A stretch of 64,000 nt of DNA, from the IMG/VR virus record IMGVR_UViG_3300020044_007580, positions 4,257-68,256 of that record. One strand, written 5' to 3'. Shown one piece after another: positions 1 through 64,000 of this stretch. The notes beneath the pieces were generated by a model. The model saw only the letters and a list, made by a program, of their open reading frames with translations, searched no databases and was not told the origin of the DNA. The position numbers and the translations under genes were made by a program. How positions within the stretch are numbered: the stretch's first letter is position 1; every line of letters starts with the position of its first letter. Origin of the DNA: a virus.

Positions 1-201
1 TATACCGTTACGGTCGAACAGATTGAGCTACTGGTGCCCGTGTGCCCGAAGTGCTTGCATCGCACAGAGCAAGTGAACTGGATACAGGTGGCGTACATGT
101 ACTTTCTCTATTCGTTGGTTGCACAGAATGAAATAAACAAGTATACCAATACCTCCGACGTGCAAATGCTAGGCGGCGGAGCCTACACCGTACCAATGTA
201 A
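1..201 (+). CDS. Hypothetical protein, 5'-truncated (contains CPKC)
   Basis: Frame 1 is open from base 1 to TAA at 199-201, overlapping the next ATG (TAATG coupling). Confidence 0.6.
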   Translation, partial: YTVTVEQIELLVPVCPKCLHRTEQVNWIQVAYMYFLYSLVAQNEINKYTNTSDVQMLGGGAYTVPM

Positions 202-617
202 TGAATGGTTTTCCCCTCAAAACAAGCAAGCGTGCACAATTCTGCGAGAAATGCCACCAGTACTATGCAACAAAGAAGCATGCATGTAGGAGTGCGACGT
301 CTTTTCATCGACTAGTCCCAGGTAGCACTGAGTACACCAATGTCAAAGAGGCTTTTGCGCGCATAGATTCAGGGACATGGGAGCAGACGATGATCTTGCA
401 GGTCGCACGCATAGCTGACTCAAAATACTACTACCTGATCATCACTAACTTCTACAAGAAGTATAGCGCTGTGTTGATCGGCCCGTATGTGTACATGCGG
501 CTTAAGCCTAGGCAGGGTTGGATATTGGCCGAGATGAGCCAACCAGCCATGCTATACGCCAATGACGACTATAGCGCTGCCTTGATTCCACTAGAACTAT
601 TCTCCTTAGACGCATGA
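201..617 (+). CDS. Hypothetical protein with N-terminal CxxC..HxC zinc-knuckle-like motif
   Basis: 138-aa ORF translationally coupled at both ends; FCEKCHQYYATKKHAC. Confidence 0.65.
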   Translation: MNGFPLKTSKRAQFCEKCHQYYATKKHACRSATSFHRLVPGSTEYTNVKEAFARIDSGTWEQTMILQVARIADSKYYYLIITNFYKKYSAVLIGPYVYMRLKPRQGWILAEMSQPAMLYANDDYSAALIPLELFSLDA

Positions 618-1036
618 ACTACATCTATCCAAACGGAACGTCGTGCATGTCGATCAGCGGCGTTCCCTATGACTTCGACGCAGAAAAGACGTTGCAGCTG
701 ATCGCGCTAGGCGTAGACTTCGTAGTGTTAGAGCCAGAGAAAAGCAAGCAACATGCCAGAGGCATAAACAAAGTGTTTGCCTGTTGTCGTGTACATACGC
801 CGGACGGCAACGTCATCATTGTTGCCAATATGAAGCGCTGGGTCACCAAGACTTTTCAAGAGTCCTACGGATGGGTGATGATGAACATCAAGCTCGAAGC
901 TGGGTACAAAGGGTACAGAGCTGAAAAGCTCTTCAACATCAATGTCACGGCCTCACAAGCAGGCAGTTTTTCTGCTATTCCTCTGGATCAGCCAGAGGGG
1001 CATCCGTGGCTGAAGATTGATCAGTGGGAGGAGTAG
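614..1036 (+). CDS. Hypothetical protein
   Basis: 140-aa ORF, ATGA overlap with the upstream gene. Confidence 0.65.
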   Translation: MNYIYPNGTSCMSISGVPYDFDAEKTLQLIALGVDFVVLEPEKSKQHARGINKVFACCRVHTPDGNVIIVANMKRWVTKTFQESYGWVMMNIKLEAGYKGYRAEKLFNINVTASQAGSFSAIPLDQPEGHPWLKIDQWEE

Positions 1037-1223
1037 ACTCGGCAGGCGTAATCCTGAGATTGACACTGTACTTATTCAAGGCATACTTGAATAGGTCCAT
1101 GTCGTTGTTGTCAAAGGCCATCTTGATCATTGCGGCACACTGATCCATGCGCTCCTGCAATGTTGCGGGAGCCTGTGGGGCCGGGGCCGGGGTTTCTTCC
1201 GTGAAGATTGCGTCGTATATCAT
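975..1223 (-). CDS. Hypothetical protein
   Basis: 82-aa ORF, ATGA overlap with the FkbM gene stop. Confidence 0.55.
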   Translation of the reverse strand: MIYDAIFTEETPAPAPQAPATLQERMDQCAAMIKMAFDNNDMDLFKYALNKYSVNLRITPAESTPPTDQSSATDAPLADPEE

Positions 1224-2065
1224 GAGATGTTATGAGTGATTTTGGGACGGAGAACAAGCATCCAGTCCTCATAAATTCTTTGCGTGAAGTCGTCAACAGT
1301 ATGCATGTGAACTTCGTCTGACTGGTAGTCGATGTACGATACCCAGCACTTTTCAAGCAGCTCTTGCGCAAGCGCCTCAGGATCCTTAAGCCTAGACCAG
1401 TTGAACTCCATGACGATAGTCAGCGACTGCTTCAGGCGCTCGACAATCCCTTGCATACCGCTCCAAACCTCGCCCTCAGCTCCCTCAACATCGATCTTGA
1501 TAAGCGTTCTGGCGATGGTTCCATCGTACTTATCAAAGGTAGATGGCAGCAAAGAGTCTAGCGTACACATCTCAACCTGATAGCGCTCGTACTTGCCAGA
1601 CGGGCTGTATGAGTCTTGCATTATAGAGGCATTCATGCCATGATTCTCTGGCACAGACAGCTCGATGAAGCCGTTGCTTGCGCCAACCGCCTTATTATAC
1701 ACGCGCACAAGCGTAGTATGTAGCAGATTGTACTCGCTAGACTTCTCGATCAGCGTGCATAGCTTTTTCTGTGGCTCAAATGCGTGTACTATACAGTCGC
1801 GTGCAGCGGCAAACTGCGTGTAGTACCCCATGTTGGCGCCGACATCTATGAATACGTCAGTGTCATGAAACTGCCGCGACATCCATGCGGAAATCCAAGG
1901 CTCCCAATAACCATCATTCTTGGCGTGATGTGTGAACCCATGATCGTCCGGATCTACTGCTAACAAAAACAGACCCAACATCATGCACAGTGTTGTCCCA
2001 TCTTCGGCAACCGTTACCCCTGCGCGTTCTAGACCACGATCTTGTACTGATTGACGTGTTTCCAT
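1220..2065 (-). CDS. FkbM-family SAM-dependent methyltransferase
   Basis: Motifs FIDVGANMGYY, AFEP, LIKIDVEGAE; start placed at the TAATG overlap (2065) rather than 2089. Confidence 0.9.
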   Translation of the reverse strand: METRQSVQDRGLERAGVTVAEDGTTLCMMLGLFLLAVDPDDHGFTHHAKNDGYWEPWISAWMSRQFHDTDVFIDVGANMGYYTQFAAARDCIVHAFEPQKKLCTLIEKSSEYNLLHTTLVRVYNKAVGASNGFIELSVPENHGMNASIMQDSYSPSGKYERYQVEMCTLDSLLPSTFDKYDGTIARTLIKIDVEGAEGEVWSGMQGIVERLKQSLTIVMEFNWSRLKDPEALAQELLEKCWVSYIDYQSDEVHMHTVDDFTQRIYEDWMLVLRPKITHNIS

Positions 2066-2388
2066 TACCATTTGACTTTGTCTGCCCAATAGGCCGCCGA
2101 CATAACGCCCTTCGCTATGTTCTTGCTGTGCCGGGCTTTGAAGGATTCTCTGCGATTGCGGTAAGACTCTGTTTCGCCAGATTTCTTTGGCGATCCTGAC
2201 ACGCCTTGCTGACCGAACCGGATAGTCTTGACTTGGCTGCCGCTCTTGGCGACTACTACGTGTGATTTGGTAGGATGGTTTGGCGTTCTCTTGGGCTTGT
2301 TGTAGCCAGATACACCGGCTTGTGCCAGTCGTGAGTCCTTGCCGGACACCTTACGTACAGCTGGGCGCTTTGCTGCAGCCATGTTCAC
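2065..2388 (-). CDS. Small basic phage protein (KPKRTP..KSHVV..KTIRFGQQG..SFKARH..SAAYWA)
   Basis: Lys/Arg-rich 107-aa ORF with a motif string I recall from phage hypothetical proteins. Confidence 0.75.
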   Translation of the reverse strand: MNMAAAKRPAVRKVSGKDSRLAQAGVSGYNKPKRTPNHPTKSHVVVAKSGSQVKTIRFGQQGVSGSPKKSGETESYRNRRESFKARHSKNIAKGVMSAAYWADKVKW

Positions 2389-2462
2389 CTCGTATCAGTT
2401 GTTGCAAAATACGCATTCATTGACAAAGTAGTAGTTGTTGCTACTTTTTTTTTCGCACATGC

Positions 2463-2492
2463 TTGACATAGACATGCCTGATTGGCTATATT
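2463..2492 (+). promoter_or_regulatory. Sigma70-type promoter
   Basis: TTGACA (2463-2468), 18-nt spacer, TATATT (2487-2492); points into a non-coding structured region. Confidence 0.6.
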
Positions 2493-2498
2493 GCCACA

Positions 2499-2583
2499 CG
2501 CTGTATGCTGGAGAGAGAACACCCCCCCCATTATCTCACTTGCAGTGCCCCGAGCATAGCCAGCATAAACTCGGGGGTTTATT
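2499..2583 (+). ncRNA. Candidate small structured RNA (c4/CI-antisense-like architecture)
   Basis: Stem CGCTGTA/TGCAGTG, then hairpin CCCCGAG/CTCGGGG followed by GTTTATT; TATGCTGG (2504-2511) is complementary to loop sequence CCAGCATA (2560-2567). Confidence 0.45.
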
Positions 2584-2679
2584 AGTCAGACATCCTGTAG
2601 CCTGGTGGATGCAAAGGCAAACTTCTGGAGAGACACCAGTTGGATCGGACGAATTAGTTTTTTGTTTTTCCCTAGGGGG

Positions 2680-2729
2680 CTTTTTCTTTTTTCCTTTTTC
2701 TTTCTCTTTCTTTTTCCTTCGTTTCTTTT
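2680..2729. repeat. Polypyrimidine/polypurine tract
   Basis: About 50 nt of almost only C/T on the + strand. Confidence 0.8.
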
Positions 2730-2738
2730 GACAGCCTA

Positions 2739-3476
2739 TCAGGTCGACCGAGAGTAAGAAGAAGAGTAGCCAATGACCTTCAGATCCCCGTTGTCAACTA
2801 GGTCAGCTGTAAGAACGATGTTGGTTAGCGTTGCGGTGTTGAGATCCGCATAAGAAACCGATGAATGGTTTGCATTTTCGTCGAACGCAATAATCGTTGA
2901 TACCCACGCTTGATTAGCTCCAGTGGAATTCCCACAGATACCTTCAATGGTAATCGTGATAGGTTCATCGTCGTACTTTTTAGTGATGTTGAACAACTCT
3001 AAAGTCACATCTGCATTGATCCTGGCGTACAATTTTTTGTCGTGCTGATTTGCCGCCGCCTTAAGCCAAACCTTTACTGTGAAGCACTTGTTTGCTTCCG
3101 GCGCTGCTAGCGGTATCGTGGCCGCAGTAGACACGCCTACTGGTAGCAGTGTATTGAGTAGCCTCTGCTGAATGCATACCACCGACCCACCAATCGAAGC
3201 TAGCATAGCATCAGTTACATACCGTCGATCTATGCTGTCGTTGATGTCCGCAGTGGTAGCGTTGGTGCCGGAGGTGATGATGCCATACGTGTCATAAGTC
3301 AGCTTTGTATGTATGCCACTGGCTATGGTCGCCCTCCTGTTGATCCCGTAGTTGCGTACTCTTTCTATTGCAGCTGCACTATTTGGAACTACGCCAGATG
3401 ACACATAGTATGCGTCATTATCTTCGTTAAGCACAACATAGTATCCAGCATCCATACCGCTATATGTGAGGATCAT
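2739..3476 (-). CDS. Probable tail fibre-associated virion protein
   Basis: 245 aa, coupled to the large fibre gene; THTKLTYDTYGIITSGT segment typical of fibre shafts. Confidence 0.6.
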   Translation of the reverse strand: MILTYSGMDAGYYVVLNEDNDAYYVSSGVVPNSAAAIERVRNYGINRRATIASGIHTKLTYDTYGIITSGTNATTADINDSIDRRYVTDAMLASIGGSVVCIQQRLLNTLLPVGVSTAATIPLAAPEANKCFTVKVWLKAAANQHDKKLYARINADVTLELFNITKKYDDEPITITIEGICGNSTGANQAWVSTIIAFDENANHSSVSYADLNTATLTNIVLTADLVDNGDLKVIGYSSSYSRST

Positions 3477-6400
3477 TCAAACCTCCGTTCCAAAGTTGGC
3501 GTTGAGTAGTTAATAGATACCCCACCAAGTCCAGGGCCCCCGACTGGACGCACCTCGCCTTGTACAGTTAATCCAACTTGATGAATATCGATAGATCCTT
3601 CAAGTATCCTGTGCGTAATTTGGTTGCCAGTTTCATGCCTATATGCGACTCTAATCCTGTCGTTGTCTTCCGCTACAGGTATTAGTGCTGTTCCTTGTAG
3701 CCATACTTTTGTTGCCCCATCAGCAGGCACAGTAATATTTTGCCTCTGTAAAATTTGACGAAGTTCGTTGTATTCAGATATGCGCATGTCTACGTCCAGA
3801 GTTCTATAATACAAGCCGTTTTTGTAGAGCATTATTTGAGGATACCTGACAAAGTTGCTTTGCGCATTTGTAACATCCTGCGTTTGTATAAGCACCCGAA
3901 CGGTAACTTGCACAACTACATCTTGCTTAAAGTCTACCATCAGCCCTTTAACCATAAAGTACCAGTCAGGGTCAGTAATGGTTCCTCTATATATGTGTAC
4001 ATCAGATCTTGTGTATGTATTTGGAACCACTCCAAACTCGTAATCAAGCTTGAACTCGGGCGTATAGCACGTACTGTTGTCGGCGAGCTTTGGATGACCA
4101 TTTTCAGGTATGTTTATGCGATCAAACGACAAAAAGTAGGGTATAAAACTATTCATAGCCTGCACTATAATAGTCTTCTGCCCGGTACTCCGGTCTATAA
4201 AATAAACATTATCCTGTGAAGTAGCGTAATTGTAGTTAGTAGTCCTTGGCTGAATTACTGTTCCAGATACTGTCAGGTTGGTCGCCACGCCGTTCTGGTA
4301 CCTGAAAGGTTGCAAAGTTCTTAGCTGAAATTCTGTGTACGGAAAGCCATTGAACTTGTTCTCCGAGTTAAAATAAAGGCCTACTGTAGGCCCGTAGCAT
4401 GCATTATAACCAGATGCTACATTCTCTATATCATAAAAGTTCGGGTCGCTTGTTTCTATCAATATAGAGCAATCGTTTTGCCAGAGCTGTATATTATTGC
4501 CAGCCACTAGACCTCTGTATCTAAAAGATACTGGATCACTTTCTATACCAGAGCCAGAAGTAGTCGTGAAAATGTTTGCATAACCAGAAGGTTGGTATCC
4601 AGTAGGATCTGGTAATGACACCATCGTTGAGAACCCGGGCCCATGCAGTCCGTTACCAGAGCATGCCATCTCAACATCATAGTACATCGGCTTTTTGCTC
4701 AGTCCAATGTTGACTTCACATCCGCTATACGTAACATCTATCCAGTCAGGCTCGCCCTTGAAAGTCCTAATGTTGTAGGTCTTGACGTTGTCGGAGATTA
4801 TGCCGGATGCAACGATCGGAACGCCAGAACCACAGTTCAGCAAATCAGTGTTGATTCCGCTAGACGTACTGCTAATTACTATGTCGCTCTTGTTATCCGA
4901 CTCATCCAAGTAAAGCGAAATACCAGATCCGGGGCGTAGTCCACGGAAGTAAAGCTCTTTTGTAAAAGCTCCGCCGTTCTGTACGTTTTTCTGGAAGACG
5001 CCGATACTTGGATAAAGTGTGTTGCGATTGTCGATGCCGGATACGAGCACAGTGAATATGTAGTCGTTTCCACACTGTGACAGATACAAGTCCTGTTGCA
5101 CTCCGAATGTTCGGAAGCGTAACGTGCGAGTGTTGGGCTCGATGTTGTCATCGTAGTCTATGTACCAACCAAACTGTGTATCTGTAGATAACGACGTGCA
5201 GTCGTCAAGGTTCATTCCGCTGACGCCAGCTACTCCAGACGATGTCGCTGCTACGATTATATCGCATCCAGAAGTTGTCACGCCAATGCCCTGACCAGCT
5301 TTGATCTTCCGAAGATAGATGTTGGCATGGTTGTCGATGTAGTCAGTGTACGCGTGGACCAATCCTGTGCCTGTGCCGCTGACGCAATTGACTACCTCGT
5401 ATGTGTTATTGGTGTCTTGAGCGGATATGCGGATTGTGCGTTCATCGACATACTCTACATCGACCGATCCTGAGCCGACGATCTTGACGTCGTCGTCACT
5501 GTTGTCTGATCCATGCAGTCTGATGAGGGCGTCTGTATCTGTAGGCACAGCATACATGTTGTACTTAGTACCAGAAACTGCAGAGCCTATGACTATGTCG
5601 CACCCAGAAGTCTCAATGCTGATACCAGAAGCTGCAAGAATCTTGCGTAGCACAAAAGTTGTATTCGCACCATCTACGATTGAGTCTGCATAGATTGATC
5701 CAGTACCGGTTCCGGATGCACAGTTGATCATGTCGTACGTGTTGACTACACCAGAAACTGTTGAGTCAATGACGATGTCGCATCCTGACGTAGTTACTGC
5801 TATATTCTGTCCAGCCTTTATAGTCCGGAGAGAAAAGTCAGTGTGTGTTCCTGATACTGTTTGTGTGCCAAACACGTATCCTTCTCCAGTACCAGAGGTA
5901 CAGTTCAAAACTCCGTAGGTATAGGAGTCCTGCTGCTCGGACGATATACTGATTGTGTGGTCGTCAATGTACGATACGGTTGTTCCTCCTGATCCAACTA
6001 TCTGTACGTCATCTGCTACACCAAGTGAGTCCAGTAGTCGCAGGAACACACCGGTTCCACTACTAACTGCGAGATAGTCGTACGACACACCAGATACTGT
6101 GCTGGTGACAACCACGTCATGCATCTGCGTGGTGATTGATATGCCGCTGCCTGCAAGGAGCTTGCGCAGGTAATAGGTAGTGTGGCCGCTCAGGGTTTCT
6201 GACTCATGGTATATTTCGCCAGACCCAACACCGCTTGTGCAGTTGTCTACCGATGATGTAGTGTTCTTCTCAGAGCTGATGTAGATGGTGTCGTAATCGC
6301 CCCATGATACTGTCGTTCCGGAAACACCAACAAACTGAACCTGATCAATGACGCCATTTGTTCCACTAAGCTGTAGATATGCGCCCTCTGGTCCATCTTC

Positions 6401-7681
6401 GGCTTGTATGGAGTATTCGGTGTTTGTCCCAGAGATGTTGAGCGCATCATCTGCAGATATCCACATGGCAATGCTTCCATGAGGTACAATCCCACGGAAC
6501 CAAAATGTCTCTGGATTTGTTCCAATAGGAACATCATACATGAGTATACGGAATCCAGGAGAGTGCTGCTCAGCTGCATATCTGTACCCTGACCCAATCA
6601 GTGTGATGTAATTCTGATCTTGCTGCAAGGATAGTGTACCGGATGCACGCAGCCTACGTAGATAAAATGTATCAACATCCTGATAGCTGTATACTTCTCC
6701 TATGTTTGTCCCAGATGCTCCAAGGTTTTCGATGCTGTAATTAACCCCAGATGCAACAAGATCAAACCACATACTTGCAGTGTATGTGCGCGGATCTACT
6801 ATCGAAGTGTTGCCAGTGGTTACTATTACTGGATCGTCAACTCTTACGTGAGGACGAATTGTCGGCGAGTCCTTAAGAAAGATACGCGTGACGTGTGGGG
6901 TTGTTCTGTAAAATTCATCCGGATCAAATATCTGCAGGTTGGGCGTGACACGATACTTGACAGTAGTTACGTCATACGACGAACCAGATACTATGATGCC
7001 TTGCGTATACGCGGTCCATGCCGCAAGTTCATTCTTTGGCCTTTCCGCATTGAACCCCATGCCTGATGTTGCACTAGGGGATAGCGCAGCTTCAAAAGCA
7101 GGTTCTACCGACATGGTGTCGCCTACCCAATGGATAAGAGACCTATCCTTTTGTACGGTGAACGGCTGCGATATCGAGTTTTTCCCGACGTATGCTGGGT
7201 GGCTGATTTGACCGCCAGGTGTCGCAGGTACCTCGAGTGCATATCCTCCATAAAATGTACCCCACATAGTATTGAGGCTGCGCTTTGTATGCGCACGGAT
7301 GCGGGCGCGCTGCGATCCGAGATCTGTTACCTCAAATCGTACGGTTGAGCTTTCGTGGAAATCCCATACACGTGTACCAATAACAATCGCAGTACCGTCT
7401 TGCCAGACCTCAAGCACGGGGAACTTTGAGTCTGGCGGTTTGATTGGAGTGCCACCTCCAGTGGTAGTGGTGGGGACTGTCGTGGTCGGAGGAGGTATTA
7501 GCGCCTTAACGTCATCAATCTTGCCTTGGATCTCCTCGGAAAAGGAGGTAAGATCCATAGCTAGCTTCCGCATCTCGTCGTTCTCTTTTGCGACGCCTTT
7601 GGACGTAGATAGATCAGGGACGTCGCTTACCTGGAAGCGTTTTCCTTTGACGCCACCCTGATTGATTCGTCTGCGGATCAT
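3473..7681 (-). CDS. Large repeat-containing tail/head fibre
   Basis: 1402 aa, beta-rich, with interspersed ~55-aa repeats (NCxSGTGxG...LRKIxAGxGI...TSGCDI) and a distinct C-terminal domain. Confidence 0.75.
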   Translation of the reverse strand: MIRRRINQGGVKGKRFQVSDVPDLSTSKGVAKENDEMRKLAMDLTSFSEEIQGKIDDVKALIPPPTTTVPTTTTGGGTPIKPPDSKFPVLEVWQDGTAIVIGTRVWDFHESSTVRFEVTDLGSQRARIRAHTKRSLNTMWGTFYGGYALEVPATPGGQISHPAYVGKNSISQPFTVQKDRSLIHWVGDTMSVEPAFEAALSPSATSGMGFNAERPKNELAAWTAYTQGIIVSGSSYDVTTVKYRVTPNLQIFDPDEFYRTTPHVTRIFLKDSPTIRPHVRVDDPVIVTTGNTSIVDPRTYTASMWFDLVASGVNYSIENLGASGTNIGEVYSYQDVDTFYLRRLRASGTLSLQQDQNYITLIGSGYRYAAEQHSPGFRILMYDVPIGTNPETFWFRGIVPHGSIAMWISADDALNISGTNTEYSIQAEDGPEGAYLQLSGTNGVIDQVQFVGVSGTTVSWGDYDTIYISSEKNTTSSVDNCTSGVGSGEIYHESETLSGHTTYYLRKLLAGSGISITTQMHDVVVTSTVSGVSYDYLAVSSGTGVFLRLLDSLGVADDVQIVGSGGTTVSYIDDHTISISSEQQDSYTYGVLNCTSGTGEGYVFGTQTVSGTHTDFSLRTIKAGQNIAVTTSGCDIVIDSTVSGVVNTYDMINCASGTGTGSIYADSIVDGANTTFVLRKILAASGISIETSGCDIVIGSAVSGTKYNMYAVPTDTDALIRLHGSDNSDDDVKIVGSGSVDVEYVDERTIRISAQDTNNTYEVVNCVSGTGTGLVHAYTDYIDNHANIYLRKIKAGQGIGVTTSGCDIIVAATSSGVAGVSGMNLDDCTSLSTDTQFGWYIDYDDNIEPNTRTLRFRTFGVQQDLYLSQCGNDYIFTVLVSGIDNRNTLYPSIGVFQKNVQNGGAFTKELYFRGLRPGSGISLYLDESDNKSDIVISSTSSGINTDLLNCGSGVPIVASGIISDNVKTYNIRTFKGEPDWIDVTYSGCEVNIGLSKKPMYYDVEMACSGNGLHGPGFSTMVSLPDPTGYQPSGYANIFTTTSGSGIESDPVSFRYRGLVAGNNIQLWQNDCSILIETSDPNFYDIENVASGYNACYGPTVGLYFNSENKFNGFPYTEFQLRTLQPFRYQNGVATNLTVSGTVIQPRTTNYNYATSQDNVYFIDRSTGQKTIIVQAMNSFIPYFLSFDRINIPENGHPKLADNSTCYTPEFKLDYEFGVVPNTYTRSDVHIYRGTITDPDWYFMVKGLMVDFKQDVVVQVTVRVLIQTQDVTNAQSNFVRYPQIMLYKNGLYYRTLDVDMRISEYNELRQILQRQNITVPADGATKVWLQGTALIPVAEDNDRIRVAYRHETGNQITHRILEGSIDIHQVGLTVQGEVRPVGGPGLGGVSINYSTPTLERRFE

Positions 7682-7702
7682 GTTCCTAGATTGTTATTGG
7701 CC

Positions 7703-8101
7703 TTAAAAATCTACCAGTTTCTTGCCGGGTGCCGACACTTTAGGCGCGTTGCTTGATGTGGGTTTGAATCCCTCGATACCGCCAATGGCTTCGCGTGTTC
7801 GGTCCATAGACGGTCTGCGCCCTAACACCATAGATGTTGCCAGCTGATCTTCAATTGACTTGATCTGTTGATTAATTGTGTCTGCCTGTGAAGCGTTTGG
7901 TGTGTATGACTTCCCGTCTGGCAAAATACCTCCAGCAAGAAGTTTAAGCGCTTGCAGTTGGTCCATCAGCTTGAGATTCTTAGCTGTTGCTGCTTCCATT
8001 CCAGCGCGCATGCCTTGCTGTAACCCGCTAGTATACATCTGTCCTAAGTCTGCACTAGATTCCCATCCAGCTGCGCCTGCGTTTGGTATGATGGTAGCCA
8101 T
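7703..8101 (-). CDS. Hypothetical virion protein (possible ejection protein)
   Basis: 132 aa, A/G/Q/M-rich and helical, co-oriented with the fibre. Confidence 0.55.
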   Translation of the reverse strand: MATIIPNAGAAGWESSADLGQMYTSGLQQGMRAGMEAATAKNLKLMDQLQALKLLAGGILPDGKSYTPNASQADTINQQIKSIEDQLATSMVLGRRPSMDRTREAIGGIEGFKPTSSNAPKVSAPGKKLVDF

Positions 8102-8134
8102 CTATAGCCTTATTGATTGTGATTTACTACTGCT

Positions 8135-9013
8135 TTAGAAAGGAACGGTGACTTGTTTGCCGTTTTGTATTACTTTTCGTGCTGGAGGATTAACGCCACC
8201 ACCAGATGTTTGGGCCTCTTGGGTTCCAGCTGCGACTCCAGCTTCTCCAAAAGCTGCTCCGGCAAATCCACGACCGATACCACCAAGAGCAGTCCCAAAT
8301 CCGTACAGCGGATTGGAGATAATGGCTTGTTGGTTTTGCTGTTGATTGTACCCAGGCAGCATACGCAATCCTTCTGTTCCAATACCAGAAGACTGTGCGT
8401 AGAATGGTCTCACAAATATGTCGTTCCGTGTAGCAAGATCTTGTGCAAGGCCCTGGCTAGCGCCGCCCATAATGTTAGCGGCTTGTGCTGCAGCCTGATT
8501 GGCCGACGCAGCATTTTGCTGGTTGGCTGACAGGAGCGTGTTGTCGGCGCCTTGGCCAATGTTCCTAGCCAGAGCAGCTACTCCTCCGGCACCTATGCTT
8601 TGATTGCGCGCAATATCCGTAATCTGGCGTGTCTGAGCTCCTGCAACATTTTGTGCGTTACGATTCGTAGCATTCATGGCAGCTTGTTGCCCAGCGAGTA
8701 GCTGCGCTGCTATCTGATTCTGCATGTTGTAGGATTTGCGGGCCTCGGCAGAGTTAGTCAATCCAGAAAGAGCTGTGTCGAATGACGTACGCGCTGCTTC
8801 TCCAGTTCGTCCTGCTTGATTATACAAGTTTTCAACAGCGAACTTTTTGACTTGCGGAAGTAACTGATCGGTGCTTTTGCTAATAGATGATCCGCCCTCT
8901 CCCATGACGCTTGATCCAAGGCTACCAATGATGCCACCAATACCAGGCAATGCTACGCCAAGGCCAAGTTTGAGTAAGTCGATCCCGGTGGATGCTGCAG
9001 TGGAGTCTGCCAT
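8135..9013 (-). CDS. Probable internal virion/ejection protein
   Basis: Gly/Ala-rich hydrophobic ends (LGLGVALPGIGGIIGSLG) flanking a Q/N/A coiled region, as in podovirus DNA-pilot proteins. Confidence 0.6.
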   Translation of the reverse strand: MADSTAASTGIDLLKLGLGVALPGIGGIIGSLGSSVMGEGGSSISKSTDQLLPQVKKFAVENLYNQAGRTGEAARTSFDTALSGLTNSAEARKSYNMQNQIAAQLLAGQQAAMNATNRNAQNVAGAQTRQITDIARNQSIGAGGVAALARNIGQGADNTLLSANQQNAASANQAAAQAANIMGGASQGLAQDLATRNDIFVRPFYAQSSGIGTEGLRMLPGYNQQQNQQAIISNPLYGFGTALGGIGRGFAGAAFGEAGVAAGTQEAQTSGGGVNPPARKVIQNGKQVTVPF

Positions 9014-9088
9014 AAAGTATTGCCAGTATTTGTAGTAATTGTGCCGCAGAGCTAATTTATCGCGGGTCTTCCAAATATCGCCATCTCT

Positions 9089-9526
9089 ATGATACAGCAG
9101 GAGCTAGAAAGTGCGGCAGAGCTAATCAACCCTAGGACAGACATCTTGCGCAGTGCGCTGCGTAAAATTGTGCATAGCATTGATACGACCGGCGTGTCAA
9201 TAGCAGTAGTTGATTCTCTGACAGAGTTTGAGGCGCACGTAGAAGCGCTTGAGAAAGCATCCATTGCAGTAATGTCGAGTGAAGTTGATGGCGCAATGCT
9301 TGATTCCGTACGCGTCTTGCGCGATATTATCACCAATGCCGCCGAAGGTACTCCAGACAAGATCAGTGCTATCAAGGCGCTGGGCGTTGTCGGCGGGTAT
9401 GTTGCCAAGCGCAAAGATACGCTGAAGCCAACGAGGGGTATCGGCAACCAGATCAACGTTGTGATCGACAACAACCTCGACCCTGGGAAGCAAGAAGTTC
9501 GATTTATAGAGCACGATGATGAATAG
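9089..9526 (+). CDS. Probable terminase small subunit
   Basis: 145 aa directly upstream of and overlapping TerL; helical with C-terminal beta strand (NQINVVID). Confidence 0.55.
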   Translation: MIQQELESAAELINPRTDILRSALRKIVHSIDTTGVSIAVVDSLTEFEAHVEALEKASIAVMSSEVDGAMLDSVRVLRDIITNAAEGTPDKISAIKALGVVGGYVAKRKDTLKPTRGIGNQINVVIDNNLDPGKQEVRFIEHDDE

Positions 9527-11030
9527 TGTAACCGTCAAGTTTTCTGACTGGATGCAGTTTCAGCCCAAACAGCTGGAAACTGTGCGTCATATCGTACCTC
9601 CAGATGGTGACTGGACAAAGCAAAAAAAGTACATCTTCATGGGTGGCGCAAAGGGTGGTGGAAAGACTGCATGTGCAATCGGCGTCGCCGTGCTGGTTGC
9701 TCTGAAAAAGCCAGGCATCAAGATAGCCATAGCAAGAAAGACGGTGAAAGAGTTAGAGCAGCAGGTCATCCTCGAGTTCTTGTCAAAATTCCCGGACTCA
9801 CTCTACACGTATTACCGATCTACAAATACAGCTGTATTCCACAACGGCAGTCGTATCAACTTCATCTCATTCCAGTATCCAGAAGATGCTTTGAAGGAGC
9901 AGGGTATCGAGCGCCAGATGTACATATTGGATGAGGCGCCACAAATGGAAGAGACGATCTTTCCCTTGCTGCGTTCGTCCATGCGTAACCCACGCATCGA
10001 TGGCTGGAGGCCATGTATACTGTTTACTGGCAACCCGGGTGGCGTTAGCGACAACTGGTTCAAGACAAGATTCATAGAGCCCGACTATGACGAATGGGAG
10101 CCGGACGAGTTGCTCGAGAAGGAATTGTACGCCTTTGTGCAAGCAAACGTATACGACAACAAGTACTTACGTGATACGGACTATGTAACGCAGCTGAAGG
10201 GTTTGCCGGCGCACCTACGCAGAGCGTACCTAGAAGGTAAGTGGGGAGACTTCTCGGGGCAATTCTTCGAGGAGTGGAATGAAAGTGTGCACTTCCTGAA
10301 ACCCGATGAGGTCTTTGACATCCCTGACAGCTGGATCAAGTGGCGCAGCATTGACTTGGGTCGTGGCAAACACCCGTCAGTGTGTCTGTTCTTGACGCAG
10401 GACCCTGTCTCTGGGTCCATATACGTGTATCGAGAGATCGGCCACATAGGCAGTATTGTTGAGTTTGTAGGTGCAATCCGTCTACTGTCTCCGCCAAACG
10501 AGACATACATCCAGACGTTTGCAGACCCAGCGATGTTTGCCAAGGACAACTCAACCTACGATACTACCCAGTTCTTTACCAACATGCACCTGGAGCCGGC
10601 CGACAACTCTCGACAGATAGGCTGGCGGAACATGAAGCAATGGATGCATTGGATCCCGCCAACTGAAGGATCGCCAACAATCCTGCCTAAGCTGCGGTTC
10701 TTCCCGTCATGCTCTGGATGTAGAAAAACTATACCGAGCCTGCGATACAAAAAGAGCGGAAGCGTTGACGACTTAGACACTAAGGCGGCTGATGACTACG
10801 CCGATGCACTCCGATACGCACTGATACATCTGGCGTATGGCTACGTGTATCAGGGTAAGAACAGATACGTGCGAGGAATGCGCGACACGTATGCTCCGGA
10901 CTATCAGGAGCTGGATGGTGGGCGGATCCGTAATGAGCACAAAATACTGCCATCATACTCGTCGTTTGACAGCGGGTACGATATTGAGACAGAAGACGGT
11001 TATAGCACATCCATTTACTCCTACTATTAG
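9516..11030 (+). CDS. terL: Terminase large subunit
   Basis: Walker A GGAKGGGKT, Walker B YILDEA, coupling motif TGNPGG, nuclease IDLG...DDYADALRY. Confidence 0.95.
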   Translation: MMNSVTVKFSDWMQFQPKQLETVRHIVPPDGDWTKQKKYIFMGGAKGGGKTACAIGVAVLVALKKPGIKIAIARKTVKELEQQVILEFLSKFPDSLYTYYRSTNTAVFHNGSRINFISFQYPEDALKEQGIERQMYILDEAPQMEETIFPLLRSSMRNPRIDGWRPCILFTGNPGGVSDNWFKTRFIEPDYDEWEPDELLEKELYAFVQANVYDNKYLRDTDYVTQLKGLPAHLRRAYLEGKWGDFSGQFFEEWNESVHFLKPDEVFDIPDSWIKWRSIDLGRGKHPSVCLFLTQDPVSGSIYVYREIGHIGSIVEFVGAIRLLSPPNETYIQTFADPAMFAKDNSTYDTTQFFTNMHLEPADNSRQIGWRNMKQWMHWIPPTEGSPTILPKLRFFPSCSGCRKTIPSLRYKKSGSVDDLDTKAADDYADALRYALIHLAYGYVYQGKNRYVRGMRDTYAPDYQELDGGRIRNEHKILPSYSSFDSGYDIETEDGYSTSIYSYY

Positions 11031-11031
11031 C

Positions 11032-11343
11032 ATGGCAATTTCAATGACAAAGACGGCAAAGCCGTACGACATGTCCAAGGCCAAGGAAAAGCCTAGCCTT
11101 CGTGGACTGTTTTCTACTATGGTGATCAAGCCCGGGAAAGAAGCGCCGGAAGAAATGGGCAGCGAAGAGGAGTACGAAGAAGAAGGCACGGAGGAAGAGG
11201 GCGAGGAGATGTCAAAGGAGGAGCACATACAGGCGGCCATGGCATCGGCATCCGAAGCCAAAAGCGCCTTGAAGTCAGAAGATATATCTGGAGCCATGGA
11301 GGCTCTCGATGCTCTTGAGTCACATCTTGAAAAGTGTTACTGA
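11032..11343 (+). CDS. Hypothetical protein, basic N-terminus and Glu-rich core
   Basis: ATG one base after the TerL stop; C-terminal part of the 10837-11343 ORF. Confidence 0.7.
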   Translation: MAISMTKTAKPYDMSKAKEKPSLRGLFSTMVIKPGKEAPEEMGSEEEYEEEGTEEEGEEMSKEEHIQAAMASASEAKSALKSEDISGAMEALDALESHLEKCY

Positions 11344-11349
11344 TAACAC

Positions 11350-13311
11350 ATGAAATACAAAGTACGGGACTTAAAGTTGAATGGACCTGTATCTAAGGCG
11401 TTCAACAAAATAGATTACGGCCAGGTATTTACTAATGTCATGTATGACATAGAGCGCGTATACCCGTACTTTGCCGACATACACGCCAGATACCGCAGGA
11501 ACGTCAACTTCTATGCTAACTACCAGTGGACGTCTCAAGAGCTATATGCACACCAGCGGCAGTTCCGCATCCCTTATGTCTGGAACAAGATAAGCCAGCA
11601 AATCAACAACATCCTAGGTACGCAGTTACAAACAAAACTCGATGCAACGGCTAACCCAATAGAGCCGGGGGATGAGGCTGCCGCTAGTCTTTTGAACAAG
11701 TTAATCAAATGGGTAGACCAGCTTAATGATATAGACAAGATAGAGGCTGATGTGTTCAAGGCCGGTCTGCTTGGTGGTATGGGCGCAACGCAAACAAGGT
11801 GGGAGTTTTCAGAGTTGCATGGAGGATACCCAGTCATTGATCGTATCCCGTCATACCAACTTGTGTGGGATTTGAATACTACGCAGATGGACTTCAGTGA
11901 CACTCGCTGGATGGCGAGGGTAATCCCAATGACGCGGGCTGAAGCATATGAGACATTGCCGGAATTTGCCGAGCAAATAGAAGCTGCCGACCGGACGTAC
12001 GCTCATGCATATTACGTCATGAAGCAGGCGTTCACTCCGTTGCAGGCTGTATCATTCGATAATATCGGCTTATCATCTTCGGCTAGAGATCTGATTTACG
12101 TTGTCGAGCACTACGAAAAAATAAGGCAGTTCCGATACATAGTAGTCGACCTCATAGGCAACACTGAGCCTATGTCATATGACACTGAAGAAGAGGCCAA
12201 CAAATACTACCAAGGGTTGCTGGAAGGATACATAGAGGGCGGGCAGCCCATTATTGACGAGCGTGGCAGGGACAATGTCTTTGTTGCGGAGATCAAAAAG
12301 GATTGTTACCTACAGAACCTTATCATCGGCAACCACTGCGTGCAGTCTGAGATGACTGACTTGCCGTCATTCCCGTACCAGGTGTTCTTTGCGAATCATG
12401 TGGATGGTGATTTCTGGAGCTATGCGGACGCCTTGATCAGCCCACAACGGTTTATCAACCGCATGGTATCTGAGTGGGACCTGCAGATTGGACGTGCCAA
12501 CAAGCAGTTTGCTACCGTCATTGAACACAAGTTGGCAAACGGCTGGGACTTCAATCGGTTTATGACTGCGCGATCGCAGACTGGCGCCGCTGTCCCGGTA
12601 CAAGATCATGCAGCCATACAGTTCCATCCAAATCAACCTGCACATCCGGATATACCTAAAGTACTATCCATGAGCCAGGGGTTCATGATGGAGTTGGCTG
12701 GTGGTGCAAATGCGCTAGGCATGCAGGAAAATGCCGCTGAGTCGAGCAAGGCCGTACGAGCGCGGCAAGCCGCAGCCGGACTAGCTAAGCTGCCCATGTA
12801 CGAGAACTTGATGCGCTGGCGTAAGAGTCTCACAGAGTCTGTTGTCTGGTACCTCAAGCAGTATCTCGAAGACGCACAGGTCATTCGGATTCTAGGTGCT
12901 GACGCAAAAGCAACATTTATCCCCCTCGAACCTGGGGATCTAGATACAATCAAAGCATCGCGCACCGATATTGCTATTGGCCAAACCATCGATTCTGACA
13001 TTTCTCGAGAAGAAACTCTTTCCGAGTTGCGCGAGTTCTTCCAGTCAATGCAAGGCGCAATACCGCCTAACGTTGTGTTGCCAATCATGATCGAGCTGTC
13101 TACCGGTATCCCGAAGGAACTGAAGGAGAAGTTGCTGTCACAAATAGACTTCTACCAACAGTGGACTCAGCAACAGACGCAACAGCAACAACAGACGCAA
13201 CAGCAACAACGGGCTTCTACCCAGGTAAACACCGAGTATATGAGAGAGGCAATCAAGCAGGCAATGCAGCAGCAGAACCCGCAGAATCCAATTGTTGAAA
13301 GGATGCAGTAG
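11350..13311 (+). CDS. Portal protein (P22-like)
   Basis: 653 aa after TerL; FY..YQW, PYVWNKI..IN.ILG, P.EPGD..AA..L and SSKAVRARQ patterns; Gln-rich C-terminal barrel. Confidence 0.9.
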   Translation: MKYKVRDLKLNGPVSKAFNKIDYGQVFTNVMYDIERVYPYFADIHARYRRNVNFYANYQWTSQELYAHQRQFRIPYVWNKISQQINNILGTQLQTKLDATANPIEPGDEAAASLLNKLIKWVDQLNDIDKIEADVFKAGLLGGMGATQTRWEFSELHGGYPVIDRIPSYQLVWDLNTTQMDFSDTRWMARVIPMTRAEAYETLPEFAEQIEAADRTYAHAYYVMKQAFTPLQAVSFDNIGLSSSARDLIYVVEHYEKIRQFRYIVVDLIGNTEPMSYDTEEEANKYYQGLLEGYIEGGQPIIDERGRDNVFVAEIKKDCYLQNLIIGNHCVQSEMTDLPSFPYQVFFANHVDGDFWSYADALISPQRFINRMVSEWDLQIGRANKQFATVIEHKLANGWDFNRFMTARSQTGAAVPVQDHAAIQFHPNQPAHPDIPKVLSMSQGFMMELAGGANALGMQENAAESSKAVRARQAAAGLAKLPMYENLMRWRKSLTESVVWYLKQYLEDAQVIRILGADAKATFIPLEPGDLDTIKASRTDIAIGQTIDSDISREETLSELREFFQSMQGAIPPNVVLPIMIELSTGIPKELKEKLLSQIDFYQQWTQQQTQQQQQTQQQQRASTQVNTEYMREAIKQAMQQQNPQNPIVERMQ

Positions 13312-13964
13312 TGGCGTACGAATGGGACTATACAAAGAAACGTACCAAGGTTATCCCTCGAACAAGAATACCTATTGTTAACTATTTGCTTGAACTGTTT
13401 GGCATAGGGCCTGAGATACAAACAACTGGCGGATCTAACCCGGCGCTATTAAACAGGCCGCTGAACAAAGACAAATCGCACCTCATTTCTCAGAAACTTG
13501 ACTCATTGGATTCTGTTTTTGTTGATGCTTCACGAGAGACCGGGACACCTGTCGAGTGGTTGAAAGCCACGGCCATGCAAGAGTCTGGCGGGAATGCAGA
13601 CATACAGCCTAAACGTAACAGTGCTGATCGTGGCATTATGCAGATCAGAAATCCTGTATGGGATTACTATCGAACTAAGGGAAGGTTGAAGTTTGGGCAC
13701 AAAGAGCAAAGCAATCCTATAGCGGGAATTTACGTTGCAGCTAGATACTTCGCAGATATGAGAAAGAGAAACCCCAAGTGGACTGCTGATCAGATAATCA
13801 GTGGCTACAACAGGGGTGAAACGGATGTTAACGCAGACATAAGGCGTGCGGCTCAAAGAAACTCAAAGTACGATGCTGGCAAAACAGAGTATGTAAGAGA
13901 GTGGAATCAGAAGTACAACACGGTCGATAGTTTGGAAAAGTCACGGCGTCTTCCTCCTAGATAA
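13311..13964 (+). CDS. Lytic transglycosylase (SLT domain)
   Basis: AMQESG catalytic Glu motif, GIMQI, GYNRGE. Confidence 0.85.
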   Translation: MAYEWDYTKKRTKVIPRTRIPIVNYLLELFGIGPEIQTTGGSNPALLNRPLNKDKSHLISQKLDSLDSVFVDASRETGTPVEWLKATAMQESGGNADIQPKRNSADRGIMQIRNPVWDYYRTKGRLKFGHKEQSNPIAGIYVAARYFADMRKRNPKWTADQIISGYNRGETDVNADIRRAAQRNSKYDAGKTEYVREWNQKYNTVDSLEKSRRLPPR

Positions 13965-14047
13965 AATATTGCCAAACTGCACATAGAAGCAGTTTTGAAC
14001 AGATAATTGCACAGCTATAAGCACCAGTAAACTATACTAGCAACACG

Positions 14048-14896
14048 ATGGCTACGGTGGCAGACTCAAGAGATCAAGACGAATCAAGGCGAAAGCTGTA
14101 TATGAGATTAAAGCCATCCTATATACAGAAGCTCGCTGAAGGAATGCCTAGGATTATGCAGAATGCGGATGCTGGTGAAATTCCGTACCCAGATTTTACT
14201 GCAAGCAATACTCCTGCTCCAACAAAGTCTGGAAAAAGTAGCGATCGCGGAAGCAAAAGCAAAGGCAAAAGCAATGATAGTGCTGTTGAGTCGTTGAAAA
14301 AAGGAAGTGCAAAGTCCAATGCCGCACTTAATGTAGCGACTAGCATAGTAGACTTTTTGAAGTCTCTTGGCGAAGACTCTAGCTTTTCGTCACGTAAGCA
14401 GCTGGCCAAAAAGTATGGCATAGAAGGCGAGTACACTGGCAGTGCAGAACAGAATACGGCAATGCTTAAGGCGGCTAAGTCGAGCTCTGGATCGTCGCGA
14501 TCTGAGAATGCGATCGAATCAGGCCCTAAGCCTATGCTTGGTAATGATGCTTCGTCCAGACCGGCAACTATGCCTGATGACAATTTTAGAGTCAAGAGGA
14601 TGCGGCCTGATGAAATGCCTCCTTCAGACATGCCGGAAGCGACTGACAGCATCGGCAAGCCTGTGCCTCCGTCTGTTGACACAGAGGACATGGCGCGGAT
14701 GGATATAGATAGGCAGCTCCTCGATCAAAATCGAGAGTTCGTGACGCAAAAAAGCCTGGCAGATGGAACGTGGAAGTCCTATACTTCATTCATCAAGCAG
14801 ATGGTTCGCGATGGAATGTCGCTACAAGACCTGCCAAACTTCATGGAGTATAGCAGGGTGAGTCCAGAACAAAGAAGCAATGATGAGTATAATTAG
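14048..14896 (+). CDS. Largely disordered protein with DUF3597-like cell-wall-binding segment
   Basis: SIVDFLKSLGEDSSFSSRKQLAKKYGI..YTGSAEQNTAML matches the DUF3597 pattern as I recall it from endolysins. Confidence 0.7.
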   Translation: MATVADSRDQDESRRKLYMRLKPSYIQKLAEGMPRIMQNADAGEIPYPDFTASNTPAPTKSGKSSDRGSKSKGKSNDSAVESLKKGSAKSNAALNVATSIVDFLKSLGEDSSFSSRKQLAKKYGIEGEYTGSAEQNTAMLKAAKSSSGSSRSENAIESGPKPMLGNDASSRPATMPDDNFRVKRMRPDEMPPSDMPEATDSIGKPVPPSVDTEDMARMDIDRQLLDQNREFVTQKSLADGTWKSYTSFIKQMVRDGMSLQDLPNFMEYSRVSPEQRSNDEYN

Positions 14897-14944
14897 CCAA
14901 GCTAATTATTTAGCAAATTAGGGTCAAACAAATCAAGGTGCTAT

Positions 14945-15961
14945 ATGCCGATAGGTAATGAGCCAGAAGAAGTGGAAGAACAAATCCCCACTGAAGGCGA
15001 GGAAGAAGCAGTTGTCGAGGAGCAAGAGGTAGAGGACGGTGCTGACGAGCAAGAGACGGACGAGGCTGACGACTCAGTCGAACAGGATGAGCCAGACGTG
15101 TACGAGGTCGATGTACCCAACGATGCAGGTGGGTATGATACCGAGCAAGTGAACATCAACGACTTGCCGTATATCCTCGCTGGAGCAAGAAAGTTGCAGG
15201 CAAGAGAGCTAGAGCTTGAGCAGCAACAGCAGCAGTTGTCGCAGTACAATGCCTTGCTGAATTTTGTGACTACTGACAGTCTGACTAAGGCCATCGCGCA
15301 ATACAGACTTGAAGGTGTCTCGGAATTTGAGGCGATTGAGGCTGTATACAACTACTACTTGCAAAACAATCTCGGCAAAAGTATTGCTGAGGATCCTGAC
15401 TTAGACCCTAAGGTCCGAGAGCTGCAGGATAAGGTTCGCAAGTACGATGAGTTCTTTGAAAACCAAGAAAAGACGCGCAACATTGATGAGAACAACAAGT
15501 TCCTAGCGCAAGAAGCTATCAATCTAGGGTATAGAATTGACGAGCAGGACTTGCCAGTAGTCATTGATGAAGCAAATCGGGTTGCCTTTCAGCTTTTTTC
15601 TGAAATCGCTCCCGATATACCGCCCGATCAGTTTACAGCTTTGAGAAAAATTACACCCGGTATAGCGAGAGCTATATGGGATGAGACGTCAAGGAGACTG
15701 AAGGGAAGGTTGGGCGGTGAACAACAACAACAACAACAACAAAACACCCAGCTTGTGAGGAAGAAGATGGCAGCACAAAAGATGCAGCAAGCAAGCATAT
15801 CGAATAAAGAAAAGAAACGTCCTACGCGCATCATATCTGGTAAAAAGGGTACAGATGTAACGTCGGCCAAAGCAACAAAGTCAGTTCCGTATACGCCAAA
15901 GGGCTCAAGCAGCAAAGACCGAGCACAAGCACTGAAGGCGTTATTCGGGTCAACAGAGTAA
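14945..15961 (+). CDS. Capsid scaffolding protein
   Basis: Acidic N-terminus, coiled coil, basic C-terminus; directly upstream of the MCP. Confidence 0.8.
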   Translation: MPIGNEPEEVEEQIPTEGEEEAVVEEQEVEDGADEQETDEADDSVEQDEPDVYEVDVPNDAGGYDTEQVNINDLPYILAGARKLQARELELEQQQQQLSQYNALLNFVTTDSLTKAIAQYRLEGVSEFEAIEAVYNYYLQNNLGKSIAEDPDLDPKVRELQDKVRKYDEFFENQEKTRNIDENNKFLAQEAINLGYRIDEQDLPVVIDEANRVAFQLFSEIAPDIPPDQFTALRKITPGIARAIWDETSRRLKGRLGGEQQQQQQQNTQLVRKKMAAQKMQQASISNKEKKRPTRIISGKKGTDVTSAKATKSVPYTPKGSSSKDRAQALKALFGSTE

Positions 15962-16015
15962 TCGGGTTAGTCCTGTGCGGAAAAATAGCCTAAGTTTTTT
16001 TTAAGGAGTTCTTAG

Positions 16016-17305
16016 ATGCCAGATGTTTATACCTTCCGTAGAGGACTACGGACAACCGAGACGGTCAATCCGGACAATATCATGCCGGATATCGACGATA
16101 TTCTGTATCGTGCCGATCCCACCAAGTCGCAGCTTTCCAACATCCTGGATCAAATCCCGGGTGGCAAAGAGCCGAAGACCAAGAAGATACAGGTTCGCCT
16201 GTACAATTCGTTCGATCCGTTGGACGAGATTACTGCGATCACTCGCGGTACTGCTGGCAACGGTGAGACGCGTTATGCTCGTTTGACGATGGCGCAGCGC
16301 GCTGTTCGTGCAACGACTGACGACATGTTCTATCAAGTAGGCGATACCATCGCCCTTGACAACGGACAGAACGTAACCGTTGTGGCAACGCCCACGAAGT
16401 CCCTGACGTATGCACTGCCTAATGGCGGTCTTACTACGGCGCTTACCGGCAACTCTGCTACGCTTACGTCCCCTGGCGACATCGTTGTTCGCAACGTTGA
16501 CAACGCGCCGATCCGCACTGGCAACATCCAGTGGGTACAATATTTGGGACACACGCTGTACGAAGGGGAGCCGGTCCAACAGGCCAGCGTGCAGCGTGAT
16601 GTGTATTTCGATGCCAACTACGTTGAGCACCTTGAGCGCGTTATGGAATGTACGGAAGACGAGACGAAGTACATCCAGACGTACGGTGTCAAGCAAGACA
16701 TGCAGTTCCAGAAAGAGGAAATGCTCCAGGAGATCAAGCAAGATGTTGAGCTGAAGTACATGTTCGGTACACGCGCACTGCAGCAAGACATCAAAAACCA
16801 GCCCAAGCACTTCATGGGCGGTGTACTGTGGTCTATCCGCTCCAACGTGTCGGTCTACAACCCTTCGGCTGTTACGGACTATGAGAAGCTTATCCAAGAC
16901 TGGATGGTCAATCATGTGTTCCGCTTTACGCCGAATGGTATGGAGAAGACGGTGTTCTGCGGTGAAATCGCGCACCTGAACTTCATGCGGGCATTTAAGG
17001 ACTATCGCCGCATTGAGCTCACCAGCAACAAGAAGATGGCAGCGGCTGGCATTGACGTCACGACGTACAAGCTCGGTATGCGCACGATTAATCTTGTTGA
17101 CTATCGTCACTTCCGCCTCGGTACGAAGTGGGAAAACTGGATGGTTGCACTTGACCTTCCCGAACTCGAGAAGCGCATCAAGACCAACTATACAATTCGT
17201 GAAGCAACTCTCCCGACTGAACGTGTGATTCGTTATGCCGTAGATTGGGAAGGCACATTGGCTTGTCACCGCGAACAGTGTCACGCAATTTTGCGTACAG
17301 CATAA
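16016..17305 (+). CDS. Major capsid protein
   Basis: 429 aa after the scaffold, strong RBS (TAAGGAG), strong codon bias, EIKQDVELKYMFG...HFMGGV pattern of HK97-fold SU10/DUF5309-like capsids. Confidence 0.85.
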   Translation: MPDVYTFRRGLRTTETVNPDNIMPDIDDILYRADPTKSQLSNILDQIPGGKEPKTKKIQVRLYNSFDPLDEITAITRGTAGNGETRYARLTMAQRAVRATTDDMFYQVGDTIALDNGQNVTVVATPTKSLTYALPNGGLTTALTGNSATLTSPGDIVVRNVDNAPIRTGNIQWVQYLGHTLYEGEPVQQASVQRDVYFDANYVEHLERVMECTEDETKYIQTYGVKQDMQFQKEEMLQEIKQDVELKYMFGTRALQQDIKNQPKHFMGGVLWSIRSNVSVYNPSAVTDYEKLIQDWMVNHVFRFTPNGMEKTVFCGEIAHLNFMRAFKDYRRIELTSNKKMAAAGIDVTTYKLGMRTINLVDYRHFRLGTKWENWMVALDLPELEKRIKTNYTIREATLPTERVIRYAVDWEGTLACHREQCHAILRTA

Positions 17306-17340
17306 CCAAAGAGTAACACATTTTAACAAGGAGAAAAACA

Positions 17341-17865
17341 ATGCGTTATATTAGCTATGCCCAGAATCTCGCGCTCATTACGGTAGACGGTACTGTAAAG
17401 TACAAGTTCCGTGATGGAGTCCTTGATCTCGGCGCAGGAGTCGTCATTGACCCTGATTTGTCTGGTGTTGCGTCGTCAAAGCTTTTTGACTTCAGCAGCA
17501 CGTTTGGTGATACCAGTACATCTTTGGCTCGCGCTGGTCAGGGGTACTTGTTCTGGGAGGCACCGATCTTCACGAACTCTACAGCCTTGTCGAACAACAA
17601 GCACTACAAAGTAATCACCGGCAGCATTGTCTATAACAATGCGACATACACAGTAGGCGAGCGTTTCTTCTGTGTATCTGGAACGACAGCGTTCACCGGA
17701 TCTGGTTCCGTGGCTCTTGATGTTCCGCAGGAATACTACATTCCGAATGAAGTCAGCTTCCGCAAGGAATCCTTCAAGAAGATTCATCTCATTAAGGGAG
17801 ACGAAGCATCTTGGAGCGACGGCATCTGGGGTGCAGCAGCAGAGAACCCGGCAGATACGAACTAG
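17341..17865 (+). CDS. Probable capsid decoration/auxiliary protein
   Basis: Follows the MCP, strong RBS AAGGAG, followed by a terminator. Confidence 0.55.
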   Translation: MRYISYAQNLALITVDGTVKYKFRDGVLDLGAGVVIDPDLSGVASSKLFDFSSTFGDTSTSLARAGQGYLFWEAPIFTNSTALSNNKHYKVITGSIVYNNATYTVGERFFCVSGTTAFTGSGSVALDVPQEYYIPNEVSFRKESFKKIHLIKGDEASWSDGIWGAAAENPADTN

Positions 17866-17872
17866 AGTTAGC

Positions 17873-17907
17873 AGGGGCAGGGCTTGTCGGCCTTGCCCCT
17901 ATTTTTT
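17873..17907 (+). terminator. Intrinsic terminator
   Basis: AGGGGCAGGGC-TTGTCG-GCCTTGCCCCT followed by ATTTTTT. Confidence 0.8.
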
Positions 17908-17927
17908 GTTTCATATAGGGAGCAGTA

Positions 17928-18461
17928 ATGAGTGACGTGCCAATTGAAGAAGGTATCAAGCGCCGAGGTAGACCGAGCTTAAGTCAGGCAGCCAAATCGC
18001 CTGAGCCGGTGCCCGACGTAGCAGACGAAGAGATTAGCGTTGCATTATTAGATGTGCCGAATCTCACAGATATCCCTGAAGACGAGGACTCCATAGTAGA
18101 GGATCGTCTTATAGGTTATGATCCTAAGCGAAAGAGCTATCGATTTATTAGCCCGGTCCCATCTCTGATCATTATGTTCAGGGTACCAAGGGTGGATCGC
18201 AGCGGCGAGTACGTGCTTACGCAGTTGGGCGACAAAGTATATGACGAGTTTGACGCCAAGTTCCGCAACGGAATGTTGATGGCTGCGCCAGCTATGGCAA
18301 AGCTGTTGATGGCTCACAAGTCGTATGGAGGCCAGTCAGAGAGTATCACTGGCAATGCTGACCCACTGTTCTACCTTGACAACTATCCGCAGCATGAGTG
18401 GAAGGTCATCAAGGAGCGAGAACAGTTCATCACCAAGGAAGAGAAGGCGTATGAAGAATGA
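17928..18461 (+). CDS. Hypothetical protein (KRRGRP AT-hook-like motif)
   Basis: 177-aa ORF with GGGGAG RBS. Confidence 0.7.
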   Translation: MSDVPIEEGIKRRGRPSLSQAAKSPEPVPDVADEEISVALLDVPNLTDIPEDEDSIVEDRLIGYDPKRKSYRFISPVPSLIIMFRVPRVDRSGEYVLTQLGDKVYDEFDAKFRNGMLMAAPAMAKLLMAHKSYGGQSESITGNADPLFYLDNYPQHEWKVIKEREQFITKEEKAYEE

Positions 18462-18723
18462 GGATGATGATGACGGAGTGTCTACGCTTGAAGCTGGATG
18501 GTTTGTCCTCAAGAACTCTGGTTCTTTGTACCGTATTTATTCACTTATCAGAAAGGCGTTTCCCGTGAATAACTGGAAAACAACAATCAGCGGTTTGGTA
18601 GGAGCGACGGTAATCATTGCCCGCCTGTTCGGGTTTGAGATTCCTCCTGCTGTATCTGAGGGCATCATCGTGGTGTCTCTGTTCCTTGTTGGCAAGTTCG
18701 CTGCAGATGGCCAGCCGAAGTAA
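18451..18723 (+). CDS. Probable holin
   Basis: NWKTT motif followed by two hydrophobic helices; TAATG-coupled to the endolysin; start uncertain (ATG 18451 or GTG 18565). Confidence 0.65.
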   Translation: MKNEDDDDGVSTLEAGWFVLKNSGSLYRIYSLIRKAFPVNNWKTTISGLVGATVIIARLFGFEIPPAVSEGIIVVSLFLVGKFAADGQPK

Positions 18724-19202
18724 TGTCATTCTACGACAACATCTCCAAAGAGCGCCTCGCGTTGCTCCATCCTAAAGTCAGGGATGAGGCTCAGTCGTTA
18801 GTGCAAACGATCTGGGACATGGGCATTAGGATGCGCGTTACGCATGGTCTACGTACTCGCAAGGAGCAACAGACCTTGTACAACAAGGGACGTACGACCA
18901 AGGGACCGATTGTCACCAACGCAATGCCAGGTAGAAGCTATCACAACTATGGGCTAGCTTTGGACTTTTGCTTGCTGAGAGACGATGGCAAGGCAATCTT
19001 CTGGCTTAAAGCGGATCAGAACGCGGACAAGAAGGCGGACTGGGCTCAGATCGTTGATGTATTCAAAGCTTCAGGATGGGAGTGGGGTGGTGACTTCAAG
19101 TCAATCAAAGACTACCCGCACCTTCAGAAGACGCTTGGATATACTACGGCGCAGCTGTTGGCAAAGTGGAACAAGACGCAAGCAACATATTTAGATCTAT
19201 AG
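18723..19202 (+). CDS. Endolysin, M15-family L-Ala-D-Glu peptidase
   Basis: R..EQ..LY..GRT, SYHNYGLALD, WGGDF..DYPHLQ. Confidence 0.92.
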   Translation: MSFYDNISKERLALLHPKVRDEAQSLVQTIWDMGIRMRVTHGLRTRKEQQTLYNKGRTTKGPIVTNAMPGRSYHNYGLALDFCLLRDDGKAIFWLKADQNADKKADWAQIVDVFKASGWEWGGDFKSIKDYPHLQKTLGYTTAQLLAKWNKTQATYLDL

Positions 19203-19297
19203 CCATCGCGGGTCATCGATGGTAGACGATGCAGTAGGTACCGCACAACCTATTGCTCCCGACTCGGCGCAGCATGACCCCTGCGCCGTTTTATTTT
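19202..19297 (+). promoter_or_regulatory. Three-hairpin RNA element ending in an intrinsic terminator, with loop-loop complementarity
   Basis: CCATCG/CGATGG; GCAGTAGGT/ACCTATTGC; CGGCGCAG/CTGCGCCG followed by TTTTATTTT; loop 1 GGGTCAT is complementary to loop 3 ATGACCC. Confidence 0.65.
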
Positions 19298-19303
19298 ATA
19301 CCT

Positions 19304-20575
19304 ATGGAAAACAACCAAACAAACATCCCCAAAAAGAGAATCCTGGTGTTGGCAGACTTTGCCTGCAATACGGGCTTTGGAAATGTAGCGCAAAACATTG
19401 TCTCACAAATACTGCTGGAAGAACGAGTTGACTATTGGGTTGACGTCGTCGGTATCAACTACTATGGCGAGCCGAATACGTGGCAGCGATTCTATCCAAA
19501 AGTAAGGTTGTTCTCAGCCAGCATGTCATCTCGAGGGGATCTATGGGGCAGGGAGTACTTCTTGGAGCTGGCTTCTAGTGGAGAGTATGACTACCTTTGG
19601 GTCTTGCAGGATACCTTTATCGTTAAGACGATCGCGAAAGAACTCAAGCAAATACACGAGATGTTGCCTGCTGACAAGAAGTTCACGTGGATATACTACT
19701 TCCCGCTTGATGCAACTCCGCCAGATGATTGGATCACAGATGCCGTGGCGGCCGCTCATATCCCTGTGTCGTATACCAAGTGGGCAAAGGGTTTGTGCAC
19801 CAATGTCTCCCCGGAGCTCGAGAGCAAGATTGAAGTGATCCCGCATGGCGTTGACACTGGCATCTTCAATGTCCTTGATCCTGATGAAGTCAAGGTGTGG
19901 AGAACCAAATATTTCCACGGTCACGCAGATGGACGCGTGTTGTTGACAAACGTCAACCGCAATCAACCGCGCAAGGACATAGGTAGAACGCTGCAAGTGG
20001 CGCAATACATGAAGAAGATTTACCCTGGGAAGTACCTCTTCTACATGCACATGAAGCCAAAGGACGTAGGTGTTGATGTAGTCCGAGCGGCAACGTCTAT
20101 GGGTCTGGAGATGTACAAGGACTACGTTATACCGAACAAGCAGTATGATGCCAACAAGTTTCCGGCGTCTCTGCTGAACTATGTGTATAACGCGTCGGAT
20201 GCAATCATAAGCACGGCTCTTGGTGAAGGTTGGGGGTTGTCTCTCACTGAAGCTATGGCTACTAAGACGCCTGTATTTGCACCAAACCATACAGCAGTAG
20301 CTGACGTGTGTAACTATGGATCGTTTGCTACGCTGTGCGCTGCAAGCAACGAGATAATTATTGCCAACGACAATGAGGTTATACGTAAACAAACCGATAT
20401 TGTAGATATGGCGCAGAAGATTGACGCTGCATTTTCACAGGAGTGGTCAAGGAAAACTATGAATTCTACCTGTGAGCTAGCCTATAAGCATGTAGTGTCA
20501 AATCTTGACTGGAACACTGTAGGTCAGGCTTGGCGCGATTTGTTGTTCCGTTCTACACCGAATAAGTCAGAGTAA
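19304..20575 (+). CDS. GT-B fold glycosyltransferase (GT4-like)
   Basis: TGFG N-terminal motif, IPHGVD, NRNQPRK, EGWGLSLTEA (EX7E); start set at MENNQ. Confidence 0.9.
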   Translation: MENNQTNIPKKRILVLADFACNTGFGNVAQNIVSQILLEERVDYWVDVVGINYYGEPNTWQRFYPKVRLFSASMSSRGDLWGREYFLELASSGEYDYLWVLQDTFIVKTIAKELKQIHEMLPADKKFTWIYYFPLDATPPDDWITDAVAAAHIPVSYTKWAKGLCTNVSPELESKIEVIPHGVDTGIFNVLDPDEVKVWRTKYFHGHADGRVLLTNVNRNQPRKDIGRTLQVAQYMKKIYPGKYLFYMHMKPKDVGVDVVRAATSMGLEMYKDYVIPNKQYDANKFPASLLNYVYNASDAIISTALGEGWGLSLTEAMATKTPVFAPNHTAVADVCNYGSFATLCAASNEIIIANDNEVIRKQTDIVDMAQKIDAAFSQEWSRKTMNSTCELAYKHVVSNLDWNTVGQAWRDLLFRSTPNKSE

Positions 20576-21135
20576 TGCCATTTGCTTTCTACGATTCGAC
20601 AGGCGATACGACGACCTCTACCGGAGTAGGTCCGCTCATTGGCACGCTGACGCCACCGATAGGGTATCAAACTCCAACGGCAGCTGGAGTGGTCAACAAT
20701 GTAGAGACTGTCATACGTATCGAGACAGAGAACGGGCTGTTCTGGGAAGTGTGCGATAGCGTTGTAACGCTAGCTTCGGGTGTTTATACATACTCTCGTG
20801 GTAGCGTAATAGCGTCTTCCTCTGCAGGATCGCGGGTGTCTTTCGGTCCAGGGATCAAGCGCATCTACTATACTATTGATGCCGATCACTTGGCCAGTGC
20901 CGTCACTAACGTAGTCAACGAGAAGCCAAACGGGACGATTGATAATGTTAACGCTACATTTACAACTGACTTCCCGTTTATACCAGAAAGTGTTGAGGTT
21001 ATGTTGAATGGTGTAGTCCTTTCGTCTCCGGACGACTACTACACTTTTGGGTCAAACACCATACAAATGATGAGTAGCCCAGTTGTGGGTGATAAACTTT
21101 TAGTCAATTACACGCAATTAACAAACAACATATAG
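20575..21135 (+). CDS. Virion fibre/appendage protein
   Basis: TAATG coupling; WEV...RG..ASS N-terminal domain and V.LNGV.L....DY C-terminal domain. Confidence 0.65.
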   Translation: MPFAFYDSTGDTTTSTGVGPLIGTLTPPIGYQTPTAAGVVNNVETVIRIETENGLFWEVCDSVVTLASGVYTYSRGSVIASSSAGSRVSFGPGIKRIYYTIDADHLASAVTNVVNEKPNGTIDNVNATFTTDFPFIPESVEVMLNGVVLSSPDDYYTFGSNTIQMMSSPVVGDKLLVNYTQLTNNI

Positions 21136-21144
21136 GAGTAGTAA

Positions 21145-21975
21145 ATGCCAGCAACAACAATCAAGCAGTCACAAATACGTGATGGTGCGATCAATGATGC
21201 TAAAGTGGCGGCAGCGGCAGCGATAGCTACAACCAAGCTCGCCGATGGACCGAACTTCATCAAGAAGGACGGATCTGTCGCGATGACTGGTAGTCTTAAC
21301 CTTGGCAATCAAACGATTACAAATCTTGCGACGCCGTCCAGCAATAGTGACGCAGCAAACAAGTCGTACGTTGATGGTCAGATTAGCAATTTGAATCAGA
21401 TCTTCAAGGTCAAGCCGAACGCTCGTCTGGCTACAACGTCAAGCATTACAATTAGTAATCCTGGGACTGCATCTTTTGATGGAGTTACAATTGTGTCTGG
21501 AGAAATTCTTTTTGTACGAGCGCAGTCGTCTCCGGCAGAAAATGGATTGTACACGTTTAATGGCAGTTCTTCTGCATTGACGCGCATATCCCAAATGGAT
21601 TCTTGGGCTGAAATCCCTGGTGCTTTCTTTGCAGTAGAAGAAGGTACTACATATGCAGACACTCTTTGGCTTTGTACTTCTAATACTGGTGGTACTCTTG
21701 GAACCACTGCAATTACCTTCACTCAAGTTCCGTCTTCGGCTGGACTTCAAAACACGAACTTCAAGGACAAGGAGATCCCTGGAGGAAATATAGACGGTAT
21801 CAACGTAACATATACTCTGGCCAATACACCGATAGCCGGGAGTGATCAGGTATATCTCAACGGCGTATTGTTGCGACAGGGAGCTGGTCATGACTATCAG
21901 ATTTCTGGATCTACCATAACAATGTTAACTGCACCGGTGTCTCCTGACTTTATCCAGGTAAGCTATAGAGCATAA
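21145..21975 (+). CDS. Virion fibre protein
   Basis: MTG.L.LG...ITNLA.P....DAANKSYVD, Q...AENGLY and VEEGT motifs common in phage fibres. Confidence 0.75.
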   Translation: MPATTIKQSQIRDGAINDAKVAAAAAIATTKLADGPNFIKKDGSVAMTGSLNLGNQTITNLATPSSNSDAANKSYVDGQISNLNQIFKVKPNARLATTSSITISNPGTASFDGVTIVSGEILFVRAQSSPAENGLYTFNGSSSALTRISQMDSWAEIPGAFFAVEEGTTYADTLWLCTSNTGGTLGTTAITFTQVPSSAGLQNTNFKDKEIPGGNIDGINVTYTLANTPIAGSDQVYLNGVLLRQGAGHDYQISGSTITMLTAPVSPDFIQVSYRA

Positions 21976-21977
21976 TA

Positions 21978-22559
21978 ATGCCATCTACAACGCTTAAAAC
22001 AGGACAGATTCGAGATGCTGCGATTACAGAAGCTAAGCTTGGGCTTAGTGATGTAACGACAGCAAATGTTTCTACATCAGCGCACGGGTTAGCTCCAAAG
22101 CTTTCCAACAACTCAGCGCAGTTCCTAAATGGCGTTGGCTCTTGGGTGAATCCAAATCTGCTAAACAGTGCGCCCGGGAACAACTCGTTTTCCGGGCCTA
22201 CTGTAACGCTAACAGCAGCTCAAAACCTTTCGCAGTGGGATGTATGTTATGTCAACGTTGCATCGAAAATGGCGAAAGGAAGCGCACTGCTATATGCGTC
22301 ATCTGTTATATTTGCCATGGCAACGCAGGCTATAAACACAGATGCAACGGGAACATTTTTGCTCCCTAACTCATTTGTGCAGAACAATTCTTGGAGTTGG
22401 ACAGCAGGAGGGGTCTTGTACCTCTCTGTAACTACGGCAGGTGGAATGACACAGACTGCGCCAAGCTCTACTGGTCAATGCGTTACTGTTCTGGGCGTAG
22501 CGTTAAGCTCGACTGTTGTGTACTTTGATCCACAGCTTGTGATAGTGGAGATAGCATGA
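21978..22559 (+). CDS. Virion fibre protein
   Basis: N-terminus paralogous to the previous gene; C-terminal WTAGG.LYLS...G..TQTAP domain. Confidence 0.7.
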   Translation: MPSTTLKTGQIRDAAITEAKLGLSDVTTANVSTSAHGLAPKLSNNSAQFLNGVGSWVNPNLLNSAPGNNSFSGPTVTLTAAQNLSQWDVCYVNVASKMAKGSALLYASSVIFAMATQAINTDATGTFLLPNSFVQNNSWSWTAGGVLYLSVTTAGGMTQTAPSSTGQCVTVLGVALSSTVVYFDPQLVIVEIA

Positions 22560-22852
22560 TGATCAAATATCTAGCCGACATTGTAGGCGACCAAGTGATC
22601 TGCACGATACACGCTATCGAAAACCCATCGCTCACGGACTACCAAAGTGAGGATGGATTTTTGACATTGCGCAAAGTGGCTGGTGGCTCTGACGGATGGC
22701 TCGGATACGGCGGACTGTGCCTGTACTACTGTTCGACCTGCCTACCCATCACGCTCAAATCTCCGCACTACGAACACGCGCAAGACCTTACCGACCTCAT
22801 GGAGCGCATCACACGGAACATGGAGATTGTAAATGGCGACGTTTTACCTTGA
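22556..22852 (+). CDS. Hypothetical protein
   Basis: 98 aa, ATGA overlap upstream, overlaps the spike start. Confidence 0.55.
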   Translation: MMIKYLADIVGDQVICTIHAIENPSLTDYQSEDGFLTLRKVAGGSDGWLGYGGLCLYYCSTCLPITLKSPHYEHAQDLTDLMERITRNMEIVNGDVLP

Positions 22853-24779
22853 CTTTGAAGGCGGCAACGATTCAAACGACGGCACCACCTTTGCCAACCG
22901 CTGGAAAACGATAACGAGCGGAGCGACGGCGGCGCGCATTGCGCCTGGGGATGTCATCCGCATCATGAAGAGTCCAGATCCCGTATCGCTTGGGGTGAAC
23001 GGCACCTTCACAAAGCAAAGCCCTACCATCACGCTTGCATCGGCAGTCACGGCAAACATCTCGCTATGTCAAGCCGCATGGACGGCATCGGCAAACGTGA
23101 CGACCACCACATCATCGACACGCAAGCAAGGCACGCTATCGACATCGATAGCCCCTGCGGCTGCCTTCACGACGGGCTTGCTTGCGTATGAGGCGACGGG
23201 GACGCTCGACCTATCAGCATATCAAAACGTCACCTTCTGGATTCGCACCTCATCGGCTGTCTCTGCAAACGTCCTACGCCTTGACTTGTGCAGCGACACG
23301 GCAGGCGCCACGCCTGTGCATAGCATTACCATAGATTCTGCAACCTTTACCAACGTTTGGAAGCCCGTGACATGGAAAAACGGCTCTGCTCTGTCAAGCT
23401 CCATTCAATCAGTAGCGCTTACTGCCTTGTCAGACCCTGGCACGTCTACCATCCTCGTCGACAACATCCTCGCAACAAACGACCTGCATTTCGGCTCGCT
23501 TATCGGTACTTCATCATCGGCAACAAGTTTTGTATGGTATCCTATCAAGTCAATAAACGGCACAACGGTCATTATTGGTGCATCGCAAAACGAGGACGCC
23601 GTAACAACTGCTCGCGGATGGCATGATACTACAACAACGACAACCGCTTACGTGAGGAGCGCTATAAGACTGACCACAGCTCAGACAGTACAAGATGGCG
23701 GTGAACCATCCGCAAAAATAACATATAGTGGGGGATGGGATAGGACCGCAATGACAACGCAGGACGGTATCACTATTCTACAAGGTGATTTCAATACCAT
23801 TACGTCCGCATTGTCGATAAATAATCAAATCAACATTTCGGTCGAGTACATTGCGGCCTTATGGGCGAATTCATCTATAGCATCTATTGCTGCCACATGC
23901 ACCACCAAAAATATTGCGGGCTATGGAGTTAATACCTCAATGAACTTGCCAATCGGTTCCTATGCGTCTAACATTTATTCAATATCCTCATCAGGCACTT
24001 ACAGTATATCGGGAATTGCAAATAACGTATTCAGTTATTCGAACTCAGCTAACGGCGTTACGTTTAGCACTACATCAGTTAGTTCAAACATAACGTGCCT
24101 GAATAACTCCACTAACGGTATAAGTGTAAGTGCGGGGGCGCGAATTACTAACGTGGTGTCGCGTGATAATGGAAGTTCTGGCATCAGTATATCGTCTGAC
24201 GGTGTTTTTATTAATGGTGTAACTACATCTGGAAATAATGTTGGAATTGCAGCTAATGGCGTTGCCAGATTGAATAATCTGAACTTGAGCGAAGCAACTC
24301 CAATATCACAAAGCTCAGGAACTACCTATTACGCATATATTTCGCGGTTCTCACCATACAAAGGCGTCATCTATTCAAGCGGGTCTATCGTTGTCCAAGA
24401 CAGCACCGCACAGCTACATGGCGCGGCGTCCATATCTTGGAAGCACGACCCGACAACGGCTCACACAACCGACATCCCTGTCGACCAGCCACTGCAACCC
24501 TTCGCCGTGGCGGCGTCATCGCTTGTCACTTTCAAGATATGGGTCTACCGCACCTCGACAAACGTCGAAGGGCGCGTGCGCTTGCGTGGGTACGTGACGC
24601 CGGGTGTGGACGCTGACGTGACGGCTACCATTACGGCGGCAATCAACACGTGGCAAGAGCTGACAGTAACCTGCACGCCATCGGCGGCGGGCGTTGTGCA
24701 GATTGACCTTGAAAGCTACTCTGTCAACGGAAGCACTGGCACGGTGTACTTCGGAGACGCAACCGTATCACAGGCGTAA
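22833..24779 (+). CDS. Tail spike/receptor-binding protein with parallel beta-helix
   Basis: GNDSNDG..WKTI beta-helix cap, S/N/G/I-rich repeats, C-terminal jelly-roll-like domain. Confidence 0.75.
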   Translation: MATFYLDFEGGNDSNDGTTFANRWKTITSGATAARIAPGDVIRIMKSPDPVSLGVNGTFTKQSPTITLASAVTANISLCQAAWTASANVTTTTSSTRKQGTLSTSIAPAAAFTTGLLAYEATGTLDLSAYQNVTFWIRTSSAVSANVLRLDLCSDTAGATPVHSITIDSATFTNVWKPVTWKNGSALSSSIQSVALTALSDPGTSTILVDNILATNDLHFGSLIGTSSSATSFVWYPIKSINGTTVIIGASQNEDAVTTARGWHDTTTTTTAYVRSAIRLTTAQTVQDGGEPSAKITYSGGWDRTAMTTQDGITILQGDFNTITSALSINNQINISVEYIAALWANSSIASIAATCTTKNIAGYGVNTSMNLPIGSYASNIYSISSSGTYSISGIANNVFSYSNSANGVTFSTTSVSSNITCLNNSTNGISVSAGARITNVVSRDNGSSGISISSDGVFINGVTTSGNNVGIAANGVARLNNLNLSEATPISQSSGTTYYAYISRFSPYKGVIYSSGSIVVQDSTAQLHGAASISWKHDPTTAHTTDIPVDQPLQPFAVAASSLVTFKIWVYRTSTNVEGRVRLRGYVTPGVDADVTATITAAINTWQELTVTCTPSAAGVVQIDLESYSVNGSTGTVYFGDATVSQA

Positions 24780-24782
24780 GCG

Positions 24783-25043
24783 ATGCCATTACCTACCAAC
24801 CTACCGCTCCTCGACTATAACATCTACGGAAGCCCGCTTCTTCCGCAGGCAAAGCCGACTATCGACCTGGAGCTGCTGGACTATGGTATCTATGCCCAAC
24901 AATTCGCCGCAAACAACATTAGTGCTGCGCCAGCTACTGACAAGATTGCGTTTATAGCTCGAACTGCGTACTCATCTGTGTCTAAGGTGTCTACGGTTTC
25001 AAAGGCGTCAATAGGGAAAATTTCTGGAGTTCTAGCAAAGTAA
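24783..25043 (+). CDS. Small spike-associated protein
   Basis: 86 aa with internal duplication LLDYNIY/LLDYGIY. Confidence 0.55.
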   Translation: MPLPTNLPLLDYNIYGSPLLPQAKPTIDLELLDYGIYAQQFAANNISAAPATDKIAFIARTAYSSVSKVSTVSKASIGKISGVLAK

Positions 25044-25097
25044 GCATATTTGGCAATGCAAGTCGAGATGGTGGTAGATTGCATGGTACTTAATCTT

Positions 25098-25421
25098 ATG
25101 TGGGATATGGGAATCTCTGATGTAACCGGTCTAGTTGCCACATTGTCGACAATCATAAGCGGGTTTGCTATCATGATCCGCTTTGTTTACAAGGCATCCT
25201 CTAAGCTTTTAGAAGCCATGGCTAAAAATCATGCAGATCTTTTGAAGCCTATAGTTGACGATATACGGCAGTCCGCAGTCATAACTGCGCGCATATCTGA
25301 TTTGGAGCAGGAGCACAAAGACATGGTGGCAGAGCAGTCCCATATCTCGGCGAAGCTGGATGCTATGTCAAATCGCATAGATGAGACGTATAGTCTTTTG
25401 CTGAAGCTTATGAAGAACTAG
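25098..25421 (+). CDS. Membrane-anchored coiled-coil protein (holin/antiholin-like)
   Basis: One TM helix followed by a coiled coil; start uncertain. Confidence 0.55.
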   Translation: MWDMGISDVTGLVATLSTIISGFAIMIRFVYKASSKLLEAMAKNHADLLKPIVDDIRQSAVITARISDLEQEHKDMVAEQSHISAKLDAMSNRIDETYSLLLKLMKN

Positions 25422-25422
25422 A

Positions 25423-25632
25423 ATGCTGTCTACTGTTGGCATAGCAAGAATAGGCGTTACGAATGTACCGAGGCCAGACATTGTGCTGGTGGTGTTTCGT
25501 CCTGGATCTGTATCAGCAAAAGATGTCAGCAAGACTAAGACTGGTTCTAAGTGGGTCAATCTTGAAGGATTCAGTGCCGTAGACATTTCCAAGCCAGTAA
25601 GCGGGTCAAAATACATACTGATAGAGCAATGA
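25423..25632 (+). CDS. Hypothetical protein
   Basis: 69-aa ORF filling the gap, ATGA overlap downstream. Confidence 0.5.
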   Translation: MLSTVGIARIGVTNVPRPDIVLVVFRPGSVSAKDVSKTKTGSKWVNLEGFSAVDISKPVSGSKYILIEQ

Positions 25633-25979
25633 TACAGGTCTACAAAGAAACAGTGCGGGGCGACAATGCCGATTGGTCATTCGTGATAACCATGAATGGC
25701 GTGCCGTACGATATCACCGGTTGCAGTTTCCTTGCATGCGCAAAGAAGCGGCTGACGGATACGGATGCGCAGGCTGTTGTTAGTCAGAACAATTTACTTG
25801 TCACTATCAACGATGCCCCTAACGGTGTCATTGATGTCAAGATCGACAACTCGGTAGTTGACCAGGTTCCGCCTGGCCATTACTACATTGATGTGAATAT
25901 GGAAGCCCCGACTGGTGAGGTAGTAACGCCTATCCGGATCATGTGGGAGTTGATGGCAGATGTATTACGTTTTAGATAG
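25629..25979 (+). CDS. BppU N-terminal-like fibre adaptor
   Basis: RGD......I...G.PYDITG...K......G.YYIDV pattern. Confidence 0.65.
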   Translation: MIQVYKETVRGDNADWSFVITMNGVPYDITGCSFLACAKKRLTDTDAQAVVSQNNLLVTINDAPNGVIDVKIDNSVVDQVPPGHYYIDVNMEAPTGEVVTPIRIMWELMADVLRFR

Positions 25980-25987
25980 GATCGCAC

Positions 25988-26350
25988 ATGAAAGACAAGA
26001 AGATGCTAAAGCGCACCAGTGCTGCTGACTTCACATCTGGAATCCCTAACAAGAAGAATCCAAAGGACTCGCTTGTCAATAAGGCGTATAGCCTTGGCTA
26101 CCAGCAGGCCGCTTTGGTTAACGGCATGCAGGCGATGGCCCAGCAACAAGCAGAGCAGCAGCAGCAGTATGCACAGGCTGTCCAGCAATTGTTTCAGTTG
26201 CAGGCACAACTTGCACAACAGAATCAAGCAGCACCTGTAGTTGGCCAGATGCCTTCTGCGGCCCCGCCTGCACCAAGCCCTGCATTACCTGGGATGAGCC
26301 TGCCTACGCAGCCGACTGCAGCCACTCCGGCTCCCCCTCCTATGATGTAG
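25988..26350 (+). CDS. Hypothetical Gln/Pro-rich protein
   Basis: 120 aa; basic N-terminus, Gln-rich helix, Pro-rich tail. Confidence 0.6.
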   Translation: MKDKKMLKRTSAADFTSGIPNKKNPKDSLVNKAYSLGYQQAALVNGMQAMAQQQAEQQQQYAQAVQQLFQLQAQLAQQNQAAPVVGQMPSAAPPAPSPALPGMSLPTQPTAATPAPPPMM

Positions 26351-26360
26351 GAGGATATAC

Positions 26361-26984
26361 ATGACCCCAATACAATGGCGTTCGCGCTTGCGCATGATGC
26401 TGGATGATGAGGACACTCGCTTCGATAAAGCAGGTGTCTTTTGGGATGACATTGATCTCAACCGTCAGCTAGATGCATCTCAGCTACTAGTGCTAGAGCG
26501 CATTGCTAACAAGGGGCAGTACTATCTCCTGCAAGGATTGTTGTCCAGGTACACCGTACCGCTAGCATCCCGCGTTGTTGTAGCTCCCTTGCCAAACAAT
26601 TACTTCCTTGCTGTTGGGTCTGATATGGACAACCGACCTGCTCGACTACACATGGGTGGAGTTGGCGTCGTATATGAGCAGTACAATCATTACGGATGCG
26701 CTGTACAGGGAAGCAACGTAGTGTTTATTGGCGGCATTGGTAAGAATGGCAGCTTGTGGTATGTGCGCACTCCGCTCAGTTTTAGCGTGCAGCAAGGAAC
26801 GGATCGCCAAGAATTTGATGAGTTAGCGTATCAAGCCATACTTTACCACACTGCTTCGACCTTGATGATTAAGGACAGCAGCGCAACTAACAGGTATGCA
26901 AAGCTATATCAGAATACTCTGACAAAACTTTTGCAGGAACCGGTTGAGATGCATGTTATGTTCGATGACGCATATGTTGCATGA
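26361..26984 (+). CDS. Tail adaptor/ring protein, paralog 1
   Basis: MT.....LR.MLDD...W....L...LD.SQ N-terminal helices and C-terminal F.E....AILY..A. Confidence 0.65.
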   Translation: MTPIQWRSRLRMMLDDEDTRFDKAGVFWDDIDLNRQLDASQLLVLERIANKGQYYLLQGLLSRYTVPLASRVVVAPLPNNYFLAVGSDMDNRPARLHMGGVGVVYEQYNHYGCAVQGSNVVFIGGIGKNGSLWYVRTPLSFSVQQGTDRQEFDELAYQAILYHTASTLMIKDSSATNRYAKLYQNTLTKLLQEPVEMHVMFDDAYVA

Positions 26985-27688
26985 CCACACTAGAAGCCAT
27001 AGACGCTGTACAGATGTTGCTCGACGAGCTTGGGTCGGAGTATTACTCCCCTGTGGAAATACTCATGGCACTCGAGCAGGCTCAGGTGGAAAAGGCTAGA
27101 GAGTATTGGTACTATGGGAAGAAGGAAGGCATACGACCGTTGTTCACCAGAGTCCCGATCAACGGTTCCGGATCGGCTGGAATCAATCTAGCAGTAGCGT
27201 TAGGTGGCAATAGAGCGATGTTCTACGAGGCTCTGCTCGTCAGGATGAGTGATGCGGAACCTTCGCCAATACACCATGCTAGATACATTTCGCCAGACAA
27301 GTACATCTGGTACCGATTCTCTAATCCAGGGGCAACCGGTAGAGTAAGTGGCAGGCTGGAGTACAGTGTTATTGGTAGCATACTGTTTCACAACGGAGCC
27401 GGAACCAGTGCAGATTTCTCGTACGTTGTACAGCCAACTCTACCTACGCCACAAGCTCCTTTTGTGCTGGCCGCATATGCCCACCAAGATATCGTGGATA
27501 GAGCAGCGTATCTGCTATATCGAAAAGAAGTCGGGCTTGATGATCACGAAGCAGTTGGGACCAACGCTGATCTACAACTGATCAACGAAAGCATCAAGCA
27601 GCGATCAGAGTTGACAGCTGCCAAGCAAGTGCTGCGCCAGCAATACAAGAAGGACATTGAGAATAGACCAACGACGGAGCTTGAATGA
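26981..27688 (+). CDS. Tail adaptor/ring protein, paralog 2
   Basis: MTT.EAID.V..LLD....YY...EI..AL..AQ; C-terminal H.DIVD.AA.L. Confidence 0.65.
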   Translation: MTTLEAIDAVQMLLDELGSEYYSPVEILMALEQAQVEKAREYWYYGKKEGIRPLFTRVPINGSGSAGINLAVALGGNRAMFYEALLVRMSDAEPSPIHHARYISPDKYIWYRFSNPGATGRVSGRLEYSVIGSILFHNGAGTSADFSYVVQPTLPTPQAPFVLAAYAHQDIVDRAAYLLYRKEVGLDDHEAVGTNADLQLINESIKQRSELTAAKQVLRQQYKKDIENRPTTELE

Positions 27689-28443
27689 TACTTTACTCAT
27701 CAATGACGGTACGTGAAGCCATTGACGAGATACTCGACAAAGTGTCTCAGCTTCAGACAGCAACCAATCTTGATTACAAGACTGTTTGGATGTTCCTTAA
27801 CCGTGCGCGCAGAGAGGTGTTTGCGCGTACGCTGGCGTATAAGGATAGCTCATACATCAAGATTGCAAATGTTTCTGACTCTACGCAACTGCCGTTAGAC
27901 TTTACCCGTAAGCTTAGGGTCATACTTCAAGATGGGTCTGGAGAGTTTGTAGAGGCTCGTTTTGCAGCACCGCAAGAGTGGTGGAAGTTGACCAATGCGG
28001 TACGACCTCACACCGTAGCGCGAGCCACGCCTCGTTTCCCCATCTATACATTGTGGGGTGCTACCAACAATATCGCAGACGATCGCGCTTACTTCTACTG
28101 CTGGCCGACAAATATGACCGGGAAGCTGGAGTACTACGCTGCGTATGGTGATCTGCCTGTAGACGTAAATGGCGATCCATTGGACGCCTCGCCACTTAAC
28201 GTGCCATATGAGTTTGAGAACCTTGTGATACAAGCCGCCTTGTTACGGTGCTATGGTCGCCTGGCAGAGCGAGACAAACTTCAAGAGACGTATGTCGCAG
28301 TGCAGGCAGAGTATGCCAAGCTTGCCAGAAACTCGGCTGCGTCAAAGGCAACAAACGCCATCAATCAGCAGGCTCTGGTTGATCCACAGCCAAGCATGGC
28401 ACCGCCGACGTCGCTCACTGCTCCTGTACAACAACCTCAATAA
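27685..28443 (+). CDS. Tail adaptor/ring protein, paralog 3
   Basis: MTV.EAIDEI....FLNRARREV, LP.DF, VPYEFENLVI..A. Confidence 0.65.
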   Translation: MILYSSMTVREAIDEILDKVSQLQTATNLDYKTVWMFLNRARREVFARTLAYKDSSYIKIANVSDSTQLPLDFTRKLRVILQDGSGEFVEARFAAPQEWWKLTNAVRPHTVARATPRFPIYTLWGATNNIADDRAYFYCWPTNMTGKLEYYAAYGDLPVDVNGDPLDASPLNVPYEFENLVIQAALLRCYGRLAERDKLQETYVAVQAEYAKLARNSAASKATNAINQQALVDPQPSMAPPTSLTAPVQQPQ

Positions 28444-28452
28444 GGATAGCAT

Positions 28453-29280
28453 ATGCCATACACAATGCAGTCATATCAGGATGAGGTTGCGCTGAGGTTA
28501 TCCCGTTATCAGGTATCGCTTGAGCTTGACGCTGGTACGCTTGAGATGATGGTCAATCGTGCACGACGTGACGTGCAGCTAGCTACGCTGCAGATGTTCC
28601 CTGAGCGGTACGCTGCAATCATCAACTTGAATCTTGTGTCGGGCAACACCGCAACTCAGGTTCCTGAGTATACAAACACGGTCCCAAGATTCGGGGCCAG
28701 TGTAGTCAATACGGTATGGCGGATTCAGTTGCCCGACGACTATGTCCAAATTCATTCTGTGTTGGTCGATACTCCTAACGGAGAAACTCCGGCATACTGG
28801 GAGGCGCGAGAAGTCAACAAGACAGAGCTGTATGGAGCGATGCGCAATCAGAACCAGATGCCAACATCGACCGATCCGATTTACTGTATTGAAAAGGATC
28901 CGGACAATGCGCGCCATCATATCTATGTCTCTAAGGGAGCTAGTGCAGTTAGTCCTAGTCAGGTACGGATATGGTATCAGAAGGCGCTAAAGTACTTGCA
29001 GCTAGTAGGTGCCGGAGGTCAACCAGACCAAGAGGTGAACATGAGCTATGAGTATGAAGAAATGGTTGTCCTGCAAACGATGCTGCAAGCGCTAAAGAAA
29101 ACCAACTTCCTGGTTGCCAAGCAGGTGATACAGGGTGACATGGAGTCTCTGCTTACCGAGGTAGAGTCTAACTACAATGCGACCGTCGACAAGCGCGGAC
29201 TGTTGCTGCCTAGTAGAGCTGGCCTTTACCCTGGCACGGCTATCCCGGACAGACCTAACAATGGGCTGACACCACAATAA
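28453..29280 (+). CDS. Tail adaptor/ring protein, paralog 4
   Basis: MVNRARRDV, LPDDY, MSYEYEEMVV; clearly related to paralog 3. Confidence 0.65.
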   Translation: MPYTMQSYQDEVALRLSRYQVSLELDAGTLEMMVNRARRDVQLATLQMFPERYAAIINLNLVSGNTATQVPEYTNTVPRFGASVVNTVWRIQLPDDYVQIHSVLVDTPNGETPAYWEAREVNKTELYGAMRNQNQMPTSTDPIYCIEKDPDNARHHIYVSKGASAVSPSQVRIWYQKALKYLQLVGAGGQPDQEVNMSYEYEEMVVLQTMLQALKKTNFLVAKQVIQGDMESLLTEVESNYNATVDKRGLLLPSRAGLYPGTAIPDRPNNGLTPQ

Positions 29281-29290
29281 GGACAAGTAA

Positions 29291-30022
29291 ATGACAACGT
29301 GGAAAGAACTGTTCGATGACTTTACAAGCGACAACCTGTTGTTCCAGGAGCGTGTGCCTATTACTCCGCGTCAGTTCATGCGCTGGGCTGCTGAAGGGCG
29401 AATGAAAACGCAGCGTCGTACCAGACTGTCAGACAACTTCAAGACGCTGACGGCTTCTGGGGGCGCGTATAACATTGGCGACGATGTACTGCAAATCATA
29501 ACGGCATATGATAGCGACAAGCAGGAGATGGTACTTACCTCTATGCTGCAAAACTCTATGATACGTGAGCATGATATGCTTGGCGTCAATGAGGTGCCGT
29601 ACAACTGGTCGTTGCGCCGCGATCCTCTATACATCAAGAACTGGGGCAATGAGTCTCGAACATTCTATCTCGACTCTGACTACACAATCAAAGTACACCC
29701 GGACAATGGTCAGGATATTACTCTGCACTATAACGTAGACTATCACCCATTCAGCTCATCGTCTAGCCAGTGGGCTCCCTGGTTTGTTTCTGACGCTGCT
29801 TTTGAAAACTTGTTTCAGACTACAGTCGATGCTCCAGAGCTCATGCAGTTCAATGAGGCGATCTTGGCTTATACTGGTATGAAGTACCACAAGAGCATAC
29901 AGAGCGAGATGTGGAAGGTATACGCAGCTGAGTATGGAGAGGTAATCAATGCAATCAATACGAACAAGCCGGTATACTACACCAATGGAACGGCGCCGTA
30001 CAATTTAGGACCAATACAGTAA
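29291..30022 (+). CDS. Tail adaptor/ring protein, paralog 5
   Basis: MTT..EL.D N-terminus, F.EAILAY C-terminal helix, similar size and position. Confidence 0.55.
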   Translation: MTTWKELFDDFTSDNLLFQERVPITPRQFMRWAAEGRMKTQRRTRLSDNFKTLTASGGAYNIGDDVLQIITAYDSDKQEMVLTSMLQNSMIREHDMLGVNEVPYNWSLRRDPLYIKNWGNESRTFYLDSDYTIKVHPDNGQDITLHYNVDYHPFSSSSSQWAPWFVSDAAFENLFQTTVDAPELMQFNEAILAYTGMKYHKSIQSEMWKVYAAEYGEVINAINTNKPVYYTNGTAPYNLGPIQ

Positions 30023-33000
30023 TGCCTTACGAGAAGCAGAACATACCGGCGTTTGAAGGCCTGAATATGGGCATTGAGCCCGACGCCATCAAGGATACGC
30101 AGGCAGCAGACATGCTCAACCTGCGTTTCACCAAACTTGGCTATCTGGTCAATCGCAATGGCGTGCGTGCTTTTGAGTTTGACCACTATACTTCTCCTGT
30201 TCTTCCAGACATAGCAAAGATCAGTGGTGCGACAGCAATCGGAGAGTTCATCTTGTCGGCGCCTGTAACCGACAAGGTTGACTTTGAGCCACGTGGCAAC
30301 GCGGTTGTTGCATCTGTAATCAATGCGTCGCACTCGTACCCACTTGCATCATATGACCGGTTCATGGTGTATGGGTTACGCTGTAGCTATCTGTCTGAGC
30401 CGCAGAAGGCAAGGCTAGTGTATGTCCTTGTGCCAAACGCATATCTGCCAGAGTCTACGCAACAATGGCAGATTGACAACGATGCTAACGGAGCTCAGAC
30501 GCAGGGCGATTGCGTGTTCTTTTTACGCGCAGAGTATGCTGGTGATACTGAGGCGGCAAATGCAGCGGTGCCGGACCTATTAATGGCGCCGGCAAGGCGT
30601 ATGCTCCGTGGTGATTGGGTAAACTCTGGCACAGGGACGGTGCATGACCAAACGTGGGTAGAGCACTATCAGCGCATGACTCAGTATGGAAATGCTCTCG
30701 TCATTGCAGATAGACAGAACGGAGATCTAATCATACATGATAAGTGGGATGAAGCGGCAACTGGTCAAACCAAAGAGCACTTCCTGCGCATGCAAGAGAA
30801 TGCAAATGCATTCTTTGATGTAGATGTAGTCAAGGTAGACTTCCAGCTTGCGTCAGGAGAAGAGAACGGGCGCGGGGTCGAGAATGGCATGGGGTTGTAC
30901 AGATACTATCTACAGAGAAAATCATCTGTATATACGATAGATAACTACGCACCTTCACCATATGATTCGCAGGTTGGCGACGAGCTCCTAGCAGGTAGTG
31001 GCCCAACATATGCATGGGCTGAGCAGTATTCTGCGTTCAAGAGCGCATTCTTATCTGGATTTAACATTACAGACGATGGAGCAACGGACGATGACTTGGC
31101 TAGAGGCGGAGTCGCTAAGGGTTTATTCAAAGATACGATAGGGAAGTCATATGTATTTTCTGATTACAACCAGCCAACCACAATAGACTCACTACTTGAT
31201 TCAGTCACTCAAAAAAACCCCGATCTGGCAACTACATATGATGAAGACGGAAACATCGTTAATAACAATGCGGCCGACGTTTTTGTATGGAACGATGTTA
31301 AGCTGACATACTACCCGTGCACAGGGTCCGACCAAACATCAAAATTTTTGACTGCTAAAGATCGGGCATGGAGCAAGAAGCAGCCAACTACTCCAAGGAT
31401 TGTAGAGTTGTCAACAAAGTCTGGCATAAAGCAACGCGTGTCGCTTGGCGTATGGGCGTACAGATATGTATGGGTGCTTGGCAACCAGGAGTACAGCTCC
31501 CCAAGCGCACCAATGTTTGTTCCGGATAAACTATGGAGCTGTGTAAAAGATTCTCCGACCTTATCAAGACCACAATTAATTGAGCCTGTGCATGTAGAGT
31601 ATACACACGACAAGGTTCACAGAACATATCTCGGCCTTAATGTAAGTGGAACTAATAATTGGGGTGAGTCGCTTTTGTTTACCACGGATTTGTGTGTGGC
31701 TTCTGGTAGTGATTACGAGAAGATCATAACCGCAATCAAGTCTGGTCTATACGACAATGACCATGTATATGGCCCAAGTTCTCTCAATATAAACAAGCAA
31801 GTACTATCGACAGTGACGTCTAATGGGCCTGTCAAAAAACTTAACGGCACCTTCATGTCTGGGTATCAGTTTGGCATCACCATTGATACGGACGGAGCAA
31901 ACAAGTATAAAATGGAGCTTAGCCATCATTATAAGGCTAGCTTAATTGTTCCCATAACAAGAACTATTAGCGATGAATTTACCAATGGATCTGTTTTCAC
32001 CGAAGCAATCAGCGGCAGCAATGGTGTAGTCGGTGGACTTTACCGCAAAGCGATGGTTGATAGCTCTGGTTATTGGCAAGATACATATCATGAATTTGTA
32101 TTTGAAGGCGCCAACAACACTTTTGCCGTGTCCAACGATGAATCATTCCAGTCTACTTTTGATTTGGATAGCATCAAGTACAAGAAAGATGTGTACTATA
32201 ACTTGATGATCCATAGGTCAGATAAGGGAGTATGGGATGGATTAACTGACCAGTACAGAATCCCTACGCTTTTAAGGTATGTGAATAATCAGGCTCATCG
32301 ACTTATTGCAACAAAACAAAGCGCTACACCTGAGGCAATATCGCGCCTTGTAGCAGAGGGGATAGCAGAGATAAAGCTGATGGATTATACCGACTGGGCT
32401 GTCTGTCGGTCGCAATTTTTTGGTTCATACGAGTATGATAACGTTCCAAATATCGACACAATGCTGCCTAGTAAAATAAGTACAACATTTAGCAGCAGAA
32501 GGTACGACCCAACGGTTCCGGATAGTATTGACGATGGCATTATGATTGTTCCGGATATATCCTACCAAGTGCCCGGCGTCCCAATTGGCGAGCAGTATGT
32601 GTCTTGGAACGGCGATGCTTCAAGCCGTGTGATGAATGTCTTTGCGCAGTATCAATATATACTGTCAGGCAAAAATGCAGCACAGCCATGGGTGGCTGGA
32701 ACTGGTGCCTATACTGGAACTGGGGCACCTGAAAAATGGTTTGAGCTGTCCAATGTACGGATAGCAATCCATCTTGAGGGCGAAAGGCTGTTGATCCCAG
32801 AGCAAGTGTCTTCGTTCTTCCCGTCGTCATTGCTCTTCAACGCACCTAGAGTTCAGCTGAATATTGATAAAGAGAACATACCAAAGCGTGCTACTGGCAT
32901 TATGATCTTCCGAACTCTTGCTACGCATGACAATGACTGGCAGCCTACCAAGTTTGGATTAGTCAAGCAAATCACGCTCGACAAAGATGCACAGGGAAGA

Positions 33001-34845
33001 AACGTTGACTTCTCATTCTTTGACGATGTTAAGGATACGGAGTTAGACTTTGTTACGACACCGGACGAGTTTGATGGAATTGTCAACCCGCTCAAATCTT
33101 TATTCGTCAAGCCATTGAAAGAAAAGGTTTGGTACGGCAACATTGTTGAAACATACCAACCGTATGCCCCTCGTGGATATGTCGATAATATAGAGAATGC
33201 GTCAGGGACAGGTCACGTAGAAGACCTATCTCCTAATGACTTAGTTCCATATAGTAAACTTGCCTCGTGGAAAGAGCTGGTCGTCGACAACACTCAAGAC
33301 AATCGTGATTTAGGATTCAAGGGGACGTTGCGCGGAAAGCTACACGAGTACTTTATCGTGTTCAAGGATTTGAACGGAGAGTACAGTCAGCCCAAGTTGA
33401 TCTCAGACAATGGTAACCCACAGTCAGTGGACTTCACTTCAGTTCCGTCCAACAAACTATGTGCTGTTGTGCTGATTTTGTCTGGCTATCCGTATAACGC
33501 CAGCATTGACAAGTGTGAGGTATACAGGCGTTCGTATACTTTTGCGGCAACAGGAGGCAAGACCGATCCGTACTTCTATAAGATCGGCGACATCAAAGCT
33601 GAAGACGAGGGGATATTCCTTGATGACGGCATTGAGGTCAACCCTGCTCAAAAGTGGGCGCAGTATGATGATACGGCAAATGAGTACCCAGTATCAACTC
33701 CAAGGGAGGATCGTCTCGAATCTAGCATAGCATGGAGCGAGTCCGGTCAACCGTCCTGGATCAAGTATGAGAACCGGTTTGCTTTCCGTGATGGCGATGG
33801 AGATCAGATTACTGGGATGGAAGTGATCTACTCCGAGCTTATAGTGTTCAAGGAACGCTCGATGCACCGGGTAACACTGGAGAACATCAGCAACAACATT
33901 GGGCGTGTCGAGGAAGTGTCTAATACTATTGGGTGCATAGCGCCGAATACGATCATTTGCTATGACAATACCATCTACTTCTTGTCCTGGCATGGGTTCA
34001 TGAAGTACGACAACAACGGCATAAGCAAGGTAGATGGCCCTTTTGCTATAGAGCTGAACGCACGTCTGCTAGAGGAGATGAACTCCGTTCGCAACCCGGC
34101 GATACGCGATGCGTCGGTAGCACTCAACTCCGCACACCGTGAGCTATACCTGAACATTCCGGCATATGCTGGTCGACCTGCTTATGACTATCGGGATGAA
34201 GGAGTGAAGGGCCATATTTATGTCCTGAATCTAGACAACCAGTTGGCAACCAAGTTTCAGTATGAAACAGGCGACAAGCAGATCTTTACGCCGCTAAGAG
34301 ACCCGGCATACCCAAGTACATCTGGTACTGATTATCGTACCATGGCGAGACTTTATCACACCAACTCTCTTGGTCAATTATGGTCGGCCGAAACATTGCC
34401 AAAGACCCCTTACGTAAGTTCAAAGGTGTATCTTGAAGCGCCTACAACGCGTGATTACGATGAGTTTCAGCCTGGCATTACATCTTCTGGATTGCCGGAA
34501 ACGGTATCCAAGATTGTGTCAGAGCCGGTTCGCTCATGGTGGAAGTCTAAAGAGTGGACTGGCGGAGACAAGTCTTTGCTGAAACGATTGCGTATGGTGA
34601 TTGCAAATCTTGCTAAGGGTACGAACCCGCGTATTGGGACGGAGTTCAATAATGACGACTACTCGGCAGAAGCTTACCGAGAGGCTATGTTCGGAGTGAC
34701 TGGTGAGCTCAAGGTAGTTCCTAGTCGCAGAGTTGAAGGTAGTGATCGTGGTGAGCGAATGACCATTCATATCGCTAGTGAAGGAGAGACTGAGATTCAG
34801 GGACTTGGATTCCACTGGAGAAAAGTCAATACATGGAATAGATAA
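30022..34845 (+). CDS. Tail nozzle/stabilisation protein (P22 gp10 / crAss muzzle-like)
   Basis: F.GLN......I.D.QA.D.LN.RF N-terminus; beta-propeller motifs IAWSE, GDQITG, LIVFKE, IGCIAPNTI, IYFLS. Confidence 0.75.
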   Translation: MPYEKQNIPAFEGLNMGIEPDAIKDTQAADMLNLRFTKLGYLVNRNGVRAFEFDHYTSPVLPDIAKISGATAIGEFILSAPVTDKVDFEPRGNAVVASVINASHSYPLASYDRFMVYGLRCSYLSEPQKARLVYVLVPNAYLPESTQQWQIDNDANGAQTQGDCVFFLRAEYAGDTEAANAAVPDLLMAPARRMLRGDWVNSGTGTVHDQTWVEHYQRMTQYGNALVIADRQNGDLIIHDKWDEAATGQTKEHFLRMQENANAFFDVDVVKVDFQLASGEENGRGVENGMGLYRYYLQRKSSVYTIDNYAPSPYDSQVGDELLAGSGPTYAWAEQYSAFKSAFLSGFNITDDGATDDDLARGGVAKGLFKDTIGKSYVFSDYNQPTTIDSLLDSVTQKNPDLATTYDEDGNIVNNNAADVFVWNDVKLTYYPCTGSDQTSKFLTAKDRAWSKKQPTTPRIVELSTKSGIKQRVSLGVWAYRYVWVLGNQEYSSPSAPMFVPDKLWSCVKDSPTLSRPQLIEPVHVEYTHDKVHRTYLGLNVSGTNNWGESLLFTTDLCVASGSDYEKIITAIKSGLYDNDHVYGPSSLNINKQVLSTVTSNGPVKKLNGTFMSGYQFGITIDTDGANKYKMELSHHYKASLIVPITRTISDEFTNGSVFTEAISGSNGVVGGLYRKAMVDSSGYWQDTYHEFVFEGANNTFAVSNDESFQSTFDLDSIKYKKDVYYNLMIHRSDKGVWDGLTDQYRIPTLLRYVNNQAHRLIATKQSATPEAISRLVAEGIAEIKLMDYTDWAVCRSQFFGSYEYDNVPNIDTMLPSKISTTFSSRRYDPTVPDSIDDGIMIVPDISYQVPGVPIGEQYVSWNGDASSRVMNVFAQYQYILSGKNAAQPWVAGTGAYTGTGAPEKWFELSNVRIAIHLEGERLLIPEQVSSFFPSSLLFNAPRVQLNIDKENIPKRATGIMIFRTLATHDNDWQPTKFGLVKQITLDKDAQGRNVDFSFFDDVKDTELDFVTTPDEFDGIVNPLKSLFVKPLKEKVWYGNIVETYQPYAPRGYVDNIENASGTGHVEDLSPNDLVPYSKLASWKELVVDNTQDNRDLGFKGTLRGKLHEYFIVFKDLNGEYSQPKLISDNGNPQSVDFTSVPSNKLCAVVLILSGYPYNASIDKCEVYRRSYTFAATGGKTDPYFYKIGDIKAEDEGIFLDDGIEVNPAQKWAQYDDTANEYPVSTPREDRLESSIAWSESGQPSWIKYENRFAFRDGDGDQITGMEVIYSELIVFKERSMHRVTLENISNNIGRVEEVSNTIGCIAPNTIICYDNTIYFLSWHGFMKYDNNGISKVDGPFAIELNARLLEEMNSVRNPAIRDASVALNSAHRELYLNIPAYAGRPAYDYRDEGVKGHIYVLNLDNQLATKFQYETGDKQIFTPLRDPAYPSTSGTDYRTMARLYHTNSLGQLWSAETLPKTPYVSSKVYLEAPTTRDYDEFQPGITSSGLPETVSKIVSEPVRSWWKSKEWTGGDKSLLKRLRMVIANLAKGTNPRIGTEFNNDDYSAEAYREAMFGVTGELKVVPSRRVEGSDRGERMTIHIASEGETEIQGLGFHWRKVNTWNR

Positions 34846-34860
34846 ACTGGAGCATAGACT

Positions 34861-37800
34861 ATGGCGTCGATATTGCCAATGAATTTTGAAGTGCTTAAGC
34901 AGCAGGCTGCTGCTCCGAATGCGCAGCTTTCGCAGGAACAAAAAGACTTTATCGACGCCTACATGTCCAGTCTTGGTCCGTCTGGTACAGCCCCAGCAGC
35001 CGCACCTCAGCAAACAAAAGCAGTACGGTCTGGAGACGTTGAGGGTCGTAGAGCATACGTCATGCAGGAGGGTCCGGTCGTGTATGCTGATCGTCCCGTC
35101 GAACCCGCTCCACAGGCAGTTACGGCGCCAGTAGAGACCGAACCTGCCGCTGTGCCCGCTGCCGCATCTGCGCCTGCACCCGCTCAGACTCAGACCGTAG
35201 CACCATCGGTTCCTGACGCTGTTGTCCAAAACGCAATGACGCAGATCAATCCAGAGATTGCTGGATTAAGCACGCCTGTGTATACGGCTCCGGTAATCCC
35301 AGCGTCGGTTATGCCACTACTACCCCGCGTACAAGATCTTTCTGCGAGACAGATGGCATCTATCCCTGCGCTGGCTGGACCTGGAGGTGGTCGTACACTT
35401 GCAGCAACACAGGACGAGATTCCTCCTCCTCCTGCATCGCAGAAGGTTGTCACTGTCCCAGACCAGAAGCGACAGCGTCGAGCTGGGGTTGAAACGGCGC
35501 CGCCGACGCAACCCGCAGTACCTCCGTCGACAACAGCACCAGCTGCACCAAAGGCTACTACGACACCTCCCGCTACTACGCCAGCGCCTAAGACTACTGC
35601 GCCTAAAGGCAAGACTCAGCCGCCTTCTGCAACGCCTCCTGTCGTTGCTCCAGGAACTACAGTTACACCCGAAGGCTCTGCAGAGCAAGCTCCGGCAGAA
35701 CCTCCGCGTGGGGCTATGTATTGGTACGATCAGATGTATCCGGAGAAAACCCCGGAGCAAATGCAGCAACGCGTAGATCGGGCTATTCAAGAGGGCGAGC
35801 CAGAACAGCGATATAAAGAAACAACCCCCGAGCTGCCTACACAGATCTGGAAGCGTCCTACGCAAGCTAAACCTCCTGCACAAGCTCCAAAGCCAGCGGA
35901 GCAAGGTGCGGCGCAGCCTAAGCCAACCTCAGCGCTTCCACCAACATTTCAGCAGTTAAAGCAGAACGTACAAGCTGCAACGAAGATAAGCCCCATAAAG
36001 TATGCAGACATGGGCGACGTGTCTTGGACCGGTGGGTCTATGCAGGTAGAGGTGGGTGGAGGAAATACTCTGCCTCTCAAGAAGTCGCCTTCAGGGTGGC
36101 AAGTGCAGATGGACGACCAGTGGGTTGATGTCGACAAGAATACGCCGCTTTATGATGCATTGCAAAAGAGCACGTCATCTGCACAATCCGCATTTGCACC
36201 AGTCGCGACCTACGGCAAGTATCCGTTGTATGGTGATCCGGAAACAGGGGCTGACTACAACCTAGGCAGCCAGCAATCCCCACTCCCGGTCAAAATGACT
36301 GTTGGTCCAGGATTGGTTCCGCAATTCATTGACAGCAGATATTCTGTAGGCAAAGGCAAAAGTATCGGCGATTACAGAGAAGTTGATCCTGAGACTCAAC
36401 AGCAAGGATTCCCGGAAGAACTGGTACCACAATTCCAGAAAGCGCATACACAGGCTGTGATGGCATTCCAGAATAGGATGGACAACTATGCTATGCTGCT
36501 TAACGATAATGGCAAGCCTGTTGTAGCATCTTATGATGAAGCGGTAAGTAGACTATCACAGCGACTAGACCCTGCGTACAACACGAAGATTGCAACCACT
36601 GGGTACATGCAGAAGCAGGAGTATGGGGACAAGATACAGGGGCAGGTAAAGTCAGTGCTTAAGCAGCTAGTAGACAGAAACGCAAAGCTCATGGGTATGG
36701 CAGCGGCCATGCAAGAAGTTGCCGAGCCTGACATAGATGTTGACATTGCAGAGTTAACATCTACAAGAGCAAGATCGTCGGCTGGAATGCAAGAGTCGCA
36801 AAGCGCAAGCGGATCGATTAGCAACATTGGTACTGATATAGACTATATCTTGGAACAAAGAGCCAAGGCTATAGTTATGGATGAGGTGTACCAAGGAAGT
36901 TCCAAGTTTGGCTTAGCGCTAGACAGTGGATACAGACCTGGTACGCTGGACCAAGATTACATAAGCCCTAACATGGTCGCTGCATATGCGCGAAAGCTTG
37001 TGGATGCATGGCCAGATCGACTTAAGAAGCTTGGATATAAGGAGCTGCAGGACCCAGCTGTAAACCCGGACTTGTTCTACAAGACTGTAAATTCCTTGCA
37101 ACAGTCTAAAGACCCGCAAGCTCCACAGCGGCTAGCTGATTTCTTGAGTGCTACGGTCGGAATGGATACAGAGATTACTGGTGGACAACCAATGGCTGCT
37201 AAGGTTAAGCCGTACAATATTGGCGTCACTGCTGTAGTTGCTCCAGAGTCAACAAACATACAGGGATCCGGAGCGGCAGCCGCTAAGGTAGATCGTAGTG
37301 AGTCAGCTCCGTCTGCTGGAAGGGCTAAAGTCCCTAGTGGATCGCCTCGTGATGCTGAAAACAATACGTTCAAAAGCGTCGACGAAGCTCTGGCTACTTA
37401 TTCTACATCGGCTCCAAAAACTATTGACACAGACGCACGCAATATGTACAACTTGCTTGCATATATGAAAGACCCGTCAATTCCCAATGCAAGTATTATG
37501 TCCGGTAGAGCTGATGCTGCACTGCGCGGTCTTCGTGCATTGTCTGACGCTGCTCGGACAAAGCCTGACTTTAATAAAACAGTTGGCAATGCTATGCAAG
37601 GGCATATGAATACGTTGCTTAGAAACATAGCTCTGTTATCCAATCAGTATGACGAAAGAACTAAGGAGTCAAAATTAACTACTCAAGTAGCACAAGACTT
37701 TTTGGAAGGAGTCAAGCTTGTATATGGAAGCAATTTACCTAAGTCAATTATGATTAAGGATAGCAAAGATGGAAAAGAAAGAATGATGAATGCAAATGAG

Positions 37801-38157
37801 CTCAAGGGAGTTCTGGCGTCAGCTAACAGTGTCGGTCTAGACTATGTCAATGTAGATTTGTCAAACAATCCTGGTGTTCAATATGTTGCAAATAGCATCA
37901 AGGGTTATAGCAACCCTGCTGGGTTTGACCCAACTGGAGCTAACGCTGACACTGCATATCAACAGTTAGGAGCATCTACATTCGGAGCTAGTGAGTTCGT
38001 GCGCAACATATATACATCGCTTGGCTTACCATATGCAGATGCACAAAGCACCAAATCGTTCATTAATCTTATGATGGCAAGGAAGTCAGCTAGTACAGTG
38101 GAGGGCGCTATTGAGTCGGTAAGAAAAGGCCAGGGCAAAGAGTATATCACACGTTAA
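34861..38157 (+). CDS. Large internal virion (cargo/ejection) protein
   Basis: 1098 aa, Pro/Ala/Thr-rich disordered N-terminal third, no Cys, directly after the nozzle. Confidence 0.6.
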   Translation: MASILPMNFEVLKQQAAAPNAQLSQEQKDFIDAYMSSLGPSGTAPAAAPQQTKAVRSGDVEGRRAYVMQEGPVVYADRPVEPAPQAVTAPVETEPAAVPAAASAPAPAQTQTVAPSVPDAVVQNAMTQINPEIAGLSTPVYTAPVIPASVMPLLPRVQDLSARQMASIPALAGPGGGRTLAATQDEIPPPPASQKVVTVPDQKRQRRAGVETAPPTQPAVPPSTTAPAAPKATTTPPATTPAPKTTAPKGKTQPPSATPPVVAPGTTVTPEGSAEQAPAEPPRGAMYWYDQMYPEKTPEQMQQRVDRAIQEGEPEQRYKETTPELPTQIWKRPTQAKPPAQAPKPAEQGAAQPKPTSALPPTFQQLKQNVQAATKISPIKYADMGDVSWTGGSMQVEVGGGNTLPLKKSPSGWQVQMDDQWVDVDKNTPLYDALQKSTSSAQSAFAPVATYGKYPLYGDPETGADYNLGSQQSPLPVKMTVGPGLVPQFIDSRYSVGKGKSIGDYREVDPETQQQGFPEELVPQFQKAHTQAVMAFQNRMDNYAMLLNDNGKPVVASYDEAVSRLSQRLDPAYNTKIATTGYMQKQEYGDKIQGQVKSVLKQLVDRNAKLMGMAAAMQEVAEPDIDVDIAELTSTRARSSAGMQESQSASGSISNIGTDIDYILEQRAKAIVMDEVYQGSSKFGLALDSGYRPGTLDQDYISPNMVAAYARKLVDAWPDRLKKLGYKELQDPAVNPDLFYKTVNSLQQSKDPQAPQRLADFLSATVGMDTEITGGQPMAAKVKPYNIGVTAVVAPESTNIQGSGAAAAKVDRSESAPSAGRAKVPSGSPRDAENNTFKSVDEALATYSTSAPKTIDTDARNMYNLLAYMKDPSIPNASIMSGRADAALRGLRALSDAARTKPDFNKTVGNAMQGHMNTLLRNIALLSNQYDERTKESKLTTQVAQDFLEGVKLVYGSNLPKSIMIKDSKDGKERMMNANELKGVLASANSVGLDYVNVDLSNNPGVQYVANSIKGYSNPAGFDPTGANADTAYQQLGASTFGASEFVRNIYTSLGLPYADAQSTKSFINLMMARKSASTVEGAIESVRKGQGKEYITR

Positions 38158-38166
38158 TTGTAAGCC

Positions 38167-41100
38167 ATGTCATTAGCAGAACTACAAAGATTAGCGTTAA
38201 TCAATGCTGAGCTTGTGCAAAAGGGCAAACCATTGCAAAGCTATGGACTACCTAGTGGACAGGCCAGCGAGTACGCAGGGCTCGAGGGGCTGTTCTCATC
38301 AGCTCAAAGCGCTGGTTCGTCTAGCTTCTTCCGCGATACAATTGGAGGGGCAGTCTCAGGATTAACATCTCTTATAAAGACAGGGACTGAGGCTGGCAAT
38401 TATGTAGGCAAGCAGGTCGGGCTACCTAATCTTGGATCTAACCTCTATACGTTCCTGACCCCTGGTTCATTCCTGCCTGACGTATTGTCACGTGCAACTA
38501 CCGGGAAGACTCTTGCCGAGCAACTGAGTAGCCTTGGGCAAAACGTAGCCAAAGATACATCGTCGACAGCCTATCAGGTTGGCAACATTCTGGGTCAAGC
38601 AGGGACAGCTATACTAGGAACTGGCGCGGTGTCGGCTGGACTCAAAGGACTTGGCATTGGAGCAAAGGCTATCAATGCCGCAGGGTTTACTACGACAGCA
38701 GCGGACATAGGCGCCGGCACGGCGATTGGCGGAGCGCTGCAAGCTGCTGGAGACTGGGAGCAGTTCGATAAGTCGAACGGCCAGCCTGGAGCTAAGATGA
38801 GCGGGGCCGAGTTCCTGACGAGAATGGGCATGGGAATGATCACGGGTGGACTATCTGCTCCTCTGAACCCACGCTGGGGTAAGCTTGCAAACATTGGGTT
38901 TGATGCGCTAGTTGGTGGTGCTACTCAAGGCGCGCTTGAAGGTGCGGGATATCTTGCTGCAAACAAAGCACGCCAAGAAGAGATCGAGAAAACATACAAG
39001 TCCAACATTGCTACCAGTGCCGCTATCAATGCAGCTATCGGCGCTGGGGCTCGTGGAGTTCAAGCGTTGCTGACTCCTAAGCCTGCAGCGGCCGAACCCG
39101 TTGCTCCTGCTGCGCCTGCTACACCGGTAGCAGCTCTGCCTGCTGCACAAGGAGTGACACCAACTGCCCCAACAACTATCAATCCGCTAGATCAGTTCAA
39201 GGCAAACATATCGGAATGGGCTAAGACGACCCCGCCCAATGAGGTAAACATAATTGCGCAGCAACTTGGAGCAAAAGACGGCTCAGCTCAAAGTCTGATA
39301 GAGCGCGTCGACCAGATCGTCGAGGACATGGATCCGAGCGGCGAGAATATTGCAGGTACATTGGAGTGGTTGGACAAGCAGTTTGGAACACAGTGGCACC
39401 CTAAAGGCACAGGCCAAGTACTGCCGGTTCAACCTGTAGCTGGAGCAGAACAACCTCAAGTTTCAGCAGAAGAGGCGGCAGAGCGAGCAGCTATTCAGGA
39501 AGAATCTGCTCCGTTTCAATATGCTCCGCCTACAGAACGAGCTAGTCAAGCTCTCGTGCCTAAGATAGAACTGTCACAGCCACCTGGTTTAAAACTACCA
39601 GCTGTTGATGTTGCAAAGGGCCAGGGTATAGATATCACTCCTCCAGAATTGTTGCGCTCTTCTATTCAGATTGCGGAGGCACATTATGTTGCAACACGCA
39701 AGATGTCTACATACTTGGAGCAACTACCACAGGACGTTGTATCCAAGATCGCAGCTAACGTAAAAGCTCGGAAAGCCACACCGGCTAGTATAGTGACAAA
39801 GTTGCAATCGGATGCAGCTGGATATGATCCAGCGCAAACTGGAGCGGGTCTTCAGTGGATGGAGCGTACATTCAACTCTCTCGTATCCCAAGTTCCAACA
39901 GTCAAAGAATCAGAGCGGTTAGTTTCGACACCGCCTACACCCGAGCCTGTACCTTCACCAATACAAGGAGAACCCAATGTTCAGCCGAGGCCTGAGGACG
40001 TCAATGTCAGTGAACCCGGACAACCTGAGCCAATCGCAGGAGAGCCGCCCGTCCAAGCGGTTGAGCCCAGTGAAGTCCAACAAGCAGAAGCTATCCCGCC
40101 CACTGGTGCGGAAGGTCAAGCGCCAGAAGAAGTAACAACACCAATTACAGAACCAATTGCAGGAGAGCCAAATGCCACTCAAGAAGGGCAAGTCACAGAA
40201 GGTGGTCAGCCAGAATATCTCGGAGTTCCACAAGGGGAAGACGTACAAGAAAACGTCCCAGAAGTTCGGCAAGAAGAAGGCGAACGCCCAAGCGATAGCA
40301 GTAGCCCTGTCGAAGGCGGGCAAGAGCAAGCCCAGTATTTCAGAGGAAGTCTAAGTACAAAGGAAAAAGTTGCGCTCGGAGGTTATGCAGGTCTGCCGGA
40401 TTCTCTAGTAAAGTCGAGTAATCCTGAGCTGGACGATCCGGTTGGGAGCGTGCCCGACACTGGTGTGCGCCGATCGCTAATAAACCGTGCAGCAGAATTT
40501 GTCAATAATGCATATAATTATTTAGACGGTTTCCATGTATCAAGAAACGTCATGGCAACCGTCAGAGATCCCATACGCGCGCGCCAAGATCTGGTACAAC
40601 TTTTGTCTGGCGAACCATTAATTAAACCTGTCGTGGGTAAAGAGAATCCTTTGACAGATGTGTGGAATGTTATATCTGCTGGAAAGCTGCCTCCCCTCCC
40701 AACTCTGACGGATTTAAGAAGGGACTCTCGAGAGAAGGTAAGAAACAATGTATGGGGCAAGGGAGAGCAGGAGGTGTATGTTCGAAGAAGAACCAAGTTA
40801 GCCATTAAGTATATATATTTAGATGACGCGGAGCAAGCAGCTAGGATCCCTGTAGCGCTAGTTACATGGTATCAGAGGGGACATGAGTATGCTGGCAACC
40901 CACCTGAGGAAACGCTGGTGTCTTTGATTCTTTCGCCAGATGTTCTTACCAGGTTTTCTTCAAGAAGAATAGCGGCGGAACCAATGCCGCCACAGCTTTT
41001 GAGTGACGCGCAATCATCTGGCACGTCTGAACAACAGCAACTAGATCTATCAAGCAGCTCTGTTGTAGCAGACAATTCATTAAGTAGACAGGCAAAATCT

Positions 41101-44100
41101 ACGCCAGCTAATAACAACGACCCTGTTATCACTGTCGCTGGAAGCGAGTTGTATAATGAGTTTGTTGGGGACATTGAACTCGATAACCCTGAGTCTTTGG
41201 TTGACCAGTACTTGCGGGATGGTTCAATTACAGACTTCCCAAATGCAACAAGTGATCAGATTGCGCGAGCTGAAGAGATTGTAGAAACGAATCTCAATGG
41301 TCGCAAGATTCAGGACCTTGCATCAATGATCATTGATCAAGAAAACACGCTATCTAGTGAGTCAGAAAAGATGGCGTCTTCGATTCAGAAGTTTTTGATT
41401 GGAGACACTACTGGCAGTCATACGCTAGAGATGTCGGTAGCTGGCGCACAGAACCCATTGCGCAACCTGATTGGAATAATTGCTGACTATACTGGAGCCG
41501 ACGCTCCAGACATGCGACGGATGAAGAAGGATGCCCAGGCAACGATGCTTGATGATGGCGTAATGCGATCTGATTATGTCTTTGAAAAAGATGGCGTACC
41601 GGTCGCAAGTATGACATACTATAAGGAGCCCGGCAATAAGCGTGCGATTATAATTCTAGAGCCTAGCAAAGAACTGCAGGCTGCTATCCGCCTACAGCAG
41701 AGCGAGGTTATCAACCGTACAATGGAGGACCAGTATGGTGTATCGTCGGATATTGGAGAAATGTTTGCGGAGACTGAGACCGGCATTAGCCCAGCTGAAG
41801 TAGCTCAGCTAGACGTACAGCAAACTAGAGACAAACGTCAGCTGCCTTATCAAGAGAACGTTGAGTCGCGCTCTCAGATGCAGCAGATATATCAAGAGCA
41901 GATAAAAGAATATGCTAACACGTACGATGTTCCTGTCGAGACGTTTGATGCAGCTGTTGTTGCGGCCTCTAATGCAGAGGCGGAGTCTGGACGCCCTGGA
42001 GATATTTTCCAAACGGATGCTTGGCAGTCATACGTTGACGGACTACAAGATCCGGAACAAGTAGCAATAGCTGAGGATCATAACTATCGAACCGATGTAC
42101 GGGAAGCGTTGGCGTTCAAGCGTCAGATTGAAATGGCAACGCAAACAGTTGCTGGCCCTGCAAAACCCAGGCGCACTAAACGTAGCAAGCCAGAGCAAAA
42201 GGGCTTTGACTTTAACGAAGGTGCTGCAAAAGCTTCATTGGGCATCTTGCCGGCGATTGCGGCGCCTACGCTTGAAGATGACAAGGAGTATTTCCCTGGC
42301 GTAAATGGCGCAACTCTTAAGGGGCTGCTGTTTGCTGTTGGAGGTGGCGCCTTTATGGTGCATCATATCAGCAAGAAGCCAATCATGCATGTCGGCGCTG
42401 AGATTACTGGCTTGACTACGCAGCGCACGACATGGATGCAGTCGCTTCGGAATCGAATGGTTGGCGTTCGTGATAGGATTACTGGATCTGATGCTAAGAA
42501 GTTGCAGCATGCCACTATAGAACACAACGCCCGCATATATGGCGAAGCCATGAATCTAAGCGAAGAGCAGATCAAGGAGTTGGCCGCTAAAAACATCAAG
42601 GACAATGATGCATTGGAGAGCATGCCTAGCATGTTTGGACTCGGTGGCGTAACATCACTGTCTATCTTGGGCAAGCAAACAGGCAATGCGCTTCCAGGCA
42701 GGTTGGCTGAAGCAGCATATGCCGGACGTGCGATTGGAGAGAAGAGATCTATTGCTATCAACCTTGCTCAAAAAGCATTCAAGTCTTTGCCAGAAGATAG
42801 GCAGGTTGCTCTTGGTCAGTTGCTTATTGACATAGACTATGCCACTACCAATAGGATAAATGCCGAGCAGATCATGAGCACTGAGAATAGGTGGACTCCT
42901 AAGGCTGCAACGCTGCGGGATCTTTGCAAGCAAGAGATCGAGAATGTATTAAAGAAGACCGCAGCACAGAATCCTAGCGCGTGGCCTCAGCTCGAACAAG
43001 ACTACAGGATGTTAGATCCCATCTATGATGATGCGCGGCGGGCATATTTTGAGATGGTAGCATTTGAGCAGGCAGGCGTAGAAAGTATTGACAGTGGGTT
43101 TAAGAGTTACGGAAAGAAAATTGATCAACTGGAGAAGGTAAAGGCTGGAGCGTTAGAGCAGCTGCAATCAGCGCAAGCCAAGGGGGCATCTCTTGAGGAG
43201 ATAAAAGCAATCACAAGTGCTATTGAGGGGATCAACAACCAGGTGATCATGGCGATGAAGATGCGCAATGTGATTGGCGATTTACGCAACGCTCGAGATA
43301 TGTCTGTTGTGCGCAAGTATATCCCAAGATGGTTTGACGTAGACCGACATGAGTTCAGGATTAGAATCAAAGAAACTGCAACAGACATTGGACTGGTTCA
43401 GTCATTCAAGGACGAAGCCGGCATGACTAGATTCTTGGAAATGATGAACAAGCAGTTGACCGACGAAGATCGTAAGCTGAACGGCATCCCTGCAACTCAT
43501 CCGCAGACCGGTAGGGATATCAATACATTCTCTGACTTCTATAGATCCCAGGGAGGAAGTGTTGAGGTAGTGGTCAACAAGCAGAAGATCACTAAAATCA
43601 TTGAGCATACAGCGGATCAGATGGCTCTGAGAGAAGCTCTCGAAGCATTGCAAGACTCTGTTGCAGATGGTGGTGGCATAACAGCGGACAGATTCAAACG
43701 GTTCTTTGAGGCGTATGGCAGTGACTTGTCGAACATGATAACTGCCAAAGAGCTTGACGACATCGGTATTTCTGGCCGAGAAATAGACAAACTGGTTGCA
43801 GCAAACAGCAGAGTGTCAACAGCACAGATTCGACGACTTATCAATGCTGTGGCTGTACCCAGAATGACCGATGTAACAATGCATCGTGCTAACGTTTTAG
43901 GATACGCCCCGGAGAGAATAAACAATCTTACCAAGGAAGTCAATCCTTTGTTCTCTAGAGACATGGTTGACTTTATTGATAACGGCTTTAACTTCTTCTT
44001 GGCCAGAACCAAAAGCCGGGCAGAGAGTGCGAGCTTACGTCGAGAGATAAACTCTCAGATCATTGATCTTACTGCGCGTGGAATTGCGCCAACCTATGTC

Positions 44101-46017
44101 GATAGAATAGCAAGTATTGGTAGCGGTCTGCGCTGGAAGCCAACAACAATGACTACAGCATTAGGTAAGGAGATACTCCTAAGCCGTTTTGATCGTAAGA
44201 TAGCAGCGTTTGGAGCATTCAAAATGATGGGAGGCAATGTCCCATCTGCGGTGAAAAACGTATTCATGGGCTTTATCAACACGGCTACGCAGTTATCATC
44301 AGAGACCGATGGTAGCTTGGCTAAAGCTATGTCACTTGGGTATAAGGGTGAGGCGGCTTACTGGCAAATGTTGGCAAAAGATCGTTCGATGCGGAAGGAA
44401 ATGGCCGCGCACCTGCGTTCTCCAGATAGTCTTCAGACCATCGACGAACAGATAAATAGGGCTATAAAGTCTAACGACGCGGCGCGTGCGGTGTGGATTC
44501 TGGCTCGAGAGTCAGGGGCATTTGACGCTGTGTTCTATAAGAACCTTGAGCGTGTACTTAATCCAGAGACTATATCAAAAAGCAAGATTGCACAGAAAAT
44601 AGTTGATATAGCAGCATTGCCGCAAGTCTTAGCCGAGCATCACAATCGTGGCGCTTCATTTATGACTGGAGCTATGGCGCATCTGCAACAGTTCCCGGCT
44701 GATGTTGAGGGCGCGTTTGCCAAGGGACTGCAGTTCCAGGGTATGACGCAAGGTAACTTCAACAACTACAACAAGTCGGCTCTTGAGCGCAAGCTTTTGG
44801 AATTGCCGTTTGGCAGATCTTTCTTGTTGCTGTCTAATGCAGCGCTGCGTAGCAACGAACAGCTTGGCGCGCACTTTGTCGCAGCTGCAATGAGGCCGAC
44901 GCATTCAAAGATTTGGGTTCCTCTGTTGGCGTATGCCGGTACTTCTATGGTATTCACTGGATTGGTTGGCGCGCCGATCGCTGGTGACGTTTACAAGACC
45001 GTCAACTTTATAGCAGACTTGTTCGAGAAGGACGACGACGAGCTAAAGGCAATCAAAGAAAGTCCGCTTGAAGCGTTGCAGCGCAAGGCAGGTGAATCGG
45101 CCGCAGCTATGGGCTTTAGCCAAGAGCTTGGCGAGTGGGTGTTCAAGAACATATCTATCGGCACTTCTTCGGTTCTTACTGGCAAGAACTTCAGCACAGA
45201 GAATACTATTATCAACTTTGCAACACAGTGGCCGCCTCCTGGAATCTCTGCCCCACTGGCAGCCTTTGACTACTTCAGAAACTTTGGTGACATGCAGACT
45301 CCTGCCGCAATGGTTATTGGTGGGACGTCCGCATTCAATGCAGAGTTGGGACGTATATTCCGTGGGTTCGAGCAGGTTCGAGTTGGTGGCAAGCTTGGCA
45401 AGAGTGGCGATCAGGTGTCTACAGGGTATGACCTAAAGAACTATGTAGGCGATGTGTTGTTTGGTTCAGACTTGGACGACGCTTTGTATGGTACAAGTAA
45501 GCGTGGCGGAGGTGGTAAGATATACTTTGCTGATCAGGCAAACGCTTACATGAAGACTATAGATAACATCAGTGGGATAAAGCTTGACCAGAGACTCCAC
45601 AAGGATCCATTCTTCGTTAAGACAGAAGGCCTGCCGGACAAGCAGGCCATGGTGGAGGCTGTCAATAAATTCAGAAGCTTGAACATTGTCAACTACGATG
45701 CACTTGCGGAACAACGTCAGCGTACTCTTGACATATGGAATGGCATAGCATCAGATCCAGAAAAGCGTAATGTCTTAGTTCGCATAGCTATGGAAGGACA
45801 GCAGGGGTCAAGACAGAGCGACCCAGGGGCATGGATTGATGGGGCGGGCGACAAGATAAAGTCTTATTATCTAGGCCTTGCAGTGCAGCGTTCGTACTCA
45901 CAGATGGGGATACCGCCCCCTGAGTTTAAGTATCAAGAAGCGGACCCTATGTTCCCGGTGTGGAAGTATATTGCTGACAAGGCAAAGCGTGGTGGGATTA
46001 TGATTGCACCAGAATAG
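38167..46017 (+). CDS. Giant internal virion (cargo/ejection) protein
   Basis: 2616 aa; Gly/Ala membrane-tropic N-terminus, P/E/Q linkers, internal hydrophobic hairpin, helical C-terminal half; last gene of the virion operon. Confidence 0.7.
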   Translation: MSLAELQRLALINAELVQKGKPLQSYGLPSGQASEYAGLEGLFSSAQSAGSSSFFRDTIGGAVSGLTSLIKTGTEAGNYVGKQVGLPNLGSNLYTFLTPGSFLPDVLSRATTGKTLAEQLSSLGQNVAKDTSSTAYQVGNILGQAGTAILGTGAVSAGLKGLGIGAKAINAAGFTTTAADIGAGTAIGGALQAAGDWEQFDKSNGQPGAKMSGAEFLTRMGMGMITGGLSAPLNPRWGKLANIGFDALVGGATQGALEGAGYLAANKARQEEIEKTYKSNIATSAAINAAIGAGARGVQALLTPKPAAAEPVAPAAPATPVAALPAAQGVTPTAPTTINPLDQFKANISEWAKTTPPNEVNIIAQQLGAKDGSAQSLIERVDQIVEDMDPSGENIAGTLEWLDKQFGTQWHPKGTGQVLPVQPVAGAEQPQVSAEEAAERAAIQEESAPFQYAPPTERASQALVPKIELSQPPGLKLPAVDVAKGQGIDITPPELLRSSIQIAEAHYVATRKMSTYLEQLPQDVVSKIAANVKARKATPASIVTKLQSDAAGYDPAQTGAGLQWMERTFNSLVSQVPTVKESERLVSTPPTPEPVPSPIQGEPNVQPRPEDVNVSEPGQPEPIAGEPPVQAVEPSEVQQAEAIPPTGAEGQAPEEVTTPITEPIAGEPNATQEGQVTEGGQPEYLGVPQGEDVQENVPEVRQEEGERPSDSSSPVEGGQEQAQYFRGSLSTKEKVALGGYAGLPDSLVKSSNPELDDPVGSVPDTGVRRSLINRAAEFVNNAYNYLDGFHVSRNVMATVRDPIRARQDLVQLLSGEPLIKPVVGKENPLTDVWNVISAGKLPPLPTLTDLRRDSREKVRNNVWGKGEQEVYVRRRTKLAIKYIYLDDAEQAARIPVALVTWYQRGHEYAGNPPEETLVSLILSPDVLTRFSSRRIAAEPMPPQLLSDAQSSGTSEQQQLDLSSSSVVADNSLSRQAKSTPANNNDPVITVAGSELYNEFVGDIELDNPESLVDQYLRDGSITDFPNATSDQIARAEEIVETNLNGRKIQDLASMIIDQENTLSSESEKMASSIQKFLIGDTTGSHTLEMSVAGAQNPLRNLIGIIADYTGADAPDMRRMKKDAQATMLDDGVMRSDYVFEKDGVPVASMTYYKEPGNKRAIIILEPSKELQAAIRLQQSEVINRTMEDQYGVSSDIGEMFAETETGISPAEVAQLDVQQTRDKRQLPYQENVESRSQMQQIYQEQIKEYANTYDVPVETFDAAVVAASNAEAESGRPGDIFQTDAWQSYVDGLQDPEQVAIAEDHNYRTDVREALAFKRQIEMATQTVAGPAKPRRTKRSKPEQKGFDFNEGAAKASLGILPAIAAPTLEDDKEYFPGVNGATLKGLLFAVGGGAFMVHHISKKPIMHVGAEITGLTTQRTTWMQSLRNRMVGVRDRITGSDAKKLQHATIEHNARIYGEAMNLSEEQIKELAAKNIKDNDALESMPSMFGLGGVTSLSILGKQTGNALPGRLAEAAYAGRAIGEKRSIAINLAQKAFKSLPEDRQVALGQLLIDIDYATTNRINAEQIMSTENRWTPKAATLRDLCKQEIENVLKKTAAQNPSAWPQLEQDYRMLDPIYDDARRAYFEMVAFEQAGVESIDSGFKSYGKKIDQLEKVKAGALEQLQSAQAKGASLEEIKAITSAIEGINNQVIMAMKMRNVIGDLRNARDMSVVRKYIPRWFDVDRHEFRIRIKETATDIGLVQSFKDEAGMTRFLEMMNKQLTDEDRKLNGIPATHPQTGRDINTFSDFYRSQGGSVEVVVNKQKITKIIEHTADQMALREALEALQDSVADGGGITADRFKRFFEAYGSDLSNMITAKELDDIGISGREIDKLVAANSRVSTAQIRRLINAVAVPRMTDVTMHRANVLGYAPERINNLTKEVNPLFSRDMVDFIDNGFNFFLARTKSRAESASLRREINSQIIDLTARGIAPTYVDRIASIGSGLRWKPTTMTTALGKEILLSRFDRKIAAFGAFKMMGGNVPSAVKNVFMGFINTATQLSSETDGSLAKAMSLGYKGEAAYWQMLAKDRSMRKEMAAHLRSPDSLQTIDEQINRAIKSNDAARAVWILARESGAFDAVFYKNLERVLNPETISKSKIAQKIVDIAALPQVLAEHHNRGASFMTGAMAHLQQFPADVEGAFAKGLQFQGMTQGNFNNYNKSALERKLLELPFGRSFLLLSNAALRSNEQLGAHFVAAAMRPTHSKIWVPLLAYAGTSMVFTGLVGAPIAGDVYKTVNFIADLFEKDDDELKAIKESPLEALQRKAGESAAAMGFSQELGEWVFKNISIGTSSVLTGKNFSTENTIINFATQWPPPGISAPLAAFDYFRNFGDMQTPAAMVIGGTSAFNAELGRIFRGFEQVRVGGKLGKSGDQVSTGYDLKNYVGDVLFGSDLDDALYGTSKRGGGGKIYFADQANAYMKTIDNISGIKLDQRLHKDPFFVKTEGLPDKQAMVEAVNKFRSLNIVNYDALAEQRQRTLDIWNGIASDPEKRNVLVRIAMEGQQGSRQSDPGAWIDGAGDKIKSYYLGLAVQRSYSQMGIPPPEFKYQEADPMFPVWKYIADKAKRGGIMIAPE
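39977..40135 (+). CDS. Nested +1-frame basic peptide (52 aa) carrying the capsid N-terminal motif
   Basis: AAGGAG 6 nt before the ATG; MFSRGLRTSMSVNPDNL...KVKRQKK; matches MCP residues FRRGLRTTETVNPDNI. Confidence 0.6.
   Translation: MFSRGLRTSMSVNPDNLSQSQESRPSKRLSPVKSNKQKLSRPLVRKVKRQKK
40172..40354 (+). CDS. Nested +1-frame small basic protein (MPLKKGKS...QAIAVALSKAG)
   Basis: AGGAG 6 nt before the ATG; 60 aa; motif I recognise from stand-alone small phage proteins (DUF6496-like C-terminus). Confidence 0.7.
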   Translation: MPLKKGKSQKVVSQNISEFHKGKTYKKTSQKFGKKKANAQAIAVALSKAGKSKPSISEEV

Positions 46018-46019
46018 TA

Positions 46020-47051
46020 TTAAGAAGACAACCGAGCAACCATGTCTGATAGGCGCTGTGCATCTTTCTGGAACTTCTCGATGACTGCTTGCAATTCTGG
46101 AGACTGTGTCGTAGCTAAGTCTGGATTGTTAGGCGCAGATTGCTTGGCCCAGACTTGGCGTATACTGTCGTGGCTGTTAGAAGTATTGCGCTTGATGTAC
46201 TTTTGTGTGATGTTGATCGAGCTGTGATCTAGCAGGCGCGTTGCCTCAAGAACCCCAACTCTTTCTGCCATCATGGTTCCGGCTGTATGTCGTAACGCAT
46301 GTGGCGTGAACTTGTATGGTAGGTTTAGCTTAGAGATGTACCCTCGCAGTCCACCTTGACTTGCTGGCTCCGACCCTGTACCTGGGAATAGGTAAGCATT
46401 CCTAACGCTGCGCTGTTCTCTGAGGCGTATGTACTGTTGCGCTATATCTTTGAACGTCTGACCATTAGGCATGACAATGTCCAGTGGGATGCTCTTCTCT
46501 ATGTCCTCGACTGTACGTGATTTCTGTCTGACAATGAAGAAGGACAACTCGTCCTTGGTCAGCTTGTAGTTCTTTGCTGTTAGTGCTGCAGAGATTCGTG
46601 CTCCAGTAAAGAGCATGACACACATTGTTACGTAGTGCTTGATGTCCCCGTAGGTAGAACGGTAGTTGTCCATACGCTGAAACAGGACTTGCAGTTGATC
46701 GTCGGACATTGCTTTGTCAGACCAGTCACTACTAGTCTTGATGGCGAATCGCTTTATAAGCTCAGAGGCGGCAGTGCTATCAATCAAGTATTGATCTTTC
46801 AGTATAGCTGCAAGAGTCTTGGCATACTTGTAGCGAGCATTGCGAGTGTGCGAGGATTGAGCTAAGTAATCTCTGATCAACAGAACTAGCTCGACTCCGT
46901 TTGGGAATGTATCTTGTTTGTAGTAGTCTAGCAGTACATTCATAGACCTGCGAGCAAGTTGCTGCAAAGACTTTGATGGCACGTCTCGTTTTTTAGTTGG
47001 CATCATACAGTACACATTGACTGCGTTCAATAGTTGGGCTCTAGTTGTCAT
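46020..47051 (-). CDS. Tyrosine recombinase/integrase
   Basis: Catalytic set R (FTGARIS), K (RQKS), HxxR (HALRH), H (LLDHS), Y (TQKY). Confidence 0.9.
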   Translation of the reverse strand: MTTRAQLLNAVNVYCMMPTKKRDVPSKSLQQLARRSMNVLLDYYKQDTFPNGVELVLLIRDYLAQSSHTRNARYKYAKTLAAILKDQYLIDSTAASELIKRFAIKTSSDWSDKAMSDDQLQVLFQRMDNYRSTYGDIKHYVTMCVMLFTGARISAALTAKNYKLTKDELSFFIVRQKSRTVEDIEKSIPLDIVMPNGQTFKDIAQQYIRLREQRSVRNAYLFPGTGSEPASQGGLRGYISKLNLPYKFTPHALRHTAGTMMAERVGVLEATRLLDHSSINITQKYIKRNTSNSHDSIRQVWAKQSAPNNPDLATTQSPELQAVIEKFQKDAQRLSDMVARLSS

Positions 47052-47178
47052 CGTCGATACGTCCCCCGGATTTGGTTGTGATATAAAACTTCTGCAAAAT
47101 AAAAGCTATCCAGCGCAGATACCTCTCATAGCCAGTTGCATGCTGCTCCTTGGCTTCTTCTAGTTGATCGTCATACAT
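47041..47178 (-). CDS. Small hypothetical protein (45 aa)
   Basis: MYDDQLEEAK...RIDDDN fills the gap and overlaps the recombinase start. Confidence 0.4.
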   Translation of the reverse strand: MYDDQLEEAKEQHATGYERYLRWIAFILQKFYITTKSGGRIDDDN

Positions 47179-47181
47179 GCG

Positions 47182-47373
47182 TCAAAAGTTAATTATGGTA
47201 AATAAAATCTTGCAACACAACAGCCAAATGACAATTAGTATAATGGCGTCTGTGTGATGTTTGCGCGACAGCGCGATGGCAGCCCTCCATGGTATGTATA
47301 GAAAAACTGCAAAGCAAAGAATGTACGCTGTAATTTCCGATGCTATGCTGGCAGATGTTGTTTGCGTGATCAT
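47182..47373 (-). CDS. Small two-TM membrane protein
   Basis: 63 aa, two hydrophobic segments, ATGA coupling. Confidence 0.55.
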   Translation of the reverse strand: MITQTTSASIASEITAYILCFAVFLYIPWRAAIALSRKHHTDAIILIVIWLLCCKILFTIINF

Positions 47374-47939
47374 ATTGTTACTGTGCTGTATGGGTTGGTG
47401 GTAGAATCTTTCGTTATTGTTTGTGATTGTAGTAGTATGTAGCGTGCGACTGCCTCGGGCACTGATCGTACTGCAAACTCGTTGAGTATCTTCTGAACAG
47501 CAGTCCTGCCGGCTCGTTCGCTCATGCTTAGTGCGGTAGTAGTTTCCTTGACGGTGTATCCAGCAGCCAAGTATGCAAGCATGGAGCTGGCAATCGGTGG
47601 CAGTTGGGCATCTGCGTTGAGCGCAGTGATCCTTGAGTAATGGTTACGATATAGCAGTACGAGAATGCTACGAGCGAACTGCGGCGTAGAATGTGCGAGG
47701 CTGTGCCACGCACTATCTTCTGTAGTCCTTCTATAGACAAGCCCCTCTATAGTCGGCGTGCCGTACGGCAGCAGAAGACTGTACCGCACGCTGTATGTTG
47801 GGTGCAACAGGACCGCCTCAAACCCTTGGTCGGTACGCGCAGATCCAGCGAGCATCGTCTTGTGAATCTCTGCTATACATGAATCAAGATCTAATGCTTT
47901 GATGTCTGATATGTTGTAACGGTATTTCATGTTATGCAA
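47370..47939 (-). CDS. LuxR-type HTH regulator
   Basis: LAYLAAGYTVKE...ALSMSER.....V.KI...F.VRS..EAV. Confidence 0.65.
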   Translation of the reverse strand: MHNMKYRYNISDIKALDLDSCIAEIHKTMLAGSARTDQGFEAVLLHPTYSVRYSLLLPYGTPTIEGLVYRRTTEDSAWHSLAHSTPQFARSILVLLYRNHYSRITALNADAQLPPIASSMLAYLAAGYTVKETTTALSMSERAGRTAVQKILNEFAVRSVPEAVARYILLQSQTITKDSTTNPYSTVTI

Positions 47940-49143
47940 GCCTCATTGGCATGATCAGTGCGCATTTTTCAAGCCGGCAATCGTAGAAGATAGCGGCCCG
48001 CAGTGGCGATGATACGCCGATGTATACCCTGTGATTCTCGTTGTCACTGTGCGTCAGGGGATTGAGAACTTTGGTCATGTATTCTGGGTTGAACCCGATG
48101 CGCATCTGGGTTCCTGTTAAAGATGTTGCTTCCTGTTCTAGAGGGAACGATTCATGGACACGAATGTTCTCATGTGTAAATTCCAACGCTATAGCTTCAG
48201 CAGTAAATGTCATTATCATAGGGGTGACTATGTCGTCCTTGATAGAGCTAGCAATCTTGGCTATGTACTGCATCTTCTGTTGAAGCTCAAGCGCCGTTGC
48301 CTGTGTGATACATACCGTGTGATCTGTCTTGTCCGGAATGACATTCTCGTAAGCTGGGAACTTGTCTTCTGAGCTAGGCAACAGAAGCTCGTGTGTCATG
48401 TTGCGGTCGGTACAGAACATTCCGTTCCAGTTGTTTTCTCGCTGCGTAAAGAAGTACGTCCCTTCTCCTATAAGCTTCTGCTTGTGCGGGATTTGCATAA
48501 GCACTGGCTCTACCTCGGCCGGTGACTTGCGTGGCAAGCGTAGCAAGGTGTACCCATCGGTGGCTACGTACTCTTTGCCATTGCAAAGGATGCCGTTCAT
48601 GGCAGGTCGGAAGTTATCCTTGCTTGTATACTGTCTGAGCATAGCAATGTAGTGCGCGTTCAAACCAACGGTATCAACGGGCGCCGATAGTGTTTTGTTC
48701 GGGATGATTGGGTAGTCGTCGTAGTCCATCAGCTTGATCGTATTTGTAGACCGACCGTAGATCGCTTCGATTGTGTTGTCTGAATACGCACGTAGCTCCA
48801 TCGATGTATCGTTGTCTATCTTGTGTTTGGTCAGCGCTTGGAACGCTTCGTATGGCATGACCATAGGCTTGCTAGCAACATCTCCATGCTCCATGTAAGA
48901 CTGGATGCGAACCCTGCTTATGCCATAGGTAAAGAATGGCGAGCCGGTTAGCGATTCCAACACGAGGTTGTGAGCCCCCTTCGGGTCTGCCTCAATCAAC
49001 ACTGAGTTGGTAATTGGAATCTTGTTGTGCTCCGGCTTCAGCAATGGCAGTGCTCGCTTGAGTGCGCGAAGCGAGAAGGTAGCTGACCAGATCAGCTGAC
49101 GTGTTGTAGCTACGGTATTCGTAGCTGTTGCATCTGTGCTCAT
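47932..49143 (-). CDS. dnaN: DNA polymerase III beta sliding clamp homologue
   Basis: SKDNFRPAMNGI, VATDGYTL, FPAYENVIP, IGFNPEYM, LIMPMRL; start at MSTDA after CAGGAG. Confidence 0.85.
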   Translation of the reverse strand: MSTDATATNTVATTRQLIWSATFSLRALKRALPLLKPEHNKIPITNSVLIEADPKGAHNLVLESLTGSPFFTYGISRVRIQSYMEHGDVASKPMVMPYEAFQALTKHKIDNDTSMELRAYSDNTIEAIYGRSTNTIKLMDYDDYPIIPNKTLSAPVDTVGLNAHYIAMLRQYTSKDNFRPAMNGILCNGKEYVATDGYTLLRLPRKSPAEVEPVLMQIPHKQKLIGEGTYFFTQRENNWNGMFCTDRNMTHELLLPSSEDKFPAYENVIPDKTDHTVCITQATALELQQKMQYIAKIASSIKDDIVTPMIMTFTAEAIALEFTHENIRVHESFPLEQEATSLTGTQMRIGFNPEYMTKVLNPLTHSDNENHRVYIGVSSPLRAAIFYDCRLEKCALIMPMRLA

Positions 49144-49168
49144 ATGAACTCCTGATATATGGGGTAAT

Positions 49169-49202
49169 AAAAAAAAGCATGCCACAACACACTACAGCAT
49201 GC
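49169..49202 (-). terminator. Probable intrinsic terminator
   Basis: GCATGC-N14-GCATGC followed by T8 on the minus strand. Confidence 0.5.
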
Positions 49203-49305
49203 ACGGCTCTCATCGTGGGCGAGGTCTAACCCAGTGTGTTTTCACCGCACGCTTTGGTGGTATTGCCACCATGCGTTTTATCTTGTGTAAACATTAGGAC
49301 TTGTC

Positions 49306-50289
49306 ATGAATACTGTTGCACAGGACGTTGCTACTCAGTACCTAAAGAAGTACCCGAGCATAGCAACGCTGACGCTAGCAAGGAAGCTATACAAAGACCA
49401 TCCTCTCCTATTCACATCGTTGAATTCTGCCCGCATGGTAGTGCGGCAGACGAGAGCAAAGGCCAAAAGAACAGAGCCAGAGTCAATCATTTCCACCTCT
49501 ACAATCGTAGACCCAAACAGGATCCCGGTTAGTCATGCCGCTGTACGTGAGCCATACGTAATACCTGCCAAGTACAACAACATTCTGGTCATCTCGGACT
49601 TGCATGTTCCCTATCACTCGGTGCCTGCGTTGAAGATTGCACTGGAGTATGGGTTGCAGAACAAAGCGAACTGCATCCTTATCAATGGTGACGCACTGGA
49701 CTTCCATCATCTGTCAAAGTTTGAGAAGGACATACGCAAGCGTAAGACTAAAGAAGAATTTGAAGCCGCACTTATACTCTTCAAGTACATCCGTGAGTTG
49801 TTCCCGAAGGCGCACATTGTATGGGCTGAAGGCAACCATGATGCTAGGTATCCTAGGTTCTTAGCGTCGAAAGCCCTGGAACTTTTCGACGACGAATACT
49901 ATACGTTGCAGGCCCGACTGCAGCTCGACAAGTTGCGAATTCATTTCGTTCCTGATACGTGTTATGTAAAGGCCGGCAAGCTTTCTATAAGTCATGGTCA
50001 TAGGATAATCCGTGGCATCTTCGCGCCAGTCAACGCTGCACGTGGTGTGTTCCTGAGGACCAAGGAGTCGCATCTCATAGGACATACGCATAGTGTCAGC
50101 GAGCATAGCGAGAAGACATTAAGTGGAGAACTGATAACGACGTGGTCGACCGGCTGCTTGTGTGAGCTGAACCCAGACTACGATCCGTTCGTGTCGAAAG
50201 CGGCGCATGGGTTTGCATTTGTCAGCGTCATGAGCAATGGTCATTATAGAGTGACGAACAAGCGAATCGTGAATGGCGAGTTACTATGA
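49306..50289 (+). CDS. Calcineurin-like metallophosphoesterase
   Basis: ISDLH, NGDALD, EGNHD, SHGH, GHTH. Confidence 0.9.
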   Translation: MNTVAQDVATQYLKKYPSIATLTLARKLYKDHPLLFTSLNSARMVVRQTRAKAKRTEPESIISTSTIVDPNRIPVSHAAVREPYVIPAKYNNILVISDLHVPYHSVPALKIALEYGLQNKANCILINGDALDFHHLSKFEKDIRKRKTKEEFEAALILFKYIRELFPKAHIVWAEGNHDARYPRFLASKALELFDDEYYTLQARLQLDKLRIHFVPDTCYVKAGKLSISHGHRIIRGIFAPVNAARGVFLRTKESHLIGHTHSVSEHSEKTLSGELITTWSTGCLCELNPDYDPFVSKAAHGFAFVSVMSNGHYRVTNKRIVNGELL

Positions 50290-50299
50290 GTTCTCTGTC

Positions 50300-50659
50300 T
50301 TAGTGTGACGATGATGCCTGCTCAGATATCCATTTGTCATAGATCAGCTTGAACACTGCCTCGGCATTCAGTAGCTGTGTAATCTGAAGCGGTGTAAGAT
50401 TACGCATGGCTATGACTGGTTCTACATAACTGCCACGTAGGTCCATGTCATCGAAGCACATTGAAGGAGCTACATTCCGGTCTGAGTCCGTAGCTACAAA
50501 ATTGAATATTGTAAATCGCCTCCCAACTAGCGGCCTCATGTCTGCTCCACCCAAATCAACCTGATTGACGTCAATCAACAACATGTTCCTAGGTGTTGGT
50601 TCTTGTGTGTCGATCATCAGCATTGTCTTGCCCGTGTCTTTGTGTGTTATCGTTATCAT
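50300..50659 (-). CDS. Hypothetical protein
   Basis: ORF with GAGG RBS before MITITHK. Confidence 0.55.
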   Translation of the reverse strand: MITITHKDTGKTMLMIDTQEPTPRNMLLIDVNQVDLGGADMRPLVGRRFTIFNFVATDSDRNVAPSMCFDDMDLRGSYVEPVIAMRNLTPLQITQLLNAEAVFKLIYDKWISEQASSSH

Positions 50660-50746
50660 TGTGAGCCTCTTTAGTTTGTTGAGAAATTTTGAACTTGCTC
50701 CATGCAATGTCAATGAACCGTCGAACTGCTTGCTCTCCTATGTATG

Positions 50747-51142
50747 TCATACGTTTGCTCCGCCGTTAAGTGATGTGATGTATGCTTGCCATGCGTGAGG
50801 CAGAGAGTCTATGTTGCCATAGTATAGGTTGGAATGGAATAGATTGTTAGATTTTGATTGTTGAAAGCAGACAATGTTTGGTACATAGCTACTCTCCTTG
50901 AAGCTAGGCTTGGGACTGTAGGTGCGCTTAGGCCTTGCGTTCCAGTCGTAGTATCCATTCTTAAATACTCTGTATCCAAAGCGACAGGCTACATTCTGTA
51001 TGTGTCTTGCTGTGGTTCTTGACCAATAGCCACGTGCAGTTACGGTCCGTTCGTTGTGGTCGATGTCTGCAACGTGAGTATTGTAGGACTTTACCCACGA
51101 TTCATCGTCGGATATCCAGCAGTTTGCTGCGAGACGTTTCAT
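50747..51142 (-). CDS. Hypothetical phage protein (SY.T.VA.ID...YWSRTT.RHI)
   Basis: 131 aa with a motif typical of phage early genes. Confidence 0.7.
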   Translation of the reverse strand: MKRLAANCWISDDESWVKSYNTHVADIDHNERTVTARGYWSRTTARHIQNVACRFGYRVFKNGYYDWNARPKRTYSPKPSFKESSYVPNIVCFQQSKSNNLFHSNLYYGNIDSLPHAWQAYITSLNGGANV

Positions 51143-51164
51143 GTTGACCTCTGTATGTTAGTGA

Positions 51165-51917
51165 TTAGCTTTCGAGTATGAGATACTTGCGGTATTCGGC
51201 TTCAGTCAGGTGGCGCTCCGGGTATGCGAGTTCTACATTGCGAAGCTCCTGCACAAAATCATCGGTTGGCTCTACCAAGATGCAGTCGCCTTGACGTATG
51301 ATAGACTTGATCTTGCCGACGGGTACGTTGGTCTGGATAGTCCATGCAATGCAGGCAATTGGTCCGACTCTCGAGTCGTAGTCTCCATTGTTAGACGTAT
51401 CCCAGGTAGCTTTGAATTCTGGGATAGAGTTACGAATAACGTGTTGGTAGTCAATCCAGATAAGGTACTGCCGGTCAGTTGAGGTATCCTTCATGCGAAT
51501 AAAGTATGACCAGCCAGTGTTGCGTGATCCAAGCAAAACGTCATTGCTGACAGTCCACAATTCGTACCGATCGTCGAAGTTGTGGGTGACAAGCGACCCA
51601 TCTTCTGCTACCCACTGCGTTGTCTTGGCGATGGTATCAGCGACAAGAATCTTAGCATTCGCTTGCTCGAGTATGGACTCGATGCCGAGATAAAGCAGGG
51701 CAACTCGTCGTGCTTCCATGTTTGTGAGAGCCGCAACTTCTTTGAACTCGAGTGGCTCAATGCTATCCCAGAACTCTTTGAGCTCGTCGAATGGGCAATC
51801 GCGATGCTTGGACTTAAGCACCCTACACCCTGTGTTGTAGTCAAAGAGCACGTTGTCGATCATGATCTGCATAACTATCCTTTCTATATGGTTGTTAATG
51901 GTTGTGTTATTCTTCAC
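51165..51917 (-). CDS. Hypothetical protein (N.E.RR, D.ST.R.Y, RQGD motifs; DUF6745-like)
   Basis: 250 aa; family name from memory. Confidence 0.65.
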   Translation of the reverse strand: MKNNTTINNHIERIVMQIMIDNVLFDYNTGCRVLKSKHRDCPFDELKEFWDSIEPLEFKEVAALTNMEARRVALLYLGIESILEQANAKILVADTIAKTTQWVAEDGSLVTHNFDDRYELWTVSNDVLLGSRNTGWSYFIRMKDTSTDRQYLIWIDYQHVIRNSIPEFKATWDTSNNGDYDSRVGPIACIAWTIQTNVPVGKIKSIIRQGDCILVEPTDDFVQELRNVELAYPERHLTEAEYRKYLILES

Positions 51918-52725
51918 GATATTCTGTTACAGTGTAGTTGATGTTGATTGGCATTGTGATGACGCAATCTAATTCGTTCCACTCGAAGATAGCGTCACCG
52001 TTCGTTGATCTATGAACTTCAACACTCCAGTGTTGCTCGTAGTCGCGACCATCCTCATTGATGTGTTCGCCATCCGCCAGATCATAGCATGTGTCGCTGT
52101 AAAAATCAAACTTCTGAACCACTGAAGCTAGATACTCGACAAGCTCCTTTTTGTCTCCAGTCATGATGAAGTCTTGCTTGTATCGAATCGTCGCAAGAGT
52201 GTCGTAGGATAGATCTATGATGGTCGAAACGTACTGAGTGTAGAACTCAAGAGCACGCAGGTTGTACTCCTTCTTGCTTTCTCCGCCCAGAGTATGAATG
52301 TAATGGGCCGGGTCTAGAGTAATGTATGCGCTGACTGAATACGTTTCGTTCCACTCAGACTGCGAACTCTTGTCCCATCTCAGCCTAGTCTCGTCTTCTT
52401 GGTCAACGTAGATTTCTACAGTACCTGCCTCGCCCATGTAGTACCCGTCGCTTGCATCGTAGAACTCTACGTGGTCGTAGATGATGCAGTCGATGATGTA
52501 TTTAAGCTCGTCCTCTATCTCTTGGGACCAGGCTCCATCGTAGCTATCATCTTTGAGATAGTGTACATCCATATTTGTATCGCCCATGTTATCACCTCCG
52601 CATGAGAAGGTGAACTCGACCTTCTCTACGCCAAGTGACTTCATGATTTGTATTGCACGTTCTTCCTTGCTTAGTGCCTGTTCTTCTGGCGACGCTACTG
52701 GAACAAACGGTTTGCTCTCTGACAT
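51907..52725 (-). CDS. Acidic hypothetical protein (FSCGGD; DUF6878-like)
   Basis: 272 aa, very D/E-rich; family name from memory. Confidence 0.65.
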   Translation of the reverse strand: MSESKPFVPVASPEEQALSKEERAIQIMKSLGVEKVEFTFSCGGDNMGDTNMDVHYLKDDSYDGAWSQEIEDELKYIIDCIIYDHVEFYDASDGYYMGEAGTVEIYVDQEDETRLRWDKSSQSEWNETYSVSAYITLDPAHYIHTLGGESKKEYNLRALEFYTQYVSTIIDLSYDTLATIRYKQDFIMTGDKKELVEYLASVVQKFDFYSDTCYDLADGEHINEDGRDYEQHWSVEVHRSTNGDAIFEWNELDCVITMPININYTVTEYREE

Positions 52726-52749
52726 AATGAACCTCGTATTATGGGTAAT

Positions 52750-52775
52750 AAAAAAGGCCGCTTGTTCTAGCGGCC
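52750..52775 (-). terminator. Intrinsic terminator
   Basis: GGCCGCT-AGAACA-AGCGGCC followed by T6 on the minus strand. Confidence 0.75.
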
Positions 52776-52782
52776 CTGAAGA

Positions 52783-53199
52783 CTAACATACTTGCTCATG
52801 CTTTTGTCTATGCAACTTGTCGACTAGTTGTGTAGCCTCGGCTGTTGCTTGTGGGTTGTCAATATCCTTGACGCCGTTGTGCATCCACGGTTGCACCTGC
52901 ATGTGTTGCAGGTAATCCTGTGGTGTGGGAACAAACTTCATGCGGAAGTCTTCTGCTATGTGAAGCATGGCAATTTCAACTGTATCGACAGACTTGCCGT
53001 CTGAGTTTGTTATATTGTAGCCGAAGATACGTGGCACGATTGTGTAAGCGAACCATGTATTGTGTGTGAGACAGCGTGAAGTGTTGTTGTTCATGGTTGC
53101 CTTAGGACTGTCGATCAACTCATGAATAGGGAGGTAGTCATCGACACTACCTCCCCAACGCTTGACACTGGACTGCGAGTGTATCATGGGGTTAGCCAT
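52783..53199 (-). CDS. His-rich hypothetical protein (DUF6915-like)
   Basis: P..H..SS.K.WGG...DY..IH...D..K, R...H, H..ED...VPT..DY. Confidence 0.75.
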   Translation of the reverse strand: MANPMIHSQSSVKRWGGSVDDYLPIHELIDSPKATMNNNTSRCLTHNTWFAYTIVPRIFGYNITNSDGKSVDTVEIAMLHIAEDFRMKFVPTPQDYLQHMQVQPWMHNGVKDIDNPQATAEATQLVDKLHRQKHEQVC

Positions 53200-53202
53200 A
53201 GC

Positions 53203-53466
53203 TTAGTCCCATACACGACTGAGTATTCGACTGAACGGATTGTACTCTACCTGCTTGCCCATGACGTACACTGCCCGCTTGATGGGCAGCGCCTTGTGCT
53301 CGCCGAACGTAGCGTCAGGCTTCTCGTGACGGAGCACGGAATCCTTGAGGACTTCGATCCAGTCGAAGTCATAGATGGCAGAATCGACGGACGCGAACGA
53401 TCCGTACAGGGTGTGTTGGTGGATGCCTTCGCCCTTGAGCAAAGTATACTTCTTATGCTTGTGCAT
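53203..53466 (-). CDS. Small His-rich hypothetical protein
   Basis: GEG.H.H, L.H...EH..L, Y....Q.EY.P.....RV.D. Confidence 0.7.
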   Translation of the reverse strand: MHKHKKYTLLKGEGIHQHTLYGSFASVDSAIYDFDWIEVLKDSVLRHEKPDATFGEHKALPIKRAVYVMGKQVEYNPFSRILSRVWD

Positions 53467-53486
53467 AACGAACTCCTTAGAGAGGT

Positions 53487-53512
53487 AAAAAAAATGCTAG
53501 CTCTTGCTAGCG
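53487..53512 (-). terminator. Probable intrinsic terminator
   Basis: GCTAGC-AAGA-GCTAGC followed by A and T8 on the minus strand. Confidence 0.55.
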
Positions 53513-53880
53513 TACAACTGACGGAGATGCCCACCGCGTTTGCCTTCCGATGTGACTCGGATATTGTGACGCTTGGCAATAGTGAACACGCTCTGTCCCG
53601 TGAACATATTGCCCCTGACCGAACGAAAGCCCTCAGCATTCAGTGCTTTAGCAATCTCGGTGTGTCCGAGTTTGTTCGCAGCCAACTCCGTGATACGGGT
53701 GACTATAGCACCGACACTGTATGGTCGACTGGCAACGGATGCAACCCGTTCGCGCCGAAGTTTGCGAGACAGATTCTCTAGACGAGTCTGCTCACTTGTC
53801 CTATGCTCAAGCACTTTGAGCACAGCTATTGCCAGGTCATCCGCATCGGGTATGCCCAGCAGTTTTTGCAACCATCTCAT
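53497..53880 (-). CDS. Stand-alone recombinase-type DNA-binding domain protein
   Basis: EIAKALNAEGFRSVRGNMFTGQSV resembles the Recombinase domain of large serine recombinases; no catalytic domain. Confidence 0.65.
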   Translation of the reverse strand: MRWLQKLLGIPDADDLAIAVLKVLEHRTSEQTRLENLSRKLRRERVASVASRPYSVGAIVTRITELAANKLGHTEIAKALNAEGFRSVRGNMFTGQSVFTIAKRHNIRVTSEGKRGGHLRQLYASKS

Positions 53881-53916
53881 ATGATAGATTGGTTAGTGGA
53901 ACAAGTGTGTAAAATA

Positions 53917-54141
53917 CTACACGGTAAGTGACTTTCCAATGTGATTGTGCACCTTCTCTGCAGCTTCTATGAATGCGATACCGAGTGCGTCGGCCAGAGT
54001 ATAGGCTGCATTGACATACTGATCATACGATTCCAGTCTCATAGCTCCGGCTCCTGTATAGAATGCTTGAAGATAGCTGGCTGCTACTGCAATCGGGCTA
54101 GTTGTACTCTTGGCCCGTGTGGTTCTGCGACCGTAATTCAT
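53917..54141 (-). CDS. Hypothetical protein
   Basis: 74 aa with AGGGAG RBS. Confidence 0.6.
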   Translation of the reverse strand: MNYGRRTTRAKSTTSPIAVAASYLQAFYTGAGAMRLESYDQYVNAAYTLADALGIAFIEAAEKVHNHIGKSLTV

Positions 54142-54158
54142 ATTGCTCCCTTGGTATG

Positions 54159-54734
54159 TTACTTGATAGGACGTTGTATCTTAAACTTGTACCGCTCGGT
54201 GTTACCGTAGGTATCTAGGACGTATACATAGAAGGTCTCGCCGACATTCTTATCGACGAGCATGACGTCGGACACGACGTAGTCCAACCCACCTTGCCCA
54301 TCGGATACGTAATCGGGGAACTTCTCTGACATGGTTTCTCTCTGCAGTATGCGGTTATCGAGCGAGTCCTTGATTACGATGGTGAAGTTCTTATGATTAC
54401 CCCACTCAAGGCTAGGTCGCTTGGCCGATAGCGTGATGACTCCGCCTGGAGCAAACTGACGCACGGTACGGCAGTAGCCTTGGTATGCAGTATCATCTTC
54501 CATGTTGTCGACTGCTCGCTTGATGCGATCGTAGATGACGGTATCCATGTTGCGATAGGATATGTTCGTCACTTTATACGATACATTCTCACCCGAGAGT
54601 CTCGTGATAAGAAATCCTCGACTATAACGGTGCTTATCAATGCCCCACGATTTGTCGTGCGGGCCCATCTCTGCCTGAGCAAATGCTGTGGTCGCAGAGA
54701 TAGCGAGCATAGCAAGGATTGATGATAGCTTCAT
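54159..54734 (-). CDS. Secreted protein with Sec signal peptide
   Basis: MKLSSILAMLAISATTAFA-Q has n/h/c regions and an AxA cleavage site. Confidence 0.7.
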   Translation of the reverse strand: MKLSSILAMLAISATTAFAQAEMGPHDKSWGIDKHRYSRGFLITRLSGENVSYKVTNISYRNMDTVIYDRIKRAVDNMEDDTAYQGYCRTVRQFAPGGVITLSAKRPSLEWGNHKNFTIVIKDSLDNRILQRETMSEKFPDYVSDGQGGLDYVVSDVMLVDKNVGETFYVYVLDTYGNTERYKFKIQRPIK

Positions 54735-55075
54735 CGGTTCTCCAATTCTACAGTGTGAAACAAACGTGTATTCTTTTGGTGTTCTCTTGCCAACTCAAGA
54801 GCACGCAATCTATCGGCATCATCGACAAGGATGTACACCTTCTGGCAGAACCAATTGGTTGTAGGTTCTACTGTACGCTTGTACTTGATCTTGTCTTTAC
54901 GTAGCATCTTGCAGAAGCCTTTGAGTTCGGCCTCTACAACCTCTGTTGGGCATGGACTATCTGACCAGTCGCCAGTCCAGTTGCAGCAACCGACCGCATC
55001 AATCGGCACAAACATCCGTGACCTCCACGAGTTAGTGGTTAGTGGCACGGACACTCTCGCAGTTCTTATAGGCAT
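54731..55075 (-). CDS. Hypothetical protein
   Basis: 114 aa with AGGAGG RBS. Confidence 0.65.
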   Translation of the reverse strand: MPIRTARVSVPLTTNSWRSRMFVPIDAVGCCNWTGDWSDSPCPTEVVEAELKGFCKMLRKDKIKYKRTVEPTTNWFCQKVYILVDDADRLRALELAREHQKNTRLFHTVELENR

Positions 55076-55710
55076 ATATCCTCCTGTTCTTGTGTTTTCT
55101 GATCATGTTTGGTGTAATGCTTAATCATACCGGTAGCATTGACAACCGCATCCTGAAGCCCCATCTCTCCATAAAAACCATAGCACGAATCAATAAGTTC
55201 TTCATGGTCATGGCCTAAGCTACACGCGGTAACCTTGTATACCTCATACCCATATCCATTGCCGTTGATGTAGTCCTCATACGTTTGAACGTCGCCACGC
55301 ATGATTTCTTCTAGCTTATCCTGCGTTGTCCACTCTGGCGACAAGTCGCCGAGCTTATCCTTTGTGATATATATCCACCCAACCTGACCACTGTCCCACG
55401 TGCAAGAATAGCCCACGGTATTGAGACTTATACCAGAGTGGTCGTACATGTAGACTGGCAGATATGCAACGACATCTTCTTCAGCTTGGATAGCTTCGAG
55501 TAACTCATCCCAACCGATATAGTCATTGACACTATAGTCATTGACATTGTATCCATGGCTATCGTCACCCAAGTTATACCTTTTATGAAAGCATACCATA
55601 CGTGTCGTATGCTCCCATTCCGTGCGAGGGTTGTGCAAATCTGTATCGTCGAAGATACGATACACATAGTCGCCTATGCGTTCTTCCTTGACAATATCTC
55701 GCTGTCTCAT
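55066..55710 (-). CDS. Conserved phage hypothetical protein (YMYDHSG...WDSGQVGWIY...DSCYGFYG)
   Basis: Motif string I recall from phage/ICE early or leading-region proteins; AGGAGG RBS. Confidence 0.75.
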   Translation of the reverse strand: MRQRDIVKEERIGDYVYRIFDDTDLHNPRTEWEHTTRMVCFHKRYNLGDDSHGYNVNDYSVNDYIGWDELLEAIQAEEDVVAYLPVYMYDHSGISLNTVGYSCTWDSGQVGWIYITKDKLGDLSPEWTTQDKLEEIMRGDVQTYEDYINGNGYGYEVYKVTACSLGHDHEELIDSCYGFYGEMGLQDAVVNATGMIKHYTKHDQKTQEQEDICL

Positions 55711-55736
55711 ATAACCTCCTATAATAATGATGAGAA

Positions 55737-56063
55737 CTAGGACGCGGACTCTCCGCTATCCTGACCGTCAGTTGCTTTGCGAATACGTAGTGAATCAGGC
55801 TCGATACTAAACCCGTTCTTTGCTCTGCGTTCCTTGTCATCCAAGTACTCAGATATCCACACGCTGAACGTGCGATGATCGCCACGCATGATTGCCTGCC
55901 TGACATCATCCTCCGCCGAATCAGTACGCATGGAGACTCTCACTCGCTCATTGCCCTCGGCTGTTTTGTATGCAGTAAGATTCGGTAAGCACCGGAACCT
56001 GTACTCTGCGTTCTTATAACCTGCAATCCATGCAGCCATCATGTCTGTCTCTGTGTATGTCAT
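55737..56063 (-). CDS. Hypothetical protein
   Basis: 108 aa, AAGGAGG RBS, ATGA coupling. Confidence 0.65.
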   Translation of the reverse strand: MTYTETDMMAAWIAGYKNAEYRFRCLPNLTAYKTAEGNERVRVSMRTDSAEDDVRQAIMRGDHRTFSVWISEYLDDKERRAKNGFSIEPDSLRIRKATDGQDSGESAS

Positions 56064-56788
56064 GCTATTGCCTCCTTGATTTTGGTTAAACGTTGCTGTC
56101 GTTCTTCATACGACAATGAATTCCAGTTCTCTGGCAGAGTCAGCCCGGTTCCGGCAGCGAGGATGCGTGCCTGGCTGTCAATAGACTGCTCAGGTGTATC
56201 GGCTATGACTTCCATCATCTTCATCACACCAAGCAAAGCACCGAACTCTGACTTAGGCTTCTCGACTACCTCACCCACAGGTTTACCCAAGTCTTCGTAA
56301 ACATACGAGTCCGAATTACGAGTAGACTCTATCTTCCTGAGCTCGCCACCTATGAAGCTAGCTATGGGATAATAGCACGACATACCTATGCCACCTTCGT
56401 ATGCAGCCATGCGATTCCCATAAACTTTATACGAGCTCATGCCATATACACCCTTATAGTCCTCCACTTCGTAGAGTTTGTAGGCAAGCATATCGTTGAA
56501 TAGGTTAGCCATTATAGTCGACTCCTTATCGTAGCCATAGCCAGTCACGTTCCCATACTCTCTACGCTCCGTAGTCTTGTCTGCGTAGGTAATGAAAGCC
56601 GTGAGACGAGGACAGAATCCCCATGTGCGGTGCTTGTACCAGTCGATCCGAATGTGCATGCGTTCCACTGGCTTCTGTGCTTTCTGATCAGCTACTTTCT
56701 GTGCGTACTTAGCCATGAGCCTGCGCTCTTTGCGCTCAACTTTGCGAGCTTGCTTCTGCTCGTCAGTGAGCTTGATGTACTTCTTCAT
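56060..56788 (-). CDS. Hypothetical protein (G.GYDKEST motif)
   Basis: 242 aa, GGAGG RBS. Confidence 0.7.
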   Translation of the reverse strand: MKKYIKLTDEQKQARKVERKERRLMAKYAQKVADQKAQKPVERMHIRIDWYKHRTWGFCPRLTAFITYADKTTERREYGNVTGYGYDKESTIMANLFNDMLAYKLYEVEDYKGVYGMSSYKVYGNRMAAYEGGIGMSCYYPIASFIGGELRKIESTRNSDSYVYEDLGKPVGEVVEKPKSEFGALLGVMKMMEVIADTPEQSIDSQARILAAGTGLTLPENWNSLSYEERQQRLTKIKEAIA

Positions 56789-57048
56789 AAGTCCTCCCGT
56801 AAATGGTTGATAATATCCTGCGTCCTCGCATGTCTATTTTCGTGGTAGTGTAGCCAATGTTCCTTCAGACTCTCCCGAAACCGCTCGTATGCCAGTCGTT
56901 CGTCGTTAAGCAAGTATTGCATACAGTCTAGTGCATCCGACATACGCTCGCGTAGTACCTCATAGTCCTTGTACAAAACATACGGGCCATTCTCGTCGTC
57001 TCTGAAATTGGTCTCGTCATCCGGCCTGAAATAATACTTCTCAACCAT
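56785..57048 (-). CDS. Hypothetical protein
   Basis: 87 aa, AGGAGG RBS. Confidence 0.65.
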   Translation of the reverse strand: MVEKYYFRPDDETNFRDDENGPYVLYKDYEVLRERMSDALDCMQYLLNDERLAYERFRESLKEHWLHYHENRHARTQDIINHLREDL

Positions 57049-57072
57049 ACGACCTCCTATTAATGAGATGTG

Positions 57073-57103
57073 AAAAAATATGAGACCGCCAATAGACGGC
57101 CCT
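57073..57103 (-). terminator. Terminator-like hairpin containing one repeat copy
   Basis: GGCCGTC-TATT-GGCGGTC followed by TCATATTTTTT on the minus strand. Confidence 0.5.
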
Positions 57104-57109
57104 GAAAAA

Positions 57110-57394
57110 TCATGCTACCAATCGGACGTACTCGTCGATGAACTCTGCAAAGAAGTCTTGCAAGTCCTGCCTATCCCTCTCGCTGAGAGAGCTTGACTTC
57201 CTGCACGCATCTATAATGCATGCCACATTCTCCACACAATTGGCCAGCACCTTAGACTCCTGCACCAAATGTGCCACCGATGTGGCATCGTATCCCGTCA
57301 CCTCCTCTGCCGCCCTGACACACAACGTGTAGGCAAGCATGCCCGCAGCCATTGGGATTCTACCCACGTCCAACAAACTATTCTCGAATTGCAT
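57110..57394 (-). CDS. Hypothetical protein
   Basis: Start at MQFEN after GGAGG. Confidence 0.6.
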   Translation of the reverse strand: MQFENSLLDVGRIPMAAGMLAYTLCVRAAEEVTGYDATSVAHLVQESKVLANCVENVACIIDACRKSSSLSERDRQDLQDFFAEFIDEYVRLVA

Positions 57395-57452
57395 AACGCC
57401 TCCGAATATGGATAAGTAAATACCACATGCACCTTGCATGCAGTTGTAAAGA

Positions 57453-57800
57453 TTATGCTTCTATTGCCTCATGCTTGCTTCCGTAAATGATGCGTGGGAA
57501 ACGATGCGTTTCTGCCAAGAAAAATCCTATCGGTGTCCATCCAAAGAAGTCACGCTCGTCGATCTCAATAAGTCCTGCCGATGCAGCATTACGTATGATC
57601 TGTCGCTGCTCTACTGTGGGTACCCTATTCAAGTTAGGCCACTCTTTCCCGTGGTAAATACCTACGTGAGTTGGTAAATAGTCCGAGCAATGGTTCAATA
57701 GTTGCTCATACTCCACCGCTATCAGCGAAGTAATCCATCCACCACAGACATCCATGGTTTTCTTGAACTGCTCGACCGTCAACTTTGCTTTCGTGTGCAT
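57453..57800 (-). CDS. Hypothetical protein
   Basis: Start at MHTKA after GGAGG. Confidence 0.6.
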   Translation of the reverse strand: MHTKAKLTVEQFKKTMDVCGGWITSLIAVEYEQLLNHCSDYLPTHVGIYHGKEWPNLNRVPTVEQRQIIRNAASAGLIEIDERDFFGWTPIGFFLAETHRFPRIIYGSKHEAIEA

Positions 57801-57818
57801 AGCACCTCCGATAATGAG

Positions 57819-57848
57819 AAAAAAAAAAGGCCACCCGAATAGGTGGCC
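57819..57848 (-). terminator. Intrinsic terminator
   Basis: GGCCACC-TATTCG-GGTGGCC followed by T10 on the minus strand. Confidence 0.8.
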
Positions 57849-57918
57849 CAAGTTATGGGACCGTCAATAGACAAAATATCAGACCGCCAATAGACCAACG
57901 TGTATAGCTATCGGTCGC

Positions 57919-57943
57919 AAAAAAAAGGGGCTCAAAGCCCCTT
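57919..57943 (-). terminator. Intrinsic terminator
   Basis: AAGGGGC-TTTGA-GCCCCTT running into T8 on the minus strand. Confidence 0.75.
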
Positions 57944-57949
57944 CCGATA

Positions 57950-58390
57950 CTATTTTTCCCACGATTTTGGGAAAACTTGCATACCATCGACTACAATATA
58001 CGTCCGCTCATCCACGCCGACCGAACGTAACGCGCGACCGCATTGTATAACATCCCGTACCGCCTTGCGCGCTTGATTCGGTCGCTCGTGGACTCTCGCC
58101 ACCTTGCGCGACTTGTGCCCCGTATCTTCGACGCCGACGACGTCCCCCGAATCGTTGTACAACTCTCGCAATGCAAACTCCCAACGAGCGCCCGTACACG
58201 CCGCCCACAGTGGCGGAAGACGCAACGCGACCCGCTCGAACTCGCCCCGCCTACGTTCCGCCGCTACAAGCGGAAGCAACGCTCGTTCATTGCCATCATA
58301 CCACGGAACCCGACGACCGCCCAACGTGTAGCACGCGAACAGGTCGCCCCGTCGCTTCGTGAAACTCTCCCGCTTCAGCACGAACCACAT
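57950..58390 (-). CDS. Hypothetical Arg-rich protein
   Basis: 146 aa, AAGGGGG RBS, terminator directly downstream. Confidence 0.6.
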   Translation of the reverse strand: MWFVLKRESFTKRRGDLFACYTLGGRRVPWYDGNERALLPLVAAERRRGEFERVALRLPPLWAACTGARWEFALRELYNDSGDVVGVEDTGHKSRKVARVHERPNQARKAVRDVIQCGRALRSVGVDERTYIVVDGMQVFPKSWEK

Positions 58391-58454
58391 AGAACCCCCT
58401 TAGGTTAGTTTGACAGTACAGAAGTGGACGCGCATATGATGATGAGAAAAAAAA

Positions 58455-58498
58455 GACCGACCAAAGACCGACCAAATACCGACCAAATACCGACCGAC
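58455..58498. repeat. Tandem 11-bp repeat (ACCGACCAAA-like, four copies)
   Basis: ACCGACC at 58456, 58467, 58478, 58489. Confidence 0.85.
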
Positions 58499-58501
58499 GA
58501 C

Positions 58502-59071
58502 CTACGCCGTCACCGTCCTTGCTTGTTTCGCCTTGGCTTGCGTTGCCGCGTGTACTTCCGCCGTAGGCGACTTTGCACCCGCCTTGGCAGTTAGGCGGAT
58601 AACGCCGAACCACTCAGGCGTGACGTCGTACCGTAAGGCAATCCGCCCGCGGCTATGGTCAACGTCCACCTGCACAGTGAAGACTCCCGCACGATTGACC
58701 CGGCGGACTTCTTTCACCGCGAGACCGAGGAGCAGGAGGACAGGAGTACCCGGAGGCAACCCCGAGCCAGTGCAATCATTCGCCATCGCCCAGAGGTCCG
58801 CACCGAGATTGTACGTCTCTCCCTTCGGTGGATCGCTCGCACCATTGAAGAGCGCCGTATCTACCGCATGGCATACTCGCTGTTCCCACTCCGCGAAGAG
58901 ACCGCGGACAGCAGCTCTACACGTTTTGAGCGCCGCGGTCATTGCCTTCCGCCGTGTTTCGGCAGTTTCGGCATTGACCCGCTCAACTATTTCGCAGTCG
59001 CCAAACGAGACTTGCGGAAGCCCCAGCACATTCGTTACGCCAGCAATCTGTTTTGCCTTGATGATGTCCAT
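58502..59071 (-). CDS. Hypothetical protein, first gene of the leftward array
   Basis: 189 aa from MDIIK after AAGGG. Confidence 0.6.
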   Translation of the reverse strand: MDIIKAKQIAGVTNVLGLPQVSFGDCEIVERVNAETAETRRKAMTAALKTCRAAVRGLFAEWEQRVCHAVDTALFNGASDPPKGETYNLGADLWAMANDCTGSGLPPGTPVLLLLGLAVKEVRRVNRAGVFTVQVDVDHSRGRIALRYDVTPEWFGVIRLTAKAGAKSPTAEVHAATQAKAKQARTVTA

Positions 59072-59453
59072 AATATACCCTTGTGACACGCGCCCACTTC
59101 TATACTATCGACTCGGCACGGGAGAAGGTGAGCCCGCACATAATACCTTCAGTTTGCCGAGGTTGAATTTCCAAAGACCAGCAGGGGAGCGGAAGCGCCA
59201 GAAGTAGCGACAAACGCAGACCCTACCAATACGACGCGAGGCGCCACCAATAACGACGCGAAGCGGAACGACGCGGAACGAAAACCCCCGCCCCCCCCGT
59301 TTTGCGAAACCCCACCCCTACCATCACACAGCGGAACCTAGAGAATCCTCTATATGTCCACCCGCAAAACTTTCACCATTTTTGAGTTTCGACTTTCCAC
59401 ATTCCCCTTTTGATCCCCTCAGCAACTTTTTTGCACCGAATAGAAACTTTTTC

Positions 59454-59482
59454 TTGACATGGCCTGAGAATCGTTGTATATT
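59454..59482 (+). promoter_or_regulatory. Sigma70-type rightward promoter
   Basis: TTGACA (59454-59459), 17-nt spacer, TATATT (59477-59482); AT-rich upstream. Confidence 0.75.
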
Positions 59483-59505
59483 GCACGTATTAGCGGAAAC
59501 GAGTT

Positions 59506-59571
59506 AAGCAAACTGCAAGCAAAAGCCAAGCAAAGCTAAAGCAAACAGAAAGCAAACCACAAGCAAACTGG
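59506..59571. repeat. Six AAGCAAA units at exact 11-bp period (iteron-like)
   Basis: Starts at 59506, 59517, 59528, 59539, 59550, 59561; a further copy at 59795. Confidence 0.9.
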
Positions 59572-59575
59572 AGCA

Positions 59576-59791
59576 ATGATGCCGCGTAGACGATACACCA
59601 AGCTGCAGAAAATCACAGTACTGAACTGCGTTGCCTTGCTGATTCACCTATACTTCCCTAGCTGGATGCTCGGGAATGAGCAGTGGGTTGCTGTGGTGAT
59701 CCTTGCTGTTGACGTCGCTATAGTGTTCAGTTTCTGGGGGCTCTTACGGCTTGTGGTGTTTGGGGTGCCGGAAGATGACTGCTCAGAGTAG
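59576..59791 (+). CDS. Small two-TM membrane protein
   Basis: 71 aa, first ORF after the promoter. Confidence 0.55.
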   Translation: MMPRRRYTKLQKITVLNCVALLIHLYFPSWMLGNEQWVAVVILAVDVAIVFSFWGLLRLVVFGVPEDDCSE

Positions 59792-59811
59792 ATCAAGCAA
59801 ACCAATTTACA

Positions 59812-59876
59812 TGCCCCGTCCGCAAACGTTTACATAACGCTTGAAAGTGGTCTGATGCACGGGCGGGGTAGTTTTT
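59812..59876 (+). terminator. Long hairpin with T tract (terminator/attenuator)
   Basis: TGCCCCGTCCG...CGGGCGGGGTA with a ~37-nt loop, followed by GTTTTT. Confidence 0.45.
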
Positions 59877-59897
59877 ACAAAAGAGATAGGGAGCAAT

Positions 59898-60197
59898 ATG
59901 TTTGATGATGCGAGTATAGTGTCTATGGTTCTGAATGCATATGCGCGTGGGTATGCCAGAGGAAGGGTTGGGAATCGCGACATGCCGGACTATGTGGAAG
60001 TATTGGCATGGATTGGTGAGTATGCAAAGGCGTACAAGGAGGAGTACGGCGATACTGCGAAGTGGGGCAAGCAGTTCATAGAGAACATTGCCGGCGCTTT
60101 GGCTGACCAAACGTGCAGAGAGCAACTGCAACAAGGGGACCTCATCTACAAAAGTCTGATCAGCGAGCTGATGGAAAAGGAGAGCCAACATGAGTAA
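59898..60197 (+). CDS. Hypothetical protein
   Basis: 99 aa, GGGAG RBS. Confidence 0.65.
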   Translation: MFDDASIVSMVLNAYARGYARGRVGNRDMPDYVEVLAWIGEYAKAYKEEYGDTAKWGKQFIENIAGALADQTCREQLQQGDLIYKSLISELMEKESQHE

Positions 60198-60576
60198 GTG
60201 GATAACAGACAGATTGCCTACGCGTGAAGATTGCGCAAGCGTGGAAAAAACACTTTACAAGGACCTTGTATGGACTATGGTTCTGGATTGTGTTGTTACC
60301 TCTGAATGGCGCTACGTGAATCCAGGTATTGCATGGCAACCGATTGTGATAGAAAGGCCCGAGCCGTATGTGGCGCCTAAGTCAAATTATTATGTCCAAT
60401 TTAGGCTCGTCAATGAACTTGGTAAGAAAAACAGATGGGTTGTTTGTTGTAGAGAAAATACGTCCCCAATAAATGACAAGACTATTTGTGATATTGACGG
60501 CATACAAGCGGACAATCTGCCTACATACGAAGCCGCAGAACGTGTTGCAGCCATATACAACGAGGTGATGCCATGA
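60190..60576 (+). CDS. Hypothetical protein (WITDRLP...AWQP, DUF551-like N-terminus)
   Basis: 128 aa, AAGGAG RBS. Confidence 0.65.
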   Translation: MSKWITDRLPTREDCASVEKTLYKDLVWTMVLDCVVTSEWRYVNPGIAWQPIVIERPEPYVAPKSNYYVQFRLVNELGKKNRWVVCCRENTSPINDKTICDIDGIQADNLPTYEAAERVAAIYNEVMP

Positions 60577-61079
60577 TAGATATCAAACACAAAGACGGTA
60601 CGGTAATTCGTACGATTGACGCAACTACGCTTCGCGGTGCAGACCTTACCGGAGCTGACCTTCGCGGGGCTGACCTTGCCGGTGCTGACCTTTACGGGGC
60701 AGACTTTTCTTGGGCAGATATTACCGGGGCTAACCTTACCAAGGCTTACTTTGCCTGGGCTATCTTTAGCTGGACAGACCTTACCAAAGCGAATTTTAGC
60801 GGGGCAAACCTTGCCGAAGCAGACCTTTGCGGGGCTGGCCTTATTGGTGCAGACCTTACCAAAGCTGTACTTCACGGGGCTAACCTTAGCGGGGCTAACC
60901 TTAGCGGGGCAGACCTTCGCAAGGCAAACCTTACCGAAACAAACCTTCACAAGGCTGACCTTACCGGGGTTGACCTTTATGGGGCAAATCTTACATGGGT
61001 TAACCTTAGTGGCGCCAAAATATCTGCTAAACAAATGCCTGACATTATCAAGGCACTTGGAATTGAGGTGATGCCATGA
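60573..61079 (+). CDS. Pentapeptide repeat protein
   Basis: About 27 tandem A[DN]Lxx units. Confidence 0.92.
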   Translation: MIDIKHKDGTVIRTIDATTLRGADLTGADLRGADLAGADLYGADFSWADITGANLTKAYFAWAIFSWTDLTKANFSGANLAEADLCGAGLIGADLTKAVLHGANLSGANLSGADLRKANLTETNLHKADLTGVDLYGANLTWVNLSGAKISAKQMPDIIKALGIEVMP

Positions 61080-61357
61080 TACAACGATATAACCTTGGAG
61101 AATTAGCTAACCACTATGCCAGCGACAAGGATAACGTTGTATGCCGTGCTTATGACGTTGACAGGTTGGAGGACAAATACGCCAAGCTGGAAGCCAAATA
61201 CAAAAAGCTTGGAGACTATTGCTGGCAGTTATACCATGAGGTTGCTGACTTAACAAATCCATATATTGAAAGAGAGCCTGAAGAACTAAAGGAGCAGGCA
61301 AAGGACACTTTGAGAAATTTTGAAAAAGACCCATTATTTTGGGACGTATTTGCGTAA
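61076..61357 (+). CDS. Hypothetical coiled-coil protein
   Basis: 93 aa, ATGA coupling. Confidence 0.65.
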   Translation: MIQRYNLGELANHYASDKDNVVCRAYDVDRLEDKYAKLEAKYKKLGDYCWQLYHEVADLTNPYIEREPEELKEQAKDTLRNFEKDPLFWDVFA

Positions 61358-61375
61358 AATTCAAGGGTAATAAGA

Positions 61376-61909
61376 ATGATATACTGGTTCGACTCATTCA
61401 TGGCCATATTCGGCTTTAAGCGCCCCGAGGTCTGGGAAGCGGAGCGCAAAGAGCACGACGTGACGTTCCCCGCACCGCATGCGTTCCCCGCCGACATGAA
61501 ACCGCCTCCTGGCTACAGGTTCAAAGAGCCGCGCAACCGGGCAAATGTGCGGAGCAAACGCTCAAATGTGCGGAGCAAGCGCGATGGCAACCGGTCGCAA
61601 AGTGCGGAGAGTCGCAATGAGCCGCTAACTTATGTGCAGTTACAAGGCAATGGAGTGCTGTGTCATCAGGTGCACGTATTATGGCAGTCTGGCGGAACCG
61701 ATGCAGAAATAGCAGAAATTGTTGGAGTCACTATCGCCGCAGTAAAAGAACTTAGGCGCAGAAAAAGATGGGTTAGGAATAGCAATGCAAGGATCGCTAG
61801 ACAACTCCACAATGATAAATCAAACGTGCGGAGCAAGAAAGCAAATGTGCGGAGCAAGCAAGCAAAGAAGGCAAAGTCACAATTACAATCTACTAACAAG
61901 GAGGAGTGA
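61376..61909 (+). CDS. HTH protein flanked by NVRSK repeats
   Basis: TDAEIAEIVGVTIAAVKELRRR HTH; four CAAAYGTGCGGAGCAA repeats. Confidence 0.6.
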   Translation: MIYWFDSFMAIFGFKRPEVWEAERKEHDVTFPAPHAFPADMKPPPGYRFKEPRNRANVRSKRSNVRSKRDGNRSQSAESRNEPLTYVQLQGNGVLCHQVHVLWQSGGTDAEIAEIVGVTIAAVKELRRRKRWVRNSNARIARQLHNDKSNVRSKKANVRSKQAKKAKSQLQSTNKEE

Positions 61910-62037
61910 TGGAAGGTTTTTGGTATGGGGCAAAGGTTGCCTTGATGGTAGTCATGATCTTCGCTGGCGTAGGATGCCTGGCGTTACTGGCTAGCGTGCT
62001 GACGACGTATCATCGAGAAGAGACTGAGGAAGAGTAG
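61909..62037 (+). CDS. Small single-TM protein (42 aa)
   Basis: AAGGAGGAG RBS, TGATG coupling; MEGFWYGAKVALMVVMIFAGVGCLALLASVL... Confidence 0.55.
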   Translation: MEGFWYGAKVALMVVMIFAGVGCLALLASVLTTYHREETEEE

Positions 62038-62392
62038 CCTTGACAGGCCGCATAAGCGTGTCGACTTGCTTGATTGACATACTGGTAGCTATAAGGCAGG
62101 CGGCCGCCATTTGTGGAACTTCATATTGGAAGATGCCTGCCAGATAGTTCAGTTTGTCATACGATTCTTGGCTGAGCGTGGATGACCAAGTATCGTACTT
62201 TACTACTCCACGTATGTGCGGATTCGTGGGTATTTCCGGTAGGTTCTTTGGCTTGGCTCGATGCGTGACGTGGATGGCATACATCAAAGCCTCGTTGGTC
62301 CCTACTGGGAATCCGAACATTCTCTCCAAATACCCCTGTATGAAAGCGGCATGCTTGCGGAACGCCGGATGTATGTTGACTGATTTACTCAC
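61991..62392 (-). CDS. Hypothetical protein, possibly a tandem ribbon-helix-helix regulator
   Basis: 133 aa, divergent from recT; two strand-helix-helix-like units. Confidence 0.5.
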   Translation of the reverse strand: MSKSVNIHPAFRKHAAFIQGYLERMFGFPVGTNEALMYAIHVTHRAKPKNLPEIPTNPHIRGVVKYDTWSSTLSQESYDKLNYLAGIFQYEVPQMAAACLIATSMSIKQVDTLMRPVKATLPQSLLDDTSSAR

Positions 62393-62405
62393 ACACTAAT
62401 ATACT
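62376..62405 (+). promoter_or_regulatory. Possible sigma70 promoter for a leaderless recT mRNA
   Basis: TTGACT, 18-nt spacer, TATACT ending 8 nt before the ATG; no SD present. Confidence 0.5.
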
Positions 62406-62413
62406 TACACAGT

Positions 62414-63379
62414 ATGACGAATACCCAAACAGGTATGGAAAAAGTCCAGAGCATCTTGGCGAAAGCTAAGACGTCTGGCACAATGTCTGGGCTGAAGGAT
62501 GCCGACATCTCGTCGGTTCTGGCTTCATATAAGAGCCAGATCGCAGCGTCGATCCCTAAGCACCTGACGCCGGAGCGGATGATTCAGATGTCCGCTACGC
62601 TTATCGCCCGTAACCCGAAGATCGCCCAGTGTAGCGCAAAGTCGCTCGTTGGTGCAGTCATGCAGGCCTCTGTGCTTGGTCTGCCACCTATCGATAGCCT
62701 CGGTTATTGTTACTTCGTCCCCTATAACGATGAAGTGCAGTTTCAGATCGGATATCGTGGGTATATCGCCCTCGCCCGTCGCAGTGGAGAACTGGCCAAA
62801 ATCTACGCTGAGGCAGTGTATGCCAACGATGAGTTCCAGTACGAGCGTGGTCTCGAGCCCAAGCTGATACACAAGCCGTGCATGCAAGGTTCACGCGGAG
62901 AGTTTCGCTGCGTATATGCCGTCTATCACCTCAAGTCTGGATTCAGTGACTTCGTGGTGCTAAGCAAGGATGACGTCGAGTCTTATCGCCGCCGTAGCCC
63001 AGCGCAGAAAGGCGATCCTACCGGTGCATGGAAGACGGACTATGCCGCTATGGCCAAGAAGACCGCCATTCGCCGTATTGCGCCCTATCTGCCTATGCAG
63101 GTGGATGACTTGGACAGGGCTGTGGCTGTCGACGATCGCGTCGTCAACCTCGATGACTTTGCTATGGACAACAGCGGAGAAGCTTTTGTGTCGGCTGAGG
63201 TTATAGACACCGATACAGGAGAGGTGATGCAAACGCCAATCAAGGCAGAAAAGCCGAAGAAAGACAAGGTCCTGGAGGAAATCCAGAAGCTGTCGCCGGG
63301 TCGGGAAGTACAGGTCAAATATGCAAGCAGTGCCCCTGTCGGAGAAGACATGGGAGAATTACCTAACATAATCGAATAA
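62414..63379 (+). CDS. recT: RecT-family ssDNA annealing protein
   Basis: PKHLTPERM, YFVPY, FQIGYRGYI.LARRSG, W.TDY.AMAKKT.IRR. Confidence 0.93.
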   Translation: MTNTQTGMEKVQSILAKAKTSGTMSGLKDADISSVLASYKSQIAASIPKHLTPERMIQMSATLIARNPKIAQCSAKSLVGAVMQASVLGLPPIDSLGYCYFVPYNDEVQFQIGYRGYIALARRSGELAKIYAEAVYANDEFQYERGLEPKLIHKPCMQGSRGEFRCVYAVYHLKSGFSDFVVLSKDDVESYRRRSPAQKGDPTGAWKTDYAAMAKKTAIRRIAPYLPMQVDDLDRAVAVDDRVVNLDDFAMDNSGEAFVSAEVIDTDTGEVMQTPIKAEKPKKDKVLEEIQKLSPGREVQVKYASSAPVGEDMGELPNIIE

Positions 63380-63381
63380 TC

Positions 63382-64000
63382 ATGACACATCAAGAATGGC
63401 TGAAAGAACGACAAGGTGGTATCGGAGGGTCCGATATCAGTGCAATCCTGGGGCTAAACCCCTACAAGTCGAAGCTCGACGTGTATCACGATAAGGTCGC
63501 CGAGTCGGTAGAAGACGTACAGAATGAGGACATGCTTCGTGGCACGTTGCTGGAAGATTTTGTCGCACAGATGTACAGCAAGCTGTCTGGCGATGAGATC
63601 CGTAAACCTAAGCGCAAGATCTTCTATCATCGCAACTACGACTACATTCGCGCCTCGATCGACCGCTTCTACGGCAAGGACAGCAACATCCTAGAGTGCA
63701 AGACATCGGCGAAAAAAATCACGCACGATAACATCTACCCATCTTGGGTATGCCAGGTGCAGTGGTATATGATGGTGATGAACAAGCCCATATCCACTAT
63801 CGTATGGTGCTGCCCGCCCGGGTTTAGCGTAGAATGGTTGGAGATTCCGGCCGACAAGGAGTTCCAGAAGTATATGCTAAAGGAAGCCAAGAAGTTCTGG
63901 AATGACCATGTGCTAGCACGCGTGGCGCCGGAGCCGACGACAGCAGACGATATCGCCAAGGCGTTCCCCACGTCAAAGGAAGAGTTTGTCGTTGCAGATG
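63382..64000 (+). CDS. YqaJ-like (lambda-exonuclease family) nuclease, 3'-truncated
   Basis: MTHQEWLKERQGGIGGSD, LGLNPY, ASIDR, LECKT, QVQWYM; absent from the ORF track because it runs off the window. Confidence 0.92.
   Translation, partial: MTHQEWLKERQGGIGGSDISAILGLNPYKSKLDVYHDKVAESVEDVQNEDMLRGTLLEDFVAQMYSKLSGDEIRKPKRKIFYHRNYDYIRASIDRFYGKDSNILECKTSAKKITHDNIYPSWVCQVQWYMMVMNKPISTIVWCCPPGFSVEWLEIPADKEFQKYMLKEAKKFWNDHVLARVAPEPTTADDIAKAFPTSKEEFVVAD

Follow-up and report, generated by a model that had tools for sequence, protein, structure and literature searches.

A small gene in a complete 68-kb freshwater phage genome lies entirely within the open reading frame of a giant 2616-aa protein, on the same strand, and the DNA that they share quite probably codes in two frames, as the gene of a basic small protein and as a linker of the giant host protein (Table 1). 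The window, by which we mean the whole stretch of DNA analyzed, comprises 64,000 nt. The homology of the small protein, the recurrence of its nesting in other phages, and the signatures of selection on both readings are established by sequence comparison. To make the small protein, ribosomes probably initiate internally on the giant gene's late mRNA, at the AGGAG-N6-ATG that belongs to the small gene. Ribosomes translating the host frame would cross this DNA with a one-base offset and yield an acidic, aromatic-poor, and probably disordered interdomain linker.

Table 1. Coordinates of the features discussed, in positions of the window.
Feature	Position	Strand	Remarks
Host gene, 2616-aa giant protein	38167..46017	+	Follows the structural module, as the third and final giant ORF
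P/E/Q/G-rich acidic linker of the host protein	39940..40360	+	The nested gene, read in the host frame, gives host residues 669-730
Upstream 52-aa ORF (earlier "first nested gene")	39977..40135	+	Same frame as the nested small gene
Shine-Dalgarno-like AGGAG	40161..40165	+	6 nt 5' of the nested ATG; read from the sequence
Nested small gene, 60-aa basic protein, phrog_2423/DUF6496-like	40172..40354	+	Family searches, AF2, variants
Cassette, 773 nt	40339..41111	+	Starts inside the tail of the nested gene; contig joint 40338->41112

The nested gene and its product

The nested ORF extends over 60 codons from its ATG to a TAA at 40352-40354 (MPLKKGKSQKVV...SKPSISEEV) and is read in the +1 frame, one base ahead of the host frame. 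The AGGAG motif and the ATG were invariant across metagenome contigs, and the surrounding positions 40158, 40167, and 40169-40171 were variable. A preliminary description of this DNA had placed the AGGAG-N6-ATG start at these coordinates, 36 nt past the stop of an upstream ORF in the same frame, and had noted that the host frame reads GEPN at both initiation sites; reading of the sequence confirmed all three points, the host peptides being ...QGEPNV... and ...AGEPNA.... RNA structure around the AGGAG was not above that of shuffled sequences (z +1.05), and a simple consensus scan of the + strand between 39500 and 40700 detected no internal promoter or terminator. No RNA data set appeared among the 20 runs in which this DNA was listed. 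The 60-aa product is very basic (net charge about +8) and is predicted to form a three-helix bundle (AF2 model, pLDDT 82; helices 9-20, 23-32, and 34-48). A Foldseek search of the PDB with this model returned nothing at E <= 1e-3, a search of BFVD returned only uncharacterized phage proteins (best E 0.038), and sequence-profile searches of the PDB with the alignments of the host (A1) and of the small protein (A2) gave no meaningful match. The predicted fold offers no functional lead.

Residues 1-54 of the product matched positions 1-42 of the 52-position phrog_2423 profile (E 5.6e-9, 36.9 bits), and the product had 169 small-protein relatives at E <= 1e-3, the best of which were 76-83% identical. 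These matches substantiate the earlier suggestion that such proteins occur as free-standing genes in many phages. Profile searches enlarged the family to 1915 cluster representatives at E <= 1e-3, including 177 at E <= 1e-10, and the window protein kept all 16 invariant columns of alignment A2 (M1, P2, L3, G6, N15, I16, E18, H20, G22, T28, K31, G33, A37, Q40, A41, and A43). Its score against Pfam DUF6496 (PF20106) was 17.8 bits (E 0.0044), below the 24-bit gathering cut-off, and some close relatives carry this domain (precomputed on, e.g., P0011 and P0021; L081 scores 26.2 bits). It is therefore best regarded as belonging to a related subfamily rather than as a certified member. The nearest clusters were viral hypotheticals, 17% of which had PF20106. 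To our knowledge, no member of phrog_2423 or DUF6496 has a known function, and a literature search for DUF6496 yielded no paper. In isolated phages, tblastn found the small protein only in Enterobacter phage phiEap-2 (E 8e-3).

Free-standing copies were located between the TerL and portal genes, after the portal gene, or after the major head protein gene, and a terminase-, portal-, or capsid-type gene was present within 4 kb in 20 of 41 free loci. The small domain was also fused in frame to the N terminus of an ART-PolyVal protein (P0184, 32.1 bits against a cut-off of 31.2) and of an LPD23 protein (P0141, 27.9 against 27). Other in-frame fused forms of 152-362 aa matched phrog_2423 as well and had no second domain in Pfam or PHROGs.

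Host genes and recurrence of nesting

The host frame was free of stops from 38167 to 46017. Four relatives of the host protein (P0122-P0125; 2311-2536 aa, down to 49% identity) were each called as a single protein and aligned end to end; the nested gene in these relatives was judged from the host-frame peptide and aligned contigs. Pfam, PHROGs, and the PDB contained no relatives of the window host protein, so that the label "polyvalent" applies to it by analogy only. Further relatives of the host gene were not found by a near-identity DNA search of isolated phages, by tblastn against phages with the last 1885 aa of the host protein, by a close-relative scan of viral contigs, or by host profile scans of genome and metagenome contigs, and a viral scan with alignment A1 recovered only L002, through the overlap peptide. 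In near-identical phages, the cassette that begins in the tail of the small gene was replaced by 5 nt (GTGAG), a net difference of 768 nt or 256 codons that stays in frame for the host. The cassette-less joint was present in contigs of runs X2 (a 12,312-nt contig) and X11 and matched a gap in P0122, and P0123 had a different insert at the same place; five relatives, with three insert states beside the nested gene, kept one ORF. In the deletion variant, the small ORF ends at a new stop two codons past the joint, as worked out by hand.

Besides the window, the nested state was found in 11 of 80 IMG/VR loci carrying the small gene (10 of them distinct), within host ORFs of 776 to >2687 aa that extend at least 203 aa upstream and at least 249 aa downstream of it. 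The relative frame was identical in all nested loci (host frame = small frame +2). These hosts form at least six BLAST-unrelated families that are alike only over the overlap. Two families had domains of polyvalent proteins, namely LPD38 in the L021 host (E 1.5e-33) and GNAT, HATPase_c_3, and a sub-threshold ART-PolyVal (25.7 bits against 31.2) in the L069 host, and no Pfam domains were detected in seven other nested-copy hosts. Start codons were kept in all 11 nested copies (ten ATG and one GTG), which encode 53-88 aa and end in proper stops. A GGAG/GAGG-type motif preceded the start in 7-8 of the 11, and three families (L004, L021/L028, and L066) had weak Shine-Dalgarno-like motifs only. Locus L038 was excluded from the codon analyses, since its match started at residue 2, where the codon is not a start codon. 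The window genome and 10 other nested records, seven of these others at least 95% complete, each gave a single match, the nested copy itself. Ten nested products were looked up in a collection of about 15 billion proteins, and all were absent from it; gene callers report the host gene only. A tree from 46 columns lacked resolution; the nested state required five changes on it, and a single origin was not rejected (AU p = 0.244), so that treating the nested copies as independent may not be justified. Among the titles and abstracts retrieved on polyvalent proteins, overlapping genes, and phage overprinting, none described this arrangement.

Selection on the two readings and alternative explanations

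The amino acid sequence of the small frame appears to be kept. Mean pN was 0.245 against a pS of 0.680 in nested copies (55 pairs; pN/pS 0.36), compared with 0.235 and 0.822 in free copies (820 pairs), and pS was thus just moderately lower in the nested state. Contigs of four metagenome runs, aligned to the window, independently agreed with its sequence and supplied natural variants. At nine listed sites inside the small gene, a list that leaves out seven further variant sites, six changes were synonymous at the third position, three were conservative at the first (Q30K, N38D, and A39S), and none was at the second, which is the host third position. Outside the small gene, host third positions led the variants (13 of 31; inside versus outside, Fisher p = 0.019).

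The host frame appears to be constrained only to be open, in frame, and hydrophilic. Frame +2 was stop-free in all 11 nested copies and in 5 of 41 free copies (the latter counted over 46 codons), among which frame +1 was more often open (16 of 41). T at the third position of the small gene was depleted in nested copies (2.8% versus 16.8% in free copies), both at stop-prone sites (0/161 versus 100/628) and at safe sites (14/323 versus 204/1176), and the depletion held in genomes of 34-63% GC (Mann-Whitney p = 7e-7). The host-frame reading contained 0.8% F/W/Y/C and a net charge of -2.7, compared with 8.8% and +1.7 in the same frame of free copies. Indels near the overlap were multiples of three (773 - 5 = 768 nt; +GAA at 40783). 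In contrast to its openness, the amino acid sequence of the host frame over the overlap was not conserved across families, with a pN/pS of about 1.6, similar to that of the unused +2 frame of free copies. Within alignment A1, no other part of the host's N-terminal half was conserved as well as the linker. The evolution of the linker like an unused frame fits a large gene having absorbed an older small gene, and the claim of the preliminary description that the acidic linker is the alternative reading of the small gene is upheld by the same ratio. Dual-frame constraint, for which it had proposed a check in relatives, is likewise supported by pN/pS, variant positions, and the stop, third-position T, indel, and composition signals of the host frame, which indicate that both frames of the nested stretch are under selection.

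Two other accounts concern the small reading. The small ORF may be a silent relic, swallowed and untranslated, that is intact through its youth or through constraint of the host linker on the DNA, and the failure of gene callers to report any nested gene, the weak Shine-Dalgarno motifs of some copies, and the compatibility of the tree with a single origin of nesting all speak in favor of a relic. However, the small reading is conserved and the host reading is not across hosts that share nothing else; window-lineage variants fall on small-frame third positions (6/9) and never on host-frame third positions (0/9); starts, lengths, and stops are maintained; the deletion variant has a new stop two codons past the joint; and all 8 genomes with a completeness of at least 95%, the window genome included, have no copy but the nested one. 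A relic is therefore improbable. Very improbable is production of the small domain solely as a frameshift fusion, in which either the N-terminal part of the host shifts +1 into the small frame, or translation starts at 40172 and then slips -1 to join the small domain to the C-terminal 1880 aa. The window gene contains no X_XXY_YYZ heptamer, and such heptamers are seen in 2 of 11 nested copies, each time at another position, versus 13 of 41 free copies, with none conserved; the conserved start codon and Shine-Dalgarno motif would be unneeded for the +1 route; and the stop and the variable basic tail persist, just as they do in free-standing copies. These observations oppose such a fusion even though a -1 slip, which is the direction that phage frameshifts usually take, leads from the small frame to the host frame, and in-frame N-terminal fusions to ART-PolyVal or LPD23 proteins and fused forms of 152-362 aa exist.

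The remaining account denies that the 2616-aa ORF is one gene and holds that two genes flank a free small gene, the host frame between them being open by chance or assembly error. The open frame +2 in 5 of 41 free copies, the G/C-rich third positions of small genes, which make stops rare, and the lack of a known domain that ties the halves of the window host protein together are compatible with it. Against it stand the uninterrupted host frame, the four relatives that are single ORFs with the same part order down to 49% identity, and the three insert states, all frame-preserving. Furthermore, all 11 nested copies in at least six host families share one relative frame although +1 is more often open by composition, the depletion of third-position T reaches sites that are unable to form stops, and the contigs of four runs agree with the window. 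Two separate genes are thus extremely improbable, and coding of the stretch in two frames remains the best explanation.

Origin, possible function, and comparison with known systems

Under dual coding, the small-gene reading would be the older and the host-frame reading the younger, and the gene of a giant multi-domain, polyvalent-type virion protein may have extended over a small head-module gene that was already there; we infer this direction of events, absorption of the small gene, from the comparisons above. It is possible, if doubtful, that the small protein associates with the head or virion and serves the giant proteins as a partner that binds nucleic acid or cargo, as the free copies beside terminase, portal, and capsid genes, the in-frame N-terminal fusions to polyvalent-domain proteins, and the presence of the nested copy as the sole copy per genome may suggest. 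A more speculative and rather unlikely proposal is that giant injected or virion proteins of phages grow by swallowing out-of-frame neighbors, that the small protein is an obligate partner (e.g., a packaging adaptor or a DNA-riding chaperone) whose co-expression is locked by nesting, and that the strongly conserved 160 nt serve as a portable junction for the exchange of unrelated domain cassettes between phages. The start of the cassette polymorphism exactly at the 3' end of the small gene and the sharing of only the small-gene stretch by contigs of other phages point in this direction. For DUF6496-like proteins, a first lead to their function comes from the nesting together with the in-frame fusions and the synteny with the head module, and these three features also hint at how giant multi-domain proteins may gain sequence.

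In lambda, Rz1 is embedded in the +1 frame of Rz, and Rz1-like o-spanins are defined by a lipoprotein signal with a lipobox Cys. The present arrangement resembles Rz/Rz1 in that an entire small gene with its own start occupies a second frame of a larger phage gene. Identity of the 60-aa product as an Rz1-like o-spanin was ruled out, because it contains no Cys and hence no lipobox, and its N terminus is not hydrophobic. Unlike Rz1, it has no signal peptide or hydrophobic N-terminal segment and is not encoded by a lysis gene; its host is a giant multi-domain protein rather than a 150-aa partner; and the embedded gene is widespread and conserved, whereas the host reading over it is unconstrained. 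Rz/Rz1-type spanin pairs are reported to be embedded, overlapped, or separate across phages (PMC6139136, PMC5295617), and the small gene here is likewise nested, fused, or free.

The stretch also resembles cases of viral overprinting in that one DNA is read in two frames, one reading being conserved and the other compositionally odd and fast-evolving (PMC8227390, PMC6195259, PMC7017920). In classical overprinting, the small ORF is the newcomer within an older gene, whereas here the linker of the long gene appears to be young and laid over an old small gene, in an arrangement that recurs in at least six host families. As a natural example of dual coding whose polarity is opposite to that of textbook overprinting, the stretch would be unusually clean, and the many free-standing copies are built-in controls that allow avoidance of third-position T and linker composition to serve as measures of what dual coding costs. 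Wherever it is nested, this conserved phage gene escapes standard annotation, though it is the sole copy in the genome. Like the polyvalent proteins (Iyer et al., 2017, PMC5512222), the hosts are giant phage proteins, taken to be multi-domain, and the L069 host carries GNAT, HATPase_c_3, and a weak ART-PolyVal; the window host differs in having none of the catalogued domains. The main text of that paper describes no embedded gene in polyvalent proteins, does not contain the words "overlapping" or "frameshift", and uses "nested" for a hairpin fold only.

The preliminary description had viewed the upstream 52-aa ORF and the small gene as a nested mini-operon of two basic-protein genes, and this part did not hold. 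The ORF had no Pfam or PHROG family, no relative in 81 other loci, and no counterpart upstream of the small gene in other nested families, and its natural variants (2/8 synonymous in its own frame and 3/8 in the host frame) gave no coding signature; a general partnership with the small gene is not supported by these comparisons. Its residues 2-17 resemble residues 7-22 of the product of the major head protein gene at 16016..17305 (11/16).

The small protein and its surroundings

The 60-aa product of the gene nested in the 2616-aa host gene matched phrog_2423 with an E-value of 5.6e-9; its score against Pfam DUF6496 was 17.8 bits, below the 24-bit threshold. A word-seeded search recovered 169 proteins of 33-105 aa at E ≤ 1e-3 (the best being 76-83% identical), and the full profile search recovered 1915 cluster representatives at the same cut-off, 177 of them at E ≤ 1e-10. 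The window protein retained each of the 16 residues that are invariant in a 39-sequence family alignment. By these sequence criteria, the putative small product is a genuine member of the family. With the 39-sequence alignment as input, AlphaFold2 predicted a three-helix bundle (pLDDT 82), for which no informative structural neighbor was found.

The source record of the window, an IMG/VR virus record of which the window covers bases 4257-68256, is 68,256 bp long and has direct terminal repeats. The initiation site, the 36 nt between the stop of the upstream 52-aa ORF (read in the same frame) and the nested ATG, and the G-E-P-N host reading at both ATGs were all present as the preliminary description had them. 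The host peptide also contained E-P-I-A-G-E-P twice, one copy within the upstream ORF and the other containing the Shine-Dalgarno (SD) sequence of the nested gene, a pattern pointing to a short duplicated segment at the start region.

Features of the window and of two loci with short spanning ORFs
Feature	Position	Strand	Remark
Terminase large subunit	9516-11030		Head module
Portal	11350-13311		Head module
L-alanyl-D-glutamate peptidase-like protein	14048-14896	+	Within head module
Major head protein	16016-17305		Head module
Glycosyltransferase	19253-20575	+	
Three giant ORFs	30022-46017		1607, 1098 and 2616 aa; downstream of head module
Host gene	38167-46017	+	2616 aa; last of the three giant ORFs
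Upstream ORF	39977-40135	+	52 aa
E-P-I-A-G-E-P, first copy	40029-40050		Host peptide
E-P-I-A-G-E-P, second copy	40141-40171		Host peptide
AGGAG	40161-40165	+	Six bases 5' of nested ATG
Nested small gene	40172-40354	+	60 codons, then TAA; one base ahead of host frame
Phage integrase	46020-47051	-	After the giant ORFs, on the opposite strand
DNA polymerase III beta-like protein	47932-49185	-	Weak match, below Pfam cut-off
L078 (own numbering)	3733-4560		Small gene spanned by 276-aa ORF, +2 frame
L079 (own numbering)	3970-4485		Small gene spanned by 172-aa ORF, +2 frame

Nested, fused and free-standing copies

When the family alignment was used to scan IMG/VR, 162 relatives were confirmed; 80 loci were kept, and the open frames spanning the gene were measured in each. 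The small gene was free-standing in 54 loci, which, together with phrog_2423 and the 169 small proteins, bears out the statement of the preliminary description that such proteins occur as independent genes in many phages; L038 was left out of later counts, leaving 53 free loci with 41 distinct sequences. Another 13 loci carried the domain in frame at the N-terminus of proteins of 152-362 aa. Eleven loci, representing 10 distinct sequences (L069 equals L070, and L054 is the contig of L002), had the gene wholly within a same-strand ORF of 776 to more than 2687 aa, with at least 203 aa of host protein preceding the gene and at least 249 aa following it. The host frame was the small frame +2 in every nested locus, as it is in the window. 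Only short spanning ORFs were found in the remaining two loci, L078 and L079, which may be intermediates or chance; both alternative frames were free of stops there.

The nested state needed five changes on a tree of 46 columns whose branching is not settled, and a single origin was not rejected (AU p 0.244); thus, the nested copies possibly share ancestry. Their host proteins fell into at least six groups; in BLASTP and in searches with a profile built on the window host family, the groups were related to one another only via the overlap stretch. Polyvalent-protein domains were detected in two groups (LPD38 in L021; GNAT, HATPase_c_3 and a sub-threshold ART-PolyVal in L069), and no Pfam domains were found in the remaining groups or the window host. 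The window host had four relatives, each called as a single protein of 2311-2536 aa, and conservation in the N-terminal half of their alignment was highest in the peptide that the host frame encodes across the nested gene, its flanks being barely alignable.

In the window genome, as in each of the ten other nested records, the family profile had a single match; seven of those ten records were at least 95% complete by CheckV. The nested copy is not redundant. None of ten nested products was present among the predicted proteins of a 15-billion-protein collection. A free-standing copy was present there as P0038, whose first 46 residues are identical to those encoded by the gene of locus L009 and whose source contig is as long as that of L009.

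Constraint on the two reading frames

In the small frame, nested copies had a mean pN of 0.245 and pS of 0.680 (55 pairs), close to the values of free-standing copies (0.235 and 0.822; 820 pairs). When this DNA was read in the host frame instead, pN/pS was about 1.6, indistinguishable from the 1.7 that free copies give in their unused +2 frame. Variants came from Logan contigs of four metagenome runs (freshwater, aquatic, sediment and aquaculture; four studies) aligned to 39700-41400, and the counts rest on 40 listed of 47 sites. Nine listed sites fell in the nested gene: six at third positions, each silent in the small frame and missense in the host frame, three at first positions (Q30K, N38D and A39S, all at family-variable columns), and none at the second position, which is the host third. 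Outside the nested gene, 13 of 31 listed variants were at the host third position (8 and 10 at the others); the absence of host-third-position variants inside it had a Fisher p of 0.019. The nested ATG and AGGAG were invariant in these contigs, whereas neighboring bases varied. Several contigs matched just 40172-40221, the nested gene's initial 50 nt, with loose ends at 40172 and 40212-40221; they diverge on both sides, so other phages in those samples have only this conserved segment in common with the window.

Over 46 codons, frame +2 of free copies averaged 2.44 stops and was stop-free in 5 of 41, and frame +1 was more often open (16 of 41); nevertheless, all 11 nested copies used +2, stop-free, so base composition does not account for the open frame. 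At third codon positions of the small gene, where the host codon has its first base, T made up 2.8% in nested versus 16.8% in free copies. It was depleted both where it could create stops (0/161 versus 100/628) and where it could not (14/323 versus 204/1176), across genomes of 34 to 63% GC (Mann-Whitney p 7e-7). Because of this depletion, the host reading was poor in F/W/Y/C (0.8% versus 8.8%) and hydrophobic residues (12.7% versus 20.2%), with a net charge of -2.7 versus +1.7. Across the nested gene, the host reading has thereby been molded into a linker that is acidic and non-aromatic. The dual-frame constraint anticipated in the preliminary description is thus seen in the pN/pS contrast and third-position variants of the small frame and in a stop-free, T-poor host frame.

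In two runs, near-identical phages had 773 nt (40339-41111) replaced by 5 nt, a net loss of 256 codons that kept the host frame and agreed with a gap in the host relative P0122; at this site P0123 had a different insert, and P0124 and P0125 had none. The cassette breakpoint falls inside the nested gene's variable tail, so the small protein ends with a different tail and stop from one variant to another; worked out from sequence, the small ORF of the deletion variant gains a stop two codons past the joint.

Expression, origin and possible role

No promoter or terminator consensus was found on the + strand in 39500-40700, and RNA around the nested start was no more structured than its shuffles (z +1.05; 174 of 200 folded at least as well). 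Internal initiation on the giant mRNA is therefore the simplest, and a probable, mechanism for the putative small product: ribosomes would initiate at AGGAG-N6-ATG, and others would read through the same stretch in the host frame. That the domain is instead made as a fusion by frameshifting is unlikely, as a slippery heptamer is absent from the window gene and occurs in just two of the 11 nested copies, at different places.

The preliminary description had proposed that the host gene absorbed two small basic-protein genes. For the 60-aa gene this reading stands as the most likely one on sequence grounds: that gene occurs widely and is under constraint, and the host reading over it occurs only as its shadow, with a peptide that is not conserved, so the host frame would be the younger. 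The upstream ORF found no support as a regular companion gene. Neither a family nor a relative in other loci was found for it, the other nested families had no counterpart 5' of the small gene, and its variants at listed sites (synonymous in 2/8 in its own frame and 3/8 in the host frame) carried no coding signature. The host peptide across the ORF's start and initial 25 codons is conserved in P0124, and the status of the ORF as a gene is uncertain. Residues 2-17 of its product are similar to the major head protein at residues 7-22 (11/16 identical; E 3e-4 within the window), with a modest DNA-level likeness to 16016-16081. As free small genes often follow the capsid gene, the ORF might be what is left of a piece of the head module brought in with the small gene.

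Rz1 within Rz is an embedded phage gene pair of lysis genes. The window pair has the same embedded architecture, but its genes are not lysis genes and its host is a giant multi-domain protein. It also differs from classical overprinting in its reversed polarity, the host reading being most likely the younger. The searched passages of the paper defining polyvalent proteins (PMC5512222) do not mention embedded genes ("overlapping" and "frameshift" each occur zero times), and a literature search found no paper on DUF6496.

Free copies occurred in the head/packaging module, in the TerL-portal gap (L019 and L047), downstream of the portal (L006) or of the major head protein (L029/L030 group), and a TerL, portal or major head gene lay within 4 kb in at least 20 of 41 distinct free loci (BLAST propagation; a lower bound). 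The domain also stood in frame at the N-terminus of proteins of 648-1253 aa with ART-PolyVal (P0184, 32.1 bits, above the cut-off; P0166, 29.6 bits, below it) or LPD23 (P0141). Nested, fused and adjoining arrangements all link the small domain to giant polyvalent-type, presumably virion-delivered proteins; on this genomic context only, a role as a head- or virion-associated basic partner that binds DNA or cargo is tentatively favored, as a possibility somewhat short of even.

What the first reader, a model, noticed from the sequence alone, without database searches (positions are those of the whole stretch)
58412..59109. First early gene enclosed by a 21-bp long-range duplex that is perfect only on the coding strand
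Seen: on the minus transcript 5'-GAUAGUAUAGAAGUGGGCGCG (59109-59089) pairs over all 21 positions with CGCGUCCACUUCUGUACUGUC (58432-58412). The three non-Watson-Crick positions are all G-U, and would be A-C on the other strand. The ~655-nt loop holds the RBS, the whole 189-aa ORF and the 11-bp repeat array. A further hairpin (CTCGGCA..GAAGGT/ACCTTC..TGCCGAG, 59112-59161) lies just upstream. Known: rRNA precursors use long-range stems as RNase III sites and in antitermination. Inference: an rRNA-style processing or stabilising stem for an mRNA; alternatively recombination sites for inversion by the phage tyrosine recombinase.
Basis: partly seen in the sequence, partly recalled or inferred. Interest (0 to 1): 0.75.

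Follow-up and report, generated by a model that had tools for sequence, protein, structure and literature searches.

The report
Long-range RNA stem enclosing phage gene
Two short complementary sequences on either side of an orphan gene in an uncultured freshwater phage can pair as RNA into a 24-base-pair helix that probably marks the message for cutting or protection, but no related genome or RNA data could be obtained to prove it.

Summary
On the minus strand, 59109-59089 pairs with 58432-58412 at all 21 positions (18 Watson-Crick, 3 G-U). The pairing runs on to 24 contiguous pairs (59109-59086 with 58435-58412; 5 G-U).

The helix encloses the RBS, the 189-aa ORF, a 4-copy 11-nt repeat array and a U8 tract.

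As a DNA inverted repeat it is unremarkable: 18 of 21 within 1.5 kb occurs 2 times in the window and 0-1 times per shuffle. As an RNA helix it is the strongest in the window: -39.1 kcal/mol against -25.9 to -31.2 for the best stem in each of 15 shuffles. Its pair probability is 0.80-1.00 in three transcript contexts.

Both arms lie in untranslated spacers of one transcription unit.

I could not test covariation. ORF189 has only two true distant homologues, no DNA of relatives could be fetched, and four near-identical strains show no change in the arms. No inverted form was seen: 5 of 5 arm-spanning contig pieces keep the reference orientation.

My best reading, at confidence 0.5, is a long-range mRNA helix of the RNase III processing or clamp type. 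Chance or relic (0.3) and DNA-level sites (0.15) remain open.

This scan has noted the same architecture on other phage DNA, reportedly with covariation there.

The parts
59086..59109 (-). 5' arm of the long-range helix (21-nt core 59109-59089 plus 3 further pairs). It lies 2 nt after hairpin H1 and 2 nt before the SD of ORF189.
58412..58435 (-). 3' arm of the long-range helix, in the ORF189-ORF146 spacer. It lies 11 nt after the U8 tract and 10 nt before the SD of ORF146.
59112..59161 (-). Bipartite hairpin H1 (7 + 6 pairs) directly upstream of the 5' arm. A weak promoter-like site (TTCAAC-16-TATTAT, 8 of 12) overlaps it.
   Evidence: (-19.3 kcal/mol, z -2.54)
58502..59071 (-). ORF189, an orphan protein inside the loop (SD AAGGG at 59083-59079). 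It has two true distant homologues (38% and 33-34% identity). Structural matches are weak and mostly to winged-helix domains.
58452..58495 (-). Four tandem 11-nt repeats (GGUCGGUNUUU on the RNA) inside the loop. Copy number differs between strains.
   Evidence: D2; one copy more in X4, one fewer in X1
58447..58454 (-). U8 tract after the repeats, forming a terminator-like site with only a weak G-U-rich stem. It lies between ORF189 and the 3' arm.
   Evidence: 71 nt: -10.1 kcal/mol, z 0.17, centroid unstructured
57950..58390 (-). ORF146, an Arg-rich protein of unknown function immediately downstream of the 3' arm. Two Logan proteins are 68-70% identical to it by BLASTP (70-72% in the alignment).
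57919..57943 (-). Strong intrinsic terminator that closes the two-gene GC-rich module.
   Evidence: -17.9 kcal/mol, z -3.08, 0 of 200 shuffles as good

Best explanation
The two arms are the halves of a long-range RNA helix formed within the leftward (minus-strand) transcript. The 5' UTR of ORF189 pairs with the spacer between ORF189 and ORF146, looping out the whole ORF189 message. A continuous 24-bp duplex is what double-strand-specific RNase III cuts. The most likely function is therefore a processing and end-clamping site: a staggered cut would free the ORF189 message from its structured leader and from ORF146, leaving its two ends base-paired, and would give ORF146 a new 5' end. Shown here: the pairing, its strand specificity, its statistical rarity as RNA, its thermodynamic dominance and its placement in untranslated spacers. 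Inferred: that both arms are on one transcript, that RNase III or another enzyme cuts there, and the consequence for expression.
For: 1) All 24 positions pair on the minus-strand RNA only; the plus-strand RNA has three A-C breaks. 2) The duplex energy is -39.1 kcal/mol, against a best stem of -25.9 to -31.2 in 15 of 15 shuffled windows and a next-best real stem of -30.7. 3) The helix is in both the MFE and the centroid of the 776-nt transcript, with pair probabilities of 0.80-1.00 in 776-, 1101- and 1501-nt contexts. 4) Both arms lie wholly in non-coding spacers on the coding strand of two co-oriented genes, and only about 5% of the window is uncovered by ORFs in a rough greedy call. 5) The U8 tract between ORF189 and the 3' arm has only a weak stem, so read-through into the 3' arm is plausible. 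6) Published RNase III maps show such substrates. In E. coli the two cuts of one stem lie 16-1080 nt apart (PMC6212723, passages). In B. subtilis many targets are duplexes formed over more than 100 nt (PMC11780869, passages). 7) Predicted RBS opening energies are not raised by the helix: ORF189 6.6 with the 3' arm against 7.1-8.5 kcal/mol without it, and ORF146 5.5 with the arm sequestered against 8.5 with it free. This fits an insulating or processing helix better than a translational block.
Against: There is no comparative support. In 4 DNA runs of 98-99% identical strains the arms carry no substitution, but only about 0.4 would be expected from 21 variant positions in 2001 nt. No DNA of any distant relative was found. 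As DNA, the repeat is at chance frequency, so the whole case rests on three to five mismatches being G-U. The coding strand is G+T-rich, and C-to-T changes on it produce G-U without selection. By my own arithmetic, a stem this good by chance is about 0.005 per window. That is small here but not across a scan of about 250,000 windows, although requiring both arms to be intergenic cuts it by a further factor of 100 or more. The promoter was not located, so co-transcription of the 5' arm is assumed. A terminator-like U8 tract separates the arms. No other early gene of this phage has such a stem, so it is not a repeated architecture here. No Rfam family matches.
Confidence: 0.5

Rival explanations
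1. Chance or relic. This would be an 18 of 21 inverted repeat of the kind expected about once per one or two such windows, or the remnant of an old inverted duplication. Its mismatches happen to be transitions that read as G-U on the G+T-rich coding strand, and it has no function.
For: Repeats of 18 of 21 within 1.5 kb number 2 in the real window and 0-1 per shuffle (3 of 8 shuffles have one). The coding strand is G- and T-rich. The finding was selected by eye from a very large scan. The arms show no covariation. There is no second copy or related element anywhere.
Against: The uninterrupted 24-bp RNA helix was never approached in 15 shuffles. Both arms sit exactly in the two spacers that flank one gene, on its coding strand. 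The other 18 of 21 pair in the window (48578 with 49688) lies inside coding regions of oppositely oriented ORFs, as a chance pair would.
Confidence: 0.3
2. DNA-level paired sites. The two inverted copies of a 21-bp site would be bound by a protein. One possibility is crossover sites for inversion of 58433-59088 (an ON/OFF switch for ORF189). Another is two operators for a regulator, possibly ORF189 itself, which shows weak structural similarity to winged-helix domains.
For: It is an inverted repeat flanking a gene with its RBS. The phage encodes a tyrosine integrase (46020-47051). The neighbourhood is full of DNA repeats with 11- or 22-bp periodicity, typical of protein-binding arrays. The ORF189 model (pLDDT 74) finds mostly winged-helix domains, but weakly: VIA Z up to 5.8 and Foldseek probability up to 0.28.
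Against: 5 of 5 contig pieces spanning an arm, from 4 runs of 3 studies, have the reference orientation, and no joint was reported; contigs can miss rare forms. The only recombinase found is about 11 kb away and looks like an ordinary integrase. The arms have no internal dyad symmetry. The site is not significant as DNA. Strand-specific G-U mismatches and the three-pair G-U/A-U extension have no meaning for DNA sites. The fold matches are below the level the tool calls trustworthy.
Confidence: 0.15
3. Terminal inverted repeats of a small mobile cassette (IS- or MITE-like, or a transposed moron) carrying ORF189.
For: Imperfect 21-bp inverted repeats bound a 698-bp unit with one ORF. The unit lies in a GC-rich island (58-62% against about 47%).
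Against: There is no target-site duplication: the flanks read GGTTAGTTT and GACTCGGCA on the plus strand. There is no transposase signature. There is a single copy in the genome and none in IMG/VR. The GC island (57950-59350) extends well beyond the repeats and includes ORF146 and the leader. The ORF189 and ORF146 homologues appear to travel together on contigs of equal length.
Confidence: 0.05

Closest known systems
Leader-trailer processing stems of bacterial rRNA operons (RNase III); recalled from general knowledge, no call
   Same: Sequences on both sides of a functional RNA unit pair over hundreds to thousands of nucleotides into a long continuous helix that encloses the unit.
   Different: Here the enclosed unit is a protein-coding message with its RBS. 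No cleavage, antitermination boxes or conservation have been shown.
Long-range intramolecular RNase III targets in mRNAs of E. coli (Altuvia et al. 2018, PMC6212723) and B. subtilis (Taggart et al. 2025, PMC11780869); passages read
   Same: These are mRNA duplexes formed across more than 100 nt and up to about 1 kb, cut on both strands. The 24-bp length and 650-nt span fit these ranges.
   Different: Those sites are mapped experimentally in cellular mRNAs. This one is only a prediction in an uncultured phage, and its host and RNase III are unknown.
Lambda sib retroregulation of int; recalled, only a search listing seen
   Same: The distal half of an RNase III stem lies beyond a terminator, so only read-through transcripts form the full duplex. 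Here a U8 tract lies between ORF189 and the 3' arm.
   Different: sib is a local hairpin downstream of int, not a gene-enclosing helix. Here the terminator stem is weak, and neither antitermination nor decay has been shown.
5'/3'-UTR pairing in icaR of S. aureus (PMC3868564) and hbs of B. subtilis (PMC5737220); titles and abstracts seen in the listing
   Same: The two ends of one message pair and thereby control ribonuclease action and expression.
   Different: In icaR, from recall, the 3' UTR masks the SD. Here the helix stops 2 nt short of the SD and the predicted RBS opening energy is not raised. The 3' arm is an intercistronic spacer, not a terminal 3' UTR.
Invertible DNA segments flanked by inverted repeats (fimS, Hin/Gin systems, Bacteroides invertons); recalled
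   Same: Imperfect inverted repeats of about 20 bp bound a segment of a few hundred bp.
   Different: No inverted form appears in 5 of 5 arm-spanning contig pieces. There is no adjacent invertase. The segment holds a whole gene rather than a promoter. The mismatch pattern is strand-specific.

Membership tests
RNase III-type long-range processing stem | Near-continuous dsRNA of about 20 bp or more, formed by two segments of the same strand | tested here: met
   24 contiguous pairs, -39.1 kcal/mol, pair probability 0.80-1.00. This is in silico only.
RNase III-type long-range processing stem | Span between the arms within the range of mapped substrates | tested here: met
   The loop is 650 nt. 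The E. coli C1-C2 distance is 16-1080 nt (PMC6212723), and B. subtilis duplexes form over more than 100 nt (PMC11780869).
RNase III-type long-range processing stem | Both arms present on one transcript | not testable with these tools
   The genes are co-oriented and the U8 stem is weak. However, the promoter was not located and no RNA data could be laid.
RNase III-type long-range processing stem | RNase III-dependent staggered cuts (2-nt 3' overhang) in the helix | not testable with these tools
   This needs end mapping in infected rnc+ and rnc- hosts, and the host is unknown.
RNase III-type long-range processing stem | Pairing kept by compensatory changes in relatives | tested here: inconclusive
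   The arms are invariant in 5 of 5 covering contig pieces from near-identical strains.
Invertible DNA segment (inverton) | Inverted repeats bounding the segment | tested here: met
   18 of 21, but at a frequency expected by chance.
Invertible DNA segment (inverton) | Both orientations present in sequence data | tested here: inconclusive
   There were 0 joints, and 5 of 5 arm-spanning pieces are in the reference orientation in 4 runs. Contigs drop rare variants.
Invertible DNA segment (inverton) | Dedicated invertase or recombinase next to the segment | tested here: not met
   The 9 neighbouring ORFs tested have no recombinase domain. The only integrase found is at 46020-47051. Not every ORF of the genome was scanned.
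IS/MITE-type element with terminal inverted repeats | Target-site duplication at the outer ends | tested here: not met
   The flanks GGTTAGTTT and GACTCGGCA are unrelated.
IS/MITE-type element with terminal inverted repeats | Transposase, or multiple copies | tested here: not met
   ORF189 has no Pfam or PHROG hit. There is one pair of arms in the genome and none in IMG/VR.
icaR-type 5'/3'-UTR translational block | The 3' segment pairs with and masks the SD | tested here: not met
   The helix ends at 59086 and the SD is at 59083-59079. Predicted opening energy is 6.6 with the 3' arm against 7.1-8.5 kcal/mol without it.
sib-type retroregulation | A functional terminator between the gene and the distal half of the stem | tested here: inconclusive
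   A U8 tract is present and scored as terminator-like, but its stem is weak: -10.1 kcal/mol, z 0.17.

The most novel reading that the evidence does not exclude
The helix would be the read-out of a sib-like switch built into a portable two-gene early module. A leaky terminator, made of a copy-number-variable G-U repeat array plus U8, decides whether the 3' arm is transcribed. Only read-through transcripts close the 24-bp helix around the fast-evolving ORF189 message, are cut or clamped there, and release an ORF146 message with an open RBS. Strains would tune the ratio of the two proteins by gaining or losing 11-nt repeats.
Probability: 0.1. Interest if true: 0.6.

Novelty: new member of a known kind. 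Interest (0 to 1): 0.4.

Why it matters
If real, this adds an uncultured freshwater temperate phage to the cases in which a phage message is looped out by pairing of its flanks, as rRNAs are. That design would let a phage process a polycistronic early transcript into separately stabilised messages, and would treat the enclosed gene as an exchangeable unit. Other stretches of this scan report the same architecture with covariation. A shared mechanism across unrelated phages would be a general rule of phage early gene expression that is barely described in print. On its own, this locus cannot carry that claim.

Tried and rejected
Searches for relatives that found nothing usable:
- blastn of 57900-59500 against phages.
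- The search for related loci with ORF189, ORF146, the 242-aa neighbour and alignments A1 and A2 in viral contigs.
- A1 and P0004 in metagenome contigs.
- A1 and A2 in genome contigs.
- The arm pattern in viral contigs.
- tblastn of ORF146 and ORF189 against phages, and of ORF146 against plasmids.
- The 128-aa right-hand neighbour gave three IMG/VR loci, but tblastn of 18 window proteins found only that protein in them, so there is no synteny.
- The profile search with A2 found only the same three proteins.

Function of the proteins:
- Pfam and PHROGs gave nothing for ORF189 or ORF146.
- Foldseek against PDB and BFVD gave no match at E of 0.001 or better.
- VIA wide gave Z of at most 5.8.
- The ORF146 model is unusable (pLDDT 40).
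- The ESM Atlas gave no usable lead.
- P0003 (2026 aa, 10 matched stretches) is a repeat protein. I regard its match as an artefact of summed repeats and did not test this further.

RNA families: Rfam at E up to 5 gave only weak sub-threshold rows, none at the arms.

Promoter reading of the arms: rejected. The T-to-C differences between the arms destroy any -10-like hexamer in the second copy, and the relaxed scan gave nothing better than 8 of 12.

RNAduplex between all pairs of early spacers was uninformative, because shuffled controls scored as well.

Sequencing runs: no RNA holder was listed, so expression could not be examined. Only 4 of the 20 listed runs were laid. Parts of the stretch have no cover in X2-X4, and no conclusion is drawn from that. 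No joints were reported. Supplementary files of the papers were not opened; the supplementary tables of PMC6212723 and PMC11780869 may list phage or prophage long-range sites that bear on novelty.

Claim of rarity in print: this rests on two library searches only. I did not search specifically for phage gene-enclosing stems.

Full report
Setting. The window is bases 4257-68256 of a 68,256-bp IMG/VR virus record with direct terminal repeats, rated complete. PHROG hits identify a large terminase, portal, major head protein, a tyrosine integrase (46020-47051, minus strand), RecT and others. The portal is about 22% identical to those of Bcep22-like podophages of Proteobacteria. Contigs 98-99% identical to the region occur in freshwater and drinking-water metagenomes from 3 studies; 4 runs were laid, out of 20 listed. 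The finding lies at the right end of a block of minus-strand genes, next to a divergent region. A near-consensus plus-strand promoter sits at 59454-59482 (TTGACA-17-TATATT). The stretch 57950-59350 is a GC-rich island of 58-62%, against about 47% around it.

Observation.
- The 21-nt arms 59109-59089 and 58432-58412 pair at every position on the minus-strand RNA, with 18 Watson-Crick and 3 G-U pairs.
- On the plus strand the three wobble positions are A-C, and in a plus-strand RNA control those pairs have probability 0.
- The pairing continues for three more pairs, to 24 contiguous pairs (59109-59086 with 58435-58412).
- The 650-nt loop holds the SD, the 189-aa ORF, four 11-nt repeats and a U8 tract.
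- The hairpin at 59161-59112 is real and modestly better than shuffles: -19.3 kcal/mol, z -2.54.

Is it more than chance? This depends on the level of reading.
- As a DNA inverted repeat it is not. Pairs of 18 of 21 within 1.5 kb number 2 in the window, and 0 to 1 in each of 8 shuffles. The other real pair (48578 with 49688) lies inside two oppositely oriented coding regions.
- As an uninterrupted RNA helix it is. It is the longest of the 21 stems of 16 or more pairs found on either strand. Its energy of -39.1 kcal/mol was not approached by the best stem of any of 15 dinucleotide shuffles (-25.9 to -31.2), nor by any other real stem (-30.7 on plus, -26.2 next on minus).
- My own arithmetic puts the chance of such a stem at roughly 0.005 per window. 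Both arms also fall in non-coding spacers, and only about 5% of the window is left uncovered by a rough ORF tiling. That lowers the figure by about two further orders of magnitude.
- In a scan of some 250,000 windows a handful of such coincidences is still expected, so chance is not excluded.
- The G-U argument is also weaker than it looks. The coding strand here is G- and T-rich, and every C-to-T change on that strand turns a G-C pair into G-U.

Thermodynamics and context.
- The helix is part of both the MFE and the centroid structure of the 776-nt transcript.
- Its pair probabilities are 0.80-1.00 whether 776, 1101 or 1501 nt are folded.
- Before the 3' arm is made, the 3' half of the 5' arm can pair locally with 59137-59122, but that local fold is no better than shuffles (z -0.47).
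- The U8 tract between ORF189 and the 3' arm scored as terminator-like. Its stem consists of the G-U-rich repeats and is weak (-10.1 kcal/mol for 71 nt, z 0.17, unstructured centroid). Read-through into the 3' arm is therefore plausible.
- A strong terminator follows ORF146.
- The helix stops 2 nt before the SD of ORF189 and 10 nt before that of ORF146. Predicted opening energies of both RBS regions are not raised by helix formation, and for ORF146 are lowered from 8.5 to 5.5 kcal/mol. A translational block of the icaR kind is thus not supported.

Comparative evidence.
- ORF189 has no Pfam or PHROG family and only itself in the word-indexed search (1 hit among 265 candidates).
- The exhaustive HMMER search gave 4 proteins at E of 0.001 or better: ORF189 itself, P0002 (190 aa, 38% identity), P0004 (218 aa, 33% identity) and a 2026-aa repeat protein that I regard as spurious.
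- ORF146 has two homologues of 68-70% identity.
- Members of the two families sit on Logan contigs of identical lengths, 2937 and 1305 nt. I infer that the two-gene module is conserved in a relative, with ORF189 diverging much faster than ORF146.
- Laying the contigs of four DNA runs showed 21 variant positions and 5 indels in 2001 nt. None is in either arm, and 5 of 5 covering pieces agree with the window. Only about 0.4 changes would be expected there, so this says nothing either way.

DNA-level rivals.
- Inversion: all 5 pieces that bridge an arm have the reference orientation, and no joint was reported in 4 runs. Contigs can miss rare forms. No recombinase is adjacent.
- Mobile cassette: there is no target duplication, no transposase, and a single copy. 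The GC island extends well beyond the arms.
- Operator pair: the ORF189 model (pLDDT 74) gives mainly winged-helix domains as its best, weak matches. The leader and spacers are full of 11- and 22-bp periodic repeats. A DNA-binding story therefore cannot be dismissed. It does not, however, explain the strand-specific wobble pattern, and the fold matches are below the tool's own trust level.

Comparison with what is known.
- Long-range intramolecular duplexes are established RNase III substrates in cellular mRNAs. In E. coli the cut pairs lie 16-1080 nt apart (PMC6212723, passages). In B. subtilis many duplexes form over more than 100 nt (PMC11780869, passages).
- Pairing of 5' and 3' UTRs controls icaR and hbs (PMC3868564 and PMC5737220; titles and abstracts only).
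- The rRNA leader-trailer stems and lambda sib are cited from recall.
- The present helix fits the size and span of the RNase III class. Membership cannot be claimed, because co-transcription, cleavage and covariation are all untested.

Earlier notes of this scan. These are AI notes and I did not check them. They report the same gene-in-a-loop design in early operons of other phages, several with compensatory changes. That raises my prior for the RNA reading but is not evidence for this locus. Unlike some of those cases, this phage has only one such helix.

Verdict.
- The RNA processing or clamp reading is the best single explanation (0.5).
- Chance or relic stands at 0.3, DNA-level sites at 0.15 and a mobile cassette at 0.05.
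- It is a new, unproven member of a known kind.
- Interest is moderate (0.4). The locus itself is untestable at present, but one retrievable set of contigs would settle it.

Noticed in passing
window 58452-58495: The 11-nt repeat array (AAAGACCGACC / AAATACCGACC on the plus strand) varies in copy number between otherwise near-identical strains. There is one extra copy in run X4 and one fewer in X1. On the RNA the unit GGUCGGU is self-complementary through G-U pairs and ends in the U8 tract.
   Followed up: partly
window 59506-59567: Six copies of AAGCAAA at exact 11-bp spacing (family D1). They lie between the near-consensus plus-strand promoter (59454-59482) and the ATG of a 71-aa membrane-like ORF (59576). 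They look like an iteron or phased binding array in the rightward leader.
   Followed up: no
window 59283-59320 (minus strand): The leftward leader contains several G-runs (GGGG, GGGG, G8, G5) that fit a G-quadruplex motif on the coding strand. Logan contigs of X1 break at 59283-59309.
   Followed up: no
window 57049-57109, 57852-57949, 59225-59265: A degenerate motif, roughly TATTGGNGGTC on the minus strand, recurs in the leader and in the first intergenic spacers, always in the same orientation. It may be a protein-binding site on the DNA or on the transcript.
   Followed up: partly
window 57950-59350: This is a GC-rich island (58-62% against about 47%) comprising the leader, ORF189, ORF146 and a strong terminator. 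Homologues of both proteins appear to sit together on Logan contigs of 2937 and 1305 nt, with ORF146 at 68-70% identity but ORF189 at only 37-38%. It looks like a portable two-gene module with one fast-evolving member.
   Followed up: partly
window 57908-57924 and 59427-59443: A weak 17-nt inverted repeat (13 of 17 complementary) brackets the whole GC island, with 1502 nt between the arms (pair I5). It is probably chance.
   Followed up: no
window 59122-59150 and 59089-59100: Three-way alternative pairing is possible. GAAGGU (59150-59145) and GAAGUGGGCGCG (the 3' half of the 5' arm) compete for ACCUUC and its upstream bases (59137-59124). The 5' arm can therefore be held locally until the 3' arm is made. 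The local fold is not better than shuffles.
   Followed up: partly
window 59072: A strain variant (A>T on the plus strand) in X1 and X2 lies one base before the ORF189 ATG. X4 lacks one base at 58400, between the 3' arm and the SD of ORF146.
   Followed up: no
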